NCBI GenBank assembly: GCA_964493895.1
Contig: CAZBPY010000002.1
Span: 67,351 to 131,350, forward strand
Direction of reading: 5' to 3'
Source: an uncultured Candidatus Saccharibacteria bacterium
GTDB taxonomy: Bacteria > Patescibacteriota > Saccharimonadia > Saccharimonadales > JAGQNJ01
DNA: 64,000 bases
The notes beneath the pieces were generated by a model. The model did no database searches. It saw nothing but the letters and a program-made list of their open reading frames with translations, and was not told the DNA's origin. Of the stretch, positions 1 through 64,000 are shown piece after piece. How positions within the stretch are numbered: the stretch's first letter is position 1; each line of letters starts with the position of its first letter. Both the position numbers and the translations under genes were made by a program.

Positions 1-957
1 TTTTATTTCGCTTAAAGGTCGGCCATCGAGAATTTTGAAGCCGGCGGCGTAAGGATGACCGCCGCCGCCAAAATGTTCGGCTAACTTACCGGCGATTGGA
101 TGGCCGTAGTTGGCTCGGATTTTGCCGGTGATCTTTTTGTCTGGATATTCTTTGAAAGCGATACAGACAGCCGTACCTTCGGTTAGGCGCATATCGTCAA
201 TAACTAGCATCGATGGATTGTATTGGTTGCTGTACTTTTCGATTTCTTCCCAAGGGATAACCACAGTAGCCACTAAGTTATCCGGGCTGTACTCGATGCG
301 TTGCAATAACCGGCCTTTATAGCGCACTAACTCCACGGATTTTCGCATTAGTTCGCGCCGGGCATTATCAATGGCCGGCAAATCAACGCCCTTTTCGACT
401 AATTCGGCAATGATTCGGATGCTGCGCGGCGTGGTGGCCTGGCTCATAAGTCCCAGTGAATCGGCTAATATTGACACGGCAATCATATCCAGAGCATTAG
501 CCGCCAGCGGCCAATCTAGTTGTTGAGCTAATTCATATATGACCTCGGCAGTAGCTACAGCGTCGGGCCGATTCAAGACTACATTAGCAAAATCAATGGT
601 GTTTGGTGCATCGTGGTGGTCAATAATTATGCAAGGCTTGGCCGCTATCCAAGCCAGTTGACCGGATTTTTCAGCCGACTCTAACAAAGTGCGGGCGCTG
701 CAGTCAACAATAATACTGGAATCGAACTGAGATGGAATATCATGCTCGACACGATCCCAACCGGGCAAGTATCTAAGATGAGCCGGAATGTCCATACCGC
801 AGTACAAAAACGGCTCCTTACCCATGTCATGCAAGATTTGTTCCAAAGCCAGGCTAGATGCCAGGCTGTCGCCATCCGGATTATTGCCTTGAATAACAAC
901 GATAGTCTTGGCTTCGTCAATGATTTTAGCTATTTGCTCAGCCTCTTCATATTTCAT
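1..957 (-). CDS. DHH/DHHA1-family phosphoesterase (NrnA-like), 3' end cut by window edge
   Basis: Absent from ORF track because it runs off the window. My minus-strand translation from ATG 957 gives MKYEEAEQIAKIIDEAKTIVVIQGNNPDGDSLAS...CIIIDHHD...GGGGHPYAAGF (DHH and DHHA1 motifs). ATGA overlap with recR stop. Confidence 0.8.
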   Translation of the reverse strand, partial: MKYEEAEQIAKIIDEAKTIVVIQGNNPDGDSLASSLALEQILHDMGKEPFLYCGMDIPAHLRYLPGWDRVEHDIPSQFDSSIIVDCSARTLLESAEKSGQLAWIAAKPCIIIDHHDAPNTIDFANVVLNRPDAVATAEVIYELAQQLDWPLAANALDMIAVSILADSLGLMSQATTPRSIRIIAELVEKGVDLPAIDNARRELMRKSVELVRYKGRLLQRIEYSPDNLVATVVIPWEEIEKYSNQYNPSMLVIDDMRLTEGTAVCIAFKEYPDKKITGKIRANYGHPIAGKLAEHFGGGGHPYAAGFKILDGRPLSEIK

Positions 958-1562
958 AAGCTGGTACGCCCTTCTAGTGCCCTGGACAGCGTTATTTGAT
1001 CAGCATACTCTAAGTCTACCCCAATCGGCAGACCGCGGGCTAATCGGGTTATTTTGATTTTGCGATCACCAATTTGTTGCTGGATAAACAGGGCTGTCGA
1101 CTCGCCTTCAACTCCGGCATTGGTAGCTAGGATTATCTCTTTAACTCCGTCATCATCGATACGCTTGATTAGCTCCTTAATGCGCAGATTTTCCGGCCCA
1201 AAACCATCAATAGGTGAAATCAAGCCGCCTAACACATGATAAGTGCCCTGGTAGGCTCCGGTACTTTCCAGGGCATTAATGTCAAACGGCTCAGCTACTA
1301 CGGCTACGACTGTCTTGTCGCGCCCAGGGTCACTGTAGAGAGGCGACAGTTTCTGTCCTTTTTCAATCAAAGCAAAGGTCTTCTGGCAGTAGTCAATATT
1401 GGCGTGCAGTTTGGCCAGGTTATCGGCAATTTCTCGAGCCTTGTGCGGATCAGCTCGCAATAGATGATAAGCATATCTCTCGGCCGACCGCGGTCCGACA
1501 CCTGGCAACATGCGGAGAGCTTCAATTGCGGCTTGCAAACTGTCTGGCAATACTTTCCCCAT
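954..1562 (-). CDS. recR: recombination protein RecR (zinc-finger cysteines mostly absent)
   Basis: 202-aa ORF with HhH (LPGVGPRSAERYAYHLL) and Toprim (EIILATNAGVEGESTA) regions. Lies downstream of ybaB as in the conserved dnaX-ybaB-recR grouping. Confidence 0.9.
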   Translation of the reverse strand: MGKVLPDSLQAAIEALRMLPGVGPRSAERYAYHLLRADPHKAREIADNLAKLHANIDYCQKTFALIEKGQKLSPLYSDPGRDKTVVAVVAEPFDINALESTGAYQGTYHVLGGLISPIDGFGPENLRIKELIKRIDDDGVKEIILATNAGVEGESTALFIQQQIGDRKIKITRLARGLPIGVDLEYADQITLSRALEGRTSL

Positions 1563-1582
1563 GTGACTAGACCAAAGGCTTT

Positions 1583-1876
1583 CTAGAGCCCAAAATTACG
1601 TAGATCACCCATCATCGGCTGCATCTTTTCAGCGGCTATTCGTTGACTTTGCGCAACGGCGTCTCTGACAGCATCTTCAATCCAAGCTTCCAGCTGGCCA
1701 ATGTCATCCAGATCGACAAATTCCGGATCGATGTGAACTTTCTTAATTTTTTGACCACCGGTGATTTCCACCTTGACAGCTCCATCGCCGGCCTCGACTG
1801 TGATAACTTGCTTCTGCAGCTCTTTCTCCAGCTTTTTAACTTTCAATAGCATCTTGGCCTGATCAAATTTACTCAT
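1583..1876 (-). CDS. ybaB: YbaB/EbfC-family nucleoid-associated protein
   Basis: 97-aa ORF of typical size and sequence style (VEAGDGAVKVEITGGQKIKKVHIDPEF), immediately upstream of recR. Confidence 0.85.
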   Translation of the reverse strand: MSKFDQAKMLLKVKKLEKELQKQVITVEAGDGAVKVEITGGQKIKKVHIDPEFVDLDDIGQLEAWIEDAVRDAVAQSQRIAAEKMQPMMGDLRNFGL

Positions 1877-1919
1877 TATTAACTCCTTACCTTTACTCTA
1901 ATATTATAGCAGTCAGCGG

Positions 1920-3101
1920 CTAATTCGTCTGGTCAAAAGTCGCTTTAGTGACCGGATTATTGGGCCAAACTACAAAATAGCGAGTCAGATGGTAAATCGG
2001 GACAGTGGCCAGAGCAGCGCAAAAAATGATCATACCAAAACCTCTGGCTAGTGGGTTGCGTGGAAAAACTGTGAACCATTTTTGCAGCAGAACTGCCAGG
2101 CCCATAGCCATCAGGATGTAAATAATCGGCATCAGTAGCGGCAACCACAGCGGTCCGTTGAGGCTGATCATGATACAGCCAAAAATAGCCAGGACTACGA
2201 ATAAGCTTGTCCGTGATAGTCGCCGCTGATAGTAATACAGATAGGCACCAAGAACAGCCAGCATAGTAGTAAATATATCTAAAATTGGCAGTCGACCAAC
2301 GTTAAATACCGGTTCAAGCGGTCCTCGGGCAAACAGATACGCTGGGATAATCAGCAAGCGCTTCAACCACTCCAATGGTTCAAAGACTAGCGGAATGCCC
2401 AAGTAGGTACGGAGTGGCAGACTTCCGAGAACCAGGCTATAAATTAGCGGCCCAATCATTACTAGGAACACTAGGCCCATCAAAACCACCAATGTTTTGG
2501 GCACCCCTGACAATACTGAAGCAAATTTCTTTGGTTTGAGGATGACAAGCAACAGTAGTAGTGGCAAAAATCCAGGGGTATAGACTAGGCTGGCAGCCAC
2601 AGAGGTGGCAAAAACAAAAGCGGTTTTAGTGTGCTTGGCGTGTGGCAGCCAAAGACTTAGAAAAATTAAAGCTGTGACGCTGTAAAGGCTCATGATTACT
2701 GGGGTGACAACGCGGGCGGCTTGCAGGAACCAGCTGGCAGTTACAAACAGCAGGATAGCCACAGCGGTAATGCGTTTGGTGTGGAGCTTGCGCAAGATTA
2801 CATAGAAATAAATTGCGGTGATGAAGCCAACAATACTTGATGCAAATCGTAAAAATACATCGGATATTGGCATGAAACCCAAAAGATAGATTAGAATTTT
2901 TAGCGGTAGATATAATGAATTTTCTAGAATGGCTCGTAGGTTGGCGGCGCTGGCAATGGTCTCAGCTTCAAGGGCACTTAGCTTAAAATTGGTCAGCGAG
3001 CCGATTTGGAAAAATAACAAAAAGGCTAAACTTGACAGCACCAACGCAGTGGTTAAAAGAGCTGACCAATGCTGGGAAAAATAGCTTCGAACCTTACTCA
3101 T
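1920..3101 (-). CDS. polytopic integral membrane protein (about 11 TM), possibly GT-C/ArnT-PMT-like glycosyltransferase
   Basis: 393-aa ORF that is hydrophobic throughout with many predicted TM helices. The functional call is only a fold-level guess. Confidence 0.6.
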   Translation of the reverse strand: MSKVRSYFSQHWSALLTTALVLSSLAFLLFFQIGSLTNFKLSALEAETIASAANLRAILENSLYLPLKILIYLLGFMPISDVFLRFASSIVGFITAIYFYVILRKLHTKRITAVAILLFVTASWFLQAARVVTPVIMSLYSVTALIFLSLWLPHAKHTKTAFVFATSVAASLVYTPGFLPLLLLLVILKPKKFASVLSGVPKTLVVLMGLVFLVMIGPLIYSLVLGSLPLRTYLGIPLVFEPLEWLKRLLIIPAYLFARGPLEPVFNVGRLPILDIFTTMLAVLGAYLYYYQRRLSRTSLFVVLAIFGCIMISLNGPLWLPLLMPIIYILMAMGLAVLLQKWFTVFPRNPLARGFGMIIFCAALATVPIYHLTRYFVVWPNNPVTKATFDQTN

Positions 3102-3120
3102 TGCTTATGCTTAGTATACA

Positions 3121-4491
3121 CTATTCACCCTGGAAAGGCTGTTCGGAGCGGCGCTTGTCCAGGCTGCGAAAACGTTGGCGTTCTTTGTCGAAGAAAAGTT
3201 CAATAGCCCCGACCGGACCGTTACGGTGCTTTTTAATAAACAGGTCAGTTATGCCCTTTCGCTCTGATTCTGGATTGTAGTAGTCTTCACGATAGAGGAA
3301 GGCCACCACGTCAGCATCTTGCTCAATGGAGCCTGATTCACGTAAATCAGCTAGATTTGGAATCTGCGGACTGCGGTTCTCTACTGAGCGGCTTAACTGG
3401 CTAAGGGCAATCAGCGGTACGTTTAATTCTCTGGCAATCCCCTTAAGACCGCGCGATATCTCAGAAATTTCCTGGACGCGATTGCCTTCGCTCTGATAGC
3501 GCCCACCGCCGCTCATCAGCTGAAGATAGTCAACGATAATTAGGCTAATCGGGCGGCGGTGGGCTTCGCGCCGGGCCTTGGTTCGTAAGTCACTAACTGT
3601 GATGCCCGGCGTGTCATCAAAGAACATCTGGGCTTCGGACAACGTCCCCATAGCTTGGCCGATTTTTTCAAAGTCAGTGTCACTAAGGTTGCCAGTACGC
3701 AGTGACCAGGCATCGACTCCGGACTCCATGGCCAGGAGGCGGTCGACTAATTGCTCCTTACTCATTTCCAGACTGAAAAATAATACCGACTCATCAGCTT
3801 TGGTGGTAATATTGTGAGCCAAGTTCAGCGCCAAAGCCGATTTACCCATAGCAGGACGGGCAGCCAGAATAATCAAATCTGATCTCTGCAGTCCGGCCAG
3901 CATATTGTCTAGATCTCTAAAGCCAGTTGGAATGCCGCGGATCTTGTCCTTGTCTTTATGGAGTTCATCAAGTCGTTCAAAACTATCGCTCAGGATTTCT
4001 TCCAACGAAATAACGTTCTGCCCGACATAGCGTTGACTGGTTTGAAAGAGGCTGGACTCGGCCTCCTCAATTAGCTCCTGCAGGTTTTTTGTTTCATCAT
4101 AACCGAGAGTCACGATCTCTTGGCTGGACTTAATTAGTTTCCGCCGCAGAGCCTTTTGCGACACAATCCCGGCATATTGCTCAATGTGAGCTGCCGTCGG
4201 CACGTAGTTTGTTAATTCGCTCAAATATGACGGACCGCCAACCATATCAATAAGGCCATTGGCTTTCAGTTGGTCAGTCAGAGTTAGGACATCAATCGGA
4301 CTGTGCTTATCGTAAAGTTGCTTGATACCTTCAAAAATACGTTGGTGCCGCTCATCATAAAAGTCATCTGCACTTAAAGCATCAGCAATCTTAACAATGG
4401 CATCGCTGTCGATTAGAATGGCGCCAAGCAGACTGGCTTCGGCGTCGGTGTTCTGCGGCGGTATGCGGCTGGGGTGAGTTTTGTCGTCCAT
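3121..4491 (-). CDS. dnaB: replicative DNA helicase DnaB
   Basis: 456-aa ORF with an N-terminal DnaB domain (PPQNTDAEASLLGAIL), Walker A ARPAMGKSA and RecA-like C-terminal motifs. Confidence 0.95.
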   Translation of the reverse strand: MDDKTHPSRIPPQNTDAEASLLGAILIDSDAIVKIADALSADDFYDERHQRIFEGIKQLYDKHSPIDVLTLTDQLKANGLIDMVGGPSYLSELTNYVPTAAHIEQYAGIVSQKALRRKLIKSSQEIVTLGYDETKNLQELIEEAESSLFQTSQRYVGQNVISLEEILSDSFERLDELHKDKDKIRGIPTGFRDLDNMLAGLQRSDLIILAARPAMGKSALALNLAHNITTKADESVLFFSLEMSKEQLVDRLLAMESGVDAWSLRTGNLSDTDFEKIGQAMGTLSEAQMFFDDTPGITVSDLRTKARREAHRRPISLIIVDYLQLMSGGGRYQSEGNRVQEISEISRGLKGIARELNVPLIALSQLSRSVENRSPQIPNLADLRESGSIEQDADVVAFLYREDYYNPESERKGITDLFIKKHRNGPVGAIELFFDKERQRFRSLDKRRSEQPFQGE

Positions 4492-4494
4492 AGG

Positions 4495-5916
4495 TTAGTC
4501 CTCTAGTACTTCCCCACCGCCAAAAACTTTTGTTATTGACTCCAGTGTATCAGATTTAGCCGGCTGTCTTGGTTCATCTGGAGCTGGCGCAGCCTGTTTT
4601 CGGGCATTTTTATCGATCTCCGGCCTCATTTCAACCGGCTGGCCGTAGATTTCGGTAATGATAGCCTGAACCTTGTCTTGATTGCGGCTTTCAGCGAACC
4701 GCCGGCGATGAAAATCAAAGGCAAAACCCAGCACTAATACCCCACCCTCAATTGATATTGATGCCATCCGGGCAATACCATAAAGCGTATTATGCGAACC
4801 ACGCAGCTTATCTAACACCTGATCCCAAAGACCGCTTTCCAAAGCAGCCTCCAGATCGCCATTTGGCGCCGGCTTTGAGGTAGTTTTAACGTCTTGGATA
4901 ACCTTTGTTTTCTTTGGTTCGGCGGCAACCGATGCAGGTTTTGCCGCCACGGCCTCTTGACTGCCCAGGGTGTTTTCCAGTAAAACTAGTTCCAACTCTT
5001 GGTATGGTTGCAAAGAACCAGGCACATCAAGAAGCCCGCGCAGTAGCTTCAAAGCCTGACTACGCGGCAACTCGCCCTTCAAAAGAGCCGTTCGCACAGA
5101 ATCAGCCAAGTGCCGAGCCAAAACTGTGGCTTGAATTCCCCGAGATTGAGCTTCATCCAACTCGGCTAGCAGCTCTTTAGGATTATTAACATTTAATGAA
5201 CTGATAATTTTCTCAACAGTGTCGTCCGGCGGAATGCCAAGGTGTTGGCGGACGGCATCTTCAGAAATTTGATCGCTAATATTGCGCAGCTGATCCAATA
5301 AATTGATGCTGTCACGAAAGCTTCCGTTACCATGACGAGCAATAATTTGGGCGGCCGCATCGTCAAGTTTGATTTTCTCCTTCTTGGCAATAGTTTGCAG
5401 ATGCAATGCCGCCTGTTTAGTGTCGATTGGCTTGAAACTGTAGCGCTGAGTCCGGCTAACAATCGTCTCAGGCAGTTTGTGGGCCTCAGTCGTGGCCAGG
5501 ATAAAAATTACATGAGCCGGTGGTTCCTCAAGAGTCTTTAGGAGGGCATTAAAAGCTTCACGCGTTAACATATGCACCTCGTCGATAATATAGACCTTAT
5601 ACGGAGCCTGCAGCGGGCTAAGGCGGGCTTTATCTCTTAGGTCACGGATTTCATCAATCCGGCGGTTACTGGCGGCGTCAATCTCAATAATATCGATATG
5701 CTGCGAATCATCAGTTTTATAAGGCAATTTATTGACCTCATGAGCCAAAATCCTGGCTACACTAGTCTTGCCGACACCACGCGGGCCGGTGAACAAATAG
5801 GCGTGACTGATCTTACCCGATTTCAGGGCTTTATCAAGTGTGTCGGTTATGTGCTCTTGACCGATAACTTTAGACAGTTTTTTGGACCGGTGTGTCCGGT
5901 AAAGTGCTTTCCCCAT
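4495..5916 (-). CDS. dnaX: DNA polymerase III subunit gamma/tau
   Basis: 473-aa ORF with the clamp-loader AAA+ motifs GPRGVGKTS, IIDEVHML and SRTQRY. Confidence 0.93.
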   Translation of the reverse strand: MGKALYRTHRSKKLSKVIGQEHITDTLDKALKSGKISHAYLFTGPRGVGKTSVARILAHEVNKLPYKTDDSQHIDIIEIDAASNRRIDEIRDLRDKARLSPLQAPYKVYIIDEVHMLTREAFNALLKTLEEPPAHVIFILATTEAHKLPETIVSRTQRYSFKPIDTKQAALHLQTIAKKEKIKLDDAAAQIIARHGNGSFRDSINLLDQLRNISDQISEDAVRQHLGIPPDDTVEKIISSLNVNNPKELLAELDEAQSRGIQATVLARHLADSVRTALLKGELPRSQALKLLRGLLDVPGSLQPYQELELVLLENTLGSQEAVAAKPASVAAEPKKTKVIQDVKTTSKPAPNGDLEAALESGLWDQVLDKLRGSHNTLYGIARMASISIEGGVLVLGFAFDFHRRRFAESRNQDKVQAIITEIYGQPVEMRPEIDKNARKQAAPAPDEPRQPAKSDTLESITKVFGGGEVLED

Positions 5917-5925
5917 AGACTATTA

Positions 5926-5931
5926 ATTATA
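5926..5931 (-). promoter_or_regulatory. -10 box TATAAT 9 nt upstream of dnaX ATG (leaderless-type start)
   Basis: Minus strand reads TATAAT-taatagtct-ATG, with no SD in between. Confidence 0.4.
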
Positions 5932-5964
5932 GCGAAGTTTGGCTATCAGTAGCGTTGTAAAAAG

Positions 5965-6474
5965 CTACAATGCAGCTTCTAGAGCGGCCCACTCAGCTGA
6001 TTCATCATCTTCAGGAACGTTGATGCTAACTTGGTCGCCTGGCTTAGCTTTGAAGTAAGTAACCGAAGCCAATAGCACGCGGTACTTACGTTTTTCGACA
6101 TCAACATAGTAATGGCCGTTTTCCATCACCAATGTGCCTACCTTTTGGATACGGGCAACTGGGCCAATCTGCTTATATAAGAACGATCCATCGTCAGCAA
6201 TAGTCAATTTTAGGATATCGCCTTGCACCAACTTAGATTTTGAAGCGTAATTAGCCGGCACCGGATAGGTTTTACCATCCGAACCAACCATATTTTGGCC
6301 ATCAAAAACACCCTCAACAATTTTGCCAGCGATATCTTCAGTTGGCTTTATCGGTGCTGTTTCGTCATCACCAATAAGGCTAACCAACAGCTCCTTGGCT
6401 GCAGCCATGCTAGTTTCAGCTTCTTGAATCAGGGCTCTAAGGCGTTTAATCTGCTTGTCGGATACGTCTGCCAT
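5965..6474 (-). CDS. hypothetical protein (N-terminal helix, beta-rich C-terminal half)
   Basis: 169-aa ORF filling the gap between rplL and dnaX. I recognise no family. Confidence 0.7.
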   Translation of the reverse strand: MADVSDKQIKRLRALIQEAETSMAAAKELLVSLIGDDETAPIKPTEDIAGKIVEGVFDGQNMVGSDGKTYPVPANYASKSKLVQGDILKLTIADDGSFLYKQIGPVARIQKVGTLVMENGHYYVDVEKRKYRVLLASVTYFKAKPGDQVSINVPEDDESAEWAALEAAL

Positions 6475-6690
6475 GTTTGTCTCTCTAATGTCTCTCGAGT
6501 GTTTGTTAAAGGTACACTTCTAGCCACACCGTACCATGCTTGCGGCCATTAGTAAAGTACAGCCAGCTATAACTGTGGACAACTCTTGCCCAAAAATACA
6601 ATAAAAGTTTCGTCTATCGCAAAACGATACACTCAGTGTGTATAAAGTGTATCAAAAAATTTAAGTCACAAAATCATAGATAGACCGCAA

Positions 6691-6724
6691 ACAAAACAAG
6701 CCCGCCTCTAATGCAGACGGACTT
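6691..6724 (-). terminator. rho-independent terminator downstream of rplL
   Basis: Minus strand AAGTCCGTCT-gcatt-AGAGGCGGGCTT forms a 10-bp stem with 2 G-U pairs, followed by GTTTTGTTTG. Confidence 0.6.
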
Positions 6725-6745
6725 GTGACCAGGTCGATGCGGTTA

Positions 6746-7165
6746 TTAAGCCAACTCGACAGTGGCGCCAGCTTCTTCCAAGGTTTTCTTGGCAGCTTCG
6801 GCGTCTTCCTTCTTAGCCTTTTCTAGCACAGGCTTTGGAGCCCCGTCAACAACGGCTTTAGCCTCACCAAGGCCTAGACCGGTGATGTCTTTAACAGCCT
6901 TAATGACGGCCACCTTCTGAGCTCCGGCGTCCTTTAGAACGACGTCAAACTCAGACTTTTCTTCACCGCCGGCTGCTTCACCGTCACCGCCGGCAGCCGG
7001 AGCTGCGGCTACGGCAACTGCTGGCGCAGCTGCGCTTACTCCCCAGTATTCTTCGAGGAATTTTACAAATTTACTGATTTCTAGAGCCGACATTTTGTCC
7101 AGCTCAGCCACCAATTTTTCGAACTCTTTTGGAGTTTCGACTGTTTTCTTATCTTCTTCAGCCAT
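6746..7165 (-). CDS. rplL: 50S ribosomal protein L7/L12
   Basis: 139-aa ORF with an Ala/Gly hinge and the conserved C-terminal domain ([28 protein letters not shown]). Confidence 0.95.
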
Positions 7166-7177
7166 ATCTGTTCCTTT

Positions 7178-7705
7178 CTATCCTTGTTCTGCCTTGGCAG
7201 TTAATACATTTAAGAAACCGCGCAGGTTTCCATTCAGTACATTGACAAATCCGCTCAGCGGTGCTCCCAATGTACCAACCAGTTGTGCTCTTAGGGCATC
7301 CTTGCTTGGCAAGCTGGCCAGTGATTTGACATCATCAACCGACATAAACTGTCCATCTGGGGTGATAGCTCCGACGAATTGAATCGATGGATTCTTCTTA
7401 GCGAAGTTGGCCAGCACCTGGGCTGGAGCCACTTCATCGTCAGAGTTAAAGGCGTACATCAGCTGTCCGGTTAGTGCACTGGTGTCAGTATCTTTCAAAC
7501 TTTCAGTTGCCAGAATAGCTTGGCGAACCAAGCGGTTCTTGACAACTTTTACAGTTGTATTACTGTCACGAGCGCTGCGGCGCAGCTCCTGCATTTGCTT
7601 GACGGCGGTACCTTGATACTGGGCAATAACGGTCAGCTTCGACTTGCTTAATAGCTCGGATACATCGGCGACAACTTGATTCTTTTGATCTTTTGTTAGA
7701 GCCAT
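7178..7705 (-). CDS. rplJ: 50S ribosomal protein L10
   Basis: 175-aa ORF directly upstream of rplL with an L10-like N-terminus. Confidence 0.93.
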   Translation of the reverse strand: MALTKDQKNQVVADVSELLSKSKLTVIAQYQGTAVKQMQELRRSARDSNTTVKVVKNRLVRQAILATESLKDTDTSALTGQLMYAFNSDDEVAPAQVLANFAKKNPSIQFVGAITPDGQFMSVDDVKSLASLPSKDALRAQLVGTLGAPLSGFVNVLNGNLRGFLNVLTAKAEQG

Positions 7706-7908
7706 TGTTCCTCCTTGATTATTAGCATCGACCTAGTTGTTAACGTACTTCGCGCCTAAAAAAGTCCCTGGACGAGCCAAGGACGAAGAGAAACTACAAA
7801 TTACTTTGTAATAACCTCGGCGACATGATTAAGCCTAGATTGCTCTTCGGCCGTCGCTGTCTTTGGCGAATACCCTGTTATTTTATATTGAATTCAGATC
7901 GAGGTCAA
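7706..7908 (-). promoter_or_regulatory. rplJ promoter and structured leader with attenuator-like hairpin
   Basis: TTGACC-15nt-TATAAA lies at 7908..7882. The leader contains CCTTGG-ctcgt-CCAGGG followed by acTTTTTT (7782..7758). An L10-leader role is inferred from position only. Confidence 0.35.
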
Positions 7909-7909
7909 G

Positions 7910-8377
7910 TTAGAGATGGCCATTTGTCTCAACTATGACAGAGGGCCGGTTCTCGGGGTTAGGAAATTCAGAATAACCGGGTACAAAATTAGTCACGAGA
8001 TCAACAAAACGGCTAGCTCGGCGATTATTGGCAATCCACCACAACTCGCTGTAAGTGAAATCAGCTGCCAGCGGCGGATGTGCATCCGGATTAGTCCACT
8101 CAGCCACAGCATCGATTGTTCCTGGCTCAGCATCAGTTAGCGTGCAAAACAGTGTGAACGTGGCTAGCTTGTGCAATTTAGCATCCTCACCACCTTCAAG
8201 ATTACGCAAGCCGTCCAAGCAAATAAGCCGAGCCAAAAACTCCGGATTGCCAGATGCCAAAGTGGTTACTACCGGATCCGGTTCCATCTCCCATATATCT
8301 CGCAGTGACTGGGGTCTGAAGTTTAACTTAAAACGCTCCCCCCGTAGTTCAAAGTTGTGATCTGTGGTAGACAACAT
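7910..8377 (-). CDS. hypothetical protein, LEGGE-motif small-protein family (P155)
   Basis: 155-aa ORF that shares EF..I.L.G.R.LEGGE (LEGGE at residues 60-64) and PPL motifs with ORFs 37649..37969 and 43697..43981. Confidence 0.7.
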   Translation of the reverse strand: MLSTTDHNFELRGERFKLNFRPQSLRDIWEMEPDPVVTTLASGNPEFLARLICLDGLRNLEGGEDAKLHKLATFTLFCTLTDAEPGTIDAVAEWTNPDAHPPLAADFTYSELWWIANNRRASRFVDLVTNFVPGYSEFPNPENRPSVIVETNGHL

Positions 8378-8395
8378 TATGGTTTCGAGCTCCTA

Positions 8396-8701
8396 TTAGA
8401 TTAGCGGGCCGCCCCGGCCATAGAAATTATCAGGTCCGATTTCTTGAGATCTTCGATGAGGATTCCGCATATTGCCTACAGTCCCTTCAGCCTCGACTAT
8501 AGCTGTCGCTCCAATTGTACTGGTTAAGTCTGGGTTAGCAGTAGCACTTTCACTATCTGTTTCAGCACCAGTAGACCCCTCTGGCATACGGCCAGCCCTA
8601 GTCCATGACGGATCACTATTCATTAGAGCTCGTGCTTGAGCATCCAGTGGCGAAACACCGCCATCACCAAAGCCAGTTTTTCCATCTAGTTCGAACATCA
8701 T
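8396..8701 (-). CDS. hypothetical acidic Gly/Thr-rich protein (P101)
   Basis: The ORF-track start is TTG at 8722. ATG at 8701 is preferred because AGGAGA lies 9 nt upstream. Confidence 0.55.
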   Translation of the reverse strand: MMFELDGKTGFGDGGVSPLDAQARALMNSDPSWTRAGRMPEGSTGAETDSESATANPDLTSTIGATAIVEAEGTVGNMRNPHRRSQEIGPDNFYGRGGPLI

Positions 8702-8724
8702 TCTGAATTTTCTCCTTATCAATT

Positions 8725-8898
8725 AAAAAAGCTTCTCATTTGAAGCCTGGATTTCTTTCGGCTGTACTTCTCTCGTGGATGAGATCAGGCTTCAATCATA
8801 TTGAAGCACAGCCGCGTCCGGCCGAGCAACACAATCAATGCAACCTGAATGAAGTTCATGTCGTCATTTGTTATATCACACCGACAGACCGCATGCAA
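8725..8898 (-). promoter_or_regulatory. promoter, 24-codon leaderless uORF and three mutually exclusive hairpins upstream of P101
   Basis: TTGCAT-17nt-TGaTATAAC lies at 8898..8870, and ATG 8859 opens MNFIQVALIVLLGRTRLCFNMIEA (to 8785). The alternative pairings are GCTTCAA/TTGAAGC, TTGAAGCCTG/CAGGCTTCAA, and GCTTC/GAAGC followed by T6. Confidence 0.3.
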
Positions 8899-8945
8899 GC
8901 GCTTACGCTTGATTTTTATAGCCAAACGCGTATGATTTAGTACTT

Positions 8946-9314
8946 GTGAGCACAATTGAAATTGATCCGCTATCCTGCAAAGAAGCAGCAAACCTAATGT
9001 ACCTGAACGCTGTTAAGGACTTTGCTGAATTTATTGACCCCGAACACAGTCGGAATAGCTTTCGTTATCTGGTTCCAAGAAATACTGGTAACCCTGACAT
9101 GGATAAAATGCACCAACAGGCTGAGGAGATGCTATTGTATGGTATCGGTGCCGTTGCTTTGACGGAAAAAGAGACATTGTTCGAAACAGCCCATGACGTG
9201 CGTCTGCATAAGCTTCTTGAAACTGACCCTAACGGCCAGGAGATAATGATCACCTATCAGGCTGCGCGTCCAGCTGGACATCTACCTAGTTTTAGTCCAG
9301 TTGATTTAGTTTAA
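8946..9314 (+). CDS. hypothetical protein (P122), GTG start
   Basis: 122-aa ORF with TTGATT-16nt-TATGAT (8909..8936) 9 nt before the GTG. It converges on and overlaps the tmk-thyX 3' end by 23 nt. Confidence 0.5.
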   Translation: MSTIEIDPLSCKEAANLMYLNAVKDFAEFIDPEHSRNSFRYLVPRNTGNPDMDKMHQQAEEMLLYGIGAVALTEKETLFETAHDVRLHKLLETDPNGQEIMITYQAARPAGHLPSFSPVDLV

Positions 9315-11628
9315 ATTGCGTGTAACGCTCAGCAGCCAAACGGGTTAACTCGGGATCTTCGTCTTGGTTTACGAACTTCATATGGCTGGCTAGAATCGGG
9401 TGAACCTCGGCAACTTTATCATGCATGGCCTTTGTTAGTTTTCGGTAGTTGGGATGTCCCTGTGGCGAGGTCCGTAGTTCATGCCAGTGGAAAGCTTGAC
9501 GGGCGTTGTAGGTCACCTTCCAGCGCATTTTATGCCCAAGTAGCGTGGCGTATTGAGCTTCTAAATGATAGCCGGCACTTTGCAAGCGACTGTACAGACC
9601 TAAACTGATATCAAAGCACCGTTCAAATTGTTCACTTAAGCCAGCTTCTTCGACGAGCTTCGGTACTTCATAGCCGTATCGTGGAGTCAGAGCTTGCCAC
9701 TGAAGGTCATCAACTATCCGGTGCCGTTGAAGATCACGGAAACTCCCATAGTCACAGACCAGGTCAAAACTATAATGGGCTTTTTCCAGAGCCCGTCCTG
9801 GTCGATGCCGGCGATTTAGCCGCTCACCCATGTAGGCTTCTATGACCTTGGTTTTTTGGCTGTATTTCCAATCAGCGACTGTTTTGCGAATCTCGGTTAA
9901 TGGCAGGTTGCTGTGTTCGTAAAGCATATCAGCCGCCAAGTCCAGCTCATTGCGTGGCCAATAATCAGTTAGTGTCACATCTGTCGTTTCAGGGGCAAGT
10001 GAGGCTGGCAGCAGTTCTTCGGTAACTTTTTTCATGATTTTTCTGGTATCTGACCGGTAAGCAATCATGGCGCCGCCGCGTTCTGGTTTGTCAGCTCGCT
10101 CTAAGAAGGCGGGGATAACCTTTCGGGCTTCGCGCAGAATTTTATCGCCGGTTTCACGGGCTTCTAGCAGTTCATCAGCTTGCAAGTGCATAATTAGGCT
10201 CTCCAGGGCTTGGCCGGAAGCAAAAATGCCAACAGTAGACGTTGTAGCTACTGGCAGTACCGGCCGAATGGCATCGCAAGCCTGAGCCCGTGTAGCGCTG
10301 CGCCAGGCTCCGTCTCGTTCGGATTCTGGGGTGCTGGAATTATTCTGAATATAGTCGGTTAGTTTGCGAACCATTGTCGAATACAGATCAAAAATTGTAT
10401 CCATATCTTGGTTGTACAGTGCCTGAGTCGCCATATTAAACTGCTTGGGTGTAAAATACCGATATTTGCCGTTTTTATCCTTGCGATCGAAGTAAATATA
10501 GCGAGTTGACTGCTCAAGATAAGCCGCCAGTCGCCCCCACTCCAACTTTTTAGTCAGCAAATTGGAAGCATTTTCGACCACCAGATGAGTTCCGACTAGT
10601 TGCTGGACGGAATCATCGCCATAAGCTGTGATTACTCGATGTAACAGCTGTTCGTCTTTCTCGGCTGCCTGAGTGAATTCGTCCAGGATTGTTACCCGCA
10701 TGTCATCACCTCGGCGGCTCAGCCGAGCCATAGCAGCGGCAGTTGTAACTGGACTGACACCTTTTCCGGAGAAGACATAGACATCTCCTTCAGTGTCGGT
10801 GATAGCCTTGGCCAAAAAGGCGCGCCCACTGGGGGTAATTTCGTAGCCGGAATCTGTCTTGGTTACATAAGGGTTTTCCTCCTCTACCTGATTACCAGCT
10901 GATCTAGACTCGGTCGAAGCCTTCTTTTCCGGCAAAAGCGGCTGAATCGTTTCACGCACCAACTTACTAATCGTATCAACATCAAGCATCTTGTTGTCTC
11001 GGGTACAGTCAATTCGAGCAAAATCTTTTGGGAACAACTGGCAGAGTTCGTCATAAACTTCAACCGAAAGCTTGAGGTGCGACAGATCAGCCTCGTGGAT
11101 ATCCCGGCGTTTTTTTGTATAACTGCGAGTATCTTTTTGATCAACTAATTGTTGAGCTACTTCTGCCGGAACTCTTAAGACGATGCTTTTAGACGGTCGT
11201 GGAATGTTCATCATTTGAAATTCTAGGTTATCTATCCAGATGAAATAGCCGCGGCGCTCTTCGGTGTTATTGAATTTTGTGCCCTGATGAGCCATGTTTG
11301 AGCCTGTAAATCTATTGGCAAGCACCACCTTGCCTTCTTGCAAAGCTCGATGAATCGCTGGAGCGGCCTGGTAACGATCGAGGGCATAAAACAGTGATGC
11401 CGTATATGGTCCGACATCTTCTGGGCCACCATACTCACCGTTGAGATACTGTTGCACAAAGTAACTGGATGGCTCATCATAACGGGGAAAATCAAAGGTG
11501 ACGACATCATAGCCATCGGCGATAAGTTGATCACGCAGTAGGTTGAACTGTGTATTTTTACCCGAGCCATCAGTTCCCTCAATAACAAGAAAAACACCCT
11601 GATGTTGGTTGCTCTTATCGTCAGTCAA
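9292..11628 (-). CDS. tmk-thyX: fusion protein: thymidylate kinase (N-terminal) + double-length ThyX-like flavin-dependent thymidylate synthase (C-terminal)
   Basis: 778-aa ORF. Residues 1-210 carry the P-loop IEGTDGSGKNTQ and ALDRY (Tmk). The C-terminal ~530 aa has two ThyX-like halves, one with EQSTRY and one with LQRHR ... TPRY. Confidence 0.8.
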   Translation of the reverse strand: MTDDKSNQHQGVFLVIEGTDGSGKNTQFNLLRDQLIADGYDVVTFDFPRYDEPSSYFVQQYLNGEYGGPEDVGPYTASLFYALDRYQAAPAIHRALQEGKVVLANRFTGSNMAHQGTKFNNTEERRGYFIWIDNLEFQMMNIPRPSKSIVLRVPAEVAQQLVDQKDTRSYTKKRRDIHEADLSHLKLSVEVYDELCQLFPKDFARIDCTRDNKMLDVDTISKLVRETIQPLLPEKKASTESRSAGNQVEEENPYVTKTDSGYEITPSGRAFLAKAITDTEGDVYVFSGKGVSPVTTAAAMARLSRRGDDMRVTILDEFTQAAEKDEQLLHRVITAYGDDSVQQLVGTHLVVENASNLLTKKLEWGRLAAYLEQSTRYIYFDRKDKNGKYRYFTPKQFNMATQALYNQDMDTIFDLYSTMVRKLTDYIQNNSSTPESERDGAWRSATRAQACDAIRPVLPVATTSTVGIFASGQALESLIMHLQADELLEARETGDKILREARKVIPAFLERADKPERGGAMIAYRSDTRKIMKKVTEELLPASLAPETTDVTLTDYWPRNELDLAADMLYEHSNLPLTEIRKTVADWKYSQKTKVIEAYMGERLNRRHRPGRALEKAHYSFDLVCDYGSFRDLQRHRIVDDLQWQALTPRYGYEVPKLVEEAGLSEQFERCFDISLGLYSRLQSAGYHLEAQYATLLGHKMRWKVTYNARQAFHWHELRTSPQGHPNYRKLTKAMHDKVAEVHPILASHMKFVNQDEDPELTRLAAERYTQFKLNQLD

Positions 11629-11632
11629 TGGA

Positions 11633-12337
11633 CTAATCTCCTTTTAGACCTTTGATTTTCAGCGGCAGTTGCCGTTTGTCCCGATAAGCTCGTGGCAGCA
11701 TTTGATCTGGAGTCCAAGATTGAACGATAGTTTGCAGTTCATCGCTAGTACCAGCTTGGTATTTGCCGCTTAGCTTTTTATATTCTTGCTCAACTGGTCC
11801 TGTTTCATAAAACACCATCTGAGCAATTCTTTCGCCAACCGGCAGCACTACACTTTCGTGCTGGTTCATATTGTAGATTTCCATAGTCCAGCGGTTGATA
11901 TAGCCGGGATCGCCCCAACCGGCATCCAGACAAACAACTATACCATTGCGGCCCCACGTGCTGCGGGCTTGCAAGGTGCTGGTTCCCGGGGCCTTTATGC
12001 CAATGAACTCATGAGTGTGGCCCAAAATTCGCTCGCCCGGCCGCAGCACGATAATCGGATGATCTTTGGGAATATTTTCGAATAACGCCCGGCCATGTTT
12101 CTTGGCCCAGTCTTGGTGTTTTTCAGCCTTGTAGGGGCCGCTAAAATACCACTTAACATCATTCTCGTCAAAGGGGTTGTAAAAGCCGCCCTGACTGGCT
12201 CGCTCGGTACGATAGTAATTGTGACCCAGCGTCACGTCAATGCTGCTGCCAGCTATATGAGCATCATTTCGCGGGTGATAGACAATATGTCCGGCGTCGA
12301 TGGCAACCTTAATCTGTAAGTTACTGTAAACTCCCAC
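11633..12337 (-). CDS. dcd: dCTP deaminase family protein
   Basis: 234-aa ORF with a GTG start and the motifs SSIDVTLG, LRPGERILGHT, ARSTWGRNGI and GWGDPGY. The gap to tmk-thyX is 4 nt. Confidence 0.85.
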   Translation of the reverse strand: MGVYSNLQIKVAIDAGHIVYHPRNDAHIAGSSIDVTLGHNYYRTERASQGGFYNPFDENDVKWYFSGPYKAEKHQDWAKKHGRALFENIPKDHPIIVLRPGERILGHTHEFIGIKAPGTSTLQARSTWGRNGIVVCLDAGWGDPGYINRWTMEIYNMNQHESVVLPVGERIAQMVFYETGPVEQEYKKLSGKYQAGTSDELQTIVQSWTPDQMLPRAYRDKRQLPLKIKGLKGD

Positions 12338-12417
12338 AGCTCTCCCCTCTCGTACCTATATTGTACGCAACTAGTTGTCAACTGAGCAATAAGATATCCA
12401 AATATTACAACAGGAAC

Positions 12418-13386
12418 TTAGACGTTTGGCCTAACTTTGATACTAGGGCCCATGGTTGTGGTCAAATAAACTGACTGAACATAGGTACCTTTGACCGAAG
12501 CTGGCTTGGCATTTTTAATACTTGCTAGGACTACATCGAGGTTCTGACGCAACTGATCAGCTGTAAAGCTGGCCTTGCCCAAACTCAGGTGCACTATGCC
12601 GTTGCTATCAACCCTAAACTCAACCTTGCCGGCCTTGGCTTCTTTGACGGCCTTGGCAATATCAGTTGCGACGGTGCCGCTCTTAGGGTTGGGCATCAGG
12701 CCTTTCGGACCCAGAACACGGGCATATTTGCCCAATTTTGCCATAGATTTAGGACTGGCGATTAGGACATCAAAGTCAATTTCGCCCTTGTCCAGCTGCT
12801 GCAAGAATTCATCAGCTTTGGCAACATCGGCTCCGGCGGCCTTGGCAGTTTTAACATCGTCTTCATCGCCAAAAACTGCAACACGGACCGTCTTTCCTGT
12901 GCCAGCCGGTAGTACTACGTTGTCACGAATATTCTGATCAGCGTGCTTAGGGTCGACATTTAGCCGAACATGTAATTCAACACTGGCGTCAAACTTTACA
13001 GTGCTGGTCTTTAGGGTCAATTCTATTGCTTCGCCAAGTTCATACTCTTTGCTTTTATCAATCATTTCGGCGACTTTTTTGTAGCTTTTACTGCGACGCT
13101 CCAGGCGACTGCGAGTTGGCTTGACAGATTTCTTGGGCTTTTTTTCAACCGGTTCGGACTCAGTGTCAGTTTTTCGATCTTCCTTAGCTTGCTTTTCTTC
13201 AGCTTCCTTGACTGCCTTGGCGCTGCGTTTACCAGCCTTAGCCACAGCTGCCTTTGGCTTGGCGTCCTTAGCTTCTGAGGCGTCGACTGCTTTTAAAGCT
13301 GTCTCAATTTCGGCTATTGTATTTTTTGGGCTAACATCAAGTTTTAACTTCTTAGCTTTTTCTAGTAATTCGGCCTTTTTAGCCAT
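12418..13386 (-). CDS. rplA: 50S ribosomal protein L1 with ~95-aa Lys/Ala-rich N-terminal extension
   Basis: 322-aa ORF. The L1 core starts near residue 96 (YKKVAEMIDKSKEYELGEAIELTLK...) and the extension carries an HeH/SAP-like motif. Confidence 0.93.
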   Translation of the reverse strand: MAKKAELLEKAKKLKLDVSPKNTIAEIETALKAVDASEAKDAKPKAAVAKAGKRSAKAVKEAEEKQAKEDRKTDTESEPVEKKPKKSVKPTRSRLERRSKSYKKVAEMIDKSKEYELGEAIELTLKTSTVKFDASVELHVRLNVDPKHADQNIRDNVVLPAGTGKTVRVAVFGDEDDVKTAKAAGADVAKADEFLQQLDKGEIDFDVLIASPKSMAKLGKYARVLGPKGLMPNPKSGTVATDIAKAVKEAKAGKVEFRVDSNGIVHLSLGKASFTADQLRQNLDVVLASIKNAKPASVKGTYVQSVYLTTTMGPSIKVRPNV

Positions 13387-13434
13387 GATTGTCTCCTTTC
13401 GTGGTTCAAGCGAGCCCTAAGGCTCTCCCACAAA

Positions 13435-13656
13435 TTAATCTTTTCGCAAATTGTCAGCAATGGCTACAACACACAACCCAGCCAGACCCATTAGCCCGGC
13501 ACCCAAAACAGCATCGCTTGCTTCTGTTATGAGGGGTCCTTCATGATCAAAAGCCGCCACACCGCCGACAAGCGCCAACCCACCTACTAGCCACGCTTTC
13601 ATTATTTTGTCCATGGTGTCTTCCCAATGTTGTGGTTGCTGTTCCTGCTCTGGCAT
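13435..13656 (-). CDS. small 2-TM Gly/Ala-rich membrane protein (P73)
   Basis: 73-aa ORF starting 1 nt after the rplK stop, with two Gly-zipper-like hydrophobic segments. Confidence 0.55.
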   Translation of the reverse strand: MPEQEQQPQHWEDTMDKIMKAWLVGGLALVGGVAAFDHEGPLITEASDAVLGAGLMGLAGLCVVAIADNLRKD

Positions 13657-13657
13657 C

Positions 13658-14083
13658 CTAAGCTATTTCCACTCCCATGCTACGAGCCGTACCAGCCACA
13701 ATCTTTTTGACGGCTTCAACATCATCGGTATTCATGTCCTTGGCTTTTTCCTCGGCAATTTCAGTTAGCTGAGCATCAGTCAGCTTTTTTTCAACCTTAT
13801 CCTTGTTTGGTGTGCCAGAACCCTTGTCAATGCCAAGCTTCTGACGAATTAAATCATCTGTTGGCTGAGAAACCACCCTAAAGTCCAGGCTGCGGTCGTC
13901 ATAAATTCTAATATGAGCTGTTACAGTGCCCTTCATGTCCTTGGTCTGGTCATTGAATGGCTGGACGAAGTCCATCATATTCACTCCGTACTGTCCGAGT
14001 GTCGAACCCACCGGTGGACCGGCACTGGCTTTACCAGCTGGAATTTTCATTTTCAAATTGGCAGTAACCTTTTTATCGGCCAT
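13658..14083 (-). CDS. rplK: 50S ribosomal protein L11
   Basis: 141-aa ORF with the L11 N-terminal motif (KMKIPAGKASAGPPVGSTLGQYGVN). Confidence 0.95.
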   Translation of the reverse strand: MADKKVTANLKMKIPAGKASAGPPVGSTLGQYGVNMMDFVQPFNDQTKDMKGTVTAHIRIYDDRSLDFRVVSQPTDDLIRQKLGIDKGSGTPNKDKVEKKLTDAQLTEIAEEKAKDMNTDDVEAVKKIVAGTARSMGVEIA

Positions 14084-14152
14084 CTAATTTTCTCCTTTGC
14101 AAGGTCGGTGAAGCTTCCGACCGTGTGCGTAACCCACCTATCTTAGCAAAGA

Positions 14153-14362
14153 TTACCCCTGTTGTCTAGTCGGCGGCCGACCAAAAGCCCGTCTTAGAGC
14201 GCCGCTGCCGAGATATAAACTTGCTGATGACACGCCCGCCAAAAAAGTGGTAGGTACATCTACATCTCCTGTAGCCATACCCTTCCAGCTCACATATCCA
14301 GCAAGTAATCCTGCCAAAGTGGTAAATGACGAGTACTCTTCGTTCATCGACAACCACTCCAT
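14153..14362 (-). CDS. small hydrophobic protein (P69)
   Basis: 69-aa ORF with Gly/Ala/Ser-rich hydrophobic stretches. A competing same-strand ORF lies at 14166..14357. Confidence 0.4.
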   Translation of the reverse strand: MEWLSMNEEYSSFTTLAGLLAGYVSWKGMATGDVDVPTTFLAGVSSASLYLGSGALRRAFGRPPTRQQG

Positions 14363-14424
14363 GATGGTTTCATTTTTATGGTGTAACCAATCTCTAATAC
14401 GGCTGTCCTTTTCAAGGTAAGCGT

Positions 14425-14631
14425 CTAAAGCAATACGCCAGTAGCTACTGCAGCTGTTCCCAGGCCTAGTTGAGGCAGCGTAGTTAAGTCAACTCCCCGC
14501 TCTAGACTGACGAAATCTTGAGCCGCTTCCGAGGCATGAAAAAGGCCAGCCGCGAGCATGTTAGCCGAAATGAACGGGTGATCTGAGAGTTGAGGTATTC
14601 CATCTGAGGTTTGGGCTTCTGGCGATGACAT
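14425..14631 (-). CDS. small hypothetical protein (P68)
   Basis: 68-aa ORF with a hydrophobic Gly/Ala-rich C-terminus. Confidence 0.4.
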   Translation of the reverse strand: MSSPEAQTSDGIPQLSDHPFISANMLAAGLFHASEAAQDFVSLERGVDLTTLPQLGLGTAAVATGVLL

Positions 14632-14650
14632 AGGCTAATAATAAAAGAAA

Positions 14651-14905
14651 TTATCCCAGTTGTCGAGAGCCTTCAGCTTCAAGTAAAGCCATTTCAGCTA
14701 TCCAGTACAACTCACTATAAGCACTTTGGCTCGCTTCAAGTTCGTCTGCTGACTTCAATAGCGCTTTGTGTCCGAGTTTCCCCAAAACATTTAAATCAAC
14801 AGGATCCTTGGCCAGTGTCTCGTGAATGCGCGTATAGAGATTAACTACGTCACTATCGCTTCCTGAACTGATAATTTGGTCAAGGGTACTTCGGACTTGT
14901 GACAT
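14651..14905 (-). CDS. small acidic helical protein (P84), possibly related to the LEGGE family
   Basis: 84-aa ORF whose ATG abuts the nusG stop. It shares YSELYWIA with YSELWWIA of P155. Confidence 0.6.
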   Translation of the reverse strand: MSQVRSTLDQIISSGSDSDVVNLYTRIHETLAKDPVDLNVLGKLGHKALLKSADELEASQSAYSELYWIAEMALLEAEGSRQLG

Positions 14906-15448
14906 TTAGACTCTTTTAACCTGCAGGCTGTCAAGTTCGACAGGGGTTTCACGGCCGAACATGTTGACTAGAACTTTCAATTTACCTTTAGCCACATCGA
15001 TTTCATTAATTGTACCGTCAAAACCCTTGAACGGACCATCAACGATGTTGACGACTTCACCTTCATTAAAGTCAATTTTGTGCTTTGGTTCTGCTCTGCC
15101 CATGCGTTTCATGATTTTTTCCATCTCGTCCTTGGAAACAGGGGTGGGCTCGGTACCGGTGCCCACAAAGCCAGTCACATTGGGAGTGTTGCGGACAATA
15201 AACCAGGCGTCTTCGGTCAGCTTCATTTCAACTAGGACATAGCCTTGGAAAATGCGCTTTTCTACGACCTTGCGCTTACCGTTTTTTACTTCAATCATTT
15301 TCTCTTTAGGAACCAAGACTTGGAAAATCTTATCCTTCATGTCCAGAGACTCGGCTCGCTGGCGGATTGATTCGGCGACCTTTTCTTCATAGCCGCTATA
15401 GGTGTGAATAGCGTACCATTTTTGGGTGGTATCATAACGTCTGCTCAC
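14906..15448 (-). CDS. nusG: transcription termination/antitermination factor NusG
   Basis: 180-aa ORF with NGN (WYAIHTYSGYEEKV) and KOW (GEVVNIVDGPFKGFDGTINEID) domains. Confidence 0.95.
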   Translation of the reverse strand: MSRRYDTTQKWYAIHTYSGYEEKVAESIRQRAESLDMKDKIFQVLVPKEKMIEVKNGKRKVVEKRIFQGYVLVEMKLTEDAWFIVRNTPNVTGFVGTGTEPTPVSKDEMEKIMKRMGRAEPKHKIDFNEGEVVNIVDGPFKGFDGTINEIDVAKGKLKVLVNMFGRETPVELDSLQVKRV

Positions 15449-15472
15449 AATTGATAAACTCCTTAAACTCTA

Positions 15473-15817
15473 TTAAGTTAGTAACGTTCTAAATAACTTG
15501 TCCAAGCCATAATCGACGATGGCAATCAGTGCACCGAAAATAGTGGCAAAAACGACTACGGCAAAAGTTAGCTTGGTGGTTTGACGGGCATTGGGCCAGG
15601 TAACTTCTTTGAGCTCGCGCCAACTATTGCGGAAATACTTCGGTACGATAATTCGCCCGATTTTGCTAAGCGGTTTGGCGGCGGTAGATTTGACTCGGCC
15701 AAGCAGTCGAGTGACAGATCCAACCGGAGCCCTCAGGCGCCGTTTCTTAGGCTTATCCTGTTGAGCCGCTGCTTGACGCAGAGTTTGCTTCGGCTTCTTA
15801 TCTGGGGTTTTGGCCAC
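15473..15817 (-). CDS. secE: preprotein translocase subunit SecE (long basic N-terminal extension)
   Basis: 114-aa ORF with a GTG start and GAGGTGA SD. The C-terminal single TM has the SecE motif (ELKEVTWPNARQT...), and the gene lies upstream of nusG. Confidence 0.85.
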   Translation of the reverse strand: MAKTPDKKPKQTLRQAAAQQDKPKKRRLRAPVGSVTRLLGRVKSTAAKPLSKIGRIIVPKYFRNSWRELKEVTWPNARQTTKLTFAVVVFATIFGALIAIVDYGLDKLFRTLLT

Positions 15818-15834
15818 CTATTTCACCTCTCAAA

Positions 15835-15864
15835 TTAAAAAACGCATACAGTTTGTATGCGCAT
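15835..15864 (-). CDS. 9-codon mini-ORF (MRIQTVCVF) spanning the terminator hairpin upstream of secE
   Basis: The ATG lies 8 nt after the -10-like TGaTACACT. The ORF ends with TAA inside the U-tract. Speculative. Confidence 0.25.
   Translation of the reverse strand: MRIQTVCVF
15837..15861 (-). terminator. rho-independent terminator between the histidine kinase gene and secE
   Basis: Minus strand reads CGCATAC-aaact-GTATGCG followed by TTTTTT, ending only 20 nt before the secE GTG. Confidence 0.6.
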
Positions 15865-15872
15865 CTGTGTCA

Positions 15873-15901
15873 AGTGTATCAGAGGTGACTGAAACAGTCA
15901 A
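15873..15901 (-). promoter_or_regulatory. candidate secE-nusG promoter
   Basis: TTGACT-17nt-TACACT preceded by TGa (extended -10). Confidence 0.35.
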
Positions 15902-16010
15902 TAGTTGATTGACTGGCTGCTGATTAATCATGGCAATGTGGCTCTGCAGATTTGCTCCAAGCCAGTGTTTCCAGCACAGCTGCTTTAAAGTAGCTTCACA
16001 GTAACATTAG

Positions 16011-17138
16011 CTATCTAAGATTGGGAACATTGATCACAAAAGTCGAACCCCTGTTTAGTTCACTTGTCATGGTTATTTCAGCACGAATCAATCTGGCCAA
16101 TTTCATCGTCACATAAAGGCCTAGGCCGGTACCGTTATATTTTCTGGTTCGGAAATCTTCTGAACGAAAAAACTTATCAAAAATCTTTTGTTGATCTGGT
16201 TTGCTAATGCCAATGCCAGTATCACGGACAGTGAACATAACGCCATTGTCTATTGGTCGAGCAGTAACAGTTATACCCCCTTCTTCGGTATACTTGATAG
16301 CGTTAGTAATAAAGTTTTGCAGTATTTCCCGGACATACAACTGACATGACTGGAGGAGTTCCAAATCTGGGTCGAGTTCAATCGATAAGGTCAGGCCCTT
16401 TTGTTCTGCCTGAGGCAGGTAAAGGTTTCTCAATCCGCTTAGCAGCTCGTGAACATTGATAGATTCAACGTCAACCGCTAGCTTACCGCGTTCGGCCCGA
16501 GACAAAGTAGACAGGTCATTAATCATGTTTTCCAAAAAGACAATCTGATCATGGGCTTGTTTTAAAGCGTCTTTGATTTGTTCTAAATTACCAGTTTTAT
16601 CGGCAATTATCTGAGCATTGCTGACATTGCCTTCGGCAATAGTGATCGGTGTGCGCAGTTCATGACTGACTACACTGATAAACTCGTCCCTTTCTTCTTC
16701 AAGAGATTTTTCCCTAGTGATGTCTCTTAACAGAACGACGTAACCCTTAGCGCCTTGCTGGCCATAACCCAAACGCACTGGGGCCACGCTAAGGTAAAGG
16801 TTAATTGTACTCTTATCCGGATACTCTAATAGGTAATCACGGCTAAAAGTGGCTGTTGACGACTTGCTGACTATGCTAGAAACATCAACCGGATTATTAT
16901 CTTGATCGACCAAGGGCAGCACCATGGATAGATACTTGCCTGTAATCTTGTCGTTGCGGTCAAGAATGTTCAACGCAGCACCATTGTATATGACAATTCT
17001 TTGCTTTTCATCAATAGCAATCACACCATCGCCCATACTATTGATGAGACTGTTCAGCCGCTCATGCTCGAGGCTGGTTTTACCGTCCGGCTTTGAAATA
17101 ATCCTGGACAGAGATGGCTTCGGAAGTTTCGGAGGCAT
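16011..17138 (-). CDS. cytoplasmic PAS-domain sensor histidine kinase (no adjacent response regulator)
   Basis: 375-aa ORF with a PAS-like N-terminal half, H-box SVVSHELRTP and HATPase_c motifs (GTGLGLYV). No TM segment. Confidence 0.85.
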   Translation of the reverse strand: MPPKLPKPSLSRIISKPDGKTSLEHERLNSLINSMGDGVIAIDEKQRIVIYNGAALNILDRNDKITGKYLSMVLPLVDQDNNPVDVSSIVSKSSTATFSRDYLLEYPDKSTINLYLSVAPVRLGYGQQGAKGYVVLLRDITREKSLEEERDEFISVVSHELRTPITIAEGNVSNAQIIADKTGNLEQIKDALKQAHDQIVFLENMINDLSTLSRAERGKLAVDVESINVHELLSGLRNLYLPQAEQKGLTLSIELDPDLELLQSCQLYVREILQNFITNAIKYTEEGGITVTARPIDNGVMFTVRDTGIGISKPDQQKIFDKFFRSEDFRTRKYNGTGLGLYVTMKLARLIRAEITMTSELNRGSTFVINVPNLR

Positions 17139-17147
17139 ATAGCACTA

Positions 17148-17852
17148 TTATGGCATACTTCTTATGCTATGAGGCGAATAGCGTCTTATCAGTTGGCGTT
17201 GCTCTTTATAATTTGGGATGATTTCCGCCACCTCTGCCCAAAATGCTCGACTGTGATTTAGGTGATTGGTATGAGCCAGTTCATGGATCAATACGTAATC
17301 GATCAACGGCCATGGCAGTTGCGCCAAATATGAGTTGAGAATAATGTTTCTATGCTGGTCACAACTGCCCCAGCGGCTGCGCAGGCGCTTCACCTTAACT
17401 GACTTTATCGAAAAACCATGTTCAAAGGCCAAATCTTTCAGCCTTGGTACAACCAGTGATTGCGTTTCCTGCAACAAAGCCTTCTCGCAAGCCCTTCTGA
17501 TAATCCGCTGGGACTCGCTTGATGCGGCGTCCAACCCGGCCGGAAGGGTTATCCTGATTAGATTGTTCGTAACTCTGGTGGTTGGTCGAGTTGATTGACT
17601 ATAGACGATATGGACCCGGTGATTTTTACCAATAAATACGCTGTCGGATATCAGTTCTGTTGGCTCAATGTTGTTAAGTACCCAATCCTTTTTCGATAAC
17701 AAATACCTTTCTGCCACTATGTAGGGAATGCTCTGCGGTAGAGTAACCTTTGCCCGACTGCCCTGGATATGCAGTCGAATAGATCGGGTTCCTGAGCGTT
17801 TCTGGAAGATAACCGGCCCGATGCCGGCGACATTAACGATTTTTTGAGCCAT
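17148..17852 (-). CDS. YgjP/DUF45-type (M48-like) metal-dependent hydrolase
   Basis: 234-aa ORF with the HELAH zinc motif (LIHELAHTNHLNHSRAFW). Confidence 0.75.
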   Translation of the reverse strand: MAQKIVNVAGIGPVIFQKRSGTRSIRLHIQGSRAKVTLPQSIPYIVAERYLLSKKDWVLNNIEPTELISDSVFIGKNHRVHIVYSQSTRPTTRVTNNLIRITLPAGLDAASSESQRIIRRACEKALLQETQSLVVPRLKDLAFEHGFSIKSVKVKRLRSRWGSCDQHRNIILNSYLAQLPWPLIDYVLIHELAHTNHLNHSRAFWAEVAEIIPNYKEQRQLIRRYSPHSIRSMP

Positions 17853-17860
17853 GATAGGTT

Positions 17861-18511
17861 TTAACGGATCCTGATGCTGCGACGCTGGAGATCTCCTCGG
17901 CTAGGCACTAGATTAACCAGGCCGGGTTTGGTTACGTTAGCCGATGTTGATTCAGGACTGATCAGATTCAAATCGTACAAGCGGCGTACCAGACTACTGC
18001 GTTGCATTGGGAATGAGTGCTTTCCGGAAAGAACAATAAAATCTTCGGCTGACTTAGGGTTTTGCATTGAGGTTATGTAGGCATCGAATCCGCTGCGGTC
18101 AAAATCACGAGCATATTTGTCGTCAGCTCGACGCTTATCGCGTTTGGAGATTCTCGTAAAAGCTGTGTCGTGATCGACCTGAAACCACAATAGAATTGGT
18201 TTGGCATGGACCTTAGCGGCCAACTCCCGCAGACGACGGCGCTGTGAAGCTCGAGCAACGTTAACATCGTAGATAACACTTACGCCAGCATTTAGGAATT
18301 CCTCAATCATGTATTCGGTCAGATGGTCAACAACTTGGTTCTCCTCCTTGTCATAGCGAGGCTTTTCGAAAAGCTCGCCGCGAATCCGATCACTGCTGAT
18401 GTGAACAATATGTATCGAGTCAGTCAGTTGCCGAGCAAAAAACGTCTTACCGGCCCCTGGAAAGCCGTAACTCATAATCAAAACAGGTTTGCTAAGCTGA
18501 ATTTTGCCCAT
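17861..18511 (-). CDS. P-loop ATPase/kinase (AAA_33 / zeta-toxin-like fold)
   Basis: 216-aa ORF with Walker A GFPGAGKTF. A -10-like TATACAAT lies 8-10 nt upstream of the ATG with no SD. Confidence 0.7.
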   Translation of the reverse strand: MGKIQLSKPVLIMSYGFPGAGKTFFARQLTDSIHIVHISSDRIRGELFEKPRYDKEENQVVDHLTEYMIEEFLNAGVSVIYDVNVARASQRRRLRELAAKVHAKPILLWFQVDHDTAFTRISKRDKRRADDKYARDFDRSGFDAYITSMQNPKSAEDFIVLSGKHSFPMQRSSLVRRLYDLNLISPESTSANVTKPGLVNLVPSRGDLQRRSIRIR

Positions 18512-18631
18512 ATGTATATATTGTATAACATCAATTAACTTTAATAAAAAGCTTGCACGAAACCGGCGGCCAGTATAGATGTATACTCAGTGATGACAAC
18601 AGCGGTCAAATCGGTTATTATTAGCGGGCAT

Positions 18632-18707
18632 AGGGGAGTAGCTCAATTGGTAGAGTAGCGGTCTCCAAAACCGTTGGTTGCAGGTTCAAGTCCTGTCTCC
18701 CCTGCCA
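18632..18707 (+). tRNA. trnW: tRNA-Trp (anticodon CCA)
   Basis: Cloverleaf read by eye: acceptor AGGGGAG/CTCCCCT, anticodon loop CTCCAAA, T-loop GGTTCAAGTCC, encoded CCA end. Confidence 0.9.
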
Positions 18708-18721
18708 TATGACAATAGCGA

Positions 18722-18750
18722 ATCGACCTCTCAGAAGGTCGATCTTTAAT
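18722..18750. terminator. bidirectional hairpin terminator between tRNA-Trp and rpmG
   Basis: ATCGACCT-ctcaga-AGGTCGAT (8 bp) followed by CTTTAAT on the plus strand. Confidence 0.5.
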
Positions 18751-18760
18751 ATTGAGTTGG

Positions 18761-18964
18761 CTATTTCTTACGCGGTTTTACTTCGTTACGGCCCAGACTT
18801 TTCTTAGTCTCGACATATAAAGCATGTTTACGAGCAATCGGGTCATACTTCCGCACTGACAGTTTGTCAGGAGAGTTCATGGTGTTCTTCATGGTGTAGT
18901 AAGTCCGATGCCCAGATAGCTCTGACACTAAACCGACAATCTTGCGCTTGGTATTTTTAGCCAT
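18761..18964 (-). CDS. rpmG: 50S ribosomal protein L33 (Cys-free type, C-terminal extension)
   Basis: 67-aa ORF with an L33 core (SGHRTYYTMKNTMNSPDKLSVRKYDPIARKHALYVE). Confidence 0.85.
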   Translation of the reverse strand: MAKNTKRKIVGLVSELSGHRTYYTMKNTMNSPDKLSVRKYDPIARKHALYVETKKSLGRNEVKPRKK

Positions 18965-18991
18965 ATCCTAAAGATTTTAACAGATGTAGAT

Positions 18992-19234
18992 TTAATTTTC
19001 AACCTCGAGTCCCATGGTCTGCTCTGCCATAATGAGCACCTCTGAAAAGCCTTTTCCGCCAAATAGGGCTATAGCCCCAGTCCACTCCAGCATATGTCCA
19101 TTTCTGATGAATCCTTCTGCTCCGGTGCTAACACCAATAACCTCGCAAACTGCCCCGCCAAGAGCAATAGCCGACGAGGCAATAAATAGACTGGTGTTAA
19201 ACCGTTGTTCAATTTGTTCAGGAGTTTGTTTCAT
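18992..19234 (-). CDS. small Gly/Ala-rich membrane protein (P80)
   Basis: The ORF-track start (19291) overlaps tRNA-Thr, so it is trimmed to ATG 19234. There is no SD. Confidence 0.4.
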   Translation of the reverse strand: MKQTPEQIEQRFNTSLFIASSAIALGGAVCEVIGVSTGAEGFIRNGHMLEWTGAIALFGGKGFSEVLIMAEQTMGLEVEN

Positions 19235-19246
19235 AAGACAATTAAG

Positions 19247-19321
19247 TGGAGCCGACGACGAGGATTGAACTCGTGACCTCATCCTTACCATGGATGCGCT
19301 CTACCACTGAGCTACGTCGGC
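19247..19321 (-). tRNA. trnT: tRNA-Thr (anticodon GGT)
   Basis: The reverse complement is GCCGACGTAGCTCAGTGGTAGAGCGCATCCATGGTAAGGATGAGGTCACGAGTTCAATCCTCGTCGTCGGCTCCA, with anticodon loop ATGGTAA. Confidence 0.9.
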
Positions 19322-19428
19322 CCGACAGATGTTGATTTTACCAAATATTGGCCACTTATGGAATCGTCGGTGCCAAGTTTGTAATATAACGTACTGTAAT
19401 TAGGCTAAATGTAGGCTACTCTGCCACG

Positions 19429-20517
19429 GTGAACAAAATTAGTTTGCCAGTGAGTATTTTACTGATCGCTATTGTAATTGGAGCCATTGTTTTCGGCTAT
19501 ACTCAGAGGTCACGAACGCCGAATTTACCCGATCCGCCGCTGAAAGAGCTGGCAGATAAACACAACGTCGAGCTGGGCAATTTCGCAATTCTAAATCGCT
19601 TGGATGAGCAGCCTTATCGCGACATTTTGACCAGCGAGTTTGATTTTGTTTTGGCTGATAACACCCCTAATTGGCATTTCACCGACGGCGGTCTGCGCCC
19701 CAGCAAAGACGAGTTCAACTTCAAGCAAATGGATGAAGTCATGCGTTTTGCTCAAGAGAACAATATGCCGGTACAGGCTCATCATTACTTGTGGGGTGAA
19801 GAAAAGTGGCTGCCGGATTGGCTCAAAGAAGGTAATTTTTCTCCGGAGGAGCTCAACAAATTGATAGAGACGCACATCAAAACAGTTGGCAGCCGCTATC
19901 GGGGTCAAATTCGTGAATGGACCGTTGTCAACGAAGCCTTTAGCCGCAATTCTCACATCTATGGTTTGCGTGACTGGTGGGCCGACAACACCGGCGGGCT
20001 TGATTACATTGATCAAGCATTCCGATGGGCTCGTGAGGCTGACCCCGACTCTAAGCTAATTCTGAACGATTTTCTCAATGAAAGCCGCAACGACATCTCT
20101 GATGCTATGTATGAATATCTAAAAAGCGCCTTGGCCCGCGGCGTGCCAATCGATGGAATTGGTATGCAAATGCATATTGATGGCACACATCCGCCTACGA
20201 AAGACGAGGTCGTTTCTAATATGAAGCGCTTTGAAGAGCTAGGCCTTGACGTGTATGTGACTGAGTTTGACGTCAACATGAACGATCTGCAGGCCAGCAG
20301 CAGTAATAAGAACCAGGTTCAGGCCCGGATCTATAACGAGATGTTATCGGCTTGTCTGGAGGTTGATGCCTGTAAAAGTTTTGCTCTACTTGGCATAACC
20401 GATAAGGAAACCTGGTATAACTATGTTGGCCTGGAAGATCCTAGGCCGCTGCCGTTCGATGATAAATACCGTCCTAAGCCAGCTTATTTTTCGATGCGCG
20501 AAGCTCTGCAGCGATAA
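19429..20517 (+). CDS. glycoside hydrolase family 10 endo-1,4-beta-xylanase with N-terminal TM/signal anchor
   Basis: 362-aa ORF with a GTG start and the GH10 motifs WTVVNEA (acid/base Glu), GIGMQMH and VYVTEFD (nucleophile Glu). Confidence 0.85.
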   Translation: MNKISLPVSILLIAIVIGAIVFGYTQRSRTPNLPDPPLKELADKHNVELGNFAILNRLDEQPYRDILTSEFDFVLADNTPNWHFTDGGLRPSKDEFNFKQMDEVMRFAQENNMPVQAHHYLWGEEKWLPDWLKEGNFSPEELNKLIETHIKTVGSRYRGQIREWTVVNEAFSRNSHIYGLRDWWADNTGGLDYIDQAFRWAREADPDSKLILNDFLNESRNDISDAMYEYLKSALARGVPIDGIGMQMHIDGTHPPTKDEVVSNMKRFEELGLDVYVTEFDVNMNDLQASSSNKNQVQARIYNEMLSACLEVDACKSFALLGITDKETWYNYVGLEDPRPLPFDDKYRPKPAYFSMREALQR

Positions 20518-20551
20518 TGGTGCAGCCTTAAGGCTTCAGAAAGAGCCTGCT

Positions 20552-20932
20552 TTATTGCTCAACAGTATAGTTAAGGCTTATGAATTCATCTACGGCACAA
20601 TTAATTGGAGCACAGAAGGTTTGCAAGCCGGCATCACCTGAGACTGTGTCCGGTCCAATGCATTGCCTGGCATTGGCTTCAAAGCTAGATGTAATAACCT
20701 CAGCATCTTGCTCGGCAGATGCTCTATCCAGATTTGCAATCTGCACATTAGCAATCACCACTTTGCCAACAAAGAAAAGGCAGTTATCTACAGTAAATTC
20801 CTCTCTGTCATCAATCAATCTGCCACGAAATGACGAACCCCGCAATCGAGCTAAAAAAATTTCGCCTCTTCTTGCAGGACATGCCTGGCATAGCGTGACC
20901 TCAATACTCTTCTGATAATCTTTGTAACTCAT
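20552..20932 (-). CDS. hypothetical Cys-motif protein (P126), paralogue of ORF 46082..46465
   Basis: 126-aa ORF that shares the ordered motifs CxxCP, DNxLFFVG, CxGP and C with P127. Confidence 0.65.
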   Translation of the reverse strand: MSYKDYQKSIEVTLCQACPARRGEIFLARLRGSSFRGRLIDDREEFTVDNCLFFVGKVVIANVQIANLDRASAEQDAEVITSSFEANARQCIGPDTVSGDAGLQTFCAPINCAVDEFISLNYTVEQ

Positions 20933-20949
20933 GATGTCTATCCTAGCTA

Positions 20950-21035
20950 TGGTGCAGGGGGAGGGATTCGAACCCCCGAAGGCATAAGCCAGCAGATTTA
21001 CAGTCTGCCGTGTTTGACCGCTTCACTACCCCTGC
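20950..21035 (-). tRNA. trnY: tRNA-Tyr (anticodon GTA), long variable arm
   Basis: The reverse complement is GCAGGGGTAGTGAAGCGGTCAAACACGGCAGACTGTAAATCTGCTGGCTTATGCCTTCGGGGGTTCGAATCCCTCCCCCTGCACCA. Confidence 0.9.
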
Positions 21036-21145
21036 GCAGACGACTCCAGTTCAGAGTCGTGCAACACCTCCCTGACTGTTCCCCATGAACAAAGTCGTTC
21101 GGGAGTTAGATATCTCTCGCAGTGATATCTATCCAAATTTTTAAA

Positions 21146-21222
21146 TGGAGCCGCCTGTCGGATTCGAACCGACGACCTACGGTTTACAAAACCGTCGCTC
21201 TAACCAACTGAGCTAAGGCGGC
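21146..21222 (-). tRNA. trnT: tRNA-Thr (anticodon TGT)
   Basis: The reverse complement is GCCGCCTTAGCTCAGTTGGTTAGAGCGACGGTTTTGTAAACCGTAGGTCGTCGGTTCGAATCCGACAGGCGGCTCCA. Confidence 0.9.
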
Positions 21223-21255
21223 CTGAATGACTGCTAAAGTGTACCAAAACAGAGG

Positions 21256-21912
21256 TTAAATGACAACACGGCGTTTCGGACGCAAAACCCGCTTTGAACG
21301 TGATTTATTTGGTGACAACTTGTTGAGGCGCTTTTCTACCTCATTAGCCTGGTCCTCCATGTCACGCGTCTCATAAGCCCGCATCAACAGCGTCAGCGAT
21401 TCCCTGTTCGGCTCTAGATCAACGGCCTTTTCTAGCTCGTTGAACATCAACTTGTCATTGCCCAACTTCTCTTGGACTTTAGCATATGCAATGTGCCGAG
21501 CTGCCAGATCATCTTCTAACTTCAACGCCTGTTCAAAGGCCGTGGCCGCCTTATCATAGTTCTCTGTTTCGTAATAAATCAGCCCGAGGTTATGCAAACT
21601 TGAAGCGCTGTTCTCAATGCTCGAAGCAATTTCAAAACAGTCAATGGCATCCTTGTACTCCTTTTGTTTGGCATACAGAATACCTAGGCGGTTGTAGGCG
21701 GCGGCATTACGCTTGTCAATCTTAAGAATTGTCAGCAAAGCCTTCTCGGCTCGAACCAGACGGTTATCTTTCATCCCCTGATGGGCAATTTTCCATAATT
21801 GACCGAGTTTATCGCTGATTTTTCGCGGCAATGGCGATAGATCTTCGTCACGAATGGTAGCGCTACGATAGGCCAGGATACCGAAACCGAATACAAGTAC
21901 TAAAGCTAGCAT
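21256..21912 (-). CDS. membrane-anchored TPR-repeat protein
   Basis: 218-aa ORF with an N-terminal TM followed by several 34-aa TPR-like units (AYNRLGILYAKQKEYKDAIDCFEIA...). Confidence 0.75.
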   Translation of the reverse strand: MLALVLVFGFGILAYRSATIRDEDLSPLPRKISDKLGQLWKIAHQGMKDNRLVRAEKALLTILKIDKRNAAAYNRLGILYAKQKEYKDAIDCFEIASSIENSASSLHNLGLIYYETENYDKAATAFEQALKLEDDLAARHIAYAKVQEKLGNDKLMFNELEKAVDLEPNRESLTLLMRAYETRDMEDQANEVEKRLNKLSPNKSRSKRVLRPKRRVVI

Positions 21913-21929
21913 TCTAAATGACCATTATA

Positions 21930-22790
21930 TCAAAGTTGCAAGAATAAGTCTGTTAGGACCAGTTTTGGACTAGCATTAGCTTTTAGAGCTTTCTGAGCCT
22001 GACTATTGCTGCGATTCACTTTCTGCCACTGTTTGGCTGACTTTGTGTTGCCAGCTTTTACGGCTGCTTTCAATGAGGCATGCGACACCAAAGCCAAAGC
22101 ATCTAGTAACCTACTCACCATTTCCTTGTTCTTTAACAGTTCATTAACTTTTAATAATCGCTTGTAGGGGTCCTGTTGGAGCAGTTCCTTAGCCTGATCG
22201 ATGGCCGCCAGCAGCGGATGGCTTTCGTCAGTCATTAAAGCCTGCAACAGACCGACTCGCCCGCCGGAAATCATAAAATTTCGCTTAAATTCTGGGCTGT
22301 TGCCAAAGTGAGCAGCCGCCGTGGTTTCAGACACCGGCAAAACTGGTAATGTCTGGGCTCTGGACACCACTGTTGGTAATAGCTGAGATGGATGTTCTGC
22401 GCATAGAATGAATATAGTGTCCGCCGGCGGCTCTTCCAGTGATTTAAGCAATGCATTTTGAGCCTCTGGTGTCAGCCGAGCCGCCTCTGTAATCATCACT
22501 AGCCTGCGCACTGCAGCTTGTCCCGGAACTACCCTAGATAGTTGTGACTGTACTTGGCGAACCTGATCTATTGAAATTGAATCTTTGCCCTCTTCCGGTT
22601 TGACAACAATCAGGTATGGGTAAGACTTTAGGCTTGCTTCGCTAACTTTTAGGATTCTCCCGGCAATATTCAGTGCTAAAAACTGCTTGCCGCTGCCAGA
22701 TGGGCCGTGAATCAGCAGTCCTGAACTGGGCGTGGCGACAACGTTGTCAACGGCTTTGGCGGTTTGTTCAGCCAACAAAAGTTTATCCAT
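21930..22790 (-). CDS. holB: DNA polymerase III subunit delta-prime
   Basis: Clamp-loader-like (HGPSGSGK, LLKSLEEPP, SRAQT). The start is moved to ATG 22790, giving an 8-nt overlap with rluD instead of 47 nt. Confidence 0.75.
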   Translation of the reverse strand: MDKLLLAEQTAKAVDNVVATPSSGLLIHGPSGSGKQFLALNIAGRILKVSEASLKSYPYLIVVKPEEGKDSISIDQVRQVQSQLSRVVPGQAAVRRLVMITEAARLTPEAQNALLKSLEEPPADTIFILCAEHPSQLLPTVVSRAQTLPVLPVSETTAAAHFGNSPEFKRNFMISGGRVGLLQALMTDESHPLLAAIDQAKELLQQDPYKRLLKVNELLKNKEMVSRLLDALALVSHASLKAAVKAGNTKSAKQWQKVNRSNSQAQKALKANASPKLVLTDLFLQL

Positions 22791-23646
22791 TGACGACCTC
22801 CTGAAACACCGGTGGTACTGGTGATTCAAAGATCTGCTGTTTTTTGTTTGGCAATCTAATTTTCAGTTGCCAGGCGTGCAACATTAGGCGATCAGCCGGC
22901 GGGCCGCCATAAAACGGATCGCCGACAATTGGGTGCCCCAGGTGCTTTAAATGCACACGCAGCTGATGAGTACGGCCAGTCATCGGCAACAACTTGACAA
23001 GTGAATAGCCGTTACCGGTTCCAATTGTCTGATACTCGGTAATAGCCGCCCTGCCCTTAGAAGACACAGTAAATGTCTTAGGATTCCTGGGGCTACGGGC
23101 AATTGGGGCCTCAATGACCGCCTCTGGTGGGCTGAGAGATCCCCCTACAACCGCTACATACTCTTTGTGAACCTTTCGGCTGCTGAACTGTTTTTGCAGC
23201 CAGCTCAGTGCCTCGGAGGTTTTGGCGCAGATAATAACACCTGATGTTCCTCGGTCCAGTCGATGGACAATTCCGGCCCGCTCTCCCTCCAAATCAACTA
23301 ATTTAGGCCGGATAAAGCTGGCTATCGTTGCCTCTGGGTTGAAGCCGCCTTTGGAGTGAGTCAAAACTCCGGTAGGCTTGTCAACTACAATACAGTCATC
23401 ATCTTCATATAAGATTGGTAAGTCAATATCCGGGATATCATCTAGATCGGCCGGGTCAAACTCGACGCTGACTTTATCGTTGGCTTTAACTTTGTACTTG
23501 TTTGGCTGGCTATAGCCATTGACTTTAACCTTCTCATCAGTACACAATTTTTGAATCGGACTGCGGCTCAGTTCAGTAATTTTGCCGGCTAAATACTGAT
23601 CCAAACGCGCCCCAGCCTCATCTGTTGCAACAGTGAAAGTTTGCAT
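22783..23646 (-). CDS. rluD: RluA/RluD-family 23S rRNA pseudouridine synthase
   Basis: 287-aa ORF with an N-terminal S4 domain and the catalytic motif HRLDRGTSGV. Confidence 0.85.
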   Translation of the reverse strand: MQTFTVATDEAGARLDQYLAGKITELSRSPIQKLCTDEKVKVNGYSQPNKYKVKANDKVSVEFDPADLDDIPDIDLPILYEDDDCIVVDKPTGVLTHSKGGFNPEATIASFIRPKLVDLEGERAGIVHRLDRGTSGVIICAKTSEALSWLQKQFSSRKVHKEYVAVVGGSLSPPEAVIEAPIARSPRNPKTFTVSSKGRAAITEYQTIGTGNGYSLVKLLPMTGRTHQLRVHLKHLGHPIVGDPFYGGPPADRLMLHAWQLKIRLPNKKQQIFESPVPPVFQEVVNG

Positions 23647-23651
23647 AAGGA

Positions 23652-24680
23652 CTACTTTCTTAGGCCGACGGCTGTTTGGACCCGCCTGAGGGTTTTATCA
23701 GCAACTTCATTCATCGACGACTCAGATTGCTTTAATTTTTGCCGAAGCTTGGCTTCATCAACTTTGGCTAATCGACTTTGAAAGTCATTTAAGAAGTTTT
23801 TAACAACCTCGGCCACCTCTTGTTTGAAGGGCCCATATTGGGTTTGACCCTGGTATTTTTGTTTGACAGCTCCTAGATCTTCGTCTGACAAAGCAGCATA
23901 AATATCCATCAGATTGCTAATTCCAGGTTGTTTTACATGATCATAATTGATTTTTCCAAGACTATCAGTTGTGGCTGCCATAATTTTCTTGGCCGCTACA
24001 TCGGGCTCATCACCAAGGAAAATTACGCCTTTACCAGAGGCGTCTGATTTGCTCATCTTTTTGGTTGGCTCTAACAAATCTTTAATTCTTATTCGCTGTT
24101 GTTGAGCAGTGAAGGCGATTTGTTCTTTCTCGGCCTCTGGCGGGCTCAGCAAGTTCTCACCAAACTTATTATTTAGCCGAATGGCAATGTCACGAGCCAG
24201 TTCGACATGTTGGGTCTGATCAGCACCTACCGGCACATATTTAGCTCCGTAAAGCAAGATGTCAGCCGCCATAAGCACCGGATAATCAAACAGTCCAACT
24301 GAGACCGATTCTTGCTGATCAGCCTTCTCTTTAAACTGGGTCTGACGCGACAATTCTCCCATATAGGTAAAGCAGTTTAGAATCACTGTCAGCTCGCTAT
24401 GGGCTGGAATTCGGCTCTGACGATAAATGTAGGTGCTGTTATCATCAAGATCTAAGCCAGGTGCCACAAACAGCTTTAAATTATGCATGATCTGGTCATG
24501 CAACTTGCTGTGATCAACCGGTGTTGTAAAGCTATGCAAATCTGGCACAAACAAATTAATCTGATACTGACCAGCGTATTGTCGCTGCAGCTGAACAATT
24601 GGCAGCAAAGCCCCTAGGTAATTACCGAGATGCAAATCATTGTTGGCTCTCAAGCCAGTTAAAATCACCGGTTGGCTCAT
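23652..24680 (-). CDS. trpS: tryptophan--tRNA ligase
   Basis: HIGH-type HLGNYLG and KMSKS motifs. ATG 24680 is preferred because GAGGAG lies 5 nt upstream; the ORF-track start is 24692. Confidence 0.92.
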   Translation of the reverse strand: MSQPVILTGLRANNDLHLGNYLGALLPIVQLQRQYAGQYQINLFVPDLHSFTTPVDHSKLHDQIMHNLKLFVAPGLDLDDNSTYIYRQSRIPAHSELTVILNCFTYMGELSRQTQFKEKADQQESVSVGLFDYPVLMAADILLYGAKYVPVGADQTQHVELARDIAIRLNNKFGENLLSPPEAEKEQIAFTAQQQRIRIKDLLEPTKKMSKSDASGKGVIFLGDEPDVAAKKIMAATTDSLGKINYDHVKQPGISNLMDIYAALSDEDLGAVKQKYQGQTQYGPFKQEVAEVVKNFLNDFQSRLAKVDEAKLRQKLKQSESSMNEVADKTLRRVQTAVGLRK

Positions 24681-24698
24681 ATTACTCCTCATTATATC

Positions 24699-25559
24699 TC
24701 ATTGAGCCTGTGCCTCATACGGTATCTGTCCGGCTGGGTATGAACCTAATATCTGCACCTTGCATCCAGTGGCTTTAATTTTGTCTAAAACCTGTTTGGT
24801 TCTATCCTCAGACAAGCCAGCATGAAACTCGACAAAGAATTCATTATGAAAAGGGCTGTTTGGAATAATGGCAGATTGTAAATCAGTCAAAGTAATTCTA
24901 GCTTCTTTAAACGGAGTTAGTATGTCCACTAAAGCGCCAGCCTTCTCCCCAGTAGTCATAACCACTGAGGTTTTATTAGCCTCTGAGATAACCGGTACTT
25001 CACCGTTCCGCAGCTTGACTTCTACAAAACGAGTAATATTATTCTGGTCATCCTGGATTGACTGTGCTAATGGCTCTAATCCGTACAGTTGACCAGCTCG
25101 CTCACTGGCAATCGCTACCATACGAGGATCAGCAGTTTCAGCAACTAGCTTGGCACTGCCAGCAGTGTCATGCTCAATTATTGGATGAGCCTGCGGCAAT
25201 TGTGTTTCCAAAAATACAGTACACTGATCAAGCGCTTCTGACTGCGAATGCACCTCTGTTATATCAGTTAGCTTGGCATTGGGAAGCCCGAGTAGGGCAT
25301 GGTTGACTGGCAAATAAGCCTCGCCTACAATTGTCAAATTGCTGCCGCTTGATCTGATCGGATCATAGACCGGCCCGATAAAACCGATGCGGTTATTGGC
25401 TATAGCCATGATGGCTGATTCAATTTCTTCATTGTGCAGAGCTTTTAAAGTATCTGAAAATGTCTCGTAATAATGCAGATTGGCATTAGGGTGCACAGAC
25501 AGCGCTACCTCTTCAGTATAGGAACCGGGCTGACCCTGTATTCCAATGATAGTTGACAT
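24699..25559 (-). CDS. pheA: prephenate dehydratase (PDT + ACT domains)
   Basis: 286-aa ORF with GQPGSYTEE, NITRF and a C-terminal ACT-like domain. Confidence 0.82.
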   Translation of the reverse strand: MSTIIGIQGQPGSYTEEVALSVHPNANLHYYETFSDTLKALHNEEIESAIMAIANNRIGFIGPVYDPIRSSGSNLTIVGEAYLPVNHALLGLPNAKLTDITEVHSQSEALDQCTVFLETQLPQAHPIIEHDTAGSAKLVAETADPRMVAIASERAGQLYGLEPLAQSIQDDQNNITRFVEVKLRNGEVPVISEANKTSVVMTTGEKAGALVDILTPFKEARITLTDLQSAIIPNSPFHNEFFVEFHAGLSEDRTKQVLDKIKATGCKVQILGSYPAGQIPYEAQAQ

Positions 25560-25580
25560 ATTTATCCTTTCTAGGCATTT

Positions 25581-25603
25581 AAAAAACCGCCTGGTGGCGG
25601 TTT
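25581..25603 (-). terminator. rho-independent terminator/attenuator 22 nt upstream of pheA
   Basis: Minus strand reads AAACCGCC-acca-GGCGGTTT followed by further Ts (6 T in total). Confidence 0.65.
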
Positions 25604-25634
25604 CTTCTCTTAATCAATATTAATTAGTCCGCCA

Positions 25635-25685
25635 CTAGTTGGTGCCGGTAAACCAAAAGGCTGAGTTTTGGTTTAATCTAATCAT
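25635..25685 (-). CDS. 16-aa leader peptide MIRLNQNSAFWFTGTN (Phe-Trp-Phe regulatory codons)
   Basis: The ATG lies 9 nt after the -10. The codons TTT TGG TTT form the 3' arm of a 9-bp hairpin, and the TAG stop abuts the antiterminator arm GTGGCGG. Confidence 0.45.
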   Translation of the reverse strand: MIRLNQNSAFWFTGTN

Positions 25686-25694
25686 AACTTTAAG

Positions 25695-25723
25695 ACAATA
25701 CACCCTATGGCTGCTTATGTCAA
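25695..25723 (-). promoter_or_regulatory. promoter of the pheA-trpS leader
   Basis: TTGACA-17nt-TATTGT, beginning 15 nt after the rpsI stop. Confidence 0.45.
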
Positions 25724-25738
25724 TGGGAAAATAAGAGG

Positions 25739-26137
25739 TTAACGCTTGGTGAATTGGCGCTGTTTTCGGGCGCCCTTAAGACCAAACTTCTTGCGCTCTT
25801 TTTCGCGCGGATCGCGACCTAGTAAATCAGCTTTGCGCAAGGTGCTCTTCAGATCTTCATTCATGACTGCCAAAGCCTTGGCAATACCCAACTTGATGGC
25901 ATCGGCTTGGCCGGAGTGGCCGCCGCCGGTGACTTTGACCGAGACATTGTGCTTGTTGACAGCGTCAACGGCAATAAAAGGCTTTTGCAACTCTAGAAGA
26001 AACTTTTTACTTTTCATGAAGTAATCTTCAGCTGGCTGGTCGTTAATGACGATCTCGCCTTTGCCATTTGTCAGACGAACTCGGGCCGAGGCACTTTTGC
26101 GCCGCCCTAATCCGTAAAAATAGGTGTCTTTAGCCAT
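25739..26137 (-). CDS. rpsI: 30S ribosomal protein S9
   Basis: 132-aa ORF with GGGHSGQADAIKLGIAKAL and a KR-rich C-terminus ending RQFTKR. Confidence 0.95.
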   Translation of the reverse strand: MAKDTYFYGLGRRKSASARVRLTNGKGEIVINDQPAEDYFMKSKKFLLELQKPFIAVDAVNKHNVSVKVTGGGHSGQADAIKLGIAKALAVMNEDLKSTLRKADLLGRDPREKERKKFGLKGARKQRQFTKR

Positions 26138-26574
26138 TATTTACCTTCCTTCAATGAAAACGCGGCTGGCTTTTGAGCCTGGTGGTTGTGCTGATCATCC
26201 CTGTAAACCTTCAACCGAGCTAGGCGTCCCGGTCGCAATTTATTAGCCGTAATCATGCCTCGAACGGCCTTTTCAATGGCTTTTTCCGGTGCCATATCCG
26301 ACAAAGCAGTCTCTTTGATGCCACCAGGATAGCCCGTGTGACGGTAATACTTCTTTTTGGATTGCTTGTCACCGCTAACCACCATCTTAGAGGCGTTAAC
26401 TACAATCACATAGTCACCCCCATCTACATGAGGCGTGTAAGTTGGCTTGTGTTTGCCTGTCAGCAGGGTTGCCACTTGAGTGGCTAGGCGACCCAAGGGC
26501 ACCTCTGAAGCGTCGACAAGGTACCAGACGCGCTCTACTTCAGCTGGCTTTTGACTGAATGTCTTGGCGGTCAT
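26137..26574 (-). CDS. rplM: 50S ribosomal protein L13
   Basis: 145-aa ORF with WYLVDASEVPLGRLATQVATLLTGKHKPTYTPH. Confidence 0.95.
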   Translation of the reverse strand: MTAKTFSQKPAEVERVWYLVDASEVPLGRLATQVATLLTGKHKPTYTPHVDGGDYVIVVNASKMVVSGDKQSKKKYYRHTGYPGGIKETALSDMAPEKAIEKAVRGMITANKLRPGRLARLKVYRDDQHNHQAQKPAAFSLKEGK

Positions 26575-27071
26575 TTCTTTGCCCCCGTCTTCTTAGCAGT
26601 AGCCTTTTTGGCGGCTGGTTTGCTAGCAACTGACTTGCTGTTAGCAGTAGTGGTTGTCTTAGCCGCTGTCTTTGGCTTAGCCTCAGATTCAGCCTTGACA
26701 GCAGCTTTGCTTAAATCATCAACAAAACTAACTTTGGCTAACTGAGCATTGTCGCCGCGGCGGAAACGAGTCCGCACAATCCGCAAATAACCACTATTGC
26801 GACTGTTTAGCTTCGGTGCAATGTCATCGACCAATTTATGGGCGGCTTGCACCGTCATTACACCTGCAATTACCTGGCGCCGCGAAGCTAAATCACCCTT
26901 TTTAGCCTTGGTAATCAATTTTTCGACATATGGTCGGATTTCTTTAGCTTTTGGCAGTGTGGTCTCGATAGATTCATTAATAATCAGCGACTCAGCCAAA
27001 TTCTTTATAAGTGCTCGGCGTTGATCGCGTTGGCGTCCGAATTTTCGACCTTTATATCCGTGGCGATGCAT
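26571..27071 (-). CDS. rplQ: 50S ribosomal protein L17 with Lys/Ala-rich C-terminal tail
   Basis: 166-aa ORF beginning MHRHGYKGRKFGRQRDQRRAL, with a 4-nt overlap with rplM. Confidence 0.94.
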   Translation of the reverse strand: MHRHGYKGRKFGRQRDQRRALIKNLAESLIINESIETTLPKAKEIRPYVEKLITKAKKGDLASRRQVIAGVMTVQAAHKLVDDIAPKLNSRNSGYLRIVRTRFRRGDNAQLAKVSFVDDLSKAAVKAESEAKPKTAAKTTTTANSKSVASKPAAKKATAKKTGAKK

Positions 27072-27072
27072 C

Positions 27073-28008
27073 TTACAGCTCCAACTCCGCTAGTTTATCT
27101 TTTACTTCATCTAAGGCCTTGGCACCAAAACCTTTAAGTTCTCGCAGCTCTACATCACTTAGTGAAAACAGATCTTTTAGGGTGTGGATATCGTTATTTA
27201 CTAGGGCATTGGTGGTCCTGGCAGAAAAGTTCAGATCTTCAATCGGGGTCATTAATTCGGTTGGCTCGTCGCTGTCAGTTCCGTCTCCAGTCTCACTGGT
27301 TAGTGGCGCCTCAGCCTTGACTCGAGTTTGACCGGCCAGAGCAGTGTATTGATTAACCAAAATTGCAGCTGCTTCCTCAAAGGCATCAGCTGGACTGATC
27401 GAGCCATCGGTATCAACTGTGATAATTAACTTATCAAGATCGGTCATCTGACCAACGCGGGTGTTCTCAACTTTATAGCGAACTCGCTGCACCGGACCGA
27501 AAATAGCATCTAAGGCAATCATGTCACTTGGTTTGCGACTGGCGCCTTCTTCAATTGGGCGATAGCCGCGGCCAGTCTCCACCACGATATCCATAGTTAA
27601 AGTGGCTTTAGGGTCGTCAATGGTAGCAATAACTTGATCTGGGTTGACAATCTCAACATCAGCATTGACTTGAATATCCTTGGCCTTAGCTACACCTTTG
27701 CCTTTCTTAACCAGGCGAAGTGTCTGGGGCTCTTCAGAGAAAACACGAAACCGAACATTCTTTAGATTCATCATGATGTCGACGCCATCTTCTTTAACAC
27801 CGGGAACAGTAGTGAATTCGTGAGTAATACCTTCAATTTTGAAGGCTGTGACAGCTGCACCAGCAATACTGGATAGCAATACTCGACGCAAACTGTTGCC
27901 CAGAGTCATGCCATAACCGGTGTGCAGCGGCTCCACTGTAAAGGTGGCTGATGTGGCGCTGTGATCGTCGGTTTTGACGATACCAGGGGTGTGAATTGAT
28001 TTTGACAT
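27073..28008 (-). CDS. rpoA: DNA-directed RNA polymerase subunit alpha
   Basis: The start is moved to ATG 28008 (GGAGGA 8 nt upstream). NTD and CTD are present (LNFSARTTNALVNNDIHTLKDL). Confidence 0.94.
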   Translation of the reverse strand: MSKSIHTPGIVKTDDHSATSATFTVEPLHTGYGMTLGNSLRRVLLSSIAGAAVTAFKIEGITHEFTTVPGVKEDGVDIMMNLKNVRFRVFSEEPQTLRLVKKGKGVAKAKDIQVNADVEIVNPDQVIATIDDPKATLTMDIVVETGRGYRPIEEGASRKPSDMIALDAIFGPVQRVRYKVENTRVGQMTDLDKLIITVDTDGSISPADAFEEAAAILVNQYTALAGQTRVKAEAPLTSETGDGTDSDEPTELMTPIEDLNFSARTTNALVNNDIHTLKDLFSLSDVELRELKGFGAKALDEVKDKLAELEL

Positions 28009-28027
28009 AGGGTTGCTTCCTCCTTGA

Positions 28028-28648
28028 TTAGCGTGAGTAGTACTCAACAATTAGTTGCTCATTGATGTCTGGCTCAGCCTCTTCTCGAGGAGGCACGCCG
28101 GTGATCTTAATTTCTAGCTTCTTGCGGTCGACTTTAAGCCAGGTTACGGCGCTTTCAGCGCCACTAGGGCTAACATCGTCGATACGCTTAAAGTAGTCAG
28201 TCTGCTTGCTTTTATCGCGAACTGTCAAAACATCGCCCTCCTTCATACGAATTGATGGAATATCGACGCGCCGGCCGTTCAGCGTAAAATGACCATGCGT
28301 CACTAGCTGGCGAGCCGCTCGGCGGCTAACGGCCAAGCCGGCTCGGTAAACCACATTATCAGCTCGCTGTTCCAGGAATTGAAGTAGGATGTGACCAGTC
28401 TGGCCGGGTAAGCGTTCAGCCTCGGCGATTAGTTTACGGAATTGACGCTCCAATAGACCATATAGCCGTTTTACCTTCTGTTTTTCACGTAATTGGATCG
28501 AATATTGGCTGGGCTTGGTTCGACTCCGATAATTTGGCGCCTGTCCTGGCATATTGGTCCTCTTAACCAAAGCCTTGTGAGCCTTAGGATGCAGGGCATA
28601 GCCTTCGCGACGCGACATCTTGACAATACTGCTTCTATCTCGGGCCAT
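28028..28648 (-). CDS. rpsD: 30S ribosomal protein S4
   Basis: 206-aa ORF with an S4 N-terminus and S4 RNA-binding domain, in the alpha-operon order S13-S11-S4-rpoA-L17. Confidence 0.95.
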   Translation of the reverse strand: MARDRSSIVKMSRREGYALHPKAHKALVKRTNMPGQAPNYRSRTKPSQYSIQLREKQKVKRLYGLLERQFRKLIAEAERLPGQTGHILLQFLEQRADNVVYRAGLAVSRRAARQLVTHGHFTLNGRRVDIPSIRMKEGDVLTVRDKSKQTDYFKRIDDVSPSGAESAVTWLKVDRKKLEIKITGVPPREEAEPDINEQLIVEYYSR

Positions 28649-29121
28649 TAGACTCTCCTCGCCTTTCGTGGCCGTACACCGCCATGCGGAACACCGGTAA
28701 CATCAGAAATGCTCTCAACTTTGATATCCAAATTGGACAATGTTCGAACGGCTGCTTCGCGGCCCAAACCAATGCCTCGGATGAATACATCGACTTTAGT
28801 TAGTCCGTGAGCCTGCTTAGCGGCCGTCGCAGCTCTTTCAGTTGCCACTTGCGCAGCATAGGCAGTGCCCTTTTTGCTACCGCGGAAACCACAAGCTCCG
28901 GCGCTGCTAAAAGTCAGGGTGCCGCCCTTGCTGTCTGTAAAAGTGATAATCGTGTTATTGAATGAGGCCATGACGTGCATTTGGCCATAAGGCACTGGTC
29001 GCTTGGACTTCTTGCGCTTTGGAGCCTTTTTAACTGCCTCTGTTGCTTCAGAAGCCTCAGCTGGCGCCTCGGCGACTGCTTCATTGTTTTCAACTGGTGT
29101 CTTAACTGTATCGTCTGCCAT
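28648..29121 (-). CDS. rpsK: 30S ribosomal protein S11 with acidic/Ala N-terminal extension
   Basis: 157-aa ORF with an S11 core (HVMASFNNTIITFTDSKGG ... PHGGVRPRKARRV). Confidence 0.95.
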   Translation of the reverse strand: MADDTVKTPVENNEAVAEAPAEASEATEAVKKAPKRKKSKRPVPYGQMHVMASFNNTIITFTDSKGGTLTFSSAGACGFRGSKKGTAYAAQVATERAATAAKQAHGLTKVDVFIRGIGLGREAAVRTLSNLDIKVESISDVTGVPHGGVRPRKARRV

Positions 29122-29131
29122 AATCTATACT

Positions 29132-29518
29132 TTAAGTCTTAGCCGCCACCTTCTTCTTGGTTCCGCCAACTGTCACTTTCTTACCGCGGCGAGTTCGAGC
29201 GTTAGTTTTGGTTCGCTGGCCGCGTGACGGCAAGCCGCGCTGGTGCCGCATTCCACGGTAAGCTCCAATATCTTTCAGCCGCTTAACATTAGCTGTCACA
29301 ATTCGCTGTAAATCGCCTTCGACGGTGTAATTTTCGTTGATGTAGTCCTGAATTTTAGCAATCTCGGCATCGGTTAGATCTTTGACGCGAACAGTTGGAT
29401 CAACCTTTGTCTTGGCAATAATCTCTTGGCTAATTGTCGGGCCAATGCCGTAAATATAAGTCAAAGCCACATGAACTTGCTTGTTGTCAGGAATGGTAAC
29501 ACCGGAAATTCGAGCCAT
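29132..29518 (-). CDS. rpsM: 30S ribosomal protein S13
   Basis: 128-aa ORF beginning [26 protein letters not shown]. Confidence 0.95.
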
Positions 29519-29521
29519 AGC

Positions 29522-29638
29522 TTATCCCTGCCTCTGCTTGTGCTTTGGCTTCATCTTATTAATTACATAGACACGTCCTTTACGGCGGACAATCTTGTCA
29601 TCCGGACTAATCTTTTTGACACTGGCACGCACTTTCAT
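29522..29638 (-). CDS. rpmJ: 50S ribosomal protein L36 (cysteine-free)
   Basis: Too short for the ORF track. My translation is [38 protein letters not shown], in the canonical slot between infA and rpsM. Confidence 0.88.
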
Positions 29639-29683
29639 GCGGATCATTTCTCCTGTTTTGAGTGAATGACACACTGCTTAAAT

Positions 29684-29905
29684 TTATGATTGGCGATAGG
29701 TGATTCTTCCCTTCGTAAGATCGTAAGGGGTCAACTCGACCGTCACGCTGTCTCCGGGGACGATTCGGATAAAATGTTTCCGCATCTTACCGGCGACGTG
29801 AGCTATAATTTGATGACCATTTTCGAGTTCGACCTTGAACTGAGCGCTGGGAAGCGTCTCAATTATGGTGCCTTTGAGCTCGATAACTTCCTTATTTCCG
29901 GCCAT
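29684..29905 (-). CDS. infA: translation initiation factor IF-1
   Basis: The start is moved to ATG 29905 ([43 protein letters not shown]...), giving 73 aa. Confidence 0.93.
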
Positions 29906-29961
29906 AAATGTATAACAGGGAATAATTGTATCAGACAACGCCCCTGTTTGCAAAGGGTTTT

Positions 29962-31449
29962 TTACTTTTTCTTAGAACGAGTGGTTAAAAAGCGCATGCG
30001 CCGTTGTTTTTTACCGTTCTCTTCGGTGTTTTCGTAGAAGAAGTCCGGATGTTCATATTGGTCATAGGTAACCATTAGGGCTCGCGATTCGATTTGACGC
30101 ATAGTTTCAAGCGCCACGGCTACCAATATTAGGATGCTGGTACCCTGCAAGGCAATGTTGGCGTTGACAAAGCCCTGTATGACCACCGGCACGGCAGCCA
30201 GCAGGCCAAGGCTAAAGGCTCCAAATAATGTCAAGCGATTAACCAGTTTGGATAGATATTTCTCAGTTTGCGAACCAGACCGAACTCCTTCAATAAAACC
30301 GCCTTGTTTTTGCAAGTTTTCGGCGATTTCTTGAGCGTTAAAGGTGATACTGGTATAGAAAAATGTAAATACAAAAACAAAGAAGAAATAAGCTGCTGGA
30401 TAAACATAAGGCTGCCAACCTCCAAGGGCAAATGATTGAGCTGTCGGTGGCTGGAACCACACCATTAATTTTGTACCAAAATCTGCCCATTGTGGATTAC
30501 TGTTACCGCTTAGTAGCTGTCCGACAAAACTTGGTACGCTTAAGAACGCCAGGGCAAAGATAATTGGTATGACCCCAGCGGTGATAAGCTTGATAGGCAA
30601 AACAGTTTTTACACCGCCATAGGCCCGGTTGCCCTGGATGCGTTTAGCGTAATGAATCGTGACATTACGAACTGCTTCGTTGAGTTTGACCACCAAAGCT
30701 GTGGCAATTAATACCCCGGCTAAAATCCCCAGAGCTAACAGTGTTGCGTCACGATCAACCGGCAAGTCAATTCCGAGCAGTGTCCAAGTCGGATTATCGG
30801 CGAAGATACCATTAAATATATTCGATACAGTTGATGGCAGTTGACTAACGATACCGACAGTAATAACTAGAGAAATACCGTTTCCTATACCCTCTTCGGT
30901 TATCAACTCCCCAAGCCACATGAGTAACATTGAGCCACCAGTCAAAGCCGATACCATTAATACCCACTGGGCTATCCCGGCTCCAGCCGCAATATCACCA
31001 ATTCCACCGATTTGTGTGGCCGTTTGTCGTACTAGATAGATGGTTCCAATTGATTGAACAATTGCTAGCGGTAGGGTTAGCATTCGAGTGTATTGATTAA
31101 TCTTCTTGCGCCCAAACTCACCCTCGCTGTTCAAGGTTTCAAGCTTGGGTATGGCCTTGGTCAATAACTGCATAATTATCGAGGCGTTAATATAGGGCCC
31201 CAGGCCAACCAACATAATAGAGAAATTGGCCAACGCGCCGCCGGATAGGACATCAATAAAACTTAACAACTGCGGTGTATCAGCAGTTGTAAACAAAGTT
31301 TCGAGGAGTTGTTTTAGAGTTTGACCGTCCGCTAGGGGGATTGGGATGTGGGCTAAGACACGAAAAATAAACAACATGCCCAAGACAGCTAGGATACGCT
31401 TTCGCATATCCTGGTTACTCAGCGACTTCCAAACCGTTTTCCAATTCAT
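29962..31449 (-). CDS. secY: preprotein translocase subunit SecY (basic C-terminal extension)
   Basis: 495-aa 10-TM ORF in the canonical position after rplO. Confidence 0.95.
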
Positions 31450-31491
31450 ACAACTACCCTTTATTATAGCAGCCGTCAGCTCCAGCTGGGA

Positions 31492-31977
31492 TTATTTTTC
31501 TGACTTTTTAGCGGCCTTCTTTTGGCTGGTTTTTTGTCGGCGTGGTACAGGAGCAGACTTGAATGAGCCGCCAGCCTTGTCAATGGCTTTCACTGCTGCA
31601 GCGCTGGCGCCTTGAGTGGTTAAGCTAATTTTCTTAGTTAGTTCTCCGTTTAAGACCACCTTTGCGCGGACGTATGGACTTGAAATTAACCCGGCTTCGG
31701 CTAATTTGTGATTGTCGACAATACTACCAAGTTTGTTTAACTGGCCTGTATAAACAACCTCGGCCTTGGGGCGCACAGCTCGGAAGCCACGCAGTTTGGG
31801 CAAGCGATTCATCAGCGGATTTTGACCGCCTTCAAAACCAGGTCGCACACCGCCGCCAGACCGAGCATTTTGGCCTTTGGTGCCGCGTCCGGCCGTTTTG
31901 CCGCGGCCGGCGGCAATTCCTCGTCCGACCCTAGTCGGCTTGGCCTTAGACTGGACATTTAATTCGTGATATTTCAT
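31492..31977 (-). CDS. rplO: 50S ribosomal protein L15
   Basis: 161-aa ORF with a Gly/Arg-rich N-terminus (GRGIAAGRGKTAGRGTKGQ). ATGA overlap with the rpsE stop. Confidence 0.95.
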   Translation of the reverse strand: MKYHELNVQSKAKPTRVGRGIAAGRGKTAGRGTKGQNARSGGGVRPGFEGGQNPLMNRLPKLRGFRAVRPKAEVVYTGQLNKLGSIVDNHKLAEAGLISSPYVRAKVVLNGELTKKISLTTQGASAAAVKAIDKAGGSFKSAPVPRRQKTSQKKAAKKSEK

Positions 31978-32522
31978 TTCTTAGCTACCTTTTTGACTTC
32001 ATTTTTCTCAGATTGGCTTGTCACCCATTTATTCTTAGGCTCAATGGACTTCAACGCCTCAACAGTCGCATAGGCAATATTGATCTTATTGGACGAACCC
32101 AATGACTTCGACAAAGCGTTTTTGATGCCGGCCACCTCAAGTACGGTTCTGACTACTCCACCGGCGATCAAGCCTGTACCAGGACTGGCTGGCTTGACCA
32201 TGATTTTAGCTCCAGACACCTTAGCCTCAGATTCATGCGGGATGGTGTCGTTGAAGAGATTAATTCTAACCATATTCTTCTTAGCGACCTCTGTGGCTTT
32301 AGTCATAGCTGAGGTCACATCAGCACCCTTGGATGTGCCAACCCCAACGCGGCCTTTATGGTCGCCAACAACTACTAAGGCCCGAAAGCGGAAGCGGCGG
32401 CCGCCCTTAACTACCCGAGCAACGCGGTCAATGTTCACCATTCGCTCATCAAACTGCTTTTCCTCCGGCACATCTGTCGGGCGGTTAGTCAATGGGCGTC
32501 TTTCTTGTCTATTTTCAGCCAT
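31974..32522 (-). CDS. rpsE: 30S ribosomal protein S5
   Basis: 182-aa ORF with VVKGGRRFRFRALVVVGD. It is followed directly by rplO, with no rpmD/L30. Confidence 0.95.
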   Translation of the reverse strand: MAENRQERRPLTNRPTDVPEEKQFDERMVNIDRVARVVKGGRRFRFRALVVVGDHKGRVGVGTSKGADVTSAMTKATEVAKKNMVRINLFNDTIPHESEAKVSGAKIMVKPASPGTGLIAGGVVRTVLEVAGIKNALSKSLGSSNKINIAYATVEALKSIEPKNKWVTSQSEKNEVKKVAKK

Positions 32523-32523
32523 T

Positions 32524-32883
32524 TTAAAACTTCAGTCCTTTCTCACGGGCGCTGTCAGCCAGAGCTTTTACTCTACCATGATATAATCGAGCCCCTCTGT
32601 CGAAAACTACTTTCTCAACTTTTGCCTTCTTAGCGGCCGCCGCAATCTGTTCACCAACATAGATAGCCTTTTCTGTCATAGACTTCTTATCCAAAGCCTT
32701 AATTCCAACGCTAGTGGCGAAAGCTAGGCTCTGGCCGTTAGAGTCATCAATAATCTGGGCCACAACCTGCCGATTGCTGAGGTGAACACTCAATCGAGGC
32801 CGCTGCGGCGTGCCCCCGGCTCGGCTCCGAACTCGAATTTGGCGCCGCCTTTGGTTCATTTTAGTGTGTGCTAAACGGTTCAT
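32524..32883 (-). CDS. rplR: 50S ribosomal protein L18
   Basis: 119-aa ORF, L18-like (RLSVHLSNRQVVAQIIDD). Confidence 0.95.
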   Translation of the reverse strand: MNRLAHTKMNQRRRQIRVRSRAGGTPQRPRLSVHLSNRQVVAQIIDDSNGQSLAFATSVGIKALDKKSMTEKAIYVGEQIAAAAKKAKVEKVVFDRGARLYHGRVKALADSAREKGLKF

Positions 32884-32885
32884 AT

Positions 32886-33422
32886 CTATTCCTTACCTGA
32901 CTTTCCGGACTTTCGAATAATCCGCTCGTCCACATACTTGATGCCCTTACCCTTGTAAGGTTCCGGCTTCTTGTAAGAGCGAATTTCGGCAGCTACTTGG
33001 CCAACCTGTTGTTTGTCGATGCCGGAGACTTTAATTTTATTCTGCTCAACGCTAACTTGGACACCCTGAGGAACGGTATATTTAATCTCGTGAGAAAAGC
33101 CCAGCTTCATGTTCAAGTCCGCACCGGCCATATTAACACGAAAGCCAACGCCGTTAACCTCTAGTTCTCTAGTAAAACCCTGAGTAACACCTTCAACCAT
33201 GTTATTGATCAGGCTGCGCAGCAACCCATGACGGGCCCGGTGAACTGGCTCGTCGTCAATTCGTGATAAAACCAGCTGATTTTCCTCTTGCTTGACCGAA
33301 ATTCCATCTAACAGCGGTGTGCTTAATTCGCCTTTCGGACCAGTTACTTTAACTTGGTCAGAATCGCTCACGATTGTCACACCGGATGGAACTTCGATCG
33401 GTAGTTTTCCTATACGACTCAT
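32886..33422 (-). CDS. rplF: 50S ribosomal protein L6
   Basis: The start is moved to ATG 33422 (MSRIGKLPIEVPSGV), with AAGGA SD 7 nt upstream. Confidence 0.95.
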   Translation of the reverse strand: MSRIGKLPIEVPSGVTIVSDSDQVKVTGPKGELSTPLLDGISVKQEENQLVLSRIDDEPVHRARHGLLRSLINNMVEGVTQGFTRELEVNGVGFRVNMAGADLNMKLGFSHEIKYTVPQGVQVSVEQNKIKVSGIDKQQVGQVAAEIRSYKKPEPYKGKGIKYVDERIIRKSGKSGKE

Positions 33423-33433
33423 ACTTAATCCTT

Positions 33434-33832
33434 TTAATAAACCTTGCAAATTAATTCACCGCCGACACGCTGCTTCTTAGCCTCGGCGCCAGTCATCACA
33501 CCTTTCGAGGTAGAAACAATAACAATACCGCGACCTCGCTTGATGGTTGGAATATCATCAACGCCAACATAAGCGCGACGCCCAGGTTTACTGATACGAC
33601 TAATTTCAGTTATACGGGCATTAGTATTCTCGGGATTGACTGTAATGGTCATGGTTTTAGGGAAGCCGTCATTGATTTCGACCTTGTCTACGAAGTTGTT
33701 CTGAGCCAGCAGCTTTGCCACCTCTTCCTTAATTTTAGAGTGCGGCAGGTTGACCTGGTGATTGTGCACCAAAATGGCATTCCGGATGCGGGTTAGCATA
33801 TCTGAAATCGGATCGGTTGATGTCATGCTCAT
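33434..33832 (-). CDS. rpsH: 30S ribosomal protein S8
   Basis: The start is moved to ATG 33832 (MSMTSTDPISDMLTRIRNA), after the S14 stop and with AGGAG upstream. Confidence 0.95.
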   Translation of the reverse strand: MSMTSTDPISDMLTRIRNAILVHNHQVNLPHSKIKEEVAKLLAQNNFVDKVEINDGFPKTMTITVNPENTNARITEISRISKPGRRAYVGVDDIPTIKRGRGIVIVSTSKGVMTGAEAKKQRVGGELICKVY

Positions 33833-33849
33833 AGTTCTCTCGCTCCTTT

Positions 33850-34119
33850 CTACCAACTTGACTTGGTAACTCCTGGGATTTCTCCCTTACTTGCATGTTC
33901 GCGGAAGGAAATACGTGATAAACCAAAAGTTCGCATATAGGCCCTTGGTCGTCCAGTCTCAGCACAACGATTTTTCAGTCGGGTCGGAGAAGAGTTGCGC
34001 GGTAGTTTGTGTAAACCTTCAAGATCACCCATAGCCTTCAATTCTGCACGCTTTTTTGCATACTTAGCATGCATCTTTCGACGTTTTTCATCTCTGGCAA
34101 TATTCGATTTTCGAGCCAT
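33850..34119 (-). CDS. rpsN: 30S ribosomal protein S14 (long, non-zinc type)
   Basis: 89-aa ORF beginning [24 protein letters not shown] and ending W. Confidence 0.95.
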
Positions 34120-34694
34120 TATGTATTCTCCTTTTCAAACGGCATTCCAAACTTAGTTAATAGCGCTTTGGCCTGCTCTGGTGTTTTAGCTGTAGTCACA
34201 ATCACTACTTGCAAGCCATGAGTGATTGGAGCATCTTCAAAATTGATTTCCGGAAAAACAGTTTGATCAGCAATGCCGATACTATAGGTACCTTGGCGAT
34301 CAAAAGCCTTGTTCTTAACACCATGGAAATCGCGAAGTCTTGGCAGCACAATATTAACTAGACGATCTAGAAACTCGTACATTCGATCACCACGTAATGT
34401 TACCTTCAGACCAATTTTGTTACCTTCACGCAACTTAAATGTCGCAATAGATTTCTTGGCCACAGTCTCAACAGGTCTTTGTCCGGTAATTTTACTCAAA
34501 GTTGTGGTAGCTACTTCCATGTGTTTCTTATCATCCTTAGCTCGTCCTAATCCGACGTTAATGACAATTTTCTCTAAAACTGGCACCTGATTTACGTTGG
34601 CTAGCTCCAATTCCTTCAAAAGCTCCTTACGGAACGAGTCCATGAACGACTTCTTCAATCTCGGCGCAGTAGTAATAGTAGTTGCCTTAGCCAT
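34119..34694 (-). CDS. rplE: 50S ribosomal protein L5
   Basis: 191-aa ORF in spc-operon order. Confidence 0.95.
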
Positions 34695-35014
34695 TATGAA
34701 ATCTCCTTTCCGCTTGTCTTATAGACACGCTTTTTACTATCTTTAGTCACTTTATAGCCAATTCGTGAAGGTTTCTTCTTGGTGGCATCCAGGATCCCCA
34801 CTTTGCTGACATCAATCGGCTTGGTTAGCTCGATGATTCCGCCTTGAGGATACTGTCGGTTTGGTTTCTGGTGCTTTTTAACGACGTTAATGCCCTCAAC
34901 GGTCACTTTATTCGTGCTCGGATGCGTAGCCAAAACTTTACCCGTTCGACCTTTGTCCTTACCGGATCGAACCATAACCATGTCACCCTTCTGTAATCGA
35001 ATCTTGTAAGTCAT
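34694..35014 (-). CDS. rplX: 50S ribosomal protein L24
   Basis: 106-aa ORF with a KOW motif (KGDMVMVRSGKDKGRTGKV). Confidence 0.95.
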   Translation of the reverse strand: MTYKIRLQKGDMVMVRSGKDKGRTGKVLATHPSTNKVTVEGINVVKKHQKPNRQYPQGGIIELTKPIDVSKVGILDATKKKPSRIGYKVTKDSKKRVYKTSGKEIS

Positions 35015-35382
35015 TACAGTACCTCCGGAGCTAGAGAAATAATCTTGGCGTAACCCTTTTCACGCAGCTCTCTAGGAACTGGGCCGAAAATGCGAGTTCC
35101 GCGCGGCTGCCTCTCTTCATTGATGATGACCGCAGCGTTATCGTCAAACTTAATTGTTGAGCCATCACGACGCCGAATTTGGTTCCGCGTTCTAACTACG
35201 ACAGCCCGCACAACTGATTTCTTCTTGACAGTCCCAGTAGGAGAAGCCTCCTTGACGGTGGCCACAATGACGTCGCCAACACCAGCATAGCGGCGGCGGG
35301 TACCGCCTAACACGCGGATGCACAAAATTTCTTTGGCACCGCTGTTGTCACAAACATTTAGTCGTGATTCCTGCTGGATCAT
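35014..35382 (-). CDS. rplN: 50S ribosomal protein L14
   Basis: 122-aa ORF beginning [18 protein letters not shown]. Confidence 0.96.
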
Positions 35383-35735
35383 TTGTCGTCTCCCTTGTCT
35401 TTCTCTTCTTCAGCCGACTCTTCGACCTTAGCCGGTTTTTCAGTCACTTCTTTGACAGCTACTTCAGCTTCAACTTTCAAATCTTCATCGCGCAAGCGCG
35501 GCTTTTCAATGATTTTTAGCAGTTCAAAGCGCTTCCGAGCACTGCGCGGCCGAGTCTCAACAATCGCCACCTTATCCCCTGTTGTAGCCTCGTTTTTCTC
35601 GTCATGAGCCAGGAACTTCTTGGAAAAGGAGTACTGCTTTTTATACAGCGGATGGGTCTTTCGAGTAGTCACAGTCACGGTGATAGTCTTGTCAGCCTTG
35701 TCGCTGCTGACAATCCCGATTAGTTGCTTAGCCAT
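35379..35735 (-). CDS. rpsQ: 30S ribosomal protein S17 with acidic C-terminal tail
   Basis: 118-aa ORF with an S17 core ([27 protein letters not shown]). Confidence 0.94.
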
Positions 35736-35935
35736 TATTTGGCCTCCTTTGCTAGTTGCTCAGCCAAAACAGTCAACATTCGAGCCAAATCTTTACGTTT
35801 ATTGCGGATTGCCCGAGTATTTTGCATGTCGCCAAGAGCCATTTTCTGGCGCAGCTCGGCAATTTCCTCACGCAGCTTGGTAACGTCTTTAGTCAGTTGA
35901 GCGGTTGAAATCTTGCGGATATCAGCTACTTTCAT
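35735..35935 (-). CDS. rpmC: 50S ribosomal protein L29
   Basis: 66-aa ORF between rplP and rpsQ. Confidence 0.93.
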
Positions 35936-36354
35936 GACTCACCTCCGCCTTCACGGATCAGAAACCTGGTTTTGACCGGTAATTTGTGAGCGGCCAAGCG
36001 CATTGCTTCGCGAGCAGTCTCTTCGTCAACGCCCTGCATTTCAAACATAACGGTGCCCGGGCGAACCTTAGCCACAAAGAACTCTGGATTCCCCTTACCG
36101 CTACCCATTTTGACATCCTGGGGCTTGCGTGTAACAGGGGTGTGAGGAAAAATTCGAATCCAAATCTTACCGCCGCGTTTGATGTAGCGAGTCATGGCCT
36201 GGCGAGCCGATTCGATCTGACGAGATGTGACTCGTTCGGAACTTTGGGCCTGCAGAGCGTACTGGCCAAAGGCTACCGTCGTGCCGCGCGAAGCTACGCC
36301 GCGTATCTTGCCCTTCATGACCTTTCGGTACTTAGTTTTCTTCGGCAACAACAT
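35932..36354 (-). CDS. rplP: 50S ribosomal protein L16
   Basis: 140-aa ORF beginning [19 protein letters not shown]. Confidence 0.96.
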
Positions 36355-36355
36355 T

Positions 36356-36985
36356 TTAGGCTACCTCTCCTTTGTAGATCCAAACTTTAATACCGATAAT
36401 GCCAGCCGGTGTCTGAGCCGGAACGTAAGCATAGTCAATATCAGCTCGCAAGGTATGAAGCGGCACACTGCCGGCAATTTCCTTCTCGCGCCTAGCCATT
36501 TCGGCTCCGTTTAAACGGCCAGATACTTCGATGCGAATACCCTTGGCGCCGGAGCGCATAGTCGCCGCCGAGGCAGACTTAATAGCCCGGCGGAAAGAAA
36601 TTCGTCGTTGCAGTTGGAAAGCAATGTTTTCTGCTACCAATTTGGCGTATAGTTCAGGCTTTTTAACTTCTTCAATGTTGACGCGAACCGGCACTTTGTA
36701 GATTTTCTCGATATCAGTCTTTAGTTCTTGAGCACCAGAACCACCGCGGCCAATGACCACACCAGCCTTGGCGGTCACAATTGTCACAGTAACCAAGTTA
36801 GGCGACCGTTCGATGTCTACCTTGTTGATAGCCGCTCTTGTACCCAATTTAGTGTCAATCAATTTACGAACCGCCAGATCCTCTTTTAGGTAGGTAGCGT
36901 AGTCGCGCCGGTTAGCAAACCACTTGCTGCGCCAGTCTTTGTTAACTTGAAGGCGCATACTAATTGGATTAACTTTTTGACCCAT
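36356..36985 (-). CDS. rpsC: 30S ribosomal protein S3
   Basis: 209-aa ORF beginning [24 protein letters not shown]. Confidence 0.96.
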
Positions 36986-37377
36986 TACTTGGCCTCCTTC
37001 TTAGCGGATGCATTAGCTTTGGCCGCTGGTTTCTTAACGGATCGTTTTTCACCGTCAACAACGACACGAATATGTGAACTTTTCAGTTGATATGCCAACG
37101 CTCGGCCTCTGGCCGCCGGTCGGTAGCGCTTTAATCTGGCACCTGGTGTTACAGAAATCTCGGTAATCATTAGGCTGTCAGGCTTCAGGCCGTGGTTCTT
37201 CTCAGCATTAGCTTTAGCCGAAGTGATAGTTCGCCGAATTGGCTCAGCACTGCGCCGCGGAGTGTGCTCTAATATAGTCAAGGCATCATTAACCGACTGG
37301 CCGCGGACCAAAGCCGCTACCACGCCCACTTTTCGTGGACTCATGCGAACTCCTTTGGCTATGGCTTGCACGCTCAT
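36985..37377 (-). CDS. rplV: 50S ribosomal protein L22 with Lys/Ala C-terminal tail
   Basis: 130-aa ORF between rpsS and rpsC. Confidence 0.95.
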   Translation of the reverse strand: MSVQAIAKGVRMSPRKVGVVAALVRGQSVNDALTILEHTPRRSAEPIRRTITSAKANAEKNHGLKPDSLMITEISVTPGARLKRYRPAARGRALAYQLKSSHIRVVVDGEKRSVKKPAAKANASAKKEAK

Positions 37378-37652
37378 TATTTTTGTCCTTTCGCTAGCTT
37401 ACCGCCGTGTGATCGGAATTTTCTAGTCGGCGCAAATTCGCCCAGTTTATGCCCAACCATATTCTCTGAAATAAACACCGGCACATGAACTTTGCCGTTG
37501 TGTACAGCAATAGTTTTACCAACAAATTCCGGCGCAATTGTCGACGCCCGCGCCCAAGTCTTAACGATGGTGCGATCTTCAGCACCCAAAGCAGCCACCT
37601 TCTTAGCTAACTTTGGATCTACAAACGGTCCTTTCTTCAAAGACCTACTCAT
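37377..37652 (-). CDS. rpsS: 30S ribosomal protein S19
   Basis: 91-aa ORF beginning [15 protein letters not shown], with [10 protein letters not shown]. Confidence 0.96.
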
Positions 37653-37969
37653 ACAGTGGCTCCTTCAAGTACCCGAATCTGCATTGCTAGACGCGCTACG
37701 TCATTATAGCCTGAGCGTAGATTGTTCTGCTCCTTCTGATCAAGTGGTGGTTCGACACTCTCAACAAAAGCTCGTAGATCAACTTCGCCGCCTTCTAGAG
37801 CTCTGCCGCCAATCAAAATCCCAAGCGTACGGAATTCGGCATGGTGTCCATAATCGCCATCCCAACTGCGACGATGTGTTGCACGAGCAGTCTCCACTGC
37901 CTCCGGCCAATCATCACCAGGGATAATCTTAACAGAACTCGTGTCAAACTTTGCTACATTAGTAATCAT
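37649..37969 (-). CDS. hypothetical 106-aa protein inserted between rplB and rpsS (P106, LEGGE family)
   Basis: ATG 37969 lies 1 nt after the rplB stop, with AGAGG SD inside the rplB 3' end, and the stop overlaps the rpsS ATG (ATGA). The ORF-track 154-aa form would overlap rplB. Confidence 0.7.
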
Positions 37970-37970
37970 C

Positions 37971-38807
37971 TTAACGCCTCTTTCCTTCATGTCGACTGCG
38001 GACAATAAACTTATTAGAAACTTTTCGCCGGCGGGTCTTGTACCCCAGAGTCTTCTGCCCCCAAGGTGTACGCGGATCTTTACCGACACCATGTGAACCA
38101 CCATCACCACCACCGTGCGGGTGATCGGCTGCGTTCATAACTACACCACGAACTGATGGCCGAAATCCTAGGTGTCGCTTGCGGCCGGCCGAACCAATCT
38201 TGATATTCTGATGCTGAACATTGCCTACGGCGCCAATACTGGCAGTGCAAGTAACATGGATCATCCGGATTTCGCCGCTTGGCAATTTGATTTGGGCATA
38301 GTCTCCTTCGCGGGCAGTCAATTGTGCGCTAGCCCCGGCGCTGCGCACCATTTGAGCGCCCTTGCCAGGTTGCAATTCAAGGCTGTGAATAACACTTCCA
38401 ACGGGGATATTTTTCAGTGGCAAGCGATTCCCAGGCTCAATCGGTGCCTCATCATTAGCTTCAAGAGTTTGGCCAACTTTCATGTTCTGAGCCGCCAAAA
38501 TGTAGTGATACACGCCTTTGTCATCCTTTATCCGGGCTATGTGTGCGCTGCGGTTCGGGTCATACTCAATAGCCTCAATTGTTGCCTTGGTGCCGGGCGT
38601 CAATTTGAAGTCAATCACGCGGTAAAACCGCTTGGCACCGCCGCCGCGGTGACGAGTAGTAATCCGCCCTTGATTGTTGCGGCCATTGGTTCGAGTCTTG
38701 ACTCGTGTCAACGACTTCAGCGGTCGCTTGGCCGTCACTTCAGAGAAATCCTGGGTAGTCATGCCGCGGCGGGCTGGAGTGGTTGGCTTGTATTTAGTAA
38801 CCGCCAT
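37971..38807 (-). CDS. rplB: 50S ribosomal protein L2
   Basis: 278-aa ORF with ADHPHGGGDGG and a complete basic C-terminus. Confidence 0.96.
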   Translation of the reverse strand: MAVTKYKPTTPARRGMTTQDFSEVTAKRPLKSLTRVKTRTNGRNNQGRITTRHRGGGAKRFYRVIDFKLTPGTKATIEAIEYDPNRSAHIARIKDDKGVYHYILAAQNMKVGQTLEANDEAPIEPGNRLPLKNIPVGSVIHSLELQPGKGAQMVRSAGASAQLTAREGDYAQIKLPSGEIRMIHVTCTASIGAVGNVQHQNIKIGSAGRKRHLGFRPSVRGVVMNAADHPHGGGDGGSHGVGKDPRTPWGQKTLGYKTRRRKVSNKFIVRSRHEGKRR

Positions 38808-38809
38808 GA

Positions 38810-39268
38810 TTATTTACCTCCGCCTTTCTGTTGAACTTGCCGTGGAGCCCGTCCCAAAGCCTGGCGCAATCGTCCGCCCTTTTTCGGAGCCTCTTTTTTC
38901 TCTGTTGTCTCGGCGGCAGCTTTCTCAGCAGCTTTCTTGACAGCCTTGGACATGACAGTCTCTTTCGGCTCTTCGTTGGCTTCAAAAATTGCGATTTTGT
39001 CGCCGGTTTTTAGGCGAACATAAGCCTTCTTCATATTGGCGCGGCGACCTTCAATTGACCGCTGCCGCTTGCGGTAAGATTTCTTAGCTTTGCCCTTAAC
39101 AACACTCAAGCGGACATCTTCGACAGTCACCTTGAATTGTTCGGCAACAGCTGCGCTGACCAGGGCCTTATTTGCCGTAATTGGCACCTCAAAGACAAAG
39201 GTGTTTAAGTCCTGGCTGGTGGCGTAAGCCTTTTCACTCATTCGCGGTCTGAGAGGTAAAGTTTTCAT
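38810..39268 (-). CDS. rplW: 50S ribosomal protein L23 with ~55-aa Lys/Ala/Glu C-terminal extension
   Basis: 152-aa ORF with an L23 core in the first ~95 aa, in S10-operon order. Confidence 0.93.
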   Translation of the reverse strand: MKTLPLRPRMSEKAYATSQDLNTFVFEVPITANKALVSAAVAEQFKVTVEDVRLSVVKGKAKKSYRKRQRSIEGRRANMKKAYVRLKTGDKIAIFEANEEPKETVMSKAVKKAAEKAAAETTEKKEAPKKGGRLRQALGRAPRQVQQKGGGK

Positions 39269-39900
39269 TATTTAGCACCTCCCAGCCAATCATGCACAAT
39301 ATCAAGTGCTTTTCGTGTAAATACAATGCAATTACTGTTAATTACATCGTAAACATTGACATATTTAGCCTGAACCAGCGTTACGTACGGCAAGTTTCGT
39401 GTGGATCGCTCGATCAATTTATCTTTGGTGTCAACTACCAGCAAGACGTTACGATCTGCCCCTAATTTAGACAATAATTTAGCAGTGGCAGCCGTTTTAG
39501 CCTCTTTATTATCAAAAGATTCGATGACGATGATGTTGTCCGATTTCAGACTTAGAGCTTGGCGCAAAGCCTGACGCCTGGCAGTAGTACTAAGCTTTTT
39601 AGCGTAATTCTCATTGCCGGTTGGGCCAAAAGTGATACCGCCGCCGCGCCATAGTGGGCTGCGAATAGAGCCAGCTCGGGCGTTGCCAGTACCTTTCTGG
39701 CGCCATGGCTTACGGCCGCCGCCGCGGACTTCGCCGCGCAATTTGACATGAGCCGAACCCACACGGGCCTGGGCTAAATAAGCGTCGTAAGCCAGCCTCA
39801 ATAGCTCGTGATTATCCACCTCTAGGCCAAACACCGACTTATCCAGCTTGGCTGGAGTTGAAGCTTTGGCTCCCGACTTAGTAAAAGTAGCGACTGGCAT
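39268..39900 (-). CDS. rplD: 50S ribosomal protein L4
   Basis: 210-aa ORF with GGGRKPWRQKGTGNARAGSIRSPLWRGGG. Confidence 0.96.
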   Translation of the reverse strand: MPVATFTKSGAKASTPAKLDKSVFGLEVDNHELLRLAYDAYLAQARVGSAHVKLRGEVRGGGRKPWRQKGTGNARAGSIRSPLWRGGGITFGPTGNENYAKKLSTTARRQALRQALSLKSDNIIVIESFDNKEAKTAATAKLLSKLGADRNVLLVVDTKDKLIERSTRNLPYVTLVQAKYVNVYDVINSNCIVFTRKALDIVHDWLGGAK

Positions 39901-39903
39901 AAC

Positions 39904-40527
39904 TTATCCCTTAACTCCCTTTACTAAAACGATAGATTTTCGTGGTCCGGGGACGGCGCCGGTAACACCAATTAAGTTTCGCTCGGTGTCGACTAAAGCC
40001 ACTTTAAGATTCTTAACTGTGACGCGCTCATGTCCCAATTGACCAGCCATTTTCTTACCTTTAAAAATTTTCTGCGGGTACATTGATCCGATTGAACCAA
40101 CTTTGCGAGTATTACCTTTGCCACCGTGCGTTTTGCGCTGGCGATGAAAATTGTGCCGCTTGATAGTGCCGGCAAAACCCTTACCCTTGCTGGTACCGAT
40201 GACATCAACGGTGTCACCAACAGAAAAAGAATCGGCCGCTAGTTTGGCGCCGATCTTCATGTCTTCTGAAAGCTCATCAATACGGAATTCTCGAATAATC
40301 TTGGCCTCGGTCTTGGAACCTTTCAGGTGTCCACTCAATGGCTTGACCAAGTGCTTAGCCGTTTCAAAGCCAACTTGTAGGGCGTTATAGCCGTCCTTTT
40401 CATCACTTTTCACCTGGGTAACAGTGTTTGGTGTGGCAGACAGTAAAGTCACAGCCTGAACTGTACCGTCCTCGTTGATGGTACTGGTCATGCCAATTTT
40501 TCTGGTGATTAGAGATTTAACATCCAC
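39904..40527 (-). CDS. rplC: 50S ribosomal protein L3
   Basis: 207-aa ORF with a GTG start and FAGTIKRHNFHRQRKTHG. Confidence 0.95.
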   Translation of the reverse strand: MDVKSLITRKIGMTSTINEDGTVQAVTLLSATPNTVTQVKSDEKDGYNALQVGFETAKHLVKPLSGHLKGSKTEAKIIREFRIDELSEDMKIGAKLAADSFSVGDTVDVIGTSKGKGFAGTIKRHNFHRQRKTHGGKGNTRKVGSIGSMYPQKIFKGKKMAGQLGHERVTVKNLKVALVDTERNLIGVTGAVPGPRKSIVLVKGVKG

Positions 40528-40570
40528 TATTTGTACTTCCTATATCTGGTCGAAGTTTTAGGTTCGACAT

Positions 40571-40689
40571 AAAAACACTCGGTTACCGGTGGTTTTTACC
40601 TCTGTAAGGACTAAGGTAAACCTGCCTCAAAGTAACCAAGATTTAATAGATACCAATACAGATTAGCAGAAAACGCGCACCCCTGTCAA
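40571..40689 (-). promoter_or_regulatory. candidate rplC-operon promoter and terminator-like leader hairpin
   Basis: TTGACA-18nt-TGcTAATCT lies at 40689..40660. Nested stems GGTTAC/GTAACC and GGTTTACC/GGTAAAAACC are followed by gagTGTTTTT (40637..40571). Confidence 0.3.
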
Positions 40690-40702
40690 TATGTTGTATA
40701 TT

Positions 40703-40960
40703 CTACAAATTGATAAAGATGCCGATGGGCGCCCAAAAGCCTACTAACATAGCGATAAGCAATACAGCATATTCAATTTTTCGGTCAATTTTGAAATGAT
40801 CATGCCCAGCTAAAAATATACCCAGTATAAAGCCCACCGGAATAGGCACTTGCCATGAATGTCCGTCGCTAACTTTAAGCCAGAGCGACCCCAGCACCAA
40901 GAACAGAACAAGTTTTAGAATATAGCCTTCATCAGAGTTTTTTGATTTTTGTTTAGCCAT
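40703..40960 (-). CDS. small 3-TM membrane protein (P88) between rpsJ and rplC
   Basis: ATG 40960 lies 7 nt after TGcTATAAT (leaderless-type). The protein is hydrophobic (LVLFLVLGSLWL, VGFILGIFLAG, VLLIAMLVGFWAPIGIF). Confidence 0.6.
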   Translation of the reverse strand: MAKQKSKNSDEGYILKLVLFLVLGSLWLKVSDGHSWQVPIPVGFILGIFLAGHDHFKIDRKIEYAVLLIAMLVGFWAPIGIFINL

Positions 40961-40967
40961 TAGAGCC

Positions 40968-40976
40968 ATTATAGCA
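40968..40976 (-). promoter_or_regulatory. extended -10 promoter TGcTATAAT for P88
   Basis: Read on the minus strand, 7 nt before the ATG, with no SD. Confidence 0.45.
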
Positions 40977-41052
40977 GCTTGGACCCGCCGATTTCTTTAG
41001 GTTTTTCTCCGCTAAGTTCTGATGGGGTGGGAAGTATCATGATTTAAAATCT

Positions 41053-41403
41053 TTACATCTTAATTTCGGCGTCACAACCTGCCGGCAGCGACAGATTCAT
41101 TAACGAATCAATTGTTTTTGGGGTTGGTTCCAGTACATCAATCAATCGCTTATGAATACGCATCTCAAACTGCTCACGACCCTTTTTGTATTGAGCCGGA
41201 CTTTTGACGACAGTGTAAACTGTGCGCTTTGTCGGCAATGGAATTGGGCCAGCAATCTGAGCCCCATTCCTTAGAGCCGTATCAACAATTTGTTTGGTAG
41301 CTTGATCAATAACTTTGTGATCGTAAGCCTTAAGGCGAATTCGAATTCGCTGACTAGTTGAAGCAGTGGCCTTGGCTGCTTCTGATTTCTTGGCTTCCGC
41401 CAT
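41053..41403 (-). CDS. rpsJ: 30S ribosomal protein S10 (short N-terminal extension)
   Basis: The start is moved to ATG 41403 (AAGGAG SD). S10 core: [26 protein letters not shown]. Confidence 0.95.
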
Positions 41404-41491
41404 TCTATCTCCTTTGTGATGTAACATCTCCCGAGCCGCTATAAAGAACGACAGAGGCGACTTTTAGTCATCACCATTAATTTACTGCCAT

Positions 41492-41500
41492 ATTATAGCA
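41492..41500 (-). promoter_or_regulatory. extended -10 promoter TGcTATAAT upstream of rpsJ
   Basis: About 90 nt upstream of the rpsJ ATG. No good -35. Confidence 0.35.
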
Positions 41501-41585
41501 TGAAGCCACTCTTCAGGCTAGATCGTCTTGTCAACCTTAAAATCAAACATTTGGTGTATCTTTTTGATATCATCCTCACCAGTGA

Positions 41586-42053
41586 TTATTCAATAATTGG
41601 CAATGACTGACTGACCGATTTCATAGCTGAAATTTTTCTTTCGGTCATCCCCCAAAAGTGTTGTGCATTTCCATCCTCTAGCCAGTCTACGGTTGGTTGA
41701 AGTGTTCCCAAAACAAGAAGACTGGGCTTATATGTATATCGGCCATTCCATCCGCCATAAATAAACCTGGTCGGTATGTCTTCAGCAACTGGAAAATTTT
41801 CAGAAAGGCGGCGATACCTATTGAACAAATCTACCAATGTGCCCCATACAACACTGGCAAACAGCGGAGTTTCATCGGCATTGTCAATAGCTGCTGTTCT
41901 AAATTCTTCCCTAGTTATTACATCCGGTCTAGTTGCACTAAGTAACCCAGTTGTACCATCATATTCAACTTCAAAGCCAAGACGATTAACAAGGCCCTCG
42001 ATATAGCCCTGCTCCTGAGGTGTAACACGTCCGTTAAACTCAATACCCCGCAT
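41586..42053 (-). CDS. hypothetical protein (P161/155 aa) between tuf and rpsJ
   Basis: ATG 42053 has AAGGAA SD, while the ORF-track GTG is at 42071. GC looks lower than in the flanking genes (by eye). Confidence 0.7.
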   Translation of the reverse strand: MRGIEFNGRVTPQEQGYIEGLVNRLGFEVEYDGTTGLLSATRPDVITREEFRTAAIDNADETPLFASVVWGTLVDLFNRYRRLSENFPVAEDIPTRFIYGGWNGRYTYKPSLLVLGTLQPTVDWLEDGNAQHFWGMTERKISAMKSVSQSLPIIE

Positions 42054-42082
42054 TGTCTGTTCCTTGTCCACTAATCACAGAT

Positions 42083-42091
42083 ATTATACCA
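42083..42091 (-). promoter_or_regulatory. extended -10 promoter TGgTATAAT for P161
   Basis: Lies immediately downstream of the tuf hairpin. Confidence 0.4.
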
Positions 42092-42096
42092 TAACC

Positions 42097-42125
42097 AAAC
42101 GAGCTCTTCTGGCGAGAGCTCGTTT
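42097..42125 (-). terminator. terminator-like hairpin after tuf
   Basis: An 11-bp perfect stem AAACGAGCTCT/AGAGCTCGTTT with a 7-nt loop. The U-tract is weak (TTTGGTTAT). Confidence 0.45.
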
Positions 42126-42145
42126 TGCAATCTAGTAGTTGCGAA

Positions 42146-43327
42146 TTACTTGGTAATTTTAGTAACCACGCCGGCGCCGACAGTTCGGCCGCCTTCACGA
42201 ATGGCGAAACGTTGACCTTGGTCCATGGCAATAGGCTGGATCAGCTTAACCTTGAAGGTTACGGTATCGCCAGGCATAACCATCTCTTTGTCGGCTGGCA
42301 ACTCAACCTCTCCCGTAACATCGGTAGTTCGGAAGTAGAACTGCGGCTTGTAGCCCTTGAAGAATGGCGTATGTCGTCCGCCTTCGTCTTTGTTTAGAAC
42401 ATAAACTTCGGCGTCGAACTCAGTGTGCGGAGTGATTGAACCGGGCTTGGCGATAACCTGACCACGCTCAATATCATCACGTTCTATACCTCGAAGCAAG
42501 ATACCAGCGTTGTCACCGGCTTGACCTTGGTCAAGATTCTTCTTGAAGGCCTCAATACCAGTCACAGTAGACTTCTGAGTATCCTTCAATCCAACAATTT
42601 CAACTTCGTCGTTAAGCTTAACAACACCTGTCTCGATACGACCGGTAGCAACCGTACCTCGACCCTTGATTGAGAAGACGTCTTCAATAGCCATTAGGAA
42701 AGGCTTGTCCATGTCACGCTTTGGCTCTTCGATGTAGTCATCCATAGCCTTAACCAATTCCATGACGGCATCTTCGTTGGCTGCGTCACCTTCAAGAGCC
42801 TTAGTAGCAGAACCCTTGATAATTGGCGCGTTTTCGTCGAAGTCATTCTTAGCAAGCAATTCGCGGATATCCATTTCAACTAGCTCAACTAGTTCAGGAT
42901 CGGCGAGATCCATCTTGTTCATAAACACGATAATTTTTGGTACACCAACTTGCTTGGCCAATAGAACGTGCTCGCGAGTTTGCGGCATAGGACCATCAGC
43001 TGCTGAAACAACTAGAATTGCCCCGTCAACCTGAGCCGCACCGGTAATCATGTTCTTAACGTAGTCGGCGTGACCGGGCATGTCGACGTGAGCATAGTGA
43101 CGCTTGTCAGACTCATACTCCTGGTGAGAAGTAGCAATGGTGATACCGCGAGCCTTTTCCTCTGGAGCCTTGTCAATCTCGTCATAATTGACTTTTTTGT
43201 TAACTTCGCTTGGCAACTTCTTAGCCAAGACCGATGTGATAGCCGCTGTTAAGGTCGTCTTACCGTGGTCAACGTGACCCATGGTTCCGACGTTTACATG
43301 AGGCTTACTTCTGTCAAAATCTGCCAT
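42146..43327 (-). CDS. tuf: elongation factor Tu
   Basis: The start is moved to ATG 43327 ([29 protein letters not shown]). Confidence 0.97.
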
Positions 43328-43403
43328 TAGTTTATTTCCTTCTTTAAAACTTATTATTCTTTTCGCACACTCGAGCAACGCCCCCTATGCGAGATACTTA
43401 AGT

Positions 43404-43431
43404 ATTTTAGCTAATTGCTCGGGGTTTGTAA
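43404..43431 (-). promoter_or_regulatory. candidate tuf promoter
   Basis: TTACAA-16nt-TAAAAT. The -10 overlaps the 12-bp palindrome ATACTTAAGTAT (43394..43405). Confidence 0.4.
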
Positions 43432-43436
43432 AGAGG

Positions 43437-43676
43437 TTAAGATTGCCAATCTTCACCTATTGCCTCGCGCCCTAAACTTTTAAGAATCTCGGCTAAACTT
43501 CGATCAGCTAATTCAAAACGCTCATCCAGAATTTGATACACAGGATCATTCATTAATACTGAACCGGATTTATCACTGCGTAGCACATATGATGCCAATT
43601 CGGCACTGGCTTGGCGAAACTGACCAACAGTTTCGGTTCGTGATTCTTCTAGAGAAAGGTAGGGAGTTTGTGTCAT
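43437..43676 (-). CDS. small acidic helical protein (P79)
   Basis: 79-aa ORF starting 20 nt after the P94 stop. I recognise no family. Confidence 0.55.
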   Translation of the reverse strand: MTQTPYLSLEESRTETVGQFRQASAELASYVLRSDKSGSVLMNDPVYQILDERFELADRSLAEILKSLGREAIGEDWQS

Positions 43677-43696
43677 AAATTTAACAAATTCTTATC

Positions 43697-43981
43697 TTAT
43701 ATTCCTTCAATCTGGTCGCCAATATTGCCGTCTTCTAGGTGTGGAGGAGGAGTCAGATTAGCCGCCTCCCCGCTGCCACGGACGAATACCTCATCTCCTT
43801 CTAGATGACTGCCTATCCGATCAAAGGTTTCTCTTAGAGCAGTATTTCCTACTCCGGCCAAAAATTGGCCGCGGCTTTGCCTTGCTCTTTCAATAAGTTG
43901 TTGCCAGACACTACGGCGCGGCAAGGGTTGGGCATCATCGTCCCAATCAATCACTTCATCTGACGATATTCTCTCTACCAT
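43697..43981 (-). CDS. small acidic protein (P94), LEGGE family
   Basis: Starts 2 nt after the fusA stop. It shares DW..RRS.W, LEGDEV.VR (LEG at residues 60-62) and PP motifs with P106. Confidence 0.65.
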   Translation of the reverse strand: MVERISSDEVIDWDDDAQPLPRRSVWQQLIERARQSRGQFLAGVGNTALRETFDRIGSHLEGDEVFVRGSGEAANLTPPPHLEDGNIGDQIEGI

Positions 43982-43983
43982 AA

Positions 43984-46074
43984 TTATCCTTTGGCGTTTT
44001 TAGCTACAATTGCTTCTGCCACATTTGGCGGCACGTCGGCGTAGTGGTCAAGTTCCATGCTGGAGCTGGCTCGACCGGCCGTCATACTGCGAAGATTGGT
44101 GGTGTAACCGAACATCTCGCCTAATGGAACAAAAGCCGTGATCTCTTTAATACCGGCTTGGAGGTCCTCCATAGATTCAATCCGACCACGCTTGGAGTTC
44201 AGATCACCAATGACATCACCCATGAATTCTTCAGGGGTCACAACCACAACTTTCATGATCGGCTCTAAAAGAACCGGGTTGGCTTTCTTAACCCCTTCTT
44301 GAAGGGCCATCGAGCCAGCCACCTTAAAGGCCATCTCGCTGGAGTCAACATCGTGGTAACTTCCGTCATACAGCTCGGCCTTTATATCCACCACGGGATA
44401 GCCAGCCAAGACACCATTAGCCATAGCTTCTTCGATACCTTGTTGGACAGGTTTGATGTATTCCTGAGGAACCACGCCGCCTTTAATCGAGTTGATGAAC
44501 TCGAATCCTTTGCCAGCTTCGTTCTGGCTAAGTCGCAGCCAGACGTCACCGTACTGACCGCGTCCACCAGATTGACGAATGAATTTACCTTGGACTTCAA
44601 CACCGTCTTTGCGGATAGTTTCGCGGTAAGCAACTTGTGGTTGACCGATGTTGGCTTCGACATTGAACTCTCGCTTCATGCGGTCGACCAGAATTTCCAG
44701 GTGCAGCTCACCCATACCTTTAATGATGGTCTGGGCTGTCTCATCATCAACATTTACCTGGAAGGTCGGATCTTCCTCAGCCAATCTTTGCAAAGCCAAA
44801 CTCATCTTTTCTTGGTCGGCTTTGGTTTTGGGCTCGATAGCAATCGACACCGGCGGTTCAGGAAAAGTAATATTTTCAAGCACTACCGGATTGGCCTGAT
44901 CGCACAGGGTATTACCGGTCGTTGTGCCTTTTAGACCAACAATGGCGGCAATGTCGCCGGCACCGATTGAGTCAATGTCCTCACGCTTGTCAGCTTGCAT
45001 GCGGACTACCCGGCCAACTCGCTCTTTTTCGCCGGTTACCGAGTTGTAAACATACGACCCGGCTTTCAAAACACCCGAGTAAACTCGAACGAAGCACAAT
45101 TTACCAACAAATGGGTCGGTGGCAATCTTAAAAGCAATAGCTGCCATTGGCTCTGATTCGTCAGGTTTGCGCTCAACCTCCTCGCCAGTTTTAGGATTCT
45201 CTCCCCACACAGAGCCACGATCCAACGGGCTTGGCAGGAAATCGTTGACCAAGTCGAGTACTTTCTCAACAATGACACCCCGGCCATCACCGCCAGTCAC
45301 CGGGAAAAAATTGCCAGTCTGAGTCGCCGTTCGGATGGCCTGACGAATTTCATCTTCGCTCAGACCGTCTTCACCAACTTCGAAGTATTTCTCCAGCATG
45401 GCCTCGTCTTCAGCCACGGCGTTCTCAATTAGCAGGCTGCGGTATTTTTTAGCTTTGTCCAGCATATCTTCGGGAATTTCCCCTTCTACCAGGTTCTTAT
45501 CGGTAAATTCTTTGTAGGTATATGCCTTCATGGTGATCAGGTCGACCACTCCGTTAACCGACTGCTCGAAGCCAATTGGCAAATGAACCGGAAAAGCGTG
45601 TTTGCTAAGGCGAGCATGAATCGTGTCAAGTGATTTGTAAAAATCACCGCCGGTTTGGTTAATCTTGTTGATAAAGCAAATTCGCGGCACGCCGTACTTG
45701 TCAGCCTGGCGCCAGACAGTTTCAGATTGCGATTCAACACCCATCTTACCGTCAAAAACCGTCACAGCGCCATCAAGAACCCTCAAAGATCGTTCTACCT
45801 CAGCTGTAAAGTCAATATGGCCAGGCGTGTCGATAATATTAATCTTGTGATCTTTCCAATAACAAGTCACCGCAGCTGACGTGATTGTAATACCACGCTC
45901 TCGTTCTTGTGCCATCCAATCGGTCGTAGTTTCACCTTCATGGACCGCACCAATTTTATGCTTTAAACCAGTCCGATACAGAATGCCTTCAGTCGTGGTT
46001 GTCTTACCAGCATCAATATGAGCAATAATGCCGATGTTACGATAGTTTTTTAAATCAATTTTCTTATCTGCCAT
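43984..46074 (-). CDS. fusA: elongation factor G
   Basis: 696-aa ORF with [12 protein letters not shown] and DTPGHIDF. Confidence 0.97.
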
Positions 46075-46081
46075 TTATACC

Positions 46082-46465
46082 CTATTCTTCGCTTTGCGTT
46101 CGTTGCGTCAGACCCCACCGAGCTAAGTTCCGGCCTATCAAGCTAGTGCTGCAATAACTCTTAACAGTAAATTTACCAATATTCAATTGCTCTGGTCCCT
46201 CACAATAGTCGGCGCCCAACTGAGTTTCTAAGCCTATAAGCACTTCCAAATCATCAGCCTCTGCAAACTTGCGCTCTGCGAAAGCTTTCATACTTCTAGC
46301 ATAATCTGAATCTCCGACAAAAAGGGGATTCTCACCGGCTTGCATTCCGTATTCGGCCGTACGTTGAGCACCACTACGATAGATGTCGACAATTTTTTCT
46401 TGTGGCTTTATATAATTCCGAAGAAAGCGAGGGCACTCCGAACAGTTTTCAAAAGTCCTGGCCAT
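46082..46465 (-). CDS. hypothetical Cys-motif protein (P127) inserted between rpsG and fusA
   Basis: 127-aa ORF lying 3 nt after the rpsG stop and 7 nt before the fusA ATG. It has the motifs CSECP, ENPLFVG, CEGP and C, colinear with P126. Confidence 0.7.
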   Translation of the reverse strand: MARTFENCSECPRFLRNYIKPQEKIVDIYRSGAQRTAEYGMQAGENPLFVGDSDYARSMKAFAERKFAEADDLEVLIGLETQLGADYCEGPEQLNIGKFTVKSYCSTSLIGRNLARWGLTQRTQSEE

Positions 46466-46468
46466 AGT

Positions 46469-46945
46469 TTACCTCGCAAAGTGGGCGAAAGCTCGGTTGG
46501 CTTCGGCCATCTTATGTGTATCTTCGCGCTTCTTAACAGAAGTCCCGGTGTTATTGTAAGCATCGACCAATTCAGCAGCAATTCGATCTTCAGTTGACAT
46601 ACCAGACTTGGCTCGTACAGCTTGGACAAACCACAGGATTGTCAGATGAGACTGTCGTTGACCTTTAACCTCAAATGGAATCTGATAGTTAGCACCACCT
46701 ACTCGTCGTGACCGAGTCTCAACACTGGGTTGAATATTCTTAAAAGCTTGCTCAAAAACCTCCAGAGGATTGTCAACTTTCAAACGATCTGCCGCCTTTT
46801 GCATGCCGTTATATACTAATCGCTCGGCAACCTGTTTTTTGCCGTCATGCATAATGCGGTTTATGACACGCTGAACCATCACGCTATTGTAGACGCGATC
46901 GGCCGGAATGTCTCGAACTAGTGATTTGGTCTTCTTCCTGGGCAT
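46469..46945 (-). CDS. rpsG: 30S ribosomal protein S7
   Basis: 158-aa ORF beginning [21 protein letters not shown]. Confidence 0.96.
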   Translation of the reverse strand: MPRKKTKSLVRDIPADRVYNSVMVQRVINRIMHDGKKQVAERLVYNGMQKAADRLKVDNPLEVFEQAFKNIQPSVETRSRRVGGANYQIPFEVKGQRQSHLTILWFVQAVRAKSGMSTEDRIAAELVDAYNNTGTSVKKREDTHKMAEANRAFAHFAR

Positions 46946-47358
46946 TATTTGCCAGCCTTTTTGGTGCCGTACTTACTTCGGCCCTGTTTACGGTCTTGAA
47001 CACCTTGTAGGTCAAGCGCACCACGGACTATGTGGTAGCGTACACCCGGGAGGTCCTTTACGCGTCCACCACGGATTAGGACTACGGCGTGTTCCTGTAG
47101 GTTATGGCCTTCACCACCGATGTAAGCCCAAACTTCGTGACCATTTTGCAGTCGGACACGAGCCACCTTACGAAGCGCCGAGTTCGGCTTTTTAGGTGTT
47201 TTGGTAGTCACTTTAACGCAAACCCCGCGCTTGAATGGTGATGGTTTTTCATAGTTAGTCGTCGTCAGGTTGTTAACCACGCGGTGCAGTGCCGGAGACT
47301 TCGATTTCTTAGTCACCTTGGCACGCGGTTTTCGAACTAATTGATTGATTGTTGGCAT
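46945..47358 (-). CDS. rpsL: 30S ribosomal protein S12
   Basis: 137-aa ORF with [12 protein letters not shown] and [11 protein letters not shown]. Confidence 0.97.
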
Positions 47359-47373
47359 CAGCGTATCATCCTA

Positions 47374-50300
47374 TCAGTTTTCACCTTCTTCGTCAACAGA
47401 GGTCGCATCAGCATCGTCCTTGGCGTAAGCATTGTAGCCTGTGCCGACAGGGATCATTCGACCCAAGATAACGTTCTCTTTCAGGCCGCGCAAATGATCG
47501 ACTTTGCCACTGGTAGCAGCAGCAATTAGCACTCGTGTTGTGTCCTGGAAGCTAGCCGCCGATAAGAATGACTCTGTCGACAAACTAGCCTTGGTAATTC
47601 CAAGCAGTAACTGGCTGTACTGAATTAGTTTCTTGCCAGCCCTGGCCAACTCTTCGTTGGTATCGAGCACATCAACTTTACTGACAATGTCACCGGTTAC
47701 GAACTCACTATCACCGGCATCCTCGATCTGAACTCGAGAGAACATCTGTCGAACGATCACTTCCAGGTGCTTGTCGGCAATGTGCTGACCTTGGCTGGCA
47801 AAGATACGCAGAACTTCGTTCATGATGTAACGTTGGGTGGCTTCAACACCTTGCAGGCGCATCAGCTCGTGCAGGTTGATCGAACCGTTGGTCAAACGTT
47901 GACCAGCTACAACTTTGTCGCCATCCTTGATGGTCAGTTGTTTGTAGCCAGGAATTTCATAGCGCTCGATTTCCTGCTTAGCCGGTGAAATGGTTATAGC
48001 CGATTTGTTGACCGAAGCCTTACCGGCTATCGGCGCAATCAACGGGTTAGAGTCGTTCTCGGCACTAGCTAACACATCACCGATGGCCACTTCAGTGCCG
48101 GATTCAATCCGCGGTGTGCGGCTTTCCAGTTTCAGCTCGACCTTTTGCTTGTCATCGGTTGTCACTTGAACTATGTACTGATCTCCCTCTTCCCAAACAT
48201 TGGCCGTACCAGCGACTTCTGACAAATAGGCTTGTCCTTTTGGAGCTCGAACTTCAAAGATTTCTTCAACACGCGGCAGACCTTGAGTAATGTCATCAGC
48301 CGCCGCCGAGCCGCCGCCGTGATAAGACCGCAGGGTCAGCTGGGTTCCAGGCTCACCAATACTCTGTGCCGCCACGACACCTATAGGATAGTGCGAGCTA
48401 ACCACTTCGCCGGTGGCTGGATCAATGCCGTAAGATTTGCGCGATACACCGCGCGGGCTGCTGCAGCTTAGCACCGACATGATCTTTACACCGTCAACTT
48501 TAGTGTCCTTATCGATAGCATTAGCAATTGCTCGGGTTATGAGCTCGCCCTTCTTAACATGGCCTGGCACATTTTCAGCAGCATAGCGACCTTCAAGTCG
48601 GAAACCATAACTGACACCTATAAACTCGGCGTCAGCTCGGTTCATAGTAAAGCCAGGGTCTGGGGCTTCCTCATTATCCGTAAAGACATCCTGAGAAACA
48701 TCAACCAGACGACGAGTCAGGTAGCCAGAATCAGCGGTTTTTAGAGCTGTATCGATCATGGTCTTTCTGGTACCGCGAGTTGAGGTGAAATACTCCAATG
48801 GACTTAGACCGCGTTTGTAGCCAGACTTAATCGGCAGCTCAATGGCCCGACCGGTAGTATCCATGGTTACGCCCAAGATACCGACGGCGTTTTTAACTTG
48901 GCCGATGTTACCGCGGGCTCCAGACACAACGGCTGTAGACATAGAACTGTCTTCCTGATCGAATTGCAAACTCAGGACCTTCTTAACTTCGGCATCGGCT
49001 TCCATCCAAGCATCAACCGTTAGGCGGTAACGCTCATCCTCAGTAATGAAGCCTTGGTCATATTGTTCACTAATTTCGGTGACTTTCTTTTCACCTTCAT
49101 CAAGAATTTGCTGCAATCCCTTAATGTCGCTGAAGTCGTCCATACCCAGGCTCAGACCAGAGAAAGTGGCATACTCAAAACCTAAGTCTTTCAAATCATC
49201 GGCAATTTGGGCGGTCACGTCTGGACCATATTGCTCGTATATTTCCGACATCACGTCTGAAAGTTGCTTCTTGGTCATGGTCTGGTCTTTGAACTTAAAG
49301 TCGTCGGGCATTATTTCATTGAACAGCAGGCGGCCCAGCGTTGTCTCGCGGACTGCTCCGCGAAAAGGTAGCTTGACTCGACTTTGCAGAATTATTTCAC
49401 CAGCGTCATAGGCCATAACAGCTTCGTCCAACGAGGCAAAAGCCTCGGCTTCACCGGCTACTCCCGGGCGTTCGTAGGTTAAGTAGTAACAGCCTAAAAC
49501 AATATCTTGCTCAATATGCAAAATGGGTGAACCGTCGGCCGGTTTTAGCAAGTTCTTATTGCTAGCCATAATCTCGCGAGCTTCTTTCTGTGAAGCCACC
49601 GACAACGGCAAGTGTACAGCCATCTGGTCACCATCGAAGTCAGCATTGAAACCTTTACAAACCAATGGGTGCAGTTGAATCGCCTTACCTTCGATTAGCT
49701 TTGGCTGGAAGGCCTGAATCGACAGACGGTGCAGTGACGGTGCACGATTCAACAGAACATACTTGCCCTTGATGACTTCGTCCAGGGCATCCCAAACCGG
49801 AGTCTCACCCAGCTCGATCATGCGGGTAGCCGATCGAATATTGTGGGCAAATTCGTTCTCAATTAGATGACCGATCACGAATGGCTTGAATAGTTCCAAA
49901 GCCATCATCTTTGGCAGGCCGCATTCGTCAATCTTAAGTTCCGGCCCGGCTACAATCACCGAACGGCCAGAGTAGTCAACTCTTTTTCCAAGCAAGTTCT
50001 GGCGGAAACGACCCTGCTTACCTTTCAGCATGTCGGACAGCGACTTTAGTCGACGCCGTTGACCGCTGGCTGCCACGGCTCGGCCACTCCGAGCGTTACC
50101 GTTGTCGATAAGGGCGTCAACGGCTTCTTGCAGCATACGCTGTTCATTACGGCAAATAACCTCAGGAGCATTCAAATCAATCAACTTCTTCAACCGATTA
50201 TTGCGGTTAATAACCCTCCTATAAAGATCATTTAGATCGGAAGTGGCAAATCGACCACCGGTCAGTTGTACCATTGGCCTTAGATCCGGAGGTATTACTG

Positions 50301-51195
50301 GCAAAATAGTCACGCACATAGAATTTGGTTTGATCCCAGCCCGCTCCATAGACTCTAGCAAGCGCAGGCGCTTCATCAATTTCTTCTTCCGCTGGCCTTT
50401 GGCCTCTTCGGCTTCATCAGACAATTGTTTGATCAATTTAGCCAAGTCGATTTCGTCTAGCAGCTCTTTAATGGCTTCGCCACCCATGCCGACTTCGACG
50501 ATATCTTGAAGTTCGTCAGGCAAGTTGTTGTAGTCTCCCTCTGAAATCAGACCATACTTGACCAGCATATCCAGCTGATTCATTAGTTCAAGATGAGTAG
50601 TTTCCAGCTCTTCCAACTCTTTAGTTCGAGCTGCTGCCAAAGCTTTGACATCGGCGTCTTCTTTCTTGCCTTCAGCTTCGTAGCGAGCATTAATGGCTTC
50701 AACAGCTGCCTTGTACTCGGCCTCTTTATCCTCGCGGTATTTGTCGCGAGCCTTTTCATCAACAGATTTAAAAATGTATGCTGCAAAGTAAGCCACCCGT
50801 TCCAGGTTTTTAACTGTCATATTAAGCAGCAAGCCGATAGCTGATGGCGTACCGCGTAAGAACCAAATGTGAGCCACTGGGCTGGCCAATTTAATATGAC
50901 CCATTCGTTCACGGCGGACAATTGAGCGAGTAACGATTTCGCCATTCTTATCGACAGCGGCTTCTCTTGACCGAACACCCTTGTACTTAGCGTCGTGAGG
51001 ATTAATATCTTTGACCGGACCAAAAATGCGCTCACAAAATAGGCCATCACGTTCTGGTTTTTGAGTTCGATAGTTAATTGTTTCCGGCTTTAAAACTTCA
51101 CCGTGTGACCATTCCAAAATATCGGCAGCGCTGGCTACAGCCAACCGAACCGCATCAAAATCAGCAATGTCTGGACCGCTTGAATATCGTCGCAT
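47374..51195 (-). CDS. rpoC: DNA-directed RNA polymerase subunit beta-prime (both zinc sites lack most Cys ligands)
   Basis: The start is moved to ATG 51195 (AGGAGG SD, 1 nt after the rpoB stop). The catalytic motif [12 protein letters not shown] is present. Confidence 0.96.
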
Positions 51196-51196
51196 C

Positions 51197-54100
51197 TTAA
51201 GCCTCCTCTCCTTCACTCACATTGGTATCTTCTTCTCCTGAACTGGAAGTCACACTGGCCATGTCGCCTTCAATGTCCATGATATCGAACTCATCAACAC
51301 CGTCTTCTTTAGTCATATCTACTTCGGAGACTTCTGGCTGCGGCACATCAACTTCGGCCTGGTGTTTAGCTTCGTCCTTGATGTTTTCAGCCAAAACTGC
51401 TTCGGCGTCGACAACTTTTTCGCTGGTGATCAGATCAACCTTCAGACCCAGACCTTGCAATTCCTTGACCAGCACATTAAATGACTCAGGAACCTTTGGT
51501 CCAACAATATCTGTACCTTTTATGATTGATTCATAGGCTTTGGATCGTCCGTACACATCGTCAGATTTAATGGTTAGCATTTCTTGCAGAGTATGAGCCG
51601 CGCCATAAGCTTCCAGAGCCCAAACCTCCATTTCACCAAACCTTTGACCACCGTTTTGAGCCTTGCCGCCCAATGGCTGTTGGGTAACCATAGTGTATGG
51701 ACCAGTTGACCTGGCATGAATCTTGTCAACAATCATGTGGTTAAGTTTGATCATGTACATAGAACCAACAGTTGTAGTTTCCGAGAATGGCTCACCGGTT
51801 CGGCCATCAAATAATTGTTGCTTGCCGTTTTCCGGATAGCCGGCTTGCTTTAAGAGTTCGCGGATCTTGTCAATTGGCACGCCATTAAACGGCGGTGTGA
51901 CAACTTTCATTCCGAGGGCCCGAGCGGCCATACCCAAGTGGGTTTCAAACAGCTGGCCAATGTTCATACGGCTTGGCACGCCCAGTGGGTTAAGGACAAT
52001 GTCCACCGGTGTTCCGTCTTCCATATACGGCATGTCTTCAACCGGTAGGACTCGGGCAATAACACCCTTGTTACCATGACGGCCACCTAATTTATCTCCA
52101 ACCGCAATCTTGCGCATCTGCGCCACAAAGACCTGAACCTGCATTAGCACGCCAGCCTTCAATTCGTGGCCGTTCTCGCGAGAGAAGACTTTAACACCGA
52201 CAACTTTGCCGTGTTTACCGTTACTCATGCGCTGGGAGGTGTCACGAACATCCTTGGCCTTTTCACCAAAAATGGCCCGAAGCAAGCGCTCTTCCGAACT
52301 CAGTTCCTGCTCGCCCTTTGGCGTAATCTTTCCAACCAAGATGTCGCCGGGGTGAACTTCAGCACCTATTCGGACAATTCCATCATCATCCAGGTGCCGC
52401 AGCGCATCTTCGGAAACATTAGGAATGTCGCGAGTGACAATTTCCGGACCTAATTTGGTCTCACGCACTTCAGTCATGTAATCCACAATGTGAATCGATG
52501 TCAGGCTGTCATCTTCAACCAGTTTGCGCGAAATAATTACAGCATCCTCGAAGTTATAACCTTTCCACGGCATGAAAGCTACAATCAAATCCTTACCAAG
52601 TGCCAGTTCGCCACCCTGGATTGACATACCTTCAATGATTGGCTGGCCTTTCTTAACCTTATCGCCAGCGCTAACCACAACCTTTTGATTAATACAGCTG
52701 CCTTCGTTACTGCGGACAAAGTGCTGGGGTTGATAAGTTACTTTACCGGCTTTCTTGTACTTTATAACAACCTGTTCAGCAGTAGCCGATACCACCTCGC
52801 CATCTTCTTCAGCTACGGTCAGCTGGCCAGTATTTTGTGCCACTGTAGACTCCAGACCAGTACCGACAATTGGCGAATCCGGCTGAATTAACGGCACCGC
52901 TTGGCGCTGCTGGTTGCTTCCCATCAAACTTCGATAAACATAGTTCTTTTCAATGAACGGAATCAAACCGGCACTGGAGCCAATAATTTGCCTGAGGCTG
53001 GCGTCCATATGAGTCACTTCATTAGCGTCAGTTTCACCTGATTTCAGACGAATGCGAGCCGAGACACGATCATCAATAAAGTAACCATCATTGCCAAACT
53101 TTTCATCGGCGCTGGCAATTACGGCTTTTTCCTCTTCAGCGGCATCAAGATATTCGACTTTATCAGTGACTTTAGCCTTTACGGGCCAGGTAATTTGGCT
53201 TTTTACAGCCGCTAGTTTCTTAGCATCAGCTGCTGTGATAGTCTTGCCGGCTTTAACGATAACTTTACCCTTTTCATCTTCCAGATCAACTGCGGCAATG
53301 TGTCCGGAAGCATCTTTGGCTGTAACTGCATTAATAACTTTGCGGTAAGGCGTTTCCATAAAACCGTAGTCATTAATCCGGGCATAGGCAGCCATGTTCA
53401 ACACCAAACCGATGTTGGCGCCTTCAGGCGTTTCCACAGCACAGATTCGGCCATAGTGAGTGGCGTGAGCATCGCGAACTTCAAAACCGGCTCGTTCGCG
53501 GGATAATCCGCCGGGTCCCATTGAACTTAAACGGCGTTTGTGAGCCAGCTCGGACAGAGGGTTAATCTGATCCATAAACTGAGACAATTGGGAGCTGGCA
53601 AAGAACTCGCGAACAGCCGCCACGATTGGCCGAGCATTGACCAACTGTCCAGGGGTAACTGTCTCAATTTCCGACATCGACATGCGGTCCTTGGTGTTAC
53701 GCTCCATGCGTAGTAAGCCGATGCGGAACTGGCGCTGGACCAACTCCCCAACTAACTTGACTCGCCGATTTGCTAGCGAGTCAATGTCATCTGCTGGTTC
53801 CTGAGTGTTATTAAGGCGAATAATTTCAGCAATGATGGCAATCAAATCTTCCAGTCGCATAACCCGGTTTTCGGCCGTATTGGGCACATCCAGGTCAAGG
53901 CGCTTATTAATCTTATAGCGACCGACCCTGGAAAAATCGAAACGTTTGAAGTTATAAAACATATTTTCTAGCAGTGACCGGGCGTTGTCGACAGTGGCCA
54001 AATCACCCGGGCGCAGACGGCGGTAGACCTCAATTAAGGCATCGTTGGTGCCTTTGGCCGGATCCTTGTCCAGGGTTGCATCAATATAGTTAGTTTCTCC

Positions 54101-54751
54101 CTGATCAACGTGAGCGAAACTTTCGCGAATTTTATTCTCTGTCAATCCCAAAGCCCGAAGCAGAGTTGTAACAGGAATCTTGCGCTTGCGGTCAATTTTA
54201 ACGTACATAGCGCCGTTGGCAGCCGTCTCAAACTCTAACCAAGCTCCGCGGCCAGGGATTACCTTAGCACCATACAGATTTCGCGAACCATGCTGATCGG
54301 CCGTGAAGAAAACGCCAGCCGAACGGATCAGCTGGCTAACTACCACTCGTTCGGCGCCGTTAATCACGAAAGTACCGCGAGAGGTCATCCATGGGTAGTC
54401 ACCCAAATAAATTTCCTGCTTCTTAACTTCACCAGTAACTTTATTGGTCAAAACTACCGTGGCCTTCAACGGAGCATCAAAAGTAACGTTATTCTCGCGA
54501 GCCTCAGATTCGGTAACTTTTGGCTTGTCAAATTTATAATCCTTAAAACTCAAGGTCAGCTTGGTACCGGTGTAATCTTCGATCGGACTGATTTCAGCCA
54601 ATAGCTCGCCGAGCCCTTCTTCTACGAACCACTGAAAGGACTTGTTTTGATGATCTACCAAGTTTGGCAAGTCGATGATGTCATCGGCCTTAGTAAAATA
54701 CGTGCGTTTAGTTGGTTTTATTGAGGTTGAGGTCTTGGACTGTTTTGGCAT
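51197..54751 (-). CDS. rpoB: DNA-directed RNA polymerase subunit beta
   Basis: 1184-aa ORF with GEMEVWALEAYGAA and an acidic C-terminal tail. Confidence 0.97.
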   Translation of the reverse strand: MPKQSKTSTSIKPTKRTYFTKADDIIDLPNLVDHQNKSFQWFVEEGLGELLAEISPIEDYTGTKLTLSFKDYKFDKPKVTESEARENNVTFDAPLKATVVLTNKVTGEVKKQEIYLGDYPWMTSRGTFVINGAERVVVSQLIRSAGVFFTADQHGSRNLYGAKVIPGRGAWLEFETAANGAMYVKIDRKRKIPVTTLLRALGLTENKIRESFAHVDQGETNYIDATLDKDPAKGTNDALIEVYRRLRPGDLATVDNARSLLENMFYNFKRFDFSRVGRYKINKRLDLDVPNTAENRVMRLEDLIAIIAEIIRLNNTQEPADDIDSLANRRVKLVGELVQRQFRIGLLRMERNTKDRMSMSEIETVTPGQLVNARPIVAAVREFFASSQLSQFMDQINPLSELAHKRRLSSMGPGGLSRERAGFEVRDAHATHYGRICAVETPEGANIGLVLNMAAYARINDYGFMETPYRKVINAVTAKDASGHIAAVDLEDEKGKVIVKAGKTITAADAKKLAAVKSQITWPVKAKVTDKVEYLDAAEEEKAVIASADEKFGNDGYFIDDRVSARIRLKSGETDANEVTHMDASLRQIIGSSAGLIPFIEKNYVYRSLMGSNQQRQAVPLIQPDSPIVGTGLESTVAQNTGQLTVAEEDGEVVSATAEQVVIKYKKAGKVTYQPQHFVRSNEGSCINQKVVVSAGDKVKKGQPIIEGMSIQGGELALGKDLIVAFMPWKGYNFEDAVIISRKLVEDDSLTSIHIVDYMTEVRETKLGPEIVTRDIPNVSEDALRHLDDDGIVRIGAEVHPGDILVGKITPKGEQELSSEERLLRAIFGEKAKDVRDTSQRMSNGKHGKVVGVKVFSRENGHELKAGVLMQVQVFVAQMRKIAVGDKLGGRHGNKGVIARVLPVEDMPYMEDGTPVDIVLNPLGVPSRMNIGQLFETHLGMAARALGMKVVTPPFNGVPIDKIRELLKQAGYPENGKQQLFDGRTGEPFSETTTVGSMYMIKLNHMIVDKIHARSTGPYTMVTQQPLGGKAQNGGQRFGEMEVWALEAYGAAHTLQEMLTIKSDDVYGRSKAYESIIKGTDIVGPKVPESFNVLVKELQGLGLKVDLITSEKVVDAEAVLAENIKDEAKHQAEVDVPQPEVSEVDMTKEDGVDEFDIMDIEGDMASVTSSSGEEDTNVSEGEEA

Positions 54752-54922
54752 AAAAGCGTTATCTGCTCCTTATAGATAGAGCCACTCTGTCGACATCAGC
54801 CATGTCAACAAAGAGGATTCCGTTGATTTATTTGATTAAGCGCTCGAAGATCTCTAAGGGGTATATGTGCCGAAACGTAGGGAAATTCCAGCACTGCCCG
54901 CTTACCCTACTTCTTAATGTCT

Positions 54923-54951
54923 AGTATAGCTTTTTTATAAATAGGAGTCAA
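54923..54951 (-). promoter_or_regulatory. candidate rpoBC promoter
   Basis: TTGACT-17nt-TATACT, about 170 nt upstream of the rpoB ATG. Confidence 0.4.
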
Positions 54952-54960
54952 CACTAAATT

Positions 54961-55641
54961 TTAGAAATGTTCAGCAGTTTTAAGAAAGGGTGCTTGGCCT
55001 TCCAAGGCGATTAAAAAGTCACTTACTGATACGTCGCCATAACGAATCATTTCCAGTGACTTACTGCCGAATTCAACCGGCTCCACCCGGCTGCGTGGTT
55101 TCGGTCGTAAGCCTAAAGACTCGAACCACTCATTTGTTCGAGTAGACTCCTTGTAGGCATCTAACATAACTTCAGATCTGAGATCATAATCACTTGTCGC
55201 AGCGTAAAGCATAGCGCTGCCAATACCCTGCTGCGGAACAGTAGTGGCAACTTCATCGATATAGCATCTGTCTGCGCCCAAAATCCGCCAACGTCTGGGT
55301 AATGGACTGGCTTGAACAACGCCAACTCGTTCTTGACCTAGGTCGTCAACTAATTCTTCATAGGCCAGCCAATATGATGATGTACCTTGGGCGATTTGCT
55401 CGTTCATTCGTTTGGTCCTATGGCGAATGCTGGCAAAATCACTTATTAACCCTCTGGTAATATCTGCCTGTTTCACAAGTCCTTGTCTGCCGACAAATTC
55501 GCGCCTGTAAGCACTCCGGATAATGTTCGTAATGTGCTCCGCGGTGCGACGTCTTGACCTTTGGACTCTCTCAACGACTACAGCATCGCCATTCCACCTC
55601 TCAAATCTATAGGCGTTAGGTTTCTCGATGCTATCAGCCAT
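54961..55641 (-). CDS. GNAT-family N-acetyltransferase-like protein
   Basis: 226-aa ORF with a motif-A-like YIDEVATTVPQQGIGSAMLYAA and a C-terminal NEWFESLGL. Confidence 0.6.
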   Translation of the reverse strand: MADSIEKPNAYRFERWNGDAVVVERVQRSRRRTAEHITNIIRSAYRREFVGRQGLVKQADITRGLISDFASIRHRTKRMNEQIAQGTSSYWLAYEELVDDLGQERVGVVQASPLPRRWRILGADRCYIDEVATTVPQQGIGSAMLYAATSDYDLRSEVMLDAYKESTRTNEWFESLGLRPKPRSRVEPVEFGSKSLEMIRYGDVSVSDFLIALEGQAPFLKTAEHF

Positions 55642-55703
55642 TAATAATCTCCTCGTTATCGGGACATATAATGTTCTATAATATCATAGTCTATGAGTCA
55701 ATA

Positions 55704-56300
55704 TTAACGGCTGGTGATAACCTTGTCGACAAGACCGTAGTCTTTGGCTTCTTCGGCGGTCATCCAGCGGTCGCGCTCCATGTCATCATGGATTTTAGCC
55801 TTTTTCTGGCCGGTATTGTTGACCATAATATCTTCGATTAAGCCCTTGATACGCAAGGCCTCCTTGAGATCGATTTCTTGATCGGTAACTTTTCCGCGGG
55901 TGCCACTCGAAGGCTGATGTATCATGACGGTCGAATTCTTAAGCAAAAACCGCTTGCCCTTTGTGCCAGAACTTAGCAATATGGCCGCCGCACTGGCTTG
56001 AACACCAATGCCGACTGTTTCAATATCACACTTGACGAATTGCATGGTGTCATAAATCGCTAATGCGTCATAAACACTGCCGCCGGGGCTATTAATGTAG
56101 AGCTTGATGTCTTTTTTGGGGTCTTCAGCCTCTAAAAACAGTAGCTGGGCGACAATTAAGTTAGCAGTGTGTTCATCAACCGGCGTACCAAGAAAAATAA
56201 TGCGCTCTTTTAACAGACGTGAATAGATGTCATAAGCCCGCTCCATGCGGCCTTCAGTTTCAATAACTGTTGGAACAAGAATATTGGATGGTTTGCTCAT
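55704..56300 (-). CDS. clpP: ATP-dependent Clp protease proteolytic subunit
   Basis: The start is moved to ATG 56300 ([38 protein letters not shown]), 7 nt after TATAAT. Confidence 0.93.
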
Positions 56301-56307
56301 GTTTAGC

Positions 56308-56336
56308 ATTATAAGCCACCAATTAGCACTCGTCAA
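56308..56336 (-). promoter_or_regulatory. clpP promoter (leaderless-type)
   Basis: TTGACG-17nt-TATAAT-7nt-ATG. The -35 sits in the CIRCE spacer. Confidence 0.5.
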
Positions 56337-56349
56337 GTGAGAGTGCTAA
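56323..56349. promoter_or_regulatory. CIRCE element (HrcA operator), perfect consensus
   Basis: TTAGCACTC-gtcaagtga-GAGTGCTAA equals the published consensus TTAGCACTC-N9-GAGTGCTAA with 0 mismatches. Confidence 0.85.
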
Positions 56350-56717
56350 TTATGAAGTCCGAATACCTGAGATTCTAGGTCTCGCGACTGGTTTTCCTGA
56401 CGATTTCGCTGCCACATATTAGCAAGTCGGGCTCCGGCCCAGAATGCACCCAGGAGCACGCCGCCGGCAACCCCTGCAGCGCCAAATGAGATCAGTTCTT
56501 CAGAGTAAACTGACCAATCAAATAATTGAACATCAGCTAGCATTTGTGGACCACCCTGTGGTAGATGAACCGTAACCTCCTCAACCCGGCCAGCCCACAA
56601 TGCGGCAGCCCCAAGCCCGCCAACAATCACTGCCGGCTTCCCGGTTATCCCATCAATTATTCGATTATTTTCTTCGTAGCGCTGGGGAATGGTTTGTTCT
56701 AATTGTTCAACTGCCAT
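56346..56717 (-). CDS. Gly/Ala-rich 2-TM membrane protein (P124) between tig and clpP
   Basis: ATG 56717 has AGGTGA SD. The hydrophobic segments are AVIVGGLGAAALWAG and FGAAGVAGGVLLGAFWAGA. Confidence 0.6.
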   Translation of the reverse strand: MAVEQLEQTIPQRYEENNRIIDGITGKPAVIVGGLGAAALWAGRVEEVTVHLPQGGPQMLADVQLFDWSVYSEELISFGAAGVAGGVLLGAFWAGARLANMWQRNRQENQSRDLESQVFGLHN

Positions 56718-56769
56718 CACTTCACCTGCCTTTCAACAAGCACAAATTACCATAAAAGAGTGCCGCTGT

Positions 56770-58053
56770 CTATTTTGTGGCGTATTCCACCAATTTCTGA
56801 ATGGTTTTTTCAGTCAGCATGCGGCTGGCAATGTCTCGTTGAGCCTCCGGCTTGTCCAGCTCGGCCTGCATAGCAGCATCCTGATACTGGCTCCTCAACA
56901 TTTGCATTCGCATCTCAAGTTCATCCGGGCTAACTTCCAGTCCTTCCTTATCAGCAATTTCAGCCAGCACCAGTCCAGCGCGTACCCGTTGTTCAGCTTC
57001 GGGGATTAGGATTTCTTGGCGATACTCTTCCTCTGTTTTATCTTCACGCTTTAGAAACTCCTCAAAGGTTAGACCGCGGTAAACCAGGTTTTGGCGCAGC
57101 TCATTCATCAGTCGCTCGACCTGATCGTTAATCATCACCTCTGGAACAGTCAGCTTACTCTTAGCCGCCACCTCTTTTATAACCTCACCTTCGAGGTTCT
57201 GCATAGCTTGGCTCTGTCGCTCTCGACTCAATTCGGCCTTGATATTGTCGCGCAGCTCCTTAACAGTCTTAAACGGTCCAGCCTGAGTTGCAAATTTATC
57301 ATCCACTTCGGGTAAGGTTTGCTCCTCGACTTTCTTAACCTTAACTGTGAAGGTAACTTTTGAACCGGCTAAAGCTTTGACCCCATAATCTTTGGGGAAG
57401 GTTAGGCTGAAGGTTTTCTCCTGGCCGGCTTTTACGCCAATCAGATTCTTTTCAAAGCCGGGTATAAACTGATCACTGCCCAGCACCAAGGGATAGTCCT
57501 TGCCCTCCGCGCCGTTGATAACTTTGCCGTCAGCGTCGACACCTTTGAAGTCAATCTCAACTTTGTCGCCGCTGGCCGCAGTTCGCTTTACGGATTTACT
57601 GCTCGCCAATCTCTGCTGCAGACTCCTGACCACATCATCTACATCTTTGTCCTTAACCGACACTTTAGGCAGTGTCTTCTTGATTTTCTTATAGTCTGCC
57701 AGCTTGATCTCACCAAGCACTTCAACTTCGGCGCTAAATTCCAAATTGGTAAACGGCACAAATTTTTTCAGTGTTACTTTCGGATTGTCTACCGGCCGCA
57801 ACTTTTCCTGATTCACAGCATCGGTGTACAGGTGATTGATGGCATCCTCGACGACATCAGCCTGCAATCGCTGCTGGTCAATATTTTTCTCGACTACGTT
57901 AAGCGGTGCTTTGCCTTCGCGAAAGCCCTGAACTTTGACCTCCTTGGCCAGTTTCTCTAGAACATGGTTTTTATACTCAGCCAGCTGGTCCTCGCCAGCA
58001 GTGATAGTCAGCTCAACCTTATTGTCAGATAGATTTTTCCGAGTTATATGCAT
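56770..58053 (-). CDS. tig: trigger factor
   Basis: 427-aa ORF with a three-domain trigger-factor layout, including an FKBP-like middle region (GDKVEIDFKGVDADGKVINGAEGKDYPLVLGSDQFIPGFE). Confidence 0.93.
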   Translation of the reverse strand: MHITRKNLSDNKVELTITAGEDQLAEYKNHVLEKLAKEVKVQGFREGKAPLNVVEKNIDQQRLQADVVEDAINHLYTDAVNQEKLRPVDNPKVTLKKFVPFTNLEFSAEVEVLGEIKLADYKKIKKTLPKVSVKDKDVDDVVRSLQQRLASSKSVKRTAASGDKVEIDFKGVDADGKVINGAEGKDYPLVLGSDQFIPGFEKNLIGVKAGQEKTFSLTFPKDYGVKALAGSKVTFTVKVKKVEEQTLPEVDDKFATQAGPFKTVKELRDNIKAELSRERQSQAMQNLEGEVIKEVAAKSKLTVPEVMINDQVERLMNELRQNLVYRGLTFEEFLKREDKTEEEYRQEILIPEAEQRVRAGLVLAEIADKEGLEVSPDELEMRMQMLRSQYQDAAMQAELDKPEAQRDIASRMLTEKTIQKLVEYATK

Positions 58054-58061
58054 AGGCGGCT

Positions 58062-58070
58062 ATTGTAACA
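58062..58070 (-). promoter_or_regulatory. extended -10 promoter TGtTACAAT 8 nt upstream of tig ATG (leaderless-type)
   Basis: Minus strand reads TGtTACAAT-agccgcct-ATG with no SD. Confidence 0.45.
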
Positions 58071-58114
58071 GAGTTCACCTCTGAAATCTAGTTGTTGCCA
58101 GCCGGGTGAGCGCC

Positions 58115-58813
58115 TTAGGTTACCAAAGATATGGCTACACCGGCGCTAAGACCAACTCCGGCTCCGACATTGCAAACTCGGTCTTGCCCACGTCTAATGG
58201 AGTCATAGATTGGTTCTTCTTGCTCGAGAACCTCTAGAGTATTGGCCAACGAGGGACTGTCTGGACTGGTTAAAGGCAGCTGCGATGTTCTAAACAATGC
58301 AACACGCTTACCAATAGAAGATGATGCTAGTGCGGTTAGATCTAGAACCAATCCACCTGCTACCATAACTTCGAACCCATTATCCAATATCGAATCGTGT
58401 TCACCGTGTTGACTAATTACAATACCAAGCCCAAATCTTGACATAATTCCTCCTAGGAACGGGGGGAAATGCCCGTCGACGACGCTTTGAGCCACGGTCA
58501 TCGCTTGAGACGCCCTATGCCTTCTTTCTTGAGCTAAAAAACTTGCAACCACTCCAGTTGAGCCATTGGCGGCATCTAGTATGCGTTCAACTGAGCTTGT
58601 ATATTCACTAGCATAATCCATCCGTGTTTCAGCTAATGACTCCCTCCTTTCTGACTGTCGATTGGCAAAGCGGGCCTTTGAAACCAAATCTATAGGTGAT
58701 CCGAAGTATGGCCTTAGGTCGTTTGTGTATCTTTCTCTAGGCTGCCAAAGGCCACGCTCGGTCTTGTATATCGCATCATTGATTTCAGGGCTGAGGCTAG
58801 CCGTTCTGAACAT
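58115..58813 (-). CDS. hypothetical protein (P232), Gly/Ala-rich hydrophobic C-terminus
   Basis: 232-aa ORF between hisS and tig. I recognise no family. Confidence 0.6.
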   Translation of the reverse strand: MFRTASLSPEINDAIYKTERGLWQPRERYTNDLRPYFGSPIDLVSKARFANRQSERRESLAETRMDYASEYTSSVERILDAANGSTGVVASFLAQERRHRASQAMTVAQSVVDGHFPPFLGGIMSRFGLGIVISQHGEHDSILDNGFEVMVAGGLVLDLTALASSSIGKRVALFRTSQLPLTSPDSPSLANTLEVLEQEEPIYDSIRRGQDRVCNVGAGVGLSAGVAISLVT

Positions 58814-58848
58814 ATAAAAATACTACTCCAACCCAGAAAGATATACAA

Positions 58849-60069
58849 TTACTGCAGAGGGATTAGCGACTGCTTGCCTGTCTCCAGATCCTTAACCTTC
58901 AATTGGCCCGACTTCAGTTCTTCTTCGCCAATCACAACCAATTTTTTGATGCCTTTTTTCTCGGCAGTTTTGATTTTCTTGTCCAGTTTTCGTCCCGAGA
59001 AATCTACAGCGACATTCTGGCCTTGGCTTCGAAGTTTTTGAGCTATTTCTTGAGCTCCCTCAGCGGCTTCACCAATAACAGCCACATATATATCAGTTTC
59101 CGTCTCAAGTTCCGCCAATAGTCCATTGCTCTTTAGAAAGTTGACTAATGTAGCATCGCCCATGCCAAAACCAACTGTCGCCACAGGTTCGACCCCAAAC
59201 TCACCGATCAAGCCATCATAGCGGCCGCCACCGAACATCGAACGATTGTTTTCCGGATTGGCGTCAAACACTTCAAACACGATATCTGTGTAGTACTCGA
59301 ACCCCCGAGCCAAATACCGATTAAAGCGCACATTCGTAACACCTTGTTGTTTTAGCTGCTCAATTACCGTTTGAGCCTCTTTCGGCACAGCCTCATCAGC
59401 CAGGAAGTCTAAAAGACGGGCGGCTTTGGCTCTCCCAAGTAAATCATCGAAGAGCTTTTCCCACTCATTCGATTCAACCTTTTCCTTCTTGTCGATTAAG
59501 CCCATAGCCCTTATGCGAGTTGCTTTATCCAGATCCATATCGTCGAAAACCTCTTCAAATAATTTTCGGCTGTTAATCTGGATCTCATATTGATCTGGTT
59601 TGGCCGCAAAAGCCCGCATGACGCTATCAGCCAGCAAAATTATCTCGACATCGCCTTCAATGCCTTCGATGCCAAACAAGTCAGCATTAAGCTGCCAAAA
59701 CTCTCGTGTCCGCCCACGCTGAGGCCGTTCATACCGAAAACAGTTTGGGATACTGAAAAGGCGCAGGGGATAACTAAGCTCTTGGCGCCGAGCCGCCACC
59801 ATCCGTGACACCGACGGCGTCATCTCTGGCCGCATGACTACTTTGCGACCGCCGCGATCGGTGAACGAATAGGTTTGCTCGTTAACGATTTCTTCAGATG
59901 TCTTGGCGGTGTAAAGCTCTAGTGGCTCTAAAACCGGGGCGTCATACTCCTCATACCCAAATGACTGACAAACACGGCGCCAAGTCTCAAAAATCCAATT
60001 GCGCAGGCGCATGTCTTCAGGATAGTAATCCCGAGTACCCTTATATGGTTGTGTTGAAAGTTTACTCAT
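58849..60069 (-). CDS. hisS: histidine--tRNA ligase
   Basis: 406-aa class II aaRS with RPEMTPSVSR, FGGGRYDGL and a C-terminal anticodon-binding domain. ATGA overlap with the upstream gene. Confidence 0.94.
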   Translation of the reverse strand: MSKLSTQPYKGTRDYYPEDMRLRNWIFETWRRVCQSFGYEEYDAPVLEPLELYTAKTSEEIVNEQTYSFTDRGGRKVVMRPEMTPSVSRMVAARRQELSYPLRLFSIPNCFRYERPQRGRTREFWQLNADLFGIEGIEGDVEIILLADSVMRAFAAKPDQYEIQINSRKLFEEVFDDMDLDKATRIRAMGLIDKKEKVESNEWEKLFDDLLGRAKAARLLDFLADEAVPKEAQTVIEQLKQQGVTNVRFNRYLARGFEYYTDIVFEVFDANPENNRSMFGGGRYDGLIGEFGVEPVATVGFGMGDATLVNFLKSNGLLAELETETDIYVAVIGEAAEGAQEIAQKLRSQGQNVAVDFSGRKLDKKIKTAEKKGIKKLVVIGEEELKSGQLKVKDLETGKQSLIPLQ

Positions 60070-60782
60070 TCAGTTCTTTCCTTTCTTAATAGTGTAGCGT
60101 AATACTCCGTTAATGTAGAGCCTATGAAAATCGGTACGATTTCTCCCTTGAGATTAGCCTGTTTTACATCCTCCTTTGAAAGAGGCTTGAACGGCTTCCA
60201 GGTCTGTGACCTAAATCTGGTCTTCTCATCCCATGTCACACGTCGAGCAAACCGATATATCTGCACTGTGGGCGTATTTGCTTTGATAGTGCCCTGCCTC
60301 ATAGACTTAATTTCTTCATACCAATATTCGGCATTGTCCAGCGGATCGCCAATGCTGATCTCCACCGACAAAGCGTTTGGACAATGTTTGTTGATGCAAT
60401 CATAGGTGGCTTCAATGCAGTCTGCCAGACCAAACTGTTTACAAACCTGGAATAGCAGAGGCTTGCATGCCACGCCCACAAACGCTGAATTATTGTTCGG
60501 CGTCAAAGTATTGTGGAAATCCAGCACCAAGTCATAGTCGTCACATAACCTTGCTAATCGTTGGGCTCGCTCGGATTCATAGCTACCTAAATTAGATTGG
60601 TTAAAACTTCGATTTAAGTCAGTTTCAACGAAGCGCCTATTAGCATGAACTGCCCGAGGATTGCCAATCACAGCATCAACACCCTTGATAGGCTGCTTTT
60701 TAAGGAGCTTGACTAGATCTACGCCAAGTCTTTCGTTGCCGTGCATGCCACCAATGACCAGGATGCGTTTCGGCATCATCAT
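60066..60782 (-). CDS. succinylglutamate desuccinylase/aspartoacylase (AstE/AspA, M14-like) family hydrolase
   Basis: 238-aa ORF with ILVIGGMHGNERLGV, NPRAVHANRRFVETDLNRSF and DFHNT, the zinc-ligand pattern of the family. Confidence 0.78.
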   Translation of the reverse strand: MMMPKRILVIGGMHGNERLGVDLVKLLKKQPIKGVDAVIGNPRAVHANRRFVETDLNRSFNQSNLGSYESERAQRLARLCDDYDLVLDFHNTLTPNNNSAFVGVACKPLLFQVCKQFGLADCIEATYDCINKHCPNALSVEISIGDPLDNAEYWYEEIKSMRQGTIKANTPTVQIYRFARRVTWDEKTRFRSQTWKPFKPLSKEDVKQANLKGEIVPIFIGSTLTEYYATLLRKERTE

Positions 60783-61498
60783 TATCGACCTCCGCCCGGC
60801 CTCACCACCAGCAATGTTCGTCTATCAGGGATGGTCGGCAGCTCGTAGCCATGATTTTTAAGCCTGTCGTTAACAATGCTCGTCCCGGCTCGCTGGCTAC
60901 CAATCCAAACACTGGTGGTGCTGCCTTTGTCACGCAGTGTCGAGGCCACGATGCCCTCGGCGAGCGTCCTAGTAGCTATAACAGTATCGCCACCATAAAA
61001 CTGACTAATCCGATCAAGCGTCTGCCCTCGGTCTCTTAAATTGCCGGTTGGAATGCGGTCTCGATTAGCAAACGTATCTTCGATCCAAGCAAACTCGGCT
61101 GGCAGTATTCCTTTAAGTACAGGAGCCATAGCAGGTTGGTCCTGATACTTGCGAGTCCAAAGCTCATCCGGATTGGTTGGTCTTACCAGTGTTGCTCTTT
61201 GCGGGTATTCTCCGTCAAAGGCCACTTCCAATAGTGCTCCTTGGCCGACAATTTGGCTACGCCAAGTGTCTACTAGTTTGGTCTCGCTATAGGCTTCACA
61301 AAGTGGCTGGCCACATTCAATACACATGCAACCTGGCTGGTCAGGTGTAAACTCGACTTGGCAATCACTATACCCACAGCGGCTAACTTCAAACCAGGGC
61401 GATCCTGCAAAAGCTACCTTATAGGTCTGGGCCAGTTCTGGTCCGATCGCATCAATTCTTTCGGCATTATTTGCCGAAATAAGTTCAATTCGGTTCAT
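60782..61498 (-). CDS. GNAT-like protein with inserted Cys-rich (zinc-ribbon-like) segment
   Basis: 238-aa ORF with a RimI-like N-terminal motif AFAGSPWFE, the insert CGYSDCQVEFTPDQPGCMCIECGQPLC, and a TAATG overlap with the AstE-like gene. The fold call is tentative. Confidence 0.55.
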   Translation of the reverse strand: MNRIELISANNAERIDAIGPELAQTYKVAFAGSPWFEVSRCGYSDCQVEFTPDQPGCMCIECGQPLCEAYSETKLVDTWRSQIVGQGALLEVAFDGEYPQRATLVRPTNPDELWTRKYQDQPAMAPVLKGILPAEFAWIEDTFANRDRIPTGNLRDRGQTLDRISQFYGGDTVIATRTLAEGIVASTLRDKGSTTSVWIGSQRAGTSIVNDRLKNHGYELPTIPDRRTLLVVRPGGGR

Positions 61499-61524
61499 TT
61501 CATTCTCCTAAAATTTAAGTAAGC

Positions 61525-61557
61525 AAAACAAAAGCGCCGGAGTGATCCTGGCGCTTT
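61525..61557 (-). terminator. rho-independent terminator/attenuator upstream of the GNAT-AstE-hisS operon
   Basis: Minus strand reads AAAGCGCC-N11-GGCGCTTT followed by TGTTTTG. It also looks terminator-like on the plus strand. Confidence 0.6.
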
Positions 61558-61583
61558 GTTTGTCTTTTTAGGACAAAAGGAAA

Positions 61584-61643
61584 CTAACCGATCACCTCCG
61601 GCAACAGATGTACATGGTGTTGGTTAGAGCGAAAATATTTCAT
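61584..61643 (-). CDS. 19-aa leader peptide MKYFRSNQHHVHLLPEVIG (His regulatory codons)
   Basis: The ATG lies 9 nt after TGtTATAAT. It has three His codons in four positions, and its 3' end forms the antiterminator arm. Confidence 0.5.
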   Translation of the reverse strand: MKYFRSNQHHVHLLPEVIG

Positions 61644-61652
61644 AGTCATTGT

Positions 61653-61681
61653 ATTATAACATACTCTGTCAATAGAGTCAA
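61653..61681 (-). promoter_or_regulatory. promoter of the hisS-operon leader
   Basis: TTGACT-17nt-TATAAT with TGt (extended -10). The -35 abuts the tRNA-Leu 3' end. Confidence 0.5.
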
Positions 61682-61766
61682 TGGTGCGGATGAAAGGACT
61701 CGAACCTTCACGCCCTGAGGCACTAGTTCCTAAGACTAGCGTGTCTACCAGTTCCACCACATCCGC
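61682..61766 (-). tRNA. trnL: tRNA-Leu (anticodon TAG), long variable arm
   Basis: The reverse complement is GCGGATGTGGTGGAACTGGTAGACACGCTAGTCTTAGGAACTAGTGCCTCAGGGCGTGAAGGTTCGAGTCCTTTCATCCGCACCA. Confidence 0.9.
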
Positions 61767-61811
61767 GTGCTTTGATTTTAACCTGTTTTCCCCTGGTTGC
61801 CTAGAGTTATT

Positions 61812-62195
61812 TTAGAAGTCCAACCGACTTTTCAGGCTAGTGATATTGCTGCTTAGGCGGCTGGTTTCCAATTCGACGCTATCCAGTCTGTCAAAGACGG
61901 TGTCAAAATGACCGCTAACCTCATTAAAGCCCATGCCAATTCTTTGTTCTAGGGCATCAAAACGCGGGTCAATCCGCTCAGTTATGATTTCGTCTACCAC
62001 TTTTCGCACCATAGCCGGTACTTTGTAGTCAAAGGCCTTATCCATGATTCCAGGGACTTTTCGATCGAGGGCTTCATCAATCATGGTCGGTACTTTTCGG
62101 TCAATCGCTTCATCAACCATAATGGGTACTTTTCTATCAAGGGCCTCGTCGACAACAGACTGGATGGCTTTAAGATCGGCTTTGGTTAGGCTCAT
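61812..62195 (-). CDS. hypothetical protein with four 12-aa DEAxDRKVP repeats and coiled-coil-like C-terminus (P134)
   Basis: The ORF-track start is TTG at 62216, and ATG 62195 (MSLTKADL) is the alternative. The start is uncertain. Confidence 0.6.
   Translation of the reverse strand: MSLTKADLKAIQSVVDEALDRKVPIMVDEAIDRKVPTMIDEALDRKVPGIMDKAFDYKVPAMVRKVVDEIITERIDPRFDALEQRIGMGFNEVSGHFDTVFDRLDSVELETSRLSSNITSLKSRLDF
62017..62160 (-). repeat. 4 tandem imperfect 36-bp in-frame repeats inside P134
   Basis: Units start at 62017, 62053, 62089 and 62125 (plus strand GGTACTTTTCGGTCAATCGCTTCATCAACCATAATG-like) and encode VDEALDRKVPIM-type units. Confidence 0.8.
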
Positions 62196-62219
62196 GCCCT
62201 TAAGTATACGCTGCAAATA

Positions 62220-62750
62220 TTAAATAGTTCTGAAAAAAATTAGCTTTATATCGCCGTAATCATTAACTTTTATCAAATCTAGCCCATCGAACGACGGTGG
62301 TTCTTCCGAGCCTGGCCACGATAGCACAAAGGTGCCGCTGGCTCGCACATGACGAACCAACTTCTTAAGAATATTGGGGCGGATATCGTTATAGGGCGGA
62401 TCGGCTATGACCACATCAAATTCTAGTTCTGAATTATTATCCGACCAGGTGCTAACGTTGGCCCTGGTGGCTTTAACTTGCTCTTCGAGGCCAAGTATCT
62501 CGATGTTGCGTTTGATAGTTCGGTAAGCCAGAACCGATTTCTCTACTGTGGTAGCCTGATTGGCACCACGGCTGACGGCTTCAAAAGCCAAAGCTCCGCT
62601 GCCACCGTAGGCGTCCAAAACAGTCAAATCGGTCATGTCACCTAAAGTATTAAACAATGCACCGCGGGCCTTTTCACTCATAGGGTGTGACCTATGGCCA
62701 GACGGACTCTTGAACTGACGGCCGCGCAAGCGGCCCGCAATGATTCTCAT
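62220..62750 (-). CDS. rsmD: 16S rRNA (guanine966-N2)-methyltransferase RsmD
   Basis: The start is moved to ATG 62750 (MRIIAGRLRGRQFKSP), an ATGA overlap with the upstream stop. Motifs: LDAYGGSGALAFEAVSRGA and DPPYN. Confidence 0.85.
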   Translation of the reverse strand: MRIIAGRLRGRQFKSPSGHRSHPMSEKARGALFNTLGDMTDLTVLDAYGGSGALAFEAVSRGANQATTVEKSVLAYRTIKRNIEILGLEEQVKATRANVSTWSDNNSELEFDVVIADPPYNDIRPNILKKLVRHVRASGTFVLSWPGSEEPPSFDGLDLIKVNDYGDIKLIFFRTI

Positions 62751-63568
62751 GAGTCTATTGTAACTAATTCGGCTTCGACCAGGGCTAGGTACCAGATCAA
62801 AGTTACAGTTTGAGCAATTGTCGGGCACAATTTGTGGCGAGTATCGTAAATTAGTTTGGTGCTCCAGCCGCGCTTTAAATAGCGTTCGTACATGTCCAGC
62901 ACAGCAATTTCGCGGGCAGCTCGGCGAAAAATTTCTAACGGACCCAACTCTTTGGCTTCTTCAAGCCGATCAGGCGTGGGAATGGCATCATTTAGGCTAA
63001 GTGGCTTTAATATTGAAGCCACTCCCATTTCAAATAATAAATGGGTGCTTAAGAGGCCGCGGGCACCGATGTACTTCCAGGTCTTTTTGGCTCGTTCGCG
63101 ACGGGTTTGACCTGGCGGTACCATCTTTTTCAGCCGCGTATCGCGGTCAAGGTTGCGAGACTGCCACAACTCTTCAACTTTTTGTTCATATGGATAATGG
63201 TGAGCCGGGGTCAAGCCATCGACAATGGCATGCGCCAGCCAAGCGGCTTCAAAAGCTGTGCGTTCAGGGTCTCCCTCTTTTAATTCCGTTACTAGACTGT
63301 CGAAATGACTTTGGATTAGGTAGATGATCTGGGAATCATTCTTATCAAACGGACTGTAATAGTGCCAAGGTTCATCCTTGGACGGACTTTTCAGCTTGAT
63401 AGCATCCGGCCCTTTGTGTCCCTCGAACTGTAAGATGCGTGAAGCTTTTGGAAAAGGCACGTCATCACCTAAAATTTTGGCTAGATGCGCCCGGGCAACG
63501 CGGTCAAATTTCTGGTGCGCGCCCATAACACGACCTGAGACTTTAGTAAGTGAAGTTCCTGAATACAT
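62747..63568 (-). CDS. hypothetical protein, possibly zinc-dependent phospholipase C / P1-nuclease superfamily
   Basis: 273-aa ORF in which WHYYSPF and AAWLAHAIVDGLTPAHH resemble the SHFYDP and LHYLGDxxxPxH motifs of that superfamily. An alternative start is ATG 63526. Confidence 0.5.
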   Translation of the reverse strand: MYSGTSLTKVSGRVMGAHQKFDRVARAHLAKILGDDVPFPKASRILQFEGHKGPDAIKLKSPSKDEPWHYYSPFDKNDSQIIYLIQSHFDSLVTELKEGDPERTAFEAAWLAHAIVDGLTPAHHYPYEQKVEELWQSRNLDRDTRLKKMVPPGQTRRERAKKTWKYIGARGLLSTHLLFEMGVASILKPLSLNDAIPTPDRLEEAKELGPLEIFRRAAREIAVLDMYERYLKRGWSTKLIYDTRHKLCPTIAQTVTLIWYLALVEAELVTIDS

Positions 63569-63590
63569 GATTGGTTGGCTTTTTGGGAAG

Positions 63591-64000
63591 CTAATTCAAA
63601 TGAACGATTTTCTGCAATGTTTGTATACGTTCTTTCAGTCGAGGATATTGTAGCAGATGTCGGTCTTTTTTGATAGTCAAAGCTGCCGCCTGTCGGGCCT
63701 GTTTGATTAGCTTTGTATCTGTTAAATTAGCCATTCTAAGGTCCAATGCACCGTGTTGAGCTGTGCCGTAAATCGCGCCGGGACCGCGAATTTCTAAGTC
63801 CAATTCAGCCAGTCGGAAACCATCATTGTTCTGTTCGATGGCCCGCAGGCGGCGGCTGGGCGGCTGGTCATCAGACAGCAGCAAATAGCAGTGGCCCTGG
63901 TGTTCGCCGCGACCCACTCGCCCCCTTAATTGGTGGATCTGAGCTAATCCAAATCTCTCTGGTGCCTCAATGCACATCATGGTAGCGTTGGGTACATCAA
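63591..64000 (-). CDS. recG: ATP-dependent DNA helicase RecG, C-terminal part (5' end beyond window)
   Basis: The frame stays open to the window edge (...DVPNATMMCIEAPERFGLAQIHQLRGRVGRG). Confidence 0.88.
   Translation of the reverse strand, partial: DVPNATMMCIEAPERFGLAQIHQLRGRVGRGEHQGHCYLLLSDDQPPSRRLRAIEQNNDGFRLAELDLEIRGPGAIYGTAQHGALDLRMANLTDTKLIKQARQAAALTIKKDRHLLQYPRLKERIQTLQKIVHLN

Follow-up and report, generated by a model that had tools for sequence, protein, structure and literature searches.

Leader locus and flanking genes

The window is the whole stretch of DNA that was analyzed, 64 kb from an uncultured member of Candidatus Saccharibacteria (TM7, Patescibacteria) known from assemblies. 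Its RpoA shared 79-82% identity with proteins that carry the name Candidatus Saccharibacteria or Saccharimonadales, and the relatives of its pheA in GTDB genomes were found in Candidatus Saccharibacteria MAGs. The window also carries a NusG gene. The leader described here is flanked upstream by the gene for ribosomal protein S9 (rpsI) and is followed by pheA and trpS. Pfam searches confirmed the gene identities that had been proposed from the sequence alone: S9, a prephenate dehydratase (PDT) and a class-I W/Y tRNA ligase. From upstream to downstream, the features are:

25741-25739, minus strand: rpsI stop codon TAA, 15 nt upstream of TTGACA
25718..25723, minus strand: -35 hexamer TTGACA of the leader promoter, from the sequence and the promoter scan
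25695..25700, minus strand: -10 hexamer TATTGT, 17 nt past TTGACA, ending 9 nt before the leader ATG
25635..25685, minus strand: leader ORF MIRLNQNSAFWFTGTN, 16 codons plus stop (ATG at 25685, TAG at 25637-25635)
25666..25674, minus strand: AAACCAAAA, 5′ arm of the hairpin with the regulatory codons, window-specific
25650..25658, minus strand: regulatory codons TTT TGG TTT (Phe10-Trp11-Phe12) within the MIRLNQNSAFWFTGTN ORF
25642..25648, minus strand: region 1, CCGGCAC, predicted anti-antiterminator arm, pairing with region 2
25629..25635, minus strand: region 2, GTGGCGG (core GGCGG, 25629-25633), with region 1 or region 3 as alternative partners
25594..25603, minus strand: region 3, AAACCGCC (25603-25596) plus loop AC, terminator 5′ arm
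25581..25591, minus strand: region 4, GGCGGTTT (25591-84) plus the T run to 25581, terminator 3′ arm and U-tract
24699..25559, minus strand: pheA, monofunctional prephenate dehydratase (Pfam PF00800 (PDT), E = 4.6e-49)
23652..24692, minus strand: trpS, tryptophan-tRNA ligase, class-I W/Y type (Pfam PF00579, E = 3.3e-53)
22783-23646: pseudouridine synthase gene, close behind trpS
21930-22829: holB, close behind the pseudouridine synthase gene

The promoter, ORF, hairpin, pairings and terminator were all found on the minus strand where an earlier reading of the sequence, without database searches (the sequence-only reading), had placed them. The TTGACA/TATTGT promoter scored 10/12 in the promoter scan. 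The first base of region 2 is the last base of the leader stop codon. Its proposed pairing with region 1 (CCGGCAC x GTGGCGG) was borne out, with a single central G/G mismatch, and CCGCCAC (25600-25594) is a perfect complement of GTGGCGG over 7 bp. The hairpin with the regulatory codons, AAACCAAAA/TTTTGGTTT, is a perfect 9-bp helix, or 10 bp counting the flanking T:A pair.

A GC-rich hairpin and a U tract separate the leader ORF from pheA. The terminator reads AAACCGCC-ACCA-GGCGGTTT followed by T's and has −16.7 kcal/mol when the A/U foot is counted. Its hairpin is symmetric, and the plus strand was also scored terminator-like. As had been claimed, the terminator lies just before the pheA ATG (25559); the distance from the T run was 21 nt instead of the 22 nt given, a trivial difference. 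The AAGGA Shine-Dalgarno of pheA is at 25565-25569, and the promoter scan of the window revealed no usable promoter between the terminator and this ATG. Pfam identified no chorismate mutase domain in the window pheA. trpS begins 6 nt past pheA. Essential genes (holB and the pseudouridine synthase gene) are packed tightly behind the terminator in this operon, which speaks against an attenuator unless basal read-through is substantial or there are internal promoters.

Folding of the 141-nt minus strand gave −39.9 kcal/mol, compared with −24.1 ± 3.2 kcal/mol in dinucleotide shuffles (z = −5.0; none of 200 shuffles equally good), and the alternative pairings could form, as the sequence-only reading expected. 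The region 2:3 duplex had −14.7 kcal/mol and the local 1:2 hairpin −9.0 kcal/mol. The fold relative to shuffles, and the recurrence of the whole arrangement in 18 other distinct loci, place it beyond chance.

Conservation among related leaders

The comparison comprised 19 distinct leader versions from Saccharibacteria relatives, including the window. The mini-ORF with F/W codons, which had been suggested as a feature to look for upstream of pheA/trpS in related genomes, was recovered at the 18 other distinct loci. All 19 distinct loci shared the mini-ORF, the Trp-Phe codons, GGCG(G) and the terminator. At the 18 other loci, the orthologous mini-ORFs were 14-26 codons long. An in-frame start codon was located 27-33 nt ahead of the Trp codon in 19/19 leaders, and Trp was codon 10-12 throughout. 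TGG TTT was invariant (19/19), with Phe or Tyr as the preceding residue in 17/19, and leader peptide residues outside the Trp-Phe motif varied freely. The leaders contained 12.7% F, 5.5% W and 5.3% Y, versus 3.3%, 0.7% and 2.9% in the window ORFs, an enrichment of approximately 4-, 8- and 2-fold.

Downstream of the Trp codon, the stop codon followed at a variable distance of 15 to 48 nt, and GGCG(G) began 20-23 nt past the T of TGG in 19/19 leaders. Depending on the leader, GGCG(G) was translated as AV, WR, RR or VA, or was placed after the stop codon. Region 2 is thus constrained at the RNA level, as it keeps a fixed spacing from the Trp codon even though the frame differs. Relative to region 2, the stop codon was at −7 to +28 nt across the 19 leaders, so that a translating or terminating ribosome would cover region 2.

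The promoter was retained as well. A TTGACA-like hexamer at 16-18 nt spacing was present in 17-18 of the 19 leaders, and at least 18 of 19 loci had a -10 box ending 6-10 nt ahead of the start codon. No Shine-Dalgarno-like motif was detected in the 14 nt upstream of the leader start (0/19), in contrast to the downstream genes, every one of which has a Shine-Dalgarno. In the window, the 9 nt between the -10 box and the ATG predict a transcript start 0-3 nt before the ATG. Judged by the -10 position, the leader transcript should be leaderless or nearly so. The sequence-only reading had called this near-leaderless start unusual. It is, from the sequence comparison, a conserved rule among the 19 leaders, and there are precedents in Actinobacteria (PMC8079986).

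The terminator AACCGCC-loop-GGCGGUUUU was found in all 19 leaders. It is possible to read the hairpin and T run as a plain terminator of rplM-rpsI, with the mini-ORF and the pairings fortuitous and with pheA-trpS transcribed by read-through or from another promoter. The window itself lends this some weight, as there is no other terminator between rpsI and pheA and the hairpin scores as terminator-like on the plus strand too. Several features of the relatives point the other way. A conserved promoter is located between the rpsI stop codon and the terminator. At three loci (L004, L011 and L016), rpsI has a terminator of its own ahead of the leader promoter, followed by the promoter-leader-terminator unit, and the leader terminator is therefore not merely the end of the ribosomal-protein operon. 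At L007 and L010, rpsI does not adjoin the leader, and the unit accompanies trpS or the DAHP synthase gene. In 19/19 leaders, the ORF, Trp-Phe codons and GGCGG spacing were kept amid varying surroundings, and the 21 nt between the T run and the pheA ATG leave no space for another promoter. By these comparative sequence data, the plain terminator appears largely refuted, and we regard it as highly improbable.

Wherever a related locus extended far enough to show the genes downstream of the leader, trpS was among them. pheA was usually present, and was missing or elsewhere in two loci: it was lost at L118, where the leader still lies in front of trpS, and it was elsewhere in the case of L007, where the leader again lies in front of trpS. 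At L010, the leader precedes DAHP synthase-pheA-trpS. trpS, rather than pheA, is the gene most constantly linked to the leader. Small ORFs between the leader and trpS/pheA in L007, L079, L118 and L011 had no Pfam match.

A scan for TGGTTY-N13-17-GGCGK on both strands of the window and of the related loci gave no second copy in the 64-kb window. The more distant Saccharibacteria pheA loci (L018-L029 and L048-L071) had no such leader; at one of them, L052, pheA lies 16 nt past rpsI. Neither the leader nor pheA was found in L121, a close relative by RpoA.

Alternative pairings and covariation

A ribosome reaches approximately 12-15 nt beyond its A or P site. In the modeled leaders, a ribosome stalled at the regulatory codons would leave region 2 free, and a ribosome at the stop codon would mask it. 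When the Trp codon was masked by a ribosome and region 4 was withheld, regions 2 and 3 formed 6-10 pairs in 13/13 leaders tested. When the full leader was folded to equilibrium under a ribosome mask, the terminator stayed the minimum-free-energy structure in 9/13 leaders, including the window. Because the terminator dominates at equilibrium, the model needs the customary kinetic assumption, namely that regions 2 and 3 pair before region 4 is transcribed. The modeled switch is seen in the kinetic version only, with region 4 withheld, and not by equilibrium folding alone.

The compensatory changes that the sequence-only reading had suggested looking for were partly found. For the 2:3 antiterminator, native duplexes had −15.1 kcal/mol and cross-genome combinations −14.1 kcal/mol (permutation p = 0.022). 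Whole-leader alignment with MAFFT misaligned the terminator arm in three sequences. Pairs were counted in spliced blocks of fixed length with the cores as anchors, an engineered alignment by which the counts are to be read: the pair flanking the 2:3 core was UA ten times, GC twice, AU once and UG once. The observed antiterminator covariation score was reached by 12 of 500 shuffles, a figure that is not a probability. Support from antiterminator covariation is modest, since regions 2, 3 and 4 do not vary in their cores. The terminator helix was 90.1% paired over the 19 leaders, and no shuffle reached its covariation score.

The 1:2 hairpin was supported in close relatives. Among the 7 closest leaders, RNAalifold recovered it independently, along with the compensatory changes AU to UA and, twice, CG to UA; it was not recovered in the 12 more distant leaders, for which the terminator alone was found. 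Across all 19 leaders it was no better than composition-matched shuffles. The 9-bp AAACCAAAA/TTTTGGTTT hairpin, to which the sequence-only reading had drawn attention, is present in the window but is not conserved. Its absence from the relatives suggests that it is probably not essential.

Proposed attenuation mechanism

It is likely that a classical ribosome-mediated (leader-peptide) transcription attenuator controls the pheA-trpS-rlu-holB operon of this Candidatus Saccharibacteria genome. Its putative response would be to the charging of tRNAs for Trp and Phe and, in some loci, Tyr. Leader-peptide attenuation with Phe and Trp codons matched to pheA and trpS was the central proposal of the sequence-only reading, and it is supported by the comparison of the 19 loci.

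Transcription is predicted to begin at, or within ~3 nt of, the leader AUG. A ribosome would load on the RNA 5′ end without a Shine-Dalgarno, translate the putative mini-ORF and trail the polymerase. With charged Trp-tRNA and Phe-tRNA available, it would reach the UAG and cover region 2 (GUGGCGG). Regions 3 and 4 would then pair, and the AAACCGCC/GGCGGUUU-UUUU terminator would halt transcription 21 nt before pheA. If charged Trp-tRNA or Phe-tRNA is scarce, the ribosome is predicted to stall on UUU-UGG-UUU, where it would cover region 1 and leave region 2, 20-23 nt further on, exposed. Pairing of region 2 with region 3 would precede the synthesis of region 4, and the terminator would not form. 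pheA (Phe synthesis) and trpS (Trp charging) would then be transcribed. If no ribosome loads, 1:2 and 3:4 would both form and transcription would terminate. In the window, which has no separate rpsI terminator, the hairpin probably also ends read-through transcripts from rplM-rpsI. The window leader has three regulatory codons (one Trp and two Phe), fewer than E. coli pheL, and this small number counts against an attenuator.

A translation-coupled attenuator might instead report general translational capacity, such as ribosome availability or growth rate, and not the supply of aromatic aminoacyl-tRNA. Any slowdown of the leading ribosome would then free region 2, and conservation of the Trp-Phe codons would have a different cause, for example RNA pairing of UGGUUUA. 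The codons themselves give both sides of this argument. UGG-UUU-A is kept at the nucleotide level beyond what the peptide needs, with TTT in 19/19 leaders versus 62% genomic usage and A as the next base in 18/19, though the residue varies. The neighboring aromatic codons, however, use TTT/TTC and TAT/TAC (Phe or Tyr, 17/19), and such mixed synonymous codons beside Trp point to selection on the amino-acid class and not on the RNA sequence. The gene content is similarly divided. The operon also holds the housekeeping genes holB and pseudouridine synthase, as general control would have it; against this, the invariant codons and the two constant downstream genes concern exactly the same amino acids, and L010, with a leader reading YFWF...Y.W, adds DAHP synthase, a common step of the aromatic pathway. 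That the untranslated RNA of most relatives would fold into 2:3 at equilibrium also fits a sensor of translation in general. On balance, we consider control by general translational capacity improbable.

Operation of the switch by something that is not a translating ribosome was considered as a third explanation: T-box-like reading of tRNA-Trp, a TRAP- or PyrR-like RNA-binding protein, or a TnaC-like arrest peptide responsive to free tryptophan. In the T-box-like version, the invariant UGG would be the specifier and UGGC of region 2, which is present in 12/19 leaders, would pair with the 3′ end of uncharged tRNA-Trp. This UGGC resembles the UGGN bulge of T-box antiterminators. It is not invariant, as AGGC, GGGC and CGGC were also found, there is no Stem I, and the UGG is only ~30 nt from the predicted 5′ end. 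No T-box or other Rfam family was matched. With E ≤ 10, the search of window positions 24000-27000 retrieved no Phe_leader, Trp_leader or T-box, only chance-level sRNA matches driven by the terminator hairpin, and searches of the 18 related loci at gathering score retrieved tRNAs only. The open frame with a start 27-33 nt upstream in every leader would be needless for a leader that binds tRNA or protein, and the window has no (G/U)AG repeat array. For a TnaC-like peptide, the Trp-to-stop distance is too variable (15 to 48 nt), there is no conserved Asp or Pro, and the residues after W-F vary. We give such non-ribosomal switches very little credence.

Two known families were rejected as assignments for this leader: the T-box riboswitch (no Stem I, no Rfam match, variable UGGC) and the TnaC-type arrest peptide, as the conserved Trp...Asp...Pro-stop spacing was not found.

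Significance in Saccharibacteria

Saccharibacteria are ultra-small epibionts with reduced genomes and are believed to rely on amino acids from their hosts. To our knowledge, almost nothing is known about their gene regulation. A literature search for attenuators in Saccharibacteria or Patescibacteria retrieved nothing relevant.

If the proposed attenuator is real, Saccharibacteria monitor the charging of aromatic aminoacyl-tRNAs, treat pheA and trpS as a regulated unit, and have kept a tight coupling of transcription and translation, for which the window has a NusG gene. The leader would also be a compact, testable regulatory part of ~145 nt. The textbook mechanism of attenuation is unchanged by it.

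A wider reading is tentative, and we think it rather doubtful as a whole: the element would be the first documented ribosome-mediated attenuator of the Candidate Phyla Radiation (Patescibacteria), and a lineage-specific invention of a Saccharibacteria subclade. It may also be among the first amino-acid-responsive cis-regulatory elements documented in this radiation. A single leaderless mini-ORF may read the charging of Trp and Phe, and in some loci Tyr, and may couple a salvage-type Phe enzyme and a Trp-tRNA ligase to one aromatic charging signal. In window-like genomes, the element may double as the terminator of the upstream ribosomal-protein operon. Finally, the nucleotide invariance of UGG-UUU-A may reflect an extra function absent from classical attenuators, possibly a sequence-specific stall context or a role in trans of the released ~105-nt leader RNA.

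Comparison with known attenuators

In E. coli trpL, the regulatory codons are ~20 nt upstream of region 2, as in the Saccharibacteria leader. The Saccharibacteria leader would also share with trpL and pheM the four-segment 1:2 / 2:3 / 3:4 design. These two attenuators, trpL and pheM-pheST, were described by Yanofsky 1981 and Springer et al. 1985 (as cited in PMC11802643). In pheM-pheST, an aminoacyl-tRNA ligase is controlled by a leader rich in its own amino acid. The codons of trpL and pheM are WW or a Phe run, whereas the Saccharibacteria leaders have a single Trp flanked by Phe or Tyr. Unlike trpL and pheM, one Saccharibacteria attenuator would serve both a biosynthetic gene and a tRNA ligase, each for a different amino acid.

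The Phe leader-peptide attenuator pheL-pheA of E. coli (Zurawski et al. 1978, as cited in PMC11802643 and PMC3082878) has the same gene as its target. In both systems, the prephenate dehydratase gene is directly preceded by a mini-ORF containing Phe codons, by alternative hairpins and by an intrinsic terminator. In both, stalling would lead to the antiterminator and full translation to the terminator. E. coli pheL contains 7 Phe codons in a run and starts from an ordinary Shine-Dalgarno; the Saccharibacteria leaders have 2-4 aromatic codons around one invariant Trp and are predicted to be leaderless. The Saccharibacteria operon, unlike that of E. coli, carries trpS, its pheA is monofunctional, and there is no sequence similarity.

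Mixed aromatic codons are known from aroR of Corynebacterium glutamicum, a Phe-Tyr-Phe leader before the aroF operon (Neshat et al. 2014, as summarized in PMC11802643). Three consecutive mixed aromatic codons and aromatic-pathway genes are common to both, and the L010 leader precedes a DAHP synthase gene. The Saccharibacteria leaders differ in their motif, [F/Y]-W-F with Trp invariant, and in having trpS as constant target; the sequences are unrelated, and the phylum is another one.

Leaderless leaders have been described in Actinobacteria. In Streptomyces lividans, trpL2 is a leaderless leader with one Trp codon upstream of trpS and without a clear U-tract terminator (PMC8079986), and leaderless Cys short ORFs occur in mycobacteria (bioRxiv 10.1101/834739). 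The Saccharibacteria leader differs from trpL2 in its canonical terminator, its additional Phe/Tyr codons and its control of pheA; it belongs to another phylum and has no sequence relation. It resembles trpL2 in a leader peptide, here putative, made from a leaderless transcript, and in a single-Trp leader before trpS. If this likeness is real, leaderless leader peptides extend beyond Actinobacteria.

Genomic context of the leader

The gene order on the minus strand is rpoA, rplQ, rplM, rpsI, pheA, trpS, a pseudouridine synthase gene, holB and a TPR protein gene. A 179-nt spacer separates rpsI from pheA, and the genes past it are near-contiguous. The pheA product is a monofunctional prephenate dehydratase. 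Its closest relatives share only 45-54% identity, and those in the species-representative genome collection come from Candidatus Saccharibacteria MAGs. RpoA is 79-82% identical to proteins labelled Candidatus Saccharibacteria or Saccharimonadales. Both affiliations place the window in the Saccharibacteria (TM7, Patescibacteria/CPR).

Directly 3' of the TPR gene, on the same strand, lie tRNA-Thr(tgt) and tRNA-Tyr(gta), with tRNA-Trp(cca) ~2.5 kb beyond on the opposite strand (listed jointly at 20950-21222, minus; 18632-18707, plus; 19247-19321, minus). Related loci also have tRNAs past the TPR gene. A glycoside hydrolase family 10 (xylanase-type) gene (19429-20517, plus, E = 1.9e-80) is the sole large plus-strand gene in its stretch. 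At 9292-11628 (minus), thymidylate kinase (residues 16-210) and ThyX (Thy1; residues 553-744) domains share the reading frame of a single 778-codon ORF. Two enzymes of the dTTP pathway thus appear to be fused in it; it adjoins a dCTP deaminase-like gene. The ribosomal protein L1 ORF (12418-13386, minus) is listed with 322 codons, and the L1 domain covers residues 125-314 only, implying either a start codon later than the listed one or a protein much extended at its N terminus.

Anatomy of the leader

The minus strand of 25400-25900 was read for the parts of a leader-peptide attenuator. All those named by the sequence-only reading were found, from the promoter through the mini-ORF, its regulatory codons and the pairing segments to the terminator.

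Features of the leader (window positions)
25739-26137, minus: rpsI (Pfam Ribosomal_S9), stop codon TAA
25723-25718, minus: -35 box TTGACA, 15 nt past the rpsI stop
25700-25695, minus: -10 box TATTGT, after a 17-nt spacer
25685 (ATG) to 25637-25635 (TAG), minus: leader ORF MIRLNQNSAFWFTGTN, starting 9 nt past the -10 box
25674-25666, minus: AAACCAAAA, 5' arm of a 9-10 bp hairpin
25658-25650, minus: regulatory codons TTT TGG TTT, 3' arm of that hairpin
25648-25642, minus: region 1, CCGGCAC, pairing with region 2 with one internal mismatch
25635-25629, minus: region 2, GTGGCGG, also fully complementary to CCGCCAC
25600-25594, minus: CCGCCAC, upper terminator 5' arm (region 3) and first loop bases
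25603-25581, minus: terminator AAACCGCC-ACCA-GGCGGTTT (regions 3 and 4) with T run

The promoter scored 10/12 in a promoter scan. The pheA ATG (25559) lies 21 nt past the T run, and an AAGGA Shine-Dalgarno motif falls within those 21 nt. Between terminator and pheA only one site resembles a promoter, and its -10 box falls within the coding sequence of pheA; transcription of pheA must therefore cross the terminator, as the sequence-only reading had argued. The leader strand folded at -39.9 kcal/mol, compared with -24.1 ± 3.2 for shuffles (z = -5.0), and the fold contained exactly the hairpins which that reading had listed.

The terminator hairpin (25584-25603) is near-symmetric, and a terminator scan scored the plus strand as terminator-like too, with the T-rich tail CTTCTCTT. 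No convergent gene is present to use this plus-strand version. The simple scan omitted the minus-strand terminator because its T's were absorbed into the stem.

Conservation of the leader in related loci

Syntenic loci were collected via pheA and rpoA relatives and scanned for the element signature. The predicted conservation of a mini-ORF with Phe and Trp codons was borne out by 19 distinct versions. Examples of the leader peptides, aligned on Trp, are MISKQLHKTFFWFTDLHARRTD, MTTQRSVRFFWFTDTHVAE, MKQLIINFVDWFTFRRWAAVPVRIKK, MICREMNKVYFWFADTYPWRTD, MNKLSQYFYFWFTTPQMAVCSVRA, MNNTTFFFLWFKYAVKAVI and MISFNHKVNFWFTDTIRVAD. Trp was codon 10-12 in every version, TGG TTT was invariant (19/19), and the preceding residue was Phe or Tyr in 17 of the 19. 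The remaining positions were unconstrained. Aromatic residues made up 23% of leader residues, compared with 7% in the window proteins.

In all 19 leaders, a GGCG(G) segment began 20, 22 or 23 nt past the T of TGG. Its frame varied (Ala-Val, Trp-Arg, Arg-Arg, Val-Ala, or beyond the stop codon), and the constraint thus acts on the RNA, not on the peptide. The stop codon lay -7 to +28 nt relative to this segment. After 23-49 variable nt, each leader continued with an AACCGCC-loop-GGCGGTTTT terminator, a Shine-Dalgarno motif and the first gene.

None of the 19 had a Shine-Dalgarno-like motif upstream of the leader start. At least 18 of 19 had good -35 and -10 boxes, the latter ending 6-10 nt ahead of the start, a count that includes one locus (L079) judged by eye. 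From these sequences we infer the start site and translation of the mini-ORF, evidently on a leaderless or near-leaderless transcript.

The Phe codon was TTT in 19/19 leaders, compared with 62% of Phe codons in the window. The base following UGG-UUU was A in 18/19, while the residue there varied (T, I, K, S, A). Nucleotide conservation of UGG-UUU-A (25650-25658 and its equivalents in 18 loci) exceeds the needs of the peptide; no conserved pairing partner for it was found in the window and these 18 loci.

Linkage to target genes

A hairpin directly past rpsI could simply terminate rpsI, and the window and several relatives have no separate rpsI terminator. Three related loci (L004, L011, L016) carry their own hairpin and T-run terminator immediately past rpsI, followed by the complete promoter-leader-terminator unit. 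These separate terminators, and the movement of the unit with its targets, largely rule out a mere rpsI terminator. Where the separate terminator is absent, rplM-rpsI transcripts probably end at the attenuator hairpin as well.

Genes accompanying or replacing pheA in related loci (locus positions)
L010, 666-1550: DAHP synthase gene inserted ahead of pheA
L007, 5468-5872: 84- and 41-codon ORFs ahead of trpS
L079, 921-1265: 114-codon ORF ahead of pheA
L118, 6838-7020: pheA replaced by a 60-codon acidic ORF
L121, 7300-7740: 119-codon reverse-strand ORF between rpsI and trpS

In L010, rpsI and the unit have an additional ORF between them, and the unit precedes the DAHP synthase gene, pheA and trpS. 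In L007, the unit precedes the small ORFs and trpS, and pheA is located elsewhere. L118, whose RpoA is 90% identical to that of the window, has no pheA, and the unit is followed by the 60-codon ORF and trpS. The three small ORFs of L007 and L079 had no Pfam match. Because trpS was 3' of the leader in every locus with enough sequence, it is the constant partner; pheA is the usual one, and DAHP synthase occasionally joins them. L121, also a close relative (RpoA 88% identical), has neither pheA nor leader, a natural loss or absence of both. In L052 (around 2480-2500), pheA starts 16 nt past rpsI without leader or terminator, and more distant Saccharibacteria also have pheA without the leader.

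Alternative RNA structures

Stalling was modelled by withholding region 4, as still untranscribed, and masking the RNA up to a point 13 nt downstream of the Trp codon's first base. Under this model, the antiterminator (2:3) formed in 13/13 leaders tested, with 6-10 pairs. In full-length equilibrium folds the terminator mostly stayed the best structure, so the modelled switch has to be kinetic, as in classical systems.

Native 2:3 duplexes averaged -15.1 kcal/mol, compared with -14.1 for cross-genome combinations of regions 2 and 3 (permutation p = 0.022). For pair counts, core-anchored blocks were spliced and aligned without gaps (A3). The antiterminator was 70.8% paired, with five near-invariant core pairs; the pair just outside the core was UA ten times, GC twice, and AU and UG once each. 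Its covariation score was 0.090, compared with 0.057 in shuffles, and was matched by 12/500 of them. The terminator (3:4) was 90.1% paired, with a covariation score reached by no shuffle.

For the seven leaders closest to the window, RNAalifold independently predicted the anti-antiterminator (1:2) hairpin, CCGxCAC/GUGxCGG, with compensatory changes in two pairs. For the 12 more distant leaders it yielded the terminator alone, and the 1:2 hairpin was not significant overall against shuffles. Compensatory changes, proposed as a check by the sequence-only reading, thus appeared in 1:2 among close relatives; covariation in 2:3 was modest. Of the pairings which that reading had claimed, 2:3 and 3:4 were kept in relatives; the 9-bp hairpin around the regulatory codons was not conserved beyond the window.

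Proposed mechanism

Comparative and folding evidence favour the originally proposed leader-peptide attenuation of pheA-trpS, and classical ribosome-mediated attenuation is the best-supported reading and a likely one. A ribosome reaches ~12-15 nt. When stalled on [F/Y]-W-F, it would cover region 1 and leave region 2 free, ~5-10 nt past its leading edge, to capture region 3. A ribosome at the stop codon, or crossing region 2 in relatives, would hide GGCGG, and the terminator would form. Low Phe-tRNA charging would then give more pheA, and low Trp-tRNA charging more TrpRS.

On the longer rplM-rpsI transcripts the AUG of the leader has an internal position and no Shine-Dalgarno motif, for which reason termination would be the default. 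The tightly packed operon includes essential genes past the terminator, which implies leaky termination or internal promoters.

Comparison with known systems

The element has the defining parts of a leader-peptide attenuator, with the 1:2 hairpin predicted for the window and its close relatives. It matched no Rfam family and is therefore unrelated in sequence to the enterobacterial Phe and Trp leaders; the absence of a match also ruled out a T-box. Full-text literature searches for attenuators in Saccharibacteria or Patescibacteria yielded no description of one. The mechanism itself is textbook; the element shows good conservation and belongs to a phylum that is poorly understood.

Precedents exist for its individual traits. 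Streptomyces lividans has leader peptides encoded on leaderless transcripts and, 5' of trpS, a leader with a single Trp codon (PMC8079986), and regulatory short ORFs of mycobacteria are likewise leaderless (bioRxiv 10.1101/834739). Mixed aromatic codons occur in the Corynebacterium glutamicum aroR leader (Phe-Tyr-Phe, 5' of aroF), according to PMC11802643, citing Neshat et al. 2014. According to the same article, E. coli pheA and pheST follow the same physiological logic, with low charging raising pheA or the tRNA ligase.

Follow-up and report, generated by a model that had tools for sequence, protein, structure and literature searches.

The window analysed here is a stretch of 64,000 nt from an uncultured Candidatus Saccharibacteria bacterium. 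Its genes for ribosomal protein S7 (rpsG, 46469..46945) and EF-G (fusA, 43984..46074) both lie on the minus strand, and the gap of 394 nt between them is filled by an open reading frame on the same strand, P127 (46082..46465), which runs over 127 codons from ATG to TAG. Three nucleotides (46466-46468) separate the rpsG stop codon (46469-46471) from the ATG of P127, and seven (46075-46081) separate its TAG (46082-46084) from the fusA ATG (46072-46074), so that the position given in an earlier note on this DNA is confirmed. The peptide quoted there was likewise correct, with Cys residues at positions 8, 11, 88 and 105.

The product is acidic (pI 5.13), and its four Cys residues form the pattern CxxC-x76-C-x16-C. 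The N-terminal pair belongs to a CxxCP motif, C8-S-E-C11 followed by P12, with the Cys codons at 46433..46444 of the minus strand (TGT at 46442-46444, TGC at 46433-46435). The C-terminal pair, C-x16-C, reaches from C88 (in C-E-G-P-E-Q-L) to C105 and is encoded at 46151..46204 of the same strand (TGT at 46202-46204, TGC at 46151-46153).

P127 is a real gene and not a chance ORF. Among 20000 mononucleotide shuffles and 20000 first-order Markov simulations of the 394-nt gap, not one produced an ORF of 384 nt or longer. In the reading frame of P127 the codon-usage log-likelihood was +0.150 per codon (z = 4.3 relative to shuffles), whereas the other five frames scored between -0.27 and -1.01. The in-frame score is comparable to that of P126 (+0.108), another small Cys protein in the window that has real homologues, and lies about 1.2 SD under the mean of long genes.

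Operon context and probable translational coupling

The transcription unit begins with rpsL (ribosomal protein S12, 46945..47358, minus strand), which has a promoter-like site just upstream (47396-47368). The final sense codons of rpsG form a Shine-Dalgarno-like GAGG (46472..46475, minus strand) 6 nt ahead of the ATG of P127. A second such site, AGGG (46080..46083, minus strand), overlaps the P127 stop codon and lies 5 nt before the fusA ATG, a layout typical of translational coupling. The GAGG-type arrangement at the end of rpsG is also present in relatives that carry ORFs in this junction, and their fusA Shine-Dalgarno sites fall inside, or just past, the junction ORF.

Neither terminator-like sites nor promoter-like sites on the gene strand were found within P127 or directly beside it. 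The nearest ones lie in the 5' part of rpsG and upstream of rpsL and tuf. As the earlier note had proposed, P127 is probably co-expressed with S7 and EF-G, given the shared strand, the Shine-Dalgarno sites and the lack of an intervening terminator or promoter. P127 would be transcribed together with rpsL-rpsG-fusA and translated by coupling, with a ribosome-binding site in the last S7 codons, while the 3' end of P127 would carry that of fusA.

Two other kinds of element were considered at the locus. An RNA element was rejected, as Rfam searches at E up to 1 gave no match there and only two chance snoRNA-like matches elsewhere in the 6-kb region. A mobile-element signature was rejected as well, with no meaningful direct or inverted repeats around P127 and no more than a mild dip in GC content (0.42-0.44 versus 0.46-0.51).

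Homology and structure searches

P127 retrieved only itself, both in a word-indexed search of 5.8 billion clusters and in an exhaustive phmmer search of 1.84 billion representative proteins. Back-translated scans of metagenome contigs and viral contigs returned nothing, nor did tblastn against phage genomes, and a lookup of encoding contigs gave no record. There was no match in Pfam-A or NCBIfam at E up to 1 (FusB models included) and none among PDB sequences at E up to 10, and searches of PADLOC and PHROGs gave nothing or E values of 0.1 or worse. The product of P127 is thus an ORFan with no detectable homologue. Models made with AlphaFold2 were unusable, with a pLDDT of 41.3 for P127 alone and 39.5 with a seven-sequence alignment (A4).

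The S7 sequence of the window was used as the query for fetching relatives. Its closest match was 84% identical among GTDB species genomes and 81% identical in metagenomes, and EF-G was 82-87% identical to that of relatives (tblastn). A full-text literature search found nothing on Saccharibacteria concerning an interrupted rpsG-fusA junction or fast-evolving small proteins.

The rpsG-fusA junction in relatives

The rpsL-rpsG-fusA-tuf cluster is among the most conserved gene arrangements in bacteria. We compared the junction in those relatives, 22 in all, that have an S7 identity of 69% or more and in which both rpsG and fusA were seen. The gap was empty in nine of them (2-144 nt), with S7 and EF-G intact, and occupied in the other 13 (250-863 nt); eight of these 13 occupied gaps measured 349-400 nt, a narrow range that includes the 394 nt of the window. 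Occupancy was patchy on the S7 tree. The earlier statement that rpsL-rpsG-fusA is normally uninterrupted therefore holds for the loci examined outside Saccharibacteria (L019-L024, gap 38-52 nt) but not within this clade.

In eight lineages (L119, L081, L084, L006, L086, L088/L164/L165, L008/L163 and L095) the gap is filled by a same-strand ORF with four or five Cys residues, 105-125 aa in length and acidic. ORFs in the junctions of relatives begin 3-13 nt past the rpsG stop; they end 0-28 nt short of fusA or run into it. The eight-lineage ORFs resemble P127 in coupling layout, size, acidity, Cys number and the occurrence of Cys-Pro, but their Cys spacings are unlike those of P127, and they share no significant similarity with it or across lineages. 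Five further occupied junctions (L001, L085, L089, L094 and L009) hold ORFs without Cys. All occupants are acidic (pI 4.3-6.8).

We provisionally grouped the Cys-bearing junction ORFs by position and strand (start no more than 13 nt past the rpsG stop, end at or just before fusA) and by makeup (105-127 aa, acidic, at least four Cys in N-terminal and C-terminal groups, Cys-Pro). P127 shows all of these features, its Cys-Pro being C11-P12. Absence from relatives, which the earlier note had regarded as counting against its proposal, is thus found at the level of detectable homology and is only half true of position and Cys pattern.

The same gene cluster was inspected at rpsL-rpsG, rpsG-fusA and fusA-tuf in the window and in relatives, and at tuf-rpsJ and rpsJ-rplC in the window. 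In this Saccharibacteria clade the junctions examined repeatedly hold small, co-directional and tightly coupled genes. Junctions other than rpsG-fusA contain plainly unrelated genes (DUF520, chorismate mutase and GIY-YIG).

Cysteine pattern and sequence links

Cys is rare in the proteome (0.38%). In P127 it makes up 3.1% of residues, and in shadow ORFs 2.7%. Taken by themselves, the Cys residues of P127 could therefore be a sign of youth, since random, non-adapted sequence has a similar content. In a protein under selection, four of them in so Cys-poor a proteome point instead to a metal site. With counterparts that also have four or five Cys and a bias towards Cys-Pro, metal binding through the four Cys of P127 is plausible.

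Of the 39 Cys residues of the junction ORFs, 13 are followed by Pro, which accounts for 4.6% of residues (binomial p = 1e-8, in a test devised after seeing the data). The background is 2 of 57 in the genes of the window and 17 of 297 in shadow ORFs. Clustering of Cys positions in the junction ORFs was not significant (Fisher p = 0.05). The CxxC spacing is not kept in the positional counterparts, where the first pair reads C-x4-C, C-x6-C or C-x7-C or is reduced to a single N-terminal Cys.

A MAFFT alignment places C11, C88 and Q93 of P127 in columns that are invariant with the junction proteins of relatives, within the shared motifs CP.F[VL]RN and C..P.[ED]Q[ILM]. The C88 column holds the last Cys of the relatives' proteins, and the third and fourth Cys of P127 may not sit at positions that match those of the relatives' ORFs. 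All-against-all phmmer gave E > 0.4 for P127 versus every junction ORF of relatives, and neither tblastn nor all-against-all BLASTP between P127 and these ORFs was significant. With HMMs built from five subsets of relatives, 151 to 3444 of 5000 shuffles (3% to 69%) scored at least as high as P127, and the L088-type HMM reported no match to it.

Evolutionary rate of the junction ORFs

Close pairs of junction ORFs have dN/dS of 0.17-0.28, which indicates purifying selection; these values, like the conservation of Cys, were measured on the ORFs of relatives, since the search for a genome close to that of the window reached no more than 84% S7 identity. Orthologues within a lineage always lie directly after rpsG and keep their four Cys residues. 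Nevertheless, the junction ORFs in close pairs change 9-44 times faster than S7, with amino-acid identities of 60-88% at S7 identities of 96-99% (for example, dN 0.31 versus 0.007). Orthologues in the rpsG-fusA junction thus become unrecognisable while S7 stays >95% identical.

Such a rate would account for the lack of detectable homologues of P127. As it predicts that similarity is lost at this divergence, missing homology does not discriminate between a young gene and a shared family. Between species with an S7 difference of 16% or more, only position, size and the cysteine framework would be expected to survive.

Comparison with P126

P126 (20552..20932, minus strand) is a conserved small Cys protein of 126 aa with five homologues at 54-70% identity. 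The family (P0002-P0007, uncharacterised Saccharibacteria proteins) has a member in the same genome as P127, is of near-equal size and is acidic, with CxxCP and a C-terminal Cys pair as in P127. P126 has C15-x2-C18-P19 and C91-x15-C107 where P127 has C8-x2-C11-P12 and C88-x16-C105, and P127 thus shares with the family a CxxCP near the N-terminus and two C-terminal Cys set 16-17 residues apart. Unlike P127, the family is recognisably conserved, has invariant blocks and occupies another locus.

P127 could be a diverged paralogue of this family, a copy of which landed in the str operon. Short motifs follow in the same order in both proteins (CxxCP, LFVG, AE.D.EV, CxGP[ED] and [FY]C), and their local alignment has z = 3.4. 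The P126-family HMM aligns residues 52-107 of P126 with 47-105 of P127, both C-terminal Cys included, and gives P127 3.4 bits, a score that 84 of 10000 shuffles reached (empirical p ~0.01). Besides these two, no credible small ORF in the window has four or more Cys. On the other side, BLASTP of P127 against P126 gave E = 13, hhalign of the family profile against P127 gave a probability of 0.9% (E = 0.06), and P127 is without the family invariants RGSSFRGRLI, ANVQIAN and C51. The homologues of P126 lie elsewhere in their genomes, close to genes for a TPR protein and a DNA polymerase III delta'-like protein, and never at rpsG-fusA. The earlier description of P127 as colinear with P126 therefore survives as far as the order of motifs and a weak HMM score are concerned, but not as stated. 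These two features hint at homology without proving it, and we regard a P126-family origin of P127 as rather unlikely; it would be compatible with the explanation that we prefer.

Interpretation of P127

With moderate confidence we favour the reading that P127 is an accessory protein encoded in the str operon which evolves fast, is probably stapled by a metal and is translated by coupling. In this genome it would occupy a junction that is filled repeatedly across this Saccharibacteria clade, most commonly by an acidic protein of ~105-127 aa with four Cys, often Cys-Pro, in N-terminal and C-terminal groups. Common ancestry of P127 with the relatives' junction ORFs is part of this reading; we infer it in spite of there being no statistically detectable sequence homology. 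The four Cys would most likely coordinate a structural metal (zinc) and thereby staple a small protein that is mostly helical. P127 probably has an accessory or adaptive role, profiting from how strongly and constitutively the str operon is expressed, rather than being a component of the translation machinery. An accessory role is indicated more than that of a conserved translation factor because the junction of relatives is either empty or holds four-cysteine genes that have diverged beyond recognition. Both this role and metal binding are our inferences from the pattern across the clade.

Alternatively, P127 might be a young lineage-specific gene, formed de novo or recently captured and unrelated to the ORFs of relatives, in which case the junction would be a site that tolerates insertions and the Cys would reflect unadapted sequence. 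This would agree with the self-match as the only result of the large protein searches, with the empty searches of metagenome and viral collections, with the lack of significant similarity to any junction ORF and with a Cys fraction equal to that of random shadow ORFs. The somewhat low codon score, the patchy occupancy and the diverse junction contents of relatives, which include Cys-less ORFs and known domains, are also in line with a recent origin. However, the similar narrow size of most occupied junctions, the Cys-Pro bias common to the occupants and the short motifs that align speak against this, and loss of detectable similarity is already predicted by the measured rate. We consider a young gene improbable on this evidence.

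The earlier note had also proposed a translation-associated factor, and here P127 would be a metal- or redox-dependent protein acting on the ribosome, S7 or EF-G and placed by function with its neighbours. The tight coupling between rpsG and fusA, the recurrence of the position in several relatives and the four Cys (CxxC included) in a Cys-poor proteome would fit, and a C4 zinc-finger protein that binds EF-G provides a precedent (PMC3352095). Yet close relatives with intact S7 and EF-G have an empty junction in nine of 22 cases, and the occupants evolve at rates unlike those of proteins that partner with highly conserved ones. Their acidity is unlike that of rRNA-binding proteins, CxxC is not kept among them, and P127 has no Pfam or NCBIfam match, also with FusB models. 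Since neighbouring junctions hold unrelated genes, position does not imply function here. The proposal is thus unsupported, and we think such a factor quite doubtful.

Still less probable is a bolder version, in which the junction encodes one ancient, hyper-evolving, zinc-stapled family that includes P127 and acts on EF-G or the ribosome. If it were true, the family might shield translation from inhibitors that the actinobacterial hosts of the epibionts produce or tune it to zinc or redox state, its speed of change would reflect an arms race, and its members would be accessory factors of a new class that target translation and escape homology searches. Finally, a spacer without coding function, or an ORF that matters through being translated and not through its product (for example by tuning S7/EF-G coupling), would suit a gene known from sequence alone, with no homologue and with ends that coincide with the ribosome-binding signals of its neighbours, but is extremely unlikely in view of the shuffles and simulations, the frame-specific codon usage, the empty Rfam result for the region and the dN/dS of the counterparts, which reflects selection on the protein.

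If the favoured reading of a fast-evolving accessory protein is right, part of the ORFan load of the candidate phyla radiation would consist of genes that keep their position but evolve fast, as opposed to annotation noise. Highly expressed core operons would then be sites at which reduced genomes maintain or generate small adaptive proteins. In annotation work, synteny together with a cysteine framework can recover relationships missed by HMM searches, and a position between S7 and EF-G should not be taken as evidence of a role in translation.

Comparison with known systems

FusB is ~213 aa long and is not known to be encoded inside the str operon. Proteins of the FusB type confer fusidic-acid resistance as C4 treble-clef zinc-finger proteins that bind EF-G, with sequence determinants in domain IV, act on the ribosome and release EF-G from it (PMC3352095). 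The zinc motif, CXXC-X23-CX5C, sits in a C-terminal alpha/beta domain that follows a four-helix bundle (PMC3352095). FusB/FusC-type proteins are small and soluble with four Cys, like P127, and a link between P127 and EF-G could be proposed by analogy. The Cys pattern of P127, spread over 127 aa, differs from this motif, and the Pfam, NCBIfam and PDB sequence searches were empty, so that P127 does not belong to the FusB type by sequence or Cys motif.

The zinc-ribbon (C+) ribosomal proteins L31, L33, L36, S14 and S18 are small, have four Cys that hold a structural zinc, are encoded among ribosomal protein genes and have Cys-less (C-) paralogues, which offers a parallel to the Cys-bearing and Cys-less junction ORFs. 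They are, however, basic proteins with two CxxC knuckles that evolve slowly and occur almost universally, while P127 is an acidic ORFan with one CxxC and two distant Cys. P127 was therefore rejected as a C+ ribosomal protein. A thioredoxin-fold CxxC oxidoreductase was rejected too, as there was no Pfam match and the first-pair spacing of the counterparts ranges from 2 to 7 or is replaced by a single Cys.

Another accessory gene lodged in the otherwise conserved str cluster is ybxF (L7Ae-like) of Bacillus subtilis, which adjoins rpsL on its upstream side. In contrast to P127, ybxF belongs to a known conserved RNA-binding family and is not fast-evolving.

Position and coding potential of P127

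The open reading frame P127 (46082–46465, 127 codons, ATG at 46463–46465 and TAG at 46082–46084) lies in a string of minus-strand genes, behind rpoC (47374–51216), rpsL (46945–47358) and rpsG, the gene for S7 (46469–46945, stop at 46469–46471), and ahead of fusA, the gene for EF-G (43984–46074, ATG at 46072–46074). The spacing is 3 nt from the S7 stop to the P127 ATG and 7 nt from the P127 TAG to the fusA ATG, exactly the placement described in the earlier note. On the minus strand the rpsG/P127 junction reads GCG AGG TAA ACT ATG, so the last S7 sense codons supply a GAGG 6 nt before the P127 start. The P127/fusA junction reads GAA GAA TAG GGTATAA ATG, and here an AGGG overlaps the P127 stop 5 nt ahead of fusA. 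No terminator-like site and no gene-strand promoter-like site was found inside or immediately flanking P127; the closest promoter-like sites of that strand lie within rpsG, in its 5′ part, and upstream of both rpsL and tuf. P127 would be translated by coupling within the str-operon mRNA.

It is very probable that P127 is a genuine, translated gene. The 394-nt gap yielded no ORF of 384 nt or longer in 20,000 shuffles or in 20,000 Markov-1 simulations. Log-likelihoods of codon usage, with 35 long ORFs of the window as the training set, were +0.150 per codon in the frame of P127 (z = 4.3 vs. shuffles) and −0.27 to −1.01 in the five other frames; for comparison, the long genes have a mean of +0.279 (SD 0.106), and P126, a small Cys protein with real homologs, scores +0.108. 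The region has no Rfam match, no flanking repeats and only a mild dip in GC, and P127 is already called as an unnamed protein in the NCBI annotation of the source contig.

The rpsG-fusA junction in relatives

By its S7 the window belongs to Saccharibacteria. The best S7 matches are only 84% (GTDB species genomes) and 81% (metagenomes) identical, and there is therefore no close relative for comparison. Outside Saccharibacteria the rpsG-fusA gap is 38–52 nt. The earlier note took this junction to be normally uninterrupted, which fits these non-Saccharibacteria loci but does not hold within Saccharibacteria. Among Saccharibacteria loci with S7 at least 69% identical, nine have an empty junction with a gap of 2–144 nt (L003, L004, L007, L082, L083, L087, L090, L091, and L092), and in 13 the junction is occupied, with gaps of 250–863 nt; eight of the 13 (L081, L084, L006, L086, L088, L008, L089, and L094) have 349–400 nt, as compared to 394 nt in the window. 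In distant Saccharibacteria (S7 about 60%) insertions reach 5.6 kb, and L016 has a DUF520/YajQ gene in the gap (6593–7087). In seven loci with S7 of about 60–65% (L011, L012, L017, L018, L099, L100, and L101) rpsG and fusA are 3.1–5.6 kb apart, the intervals, downstream of position 6478 or 5478, holding several genes, some on the opposite strand. No fusA was found within 2–6 kb of rpsG in L010, L013, and L097.

Occupied gaps are filled by same-strand ORFs. Eight lineages (L119, L081, L084, L006, L086, L088, L008, and L095) have ORFs of 105–125 aa with 4–5 Cys residues, split into an N-terminal and a C-terminal group; in five lineages (L001, L002, L085, L089, and L094) the ORFs have at most one Cys each, and of the two ORFs in L009, one has a single Cys and the other lacks Cys. 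All junction proteins for which a pI was computed are acidic (4.3–6.8; P127 5.13). The ORFs start 3–13 nt past the S7 stop, behind a GAGG-type site formed by the last S7 codons, and end 0–28 nt ahead of fusA or overlap it. Their recurrent C-terminal Gly-Asn/Gly is what the Shine-Dalgarno sequence of fusA (GGGAA, AGGGG, AGGAA) encodes in the ORF frame, as in L119, L084, L086, L088, and L085 (…RGNN, …GIRGH, …KGNTGF, …GNNGE), where the stop is directly next to the fusA ATG or overlaps with it. In the poorly resolved S7 tree, Cys-bearing, Cys-less and empty junctions are interleaved.

Evolutionary rate of the junction proteins

A profile search seeded with P127 and the eight Cys ORFs (alignment A3) returned orthologs within lineages: P0008, P0009, and P0012 (L088 type), P0011 and P0013 (L008 type), and P0010 (L086). 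All orthologs looked up directly follow rpsG, in L163 between rpsG and fusA. By the Nei-Gojobori method, L008 and L163 have 60% junction identity with S7 at 98.7% (dN 0.31 vs. 0.007 for S7; dS saturated). The corresponding values are 88% and 99.4% for L088 and L165 (dN 0.06 vs. 0.003; junction dN/dS 0.28), 68% and 96.2% for L088 and L164 (0.195 vs. 0.022; dN/dS 0.21), and 70% and 96.2% for L164 and L165 (0.189 vs. 0.022; dN/dS 0.17). The junction proteins thus change in amino acid sequence about 9–44 times faster than S7, and the estimates indicate that the junction ORFs are selected protein-coding genes. Four Cys residues are preserved in each lineage; the fifth of L008 is not. At this rate, detectable similarity is expected to be lost between lineages whose S7 differs by at least 16%, and the searches agree: phmmer and BLASTP comparisons of all junction ORFs with one another gave nothing significant across lineages, HMMs from relatives failed to single out P127 (3% to 69% of shuffles score equally), and the L088-type HMM did not match it at all.

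Cysteines and shared motifs

Of the 39 Cys residues in nine independent Cys ORFs (P127 and the eight lineages), 13 are followed by Pro, whose overall frequency is 4.6% (binomial p = 1e-8; the test was chosen after inspecting the sequences, and the margin is large). The background is 2/57 in the likely genes of the window and 17/297 in out-of-frame shadow ORFs. In MAFFT alignments with the ortholog sets, C11, C88, and Q93 of P127 fall in invariant columns. Two motifs are shared: CP.F[VL]RN, seen as CPRFLRN (P127), CPFVRN (L088 type) and CPYFVQR (L008 type), and C..P.[ED]Q[ILM], seen as CEGPEQL, CSLPIDQI, and CPVEQM.

Across likely genes of the window that encode 150 aa or more, Cys makes up 0.38% (57 of 15138 residues); below 200 aa, P126 and P127 are the only credible ORFs with at least four. 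Given this rarity, the presence of four Cys residues in a small protein under selection suggests a metal site. As caveats, random sequence also comes close to 3% Cys (2.7% in shadow ORFs), and positional clustering of the Cys residues was not significant (Fisher p = 0.05).

Other interrupted junctions of the cluster

Further junctions of the window are interrupted on the same strand. The fusA-tuf gap holds ORFs of 94 aa (43697–43981) and 79 aa (43437–43676), both acidic and with gene-like in-frame codon usage (+0.110 and +0.198 per codon); neither has a Pfam or NCBIfam match or a tblastn match in 160 related loci (L001–L160). A 161-aa ORF (41586–42071) lies between tuf (listed as 42146–43378) and rpsJ (41053–41427), and an 88-aa hydrophobic ORF (40703–40969) between rpsJ and rplC (39904–40527), so the S10 operon is interrupted at its start too; neither ORF has a Pfam match. 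The listed tuf start is a TTG, 17 codons upstream of what is probably the true start, an ATG near 43327; a promoter-like site lies at 43432–43404.

Relatives have, between fusA and tuf, a type II chorismate mutase (L084, 7972–8250), a GIY-YIG nuclease domain protein (L006, 9078–9377), membrane proteins and unknowns; between rpsL and rpsG they have further small ORFs. One of these, a 78-aa ORF with four Cys residues (L005, 5763–5999; MAVCPVTNKEC…), fills the gap, has its first Cys in a Cys-Pro, and is of the same flavor at another junction. The junctions of the str cluster act as permissive sites that are repeatedly filled, and position in this cluster does not imply function.

Interpretation of P127

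P127 matched only itself in a 5.8-billion-cluster search and in an exhaustive phmmer search of 1.84 billion representatives, and had no match in metagenome contigs, viral contigs, phage genomes, Pfam, NCBIfam, PADLOC, PHROGs or PDB sequences. AlphaFold2 models had a low pLDDT, 41.3 for P127 by itself and 39.5 when seven aligned sequences were supplied; they hint at a largely helical protein and were given no weight.

We lean towards reading P127 as a real, coupling-translated str-operon gene whose product would be the local member of the fast-evolving junction proteins with four Cys, diverged beyond recognition, probably stabilized by bound metal and with a putative accessory or adaptive role rather than a core function in translation. 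With self-matches only on one side and the shared Cys motifs on the other, it is possible but rather unlikely that P127 is a young gene, de novo or captured, unrelated to the other junction ORFs. The earlier note proposed a metal- or redox-dependent translation factor co-expressed with S7 and EF-G. Co-expression and metal binding are plausible; the translation role is unsupported and we find it doubtful, given that some relatives have nothing at this junction, that the occupants evolve fast and are acidic, and that neighboring junctions hold unrelated genes. Its closest functional precedent would be FusB, an EF-G-binding C4 zinc-finger protein (CXXC-X23-CX5C; PMC3352095), but P127 does not fit the FusB family by sequence or by motif. 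A non-coding region or a translation-only spacer is highly improbable beside the codon usage of P127. The finding is of moderate interest as a case of hyper-evolving genes that keep a conserved place within a core operon, in a candidate-phyla-radiation bacterium.

Comparison with P126

P126 (20552–20932, minus strand) is a real conserved gene with five homologs (54–70% identity), whose family invariants are C15, C18-P19, RGSSFRGRLI, C51, ANVQIAN, C91, and F-C107. The two proteins had been called colinear. The P126-family HMM does pair P126 52–107 with P127 47–105, including both C-terminal Cys residues, but with 3.4 bits, a score reached by 84 of 10,000 P127 shuffles; the local alignment has z = 3.4. 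P127 lacks the RGSSFRGRLI and ANVQIAN blocks and C51, BLASTP gave E = 13, and hhalign of the P126 family against P127 gave a probability of 0.9% (E = 0.06). Judged from sequence, the resemblance is real for short motifs and does not establish homology. That P127 is a distant P126 paralog, which would be compatible with the favored reading, seems unlikely. P126 homologs neighbor a TPR gene and a DNA polymerase III delta′-like gene, never rpsG-fusA. Synteny of the family genes (L161, 5001–5378; L162, 1258–1635; and P126 itself) is loose, the intervening genes varying between genomes.

Follow-up and report, generated by a model that had tools for sequence, protein, structure and literature searches.

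The Cys4 ligand sets of both structural zinc sites are missing from the RNA polymerase β′ subunit of sampled Saccharibacteria

Introduction

The β′ subunit of canonical bacterial RNA polymerases (those of E. coli, Thermus, Bacillus and Mycobacterium) carries two structural zinc ions, one held in the zinc-binding domain (ZBD) by C70, C72, C85 and C88 and the other held at a second site by C814, C888, C895 and C898. The ZBD of E. coli is part of the RNA-exit region, plays a role in termination and antitermination, and docks phage Q, the coupled ribosome and other regulators. Markov et al. reportedly found in 1999 that β′ of E. coli needs its second site in order to fold and assemble. To our knowledge, both sites have been regarded as constant in bacterial RNA polymerase. 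Among ribosomal proteins, a dichotomy between C-plus and C-minus forms of L36, L31, L32, L33, L28, S14 and S18 is said to have been described by Makarova, Ponomarev and Koonin in 2001 ('Two C or not two C'); the proteins of that system are small and often come as pairs of paralogues under the control of zinc availability.

Saccharibacteria (class Saccharimonadia) are ultra-small bacteria of the candidate phyla radiation. We analyzed a stretch of 64,000 nucleotides from an uncultured member of this group, referred to here as the window. An original prediction, made from the letters of the window, had claimed that five independent zinc sites were lost in it, two of them in β′ and one each in L36, RecR and DnaX, and had offered proteome-wide zinc economy or relaxed selection as the cause. 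Here we describe the β′ subunit of the window, its relatives and the other zinc-related proteins encoded nearby.

Results

An intact β′ subunit in its usual operon

47374..51216, minus strand: rpoC, RNA polymerase β′ subunit, 1280 amino acids from a GTG start (1273 amino acids in the NCBI call)

The rpoC reading frame is uninterrupted and lies directly downstream of rpoB (51197-54751), with rpsL, rpsG and fusA following downstream in the gene order rpoB-rpoC-rpsL-rpsG-fusA. Its product bears Pfam Rpb1 domains 1-5 and is 100% identical to an NCBI protein (P0001); in P0001 and all 120 homologues the Rpb1-type domains PF04997, PF00623, PF04983 and PF04998 are present, with PF05000 in some. The catalytic motif NADFDGDQM is found at amino acids 524-532, and overall identity to E. 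coli β′ is 41%. The Rpb1 domains, the NADFDGD motif and the position adjacent to rpoB all identify the product as β′, whereas both Cys4 features are absent from it. Its membership in the family stands without the ZBD Cys4, which is a near-universal feature rather than a definitional one. An artefact, whether from sequencing, assembly, a pseudogene or a wrongly chosen frame, is practically excluded by the intact 1280-aa reading frame, the presence of all catalytic motifs and the identical NCBI protein, and also by independent assemblies, hundreds of them, that share the Cys-free state.

E. coli K-12 rpoC, translated here, has cysteines at positions 70, 72, 85, 88, 814, 888, 895 and 898, and the E. 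coli motifs quoted in the original prediction agree with it exactly. Seven of these eight ligands are replaced in the window protein. Three cysteines that lie close to the catalytic core and are not ligands (C61, C432 and C520, corresponding to E. coli C58, C366 and C454) are kept. We favor the reading that the window β′ is an intact, strongly constrained protein minus both Cys4 structural zinc sites, and assign a probability of about 0.75 to the explanation developed below taken as a whole.

The zinc-binding domain

50917..51021, minus strand: Cys-free β′ ZBD (amino acids 66-100), located by gapless alignment to solved β′ chains and to E. coli β′

The claimed loss of the ZBD ligands is borne out by these gapless alignments, in which P73, D75, V88 and N91 replace C70, C72, C85 and C88 and none of the four cysteines is kept. 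Among 124 relatives P73 is invariant (124/124) and D75 is nearly so (123/124). Mean column entropy is 0.185 bit in the Cys-free segment as compared with 0.74 bit for the whole protein, and the segment is among the most conserved 12% of 35-residue segments of RpoC. These data suggest that the ZBD was converted, at constant length, into a Cys-free and now nearly invariant sequence; it would have been retained as a domain but would have given up its role as a zinc finger.

The second zinc site

48643..48705, minus strand: former second zinc site, first segment (amino acids 838-858, with E850/A851 at the place of C814), from alignments
48406..48486, minus strand: former second zinc site, second segment (amino acids 911-937, with C918, S925 and S928), from alignments

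Positions 48427-48690 of the window, read on the minus strand, translate to RpoC residues 843-930. Ligands were mapped by alignment to solved β′ chains and by global alignment to E. coli β′, and the two approaches agree: C814 falls on E850/A851 beside a 1-residue gap, C888 on C918, C895 on S925 and C898 on S928. The corresponding codons are 48664-48666 (A851), 48463-48465 (C918), 48442-48444 (S925) and 48433-48435 (S928). As originally claimed, one of four cysteines is left, the window protein having A851/C918/S925/S928 where E. coli has C814/C888/C895/C898. Of the four columns in the 124 relatives, that of C814 varies most (A 30, C 24, D 19, S 15; entropy 3.1 bit); the C888 column has C 76, S 21, A 18 and V 5 (1.67 bit), the C895 column S 59 and P 43 (1.85 bit), and the C898 column S 114 and C 8 (0.46 bit).

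Because relatives have S, A or V in the C918 column, C918 is likely to be a dispensable relic, an evolutionary leftover that would have no ligand role. One thiol and two hydroxyls would be unable to form a tetrahedral Cys4 zinc site and so, judging from this ligand chemistry, the region most likely folds and assembles metal-free. We propose that ligand loss at the second site was followed by neutral drift of the former ligand positions, and that fixed neighbors, the DPG after the first position and the YG-DPAT after the last, may provide compensating packing. An AF2 model of the second-site fragment, for which the input consisted only of Cys-poor Saccharibacterial sequences, reached pLDDT values of 78-94 in the part that surrounds and separates the former ligands (amino acids ~845-945), and in Foldseek it matched β′ chains best among PDB entries. 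Its flanks were poorly predicted or floppy and its superposition on solved β′ was poor (global rmsd ~15 Å, TM ~0.5). Since AF2 would tend to return the family fold regardless, the model argues weakly for a retained fold.

The former zinc sites might instead bind a metal in a non-canonical manner, for example through His74, Asp75 and Asp89 in the ZBD or through C918 together with carboxylates and water at the second site. The three ZBD residues are nearly invariant (123-124 of 124), and D853 of the DPG motif is invariant beside the second site. However, in most species the second site has no cysteine, and Pro, Gly, Thr or Ala is found at former ligand positions, which rules out a conserved coordination sphere at that site, and we know of no bacterial β′ that uses ligands of either type. 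We regard such binding as very improbable.

Spread among Saccharibacteria and boundary of the trait

The ZBD cysteines are absent from all 120 of the closest RpoC homologues (at least 75% identity), in which the number of second-site cysteines is 0, 1 or 2 in 39, 54 and 27 sequences, respectively. A DNA pattern for FGP..DINPHD was scanned across GTDB species genomes and matched in at least 120 of them. Among the matches listed, nearly all genomes are titled Saccharibacteria, Saccharimonadales, Nanosynbacter or Nanoperiomorbaceae, and all 120 loci encode RpoC with 55-81% identity to that of the window. Second-site cysteines among these matches number 0, 1 or 2 in 55, 19 and 2 of 76 species representatives, and never 3 or 4. 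The titles of the matched genomes span gut, oral, soil and groundwater habitats. As a practical matter, the clade can be recognized simply by the Cys-free DINPHD motif, which exposed mislabelled genome bins.

The boundary of the trait was sampled with the best 150 cluster representatives (50% identity clusters) nearest to RpoC from a set of 1.8 billion proteins. Within these 150, both sites are absent only in the 4-5 closest representatives (55-58% identity), and only Saccharibacterial clusters lack both. The remaining representatives keep the ZBD Cys4 and, where the second site is parseable, all but four keep that as well; almost all non-Saccharibacterial representatives have CCCC at both sites, and the next-nearest RpoC clusters retain all eight cysteines. 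Apparent ZBD losses in P0234, P0258, P0206 and others were rejected as spacing-driven alignment artefacts, the four cysteines being present on reading. The four exceptions (P0175, P0178, P0188 and P0244) likewise have no cysteine in the second-site ligand columns, as in VMSPITHLRRNSISARAYGIDPST of P0178, but unlike the Saccharibacterial clusters they keep the ZBD Cys4. The neighborhood of one of these lineages was read; it is not Cys-poor, with 0.90% Cys in 25 neighboring housekeeping proteins, so the second site can go without any global trend.

The sharing of the β′ state across all sampled Saccharibacteria, taken together with a RecR state that is identical in 119/119 relatives (see below), indicates that the event is old and lineage-wide. 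On the sequences sampled, loss of the β′ zinc ligands is an old, class-wide trait common to all of these Saccharibacteria and not the decay of one genome.

These comparisons bear directly on relaxed selection or drift, according to which small, bottlenecked symbiont populations would have fixed slightly deleterious ligand losses one at a time and compensated for them later, with no adaptive driver. Such a history would account for the free variation now seen in the second-site columns that once held ligands, for residual cysteine numbers that differ among species, and for the independent loss of the second site, with the ZBD kept, in four other RpoC lineages, one of which is not Cys-poor. It accords poorly with the strong purifying selection on RpoC overall and on the converted ZBD especially, with the RecR remnant that is the same in 119/119 relatives, and with states that are ancient and stable rather than in ongoing decay. 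Furthermore, six Cys-based zinc sites are known for housekeeping proteins of the window, and that every one of them should have been lost through independent accidents is hard to credit. We therefore consider drift an unlikely explanation. As a description of the present state, the relaxed selection offered in the original prediction is a misfit: the ZBD segment is far below the entropy of the whole protein (0.185 versus 0.74 bit), C61, C432 and C520 are kept, and only the second-site ligand columns drift.

Other Cys-based zinc modules of the window

29522..29635, minus strand: rpmJ, ribosomal protein L36, C-minus (zinc-independent) form (Pfam Ribosomal_L36, E = 6.6e-19)
954..1562, minus strand: recR with a degenerate zinc finger (Pfam HhH, Toprim and C-terminal domains matched; zinc-finger domain not matched)
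4495..5916, minus strand: dnaX, clamp-loader τ/γ, aligned to E. coli γ/τ structures
21930..22829, minus strand: holB-like clamp-loader δ′ (Pfam DNA_pol3_delta2)

The zinc-site losses claimed for L36, RecR and DnaX were all recovered. L36 has S, D and N at the places of the three cysteines of E. coli L36. RecR has C, T, S and Y at its four ligand positions, leaving one cysteine of four, and its Pfam zinc-finger domain is unmatched; y-C-k-i-C / v-C-d-i-C of solved RecR is replaced by y-C-q-k-T / l-S-p-l-Y, with the same single cysteine in 119/119 close homologues. The DnaX module has been removed by a 13-residue deletion. The gap falls exactly on ...CetgitatpCgvCdnC..., cysteine is absent there, and the whole protein contains 0 Cys. 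In δ′, no cysteine is present from the P-loop up to the residue at which the alignment to E. coli δ′ begins, a stretch that is ~15 residues shorter and outside the alignment. The corresponding stretch of E. coli δ′ carries a Cys4 zinc module and, as the alignment leaves this stretch uncovered, we judge only that the module is probably missing from the window protein. Five independent Cys4 zinc sites are thus missing in one 64-kb window, in agreement with the original count, and δ′ is probably a sixth. Indeed, every window protein for which we know of a Cys-based zinc site in the E. coli orthologue has lost it.

The window holds one copy each of rpoC, rpmJ, rpmG, rpsN, recR and dnaX, all of them C-minus, and the in-operon copies of L36, L33 and S14 are all C-minus forms. 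If a C-minus protein is one with homology to a zinc-binding family, with the ligands replaced and the fold and length kept, then the two β′ sites, L36 and RecR have this pattern, and DnaX departs from it in that its module was deleted, not substituted. The C-minus genes are embedded in the ribosomal and rpoBC operons, which are constitutive; this speaks against expression that is conditional, as in a Zur-regulated zinc-sparing response, where zinc starvation switches on C-minus paralogues.

Zinc and Cys4 features that are kept

60066..60782, minus strand: AstE/AspA-family hydrolase (Pfam AstE_AspA_cat, E = 9e-19), His/Glu/His triad kept
17148..17852, minus strand: YgjP-like metallopeptidase (Pfam YgjP-like, E = 2.6e-38), HExxH present as HELAHTNH
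60782..61498, minus strand: Saccharibacteria-specific GNAT-fold protein with a Cys4 insert (C41, C46, C59 and C62), 42 homologues

Alignment of the AstE/AspA hydrolase to aspartoacylase structures showed conservation of ggmHgnE and dfHnt; the His/Glu/His residues are the zinc ligands in aspartoacylase. This hydrolase and the YgjP-like protein are counter-examples to zinc avoidance. All 21 sequences compared (39-62% identity) share the four cysteines of the GNAT-fold protein, and its AF2 model (pLDDT 94.7) found GNAT acetyltransferases as its best PDB matches; this protein is a counter-example to blanket avoidance of Cys4. Two further candidates were discarded. A 127-aa CxxC open reading frame between rpsG and fusA (46082-46465), considered as a conserved zinc partner, had no homologue in 31 related rpsG-bearing loci, and 22/22 matches in a search of 120 related 8-kb loci for retained CxxC...CxxC proteins were spurious antisense open reading frames within rpoB or rpoC.

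Zinc economy supposes that chronic zinc scarcity selected for the proteome-wide removal of structural zinc, much as C-minus ribosomal forms serve under zinc limitation. In its favor, none of the Cys-based sites known from the E. coli orthologues is left in the window proteins, L36, L33 and S14 are each encoded in their operon as C-minus forms, and the trait is common to the whole clade. However, enzymes with His/Glu zinc ligands (AstE/AspA and the HExxH protein YgjP) and the invariant Cys4 motif of a lineage-specific GNAT-like protein have been kept, and His use is unchanged (0.97×) while Cys drops to 0.39× (see below). Habitats of the clade as given in record titles (gut, oral, soil and groundwater) differ greatly in zinc supply, and neither zur nor znuABC nor any other zinc-uptake gene was found among the genes of the 64-kb window. 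We consider zinc economy doubtful.

Cysteine depletion

Cysteine use was compared in the aligned regions of 36 housekeeping proteins, with their E. coli orthologues as the only reference. The window proteins have 22 Cys in these regions versus 56 in E. coli (ratio 0.39; Fisher p = 9e-5), and Met and His in the same regions are at ratios of 0.95 and 0.97. With the zinc ligands excluded, the counts are 21 versus 45 (p = 0.003). The likely genes of the window have 0.45% Cys, and 44 of 82 have none. This value, which comes from a window rich in housekeeping genes, is below the 5th percentile of bacterial proteomes (0.67%, with a median of 0.91%; PMC10642813). The non-ligand cysteines of RpoC are not depleted relative to other RpoC representatives (~0.4-0.5% in both).

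These numbers raise the possibility that cysteine itself, or its thiol, is what is avoided. Cysteine would be minimized because the lineage is unable to make it and depends on the host for it, or because zinc thiolates are oxidizable in cells with few redox defences, and zinc-site loss would be a by-product. The specificity of the depletion for cysteine, with or without the ligands counted, and the low overall cysteine content, housekeeping-rich though the window is, are what such avoidance would produce. It is harder to reconcile with RpoC, where the non-ligand cysteines are undepleted and the three conserved ones are kept, indicating that ligand cysteines were lost preferentially. Similarly, DnaX lost a whole module, beyond its thiols, and an invariant Cys4 motif persists in a nearby gene. 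Cysteine avoidance is therefore a possible explanation that we hold only tentatively.

Discussion

We propose that the change in β′ is one item in an ancient, lineage-wide move of the core information-processing machinery away from Cys4-zinc modules. In the same lineage, Cys-based zinc modules of L36, RecR, DnaX and probably δ′ would have been degraded or lost, and cysteine in its housekeeping proteins stands at ~40% of the level in the E. coli orthologues. The base of this lineage-wide reading is one 64-kb window together with the relatives of RpoC and RecR. What drove the move may have been a gain in not having to rely on a supply of zinc, on a supply of cysteine or on zinc thiolates that are sensitive to oxidation. 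Of the earlier interpretation, the core stands, in that several independent Cys4 losses are real, but both of the causes that it offered need correcting: relaxed selection is a poor description of how the sites stand today, and zinc economy is doubtful, given that the AstE/AspA and YgjP enzymes and the Cys4 GNAT-fold protein are kept and that the measurable depletion is cysteine-specific.

A full-text literature search found no report of zinc-site loss in RNA polymerase of Saccharibacteria or the candidate phyla radiation, and none of cysteine-poor proteomes in either. At even odds, Saccharibacteria would have the first recognised cellular multisubunit RNA polymerase without structural zinc in its largest subunit, along with Cys4-zinc modules systematically stripped from transcription, replication (τ/γ and δ′), recombination (RecR) and translation (L36). 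If this is true, the clade would be a natural demonstration, across its members, that zinc sites regarded as indispensable can be engineered away. A whole class that manages without either ligand set would make the zinc requirement of β′ contingent rather than fundamental, and the lineage would offer natural sequence solutions for a zinc-free fold. The β′ ZBD contacts Q, put RNA, RapA, SspA and Rho (PMC6606751, PMC9378689, PMC8501970, PMC7515715, PMC9908020), and regulators that dock on its zinc-bound form may bind differently in Saccharibacteria or be absent from them. The group could also be used to investigate the reason for giving up structural zinc thiolates, whether zinc supply, cysteine supply or oxidation, and cultivable, genetically tractable members exist (Nanosynbacter; Southlakia, PMC10187176). 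The answer would bear on the physiology of this host-dependent group, which is abundant, mostly uncultured and includes human oral species.

In its relation to described systems, the window β′ resembles canonical β′ in being the same protein, with the same domain order, catalytic motifs and gene context, and its zinc regions align gaplessly or with one 1-residue gap. Unlike canonical β′, it must, from its ligand residues, work without thiolate-bound zinc at either site. The closest parallel in kind is with the C-plus/C-minus ribosomal proteins, in which a Cys4 or Cys3His zinc ribbon has likewise been disrupted, and recurrently so, while fold and function are kept; L36 of the window is itself a textbook C-minus protein. 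In contrast to the ribosomal dichotomy, the window case involves the catalytic subunit of RNA polymerase, the clamp loader and RecR, and it involves the sole in-operon copies within the window.

Loss of both zinc sites in β′

The β′ subunit is encoded by a 1280-codon ORF, recognized as rpoC by its rpoB context, an identical NCBI protein (P0001) and the catalytic motif NADFDGDQM at residues 524-532. Downstream lie rpsL, rpsG and fusA, and Rpb1 Pfam domains are present in all RpoC homologues.

47374-51216, minus strand: rpoC, RNA polymerase β′ subunit (RpoC)
51197-54751: rpoB, directly upstream of rpoC
48643-48705: first peptide quoted for the second zinc site, RpoC residues 838-858
48406-48486: second peptide quoted for this site, RpoC residues 911-937

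The interval first assigned to the second site, 48427-48690, translates to residues 843-930. Ligand positions were mapped both by HMMER alignments to solved β′ chains and by global alignment to E. coli β′. As reference we used translated E. coli K-12 rpoC, whose cysteines lie at positions 58, 70, 72, 85, 88, 198, 366, 454, 517, 608, 814, 869, 888, 895 and 898, and which the E. coli motifs quoted in the original prediction match exactly. Both methods agree on the second site: C814 corresponds to E850/A851, beside a one-residue gap, C888 to C918, C895 to S925 and C898 to S928, bearing out the claim that one cysteine of four is left. The predicted loss of the N-terminal zinc-binding domain (ZBD) site also holds, as the alignment there is gapless and the four cysteine positions are occupied by P73, D75, V88 and N91. 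C58, C366 and C454, three E. coli β′ cysteines close to the catalytic core that are not zinc ligands, are kept as C61, C432 and C520; RpoC has not simply been purged of cysteine. The ORF belongs to the RpoC family and departs from it only in the two zinc-ligand features.

Distribution of the double loss

The nearest RpoC homologues are titled Candidatus Saccharibacteria or Saccharimonadales. ZBD cysteines are absent in all 120 of the closest (75-100% identity), and the second site holds no cysteine in 39, one in 54 and two in 27. In GTDB, with each species represented by a single genome, a degenerate DNA pattern for FGP..DINPHD matched at least 120 contigs. Among the matches listed, nearly all titles are Saccharibacteria, Saccharimonadales, Saccharimonas, Nanosynbacter or Nanoperiomorbaceae, and RpoC is encoded at 120 of 120 loci (55-81% identity to the window). 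In the 76 species with the second site inside the retrieved stretch, cysteines number zero in 55, one in 19 and two in 2, never more; Nanosynbacter has none. The comparison with relatives suggested in the original prediction thus finds the loss clade-wide. Three of these 120 loci, on contigs titled Dongiaceae, Dormiibacterota and Nomurabacteria (L038, DATMTU010000041.1; L063, DATLRC010000006.1; L074, JAIROX010000005.1) carry a Saccharibacteria-type rpoC, with 62-72% identity to the window and the DINPHD motif, and are probably mis-binned or mislabelled assemblies.

The boundary was sought by exhaustive HMMER search over 1.8 billion cluster representatives, of which the best 150 were compared. 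Among these, both sites are missing only in the four or five closest clusters (55-58% identity), and every other representative keeps the four ZBD cysteines. The second site alone is lost in four lineages (proteins P0175, P0178, P0188 and P0244), with the ZBD Cys4 intact, and is kept in all remaining representatives wherever parsable. Judged from this distribution of sequences, the double loss is a signature of Saccharibacteria, and loss of the second site occurs elsewhere as well. Further apparent ZBD losses among the representatives were alignment artefacts.

Other zinc sites and genes of the window

The original prediction counted five lost zinc sites, and those of L36, RecR and DnaX are as it described, through ligand substitutions or, in DnaX, a deletion.

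29522-29635: L36; S, D and N at Cys ligand positions
954-1562, minus strand: RecR; C, T, S and Y at ligand positions, zinc-finger Pfam domain absent
4495-5916: DnaX; zinc module absent through a 13-residue deletion
21930-22829: δ′ clamp-loader subunit; apparently without zinc module, the Cys-free, shorter stretch lying outside alignment coverage

E. coli δ′ carries a zinc module, which is what seems to be missing here. Among window proteins, all those with an E. coli orthologue known to carry a Cys-based zinc site have lost it. The degenerate RecR finger reads YCxxTFAL...S..LY, and 119 of 119 close homologues (P0333-P0452) share both the one cysteine left and T, S and Y at the other ligand positions; a function for this cysteine may have been retained or gained.

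The spc/alpha region (29522-33449, minus strand) lacks L30 in the S5-L15 interval as well as adk and map in the secY-infA interval, and its SecY, at 495 aa, is long. Other features of the window are as follows.

9292-11628, minus strand: one 778-aa ORF, thymidylate kinase (N-terminal) plus ThyX flavin-dependent thymidylate synthase region, the latter matching in two stretches
11633-12337: dCTP deaminase, after this fusion ORF
19429-20517, plus strand: xylanase-type enzyme of glycoside hydrolase family 10, its N terminus a membrane or signal segment; all other sizeable genes are on the minus strand
41586-42071: 161-aa ORF between tuf and rpsJ
43437-43981: small unannotated ORFs between fusA and tuf
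46082-46465, minus strand: 127-aa ORF with N-terminal CxxC, tight between rpsG and fusA in the str operon; no Pfam hit

None of 31 related Saccharibacterial loci that have rpsG contains a homologue of the last ORF; it is an orphan insertion, if it is a gene at all.

Selection on the converted sites

Over 124 aligned Saccharibacterial RpoC sequences, column entropy averages 0.74 bit for the whole protein and 0.185 bit for the converted ZBD (residues 66-100), a conservation above that of 88% of equal-length segments; P73 is invariant, and H74, D75 and D89 are nearly so. The former second-site ligand columns (3.1, 1.67, 1.85 and 0.46 bit) are among the most variable in RpoC, and 48 of the 124 sequences have S, A or V instead of C918. 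On this reading of the columns C918 is a relic without ligand function, variable where the RecR remnant is constant. These data point to an old, stabilised state. Together, the conserved ZBD, the drifting second-site columns, the kept C61, C432 and C520 and the constant RecR remnant rule out relaxed selection, as originally proposed, as an ongoing process in the source genome.

Zinc or cysteine

The original prediction also offered zinc economy; the multi-site loss is real, and zinc economy is not demonstrable. No zinc-uptake or Zur genes lie within the 64-kb window. Zinc is clearly still in use, as an AstE/AspA-type hydrolase has an intact His/Glu/His triad and a YgjP-type peptidase an intact HExxH. 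When window proteins are aligned with their 36 E. coli orthologues from the rpoBC, str, S10, spc and alpha operons, the aligned parts contain 22 cysteines in the window versus 56 in E. coli (ratio 0.39, Fisher p = 9e-5), every other amino acid having a ratio of 0.75-1.17 (Met 0.95, His 0.97); without zinc ligands the counts are still 21 versus 45 (p = 0.003). Cysteine makes up 0.45% over 82 likely genes, 44 proteins having none; housekeeping genes, universally low in cysteine, are overrepresented in the window. In a survey of reference proteomes, the bacterial median is 0.91%, and 0.67% marks the 5th percentile (PMC10642813).

One conserved Cys4 motif was found in the window:

60782-61498, minus strand: GNAT-like Cys4 protein, 238 aa, adjoining the AstE/AspA-type hydrolase and hisS; no Pfam hit

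Its family is restricted to Saccharibacteria, with C41, C46, C59 and C62 invariant across sequences 39-62% identical, so Cys4 motifs are not banned in the lineage. AF2 confidently predicts (pLDDT 94.7) a fold like that of GNAT acyltransferases, in which the four cysteines sit on an inserted hairpin. The lineage of locus L124 (P0178), which has lost the second site alone, has 0.90% cysteine in 25 neighbouring housekeeping proteins, and the second site can therefore go without a global cysteine trend. Of the possible drivers of the lineage-wide change, we place zinc scarcity slightly below independence from cysteine or from oxidation-sensitive thiolates, and pure drift below both.

A proposed zinc-free fold

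With one thiol, two Ser hydroxyls and one Ala or Glu, a canonical tetrahedral Cys4 site is predicted to be unable to form at the window's second site. Most species have no thiol there, and in the simplest reading this part of β′ would fold without metal, with compensating contacts possibly supplied by newly invariant neighbours, for which D853-P-G and Y929-G-x-D-P-A-T are candidates. An AlphaFold model for which all input sequences were Cys-poor and Saccharibacterial gave a confident pLDDT of 78-94 over RpoC residues ~845-945 and best structural matches to β′ chains, with a global fit made poor by flanks disordered out of context; it hints that the fold is kept without Cys4. The ZBD is kept as a domain, with its length unchanged and strong constraint on it; it presumably still lines the RNA-exit region and may be metal-free or have His/Asp ligands.

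Comparison with known systems

No description of the Saccharibacterial zinc-site state was found in the full-text literature, most subscription journals lying outside coverage. The second site is reportedly needed for E. coli β′ assembly (Markov et al., in 1999). The finding should be of moderate-to-good interest to specialists in RNA polymerase and the candidate phyla radiation, and the Saccharibacterial enzyme is directly testable, as cultivable members exist. Makarova et al. reportedly described, in 2001, ribosomal proteins whose zinc ribbons have been disrupted repeatedly, giving forms with (C-plus) and without (C-minus) cysteine ligands. These are the nearest precedent for the process, and the window's L36 is an example. 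What is new, by comparison, is class-wide loss of this type at both sites of the catalytic RNA polymerase subunit RpoC, together with its occurrence in RecR and the clamp loader.
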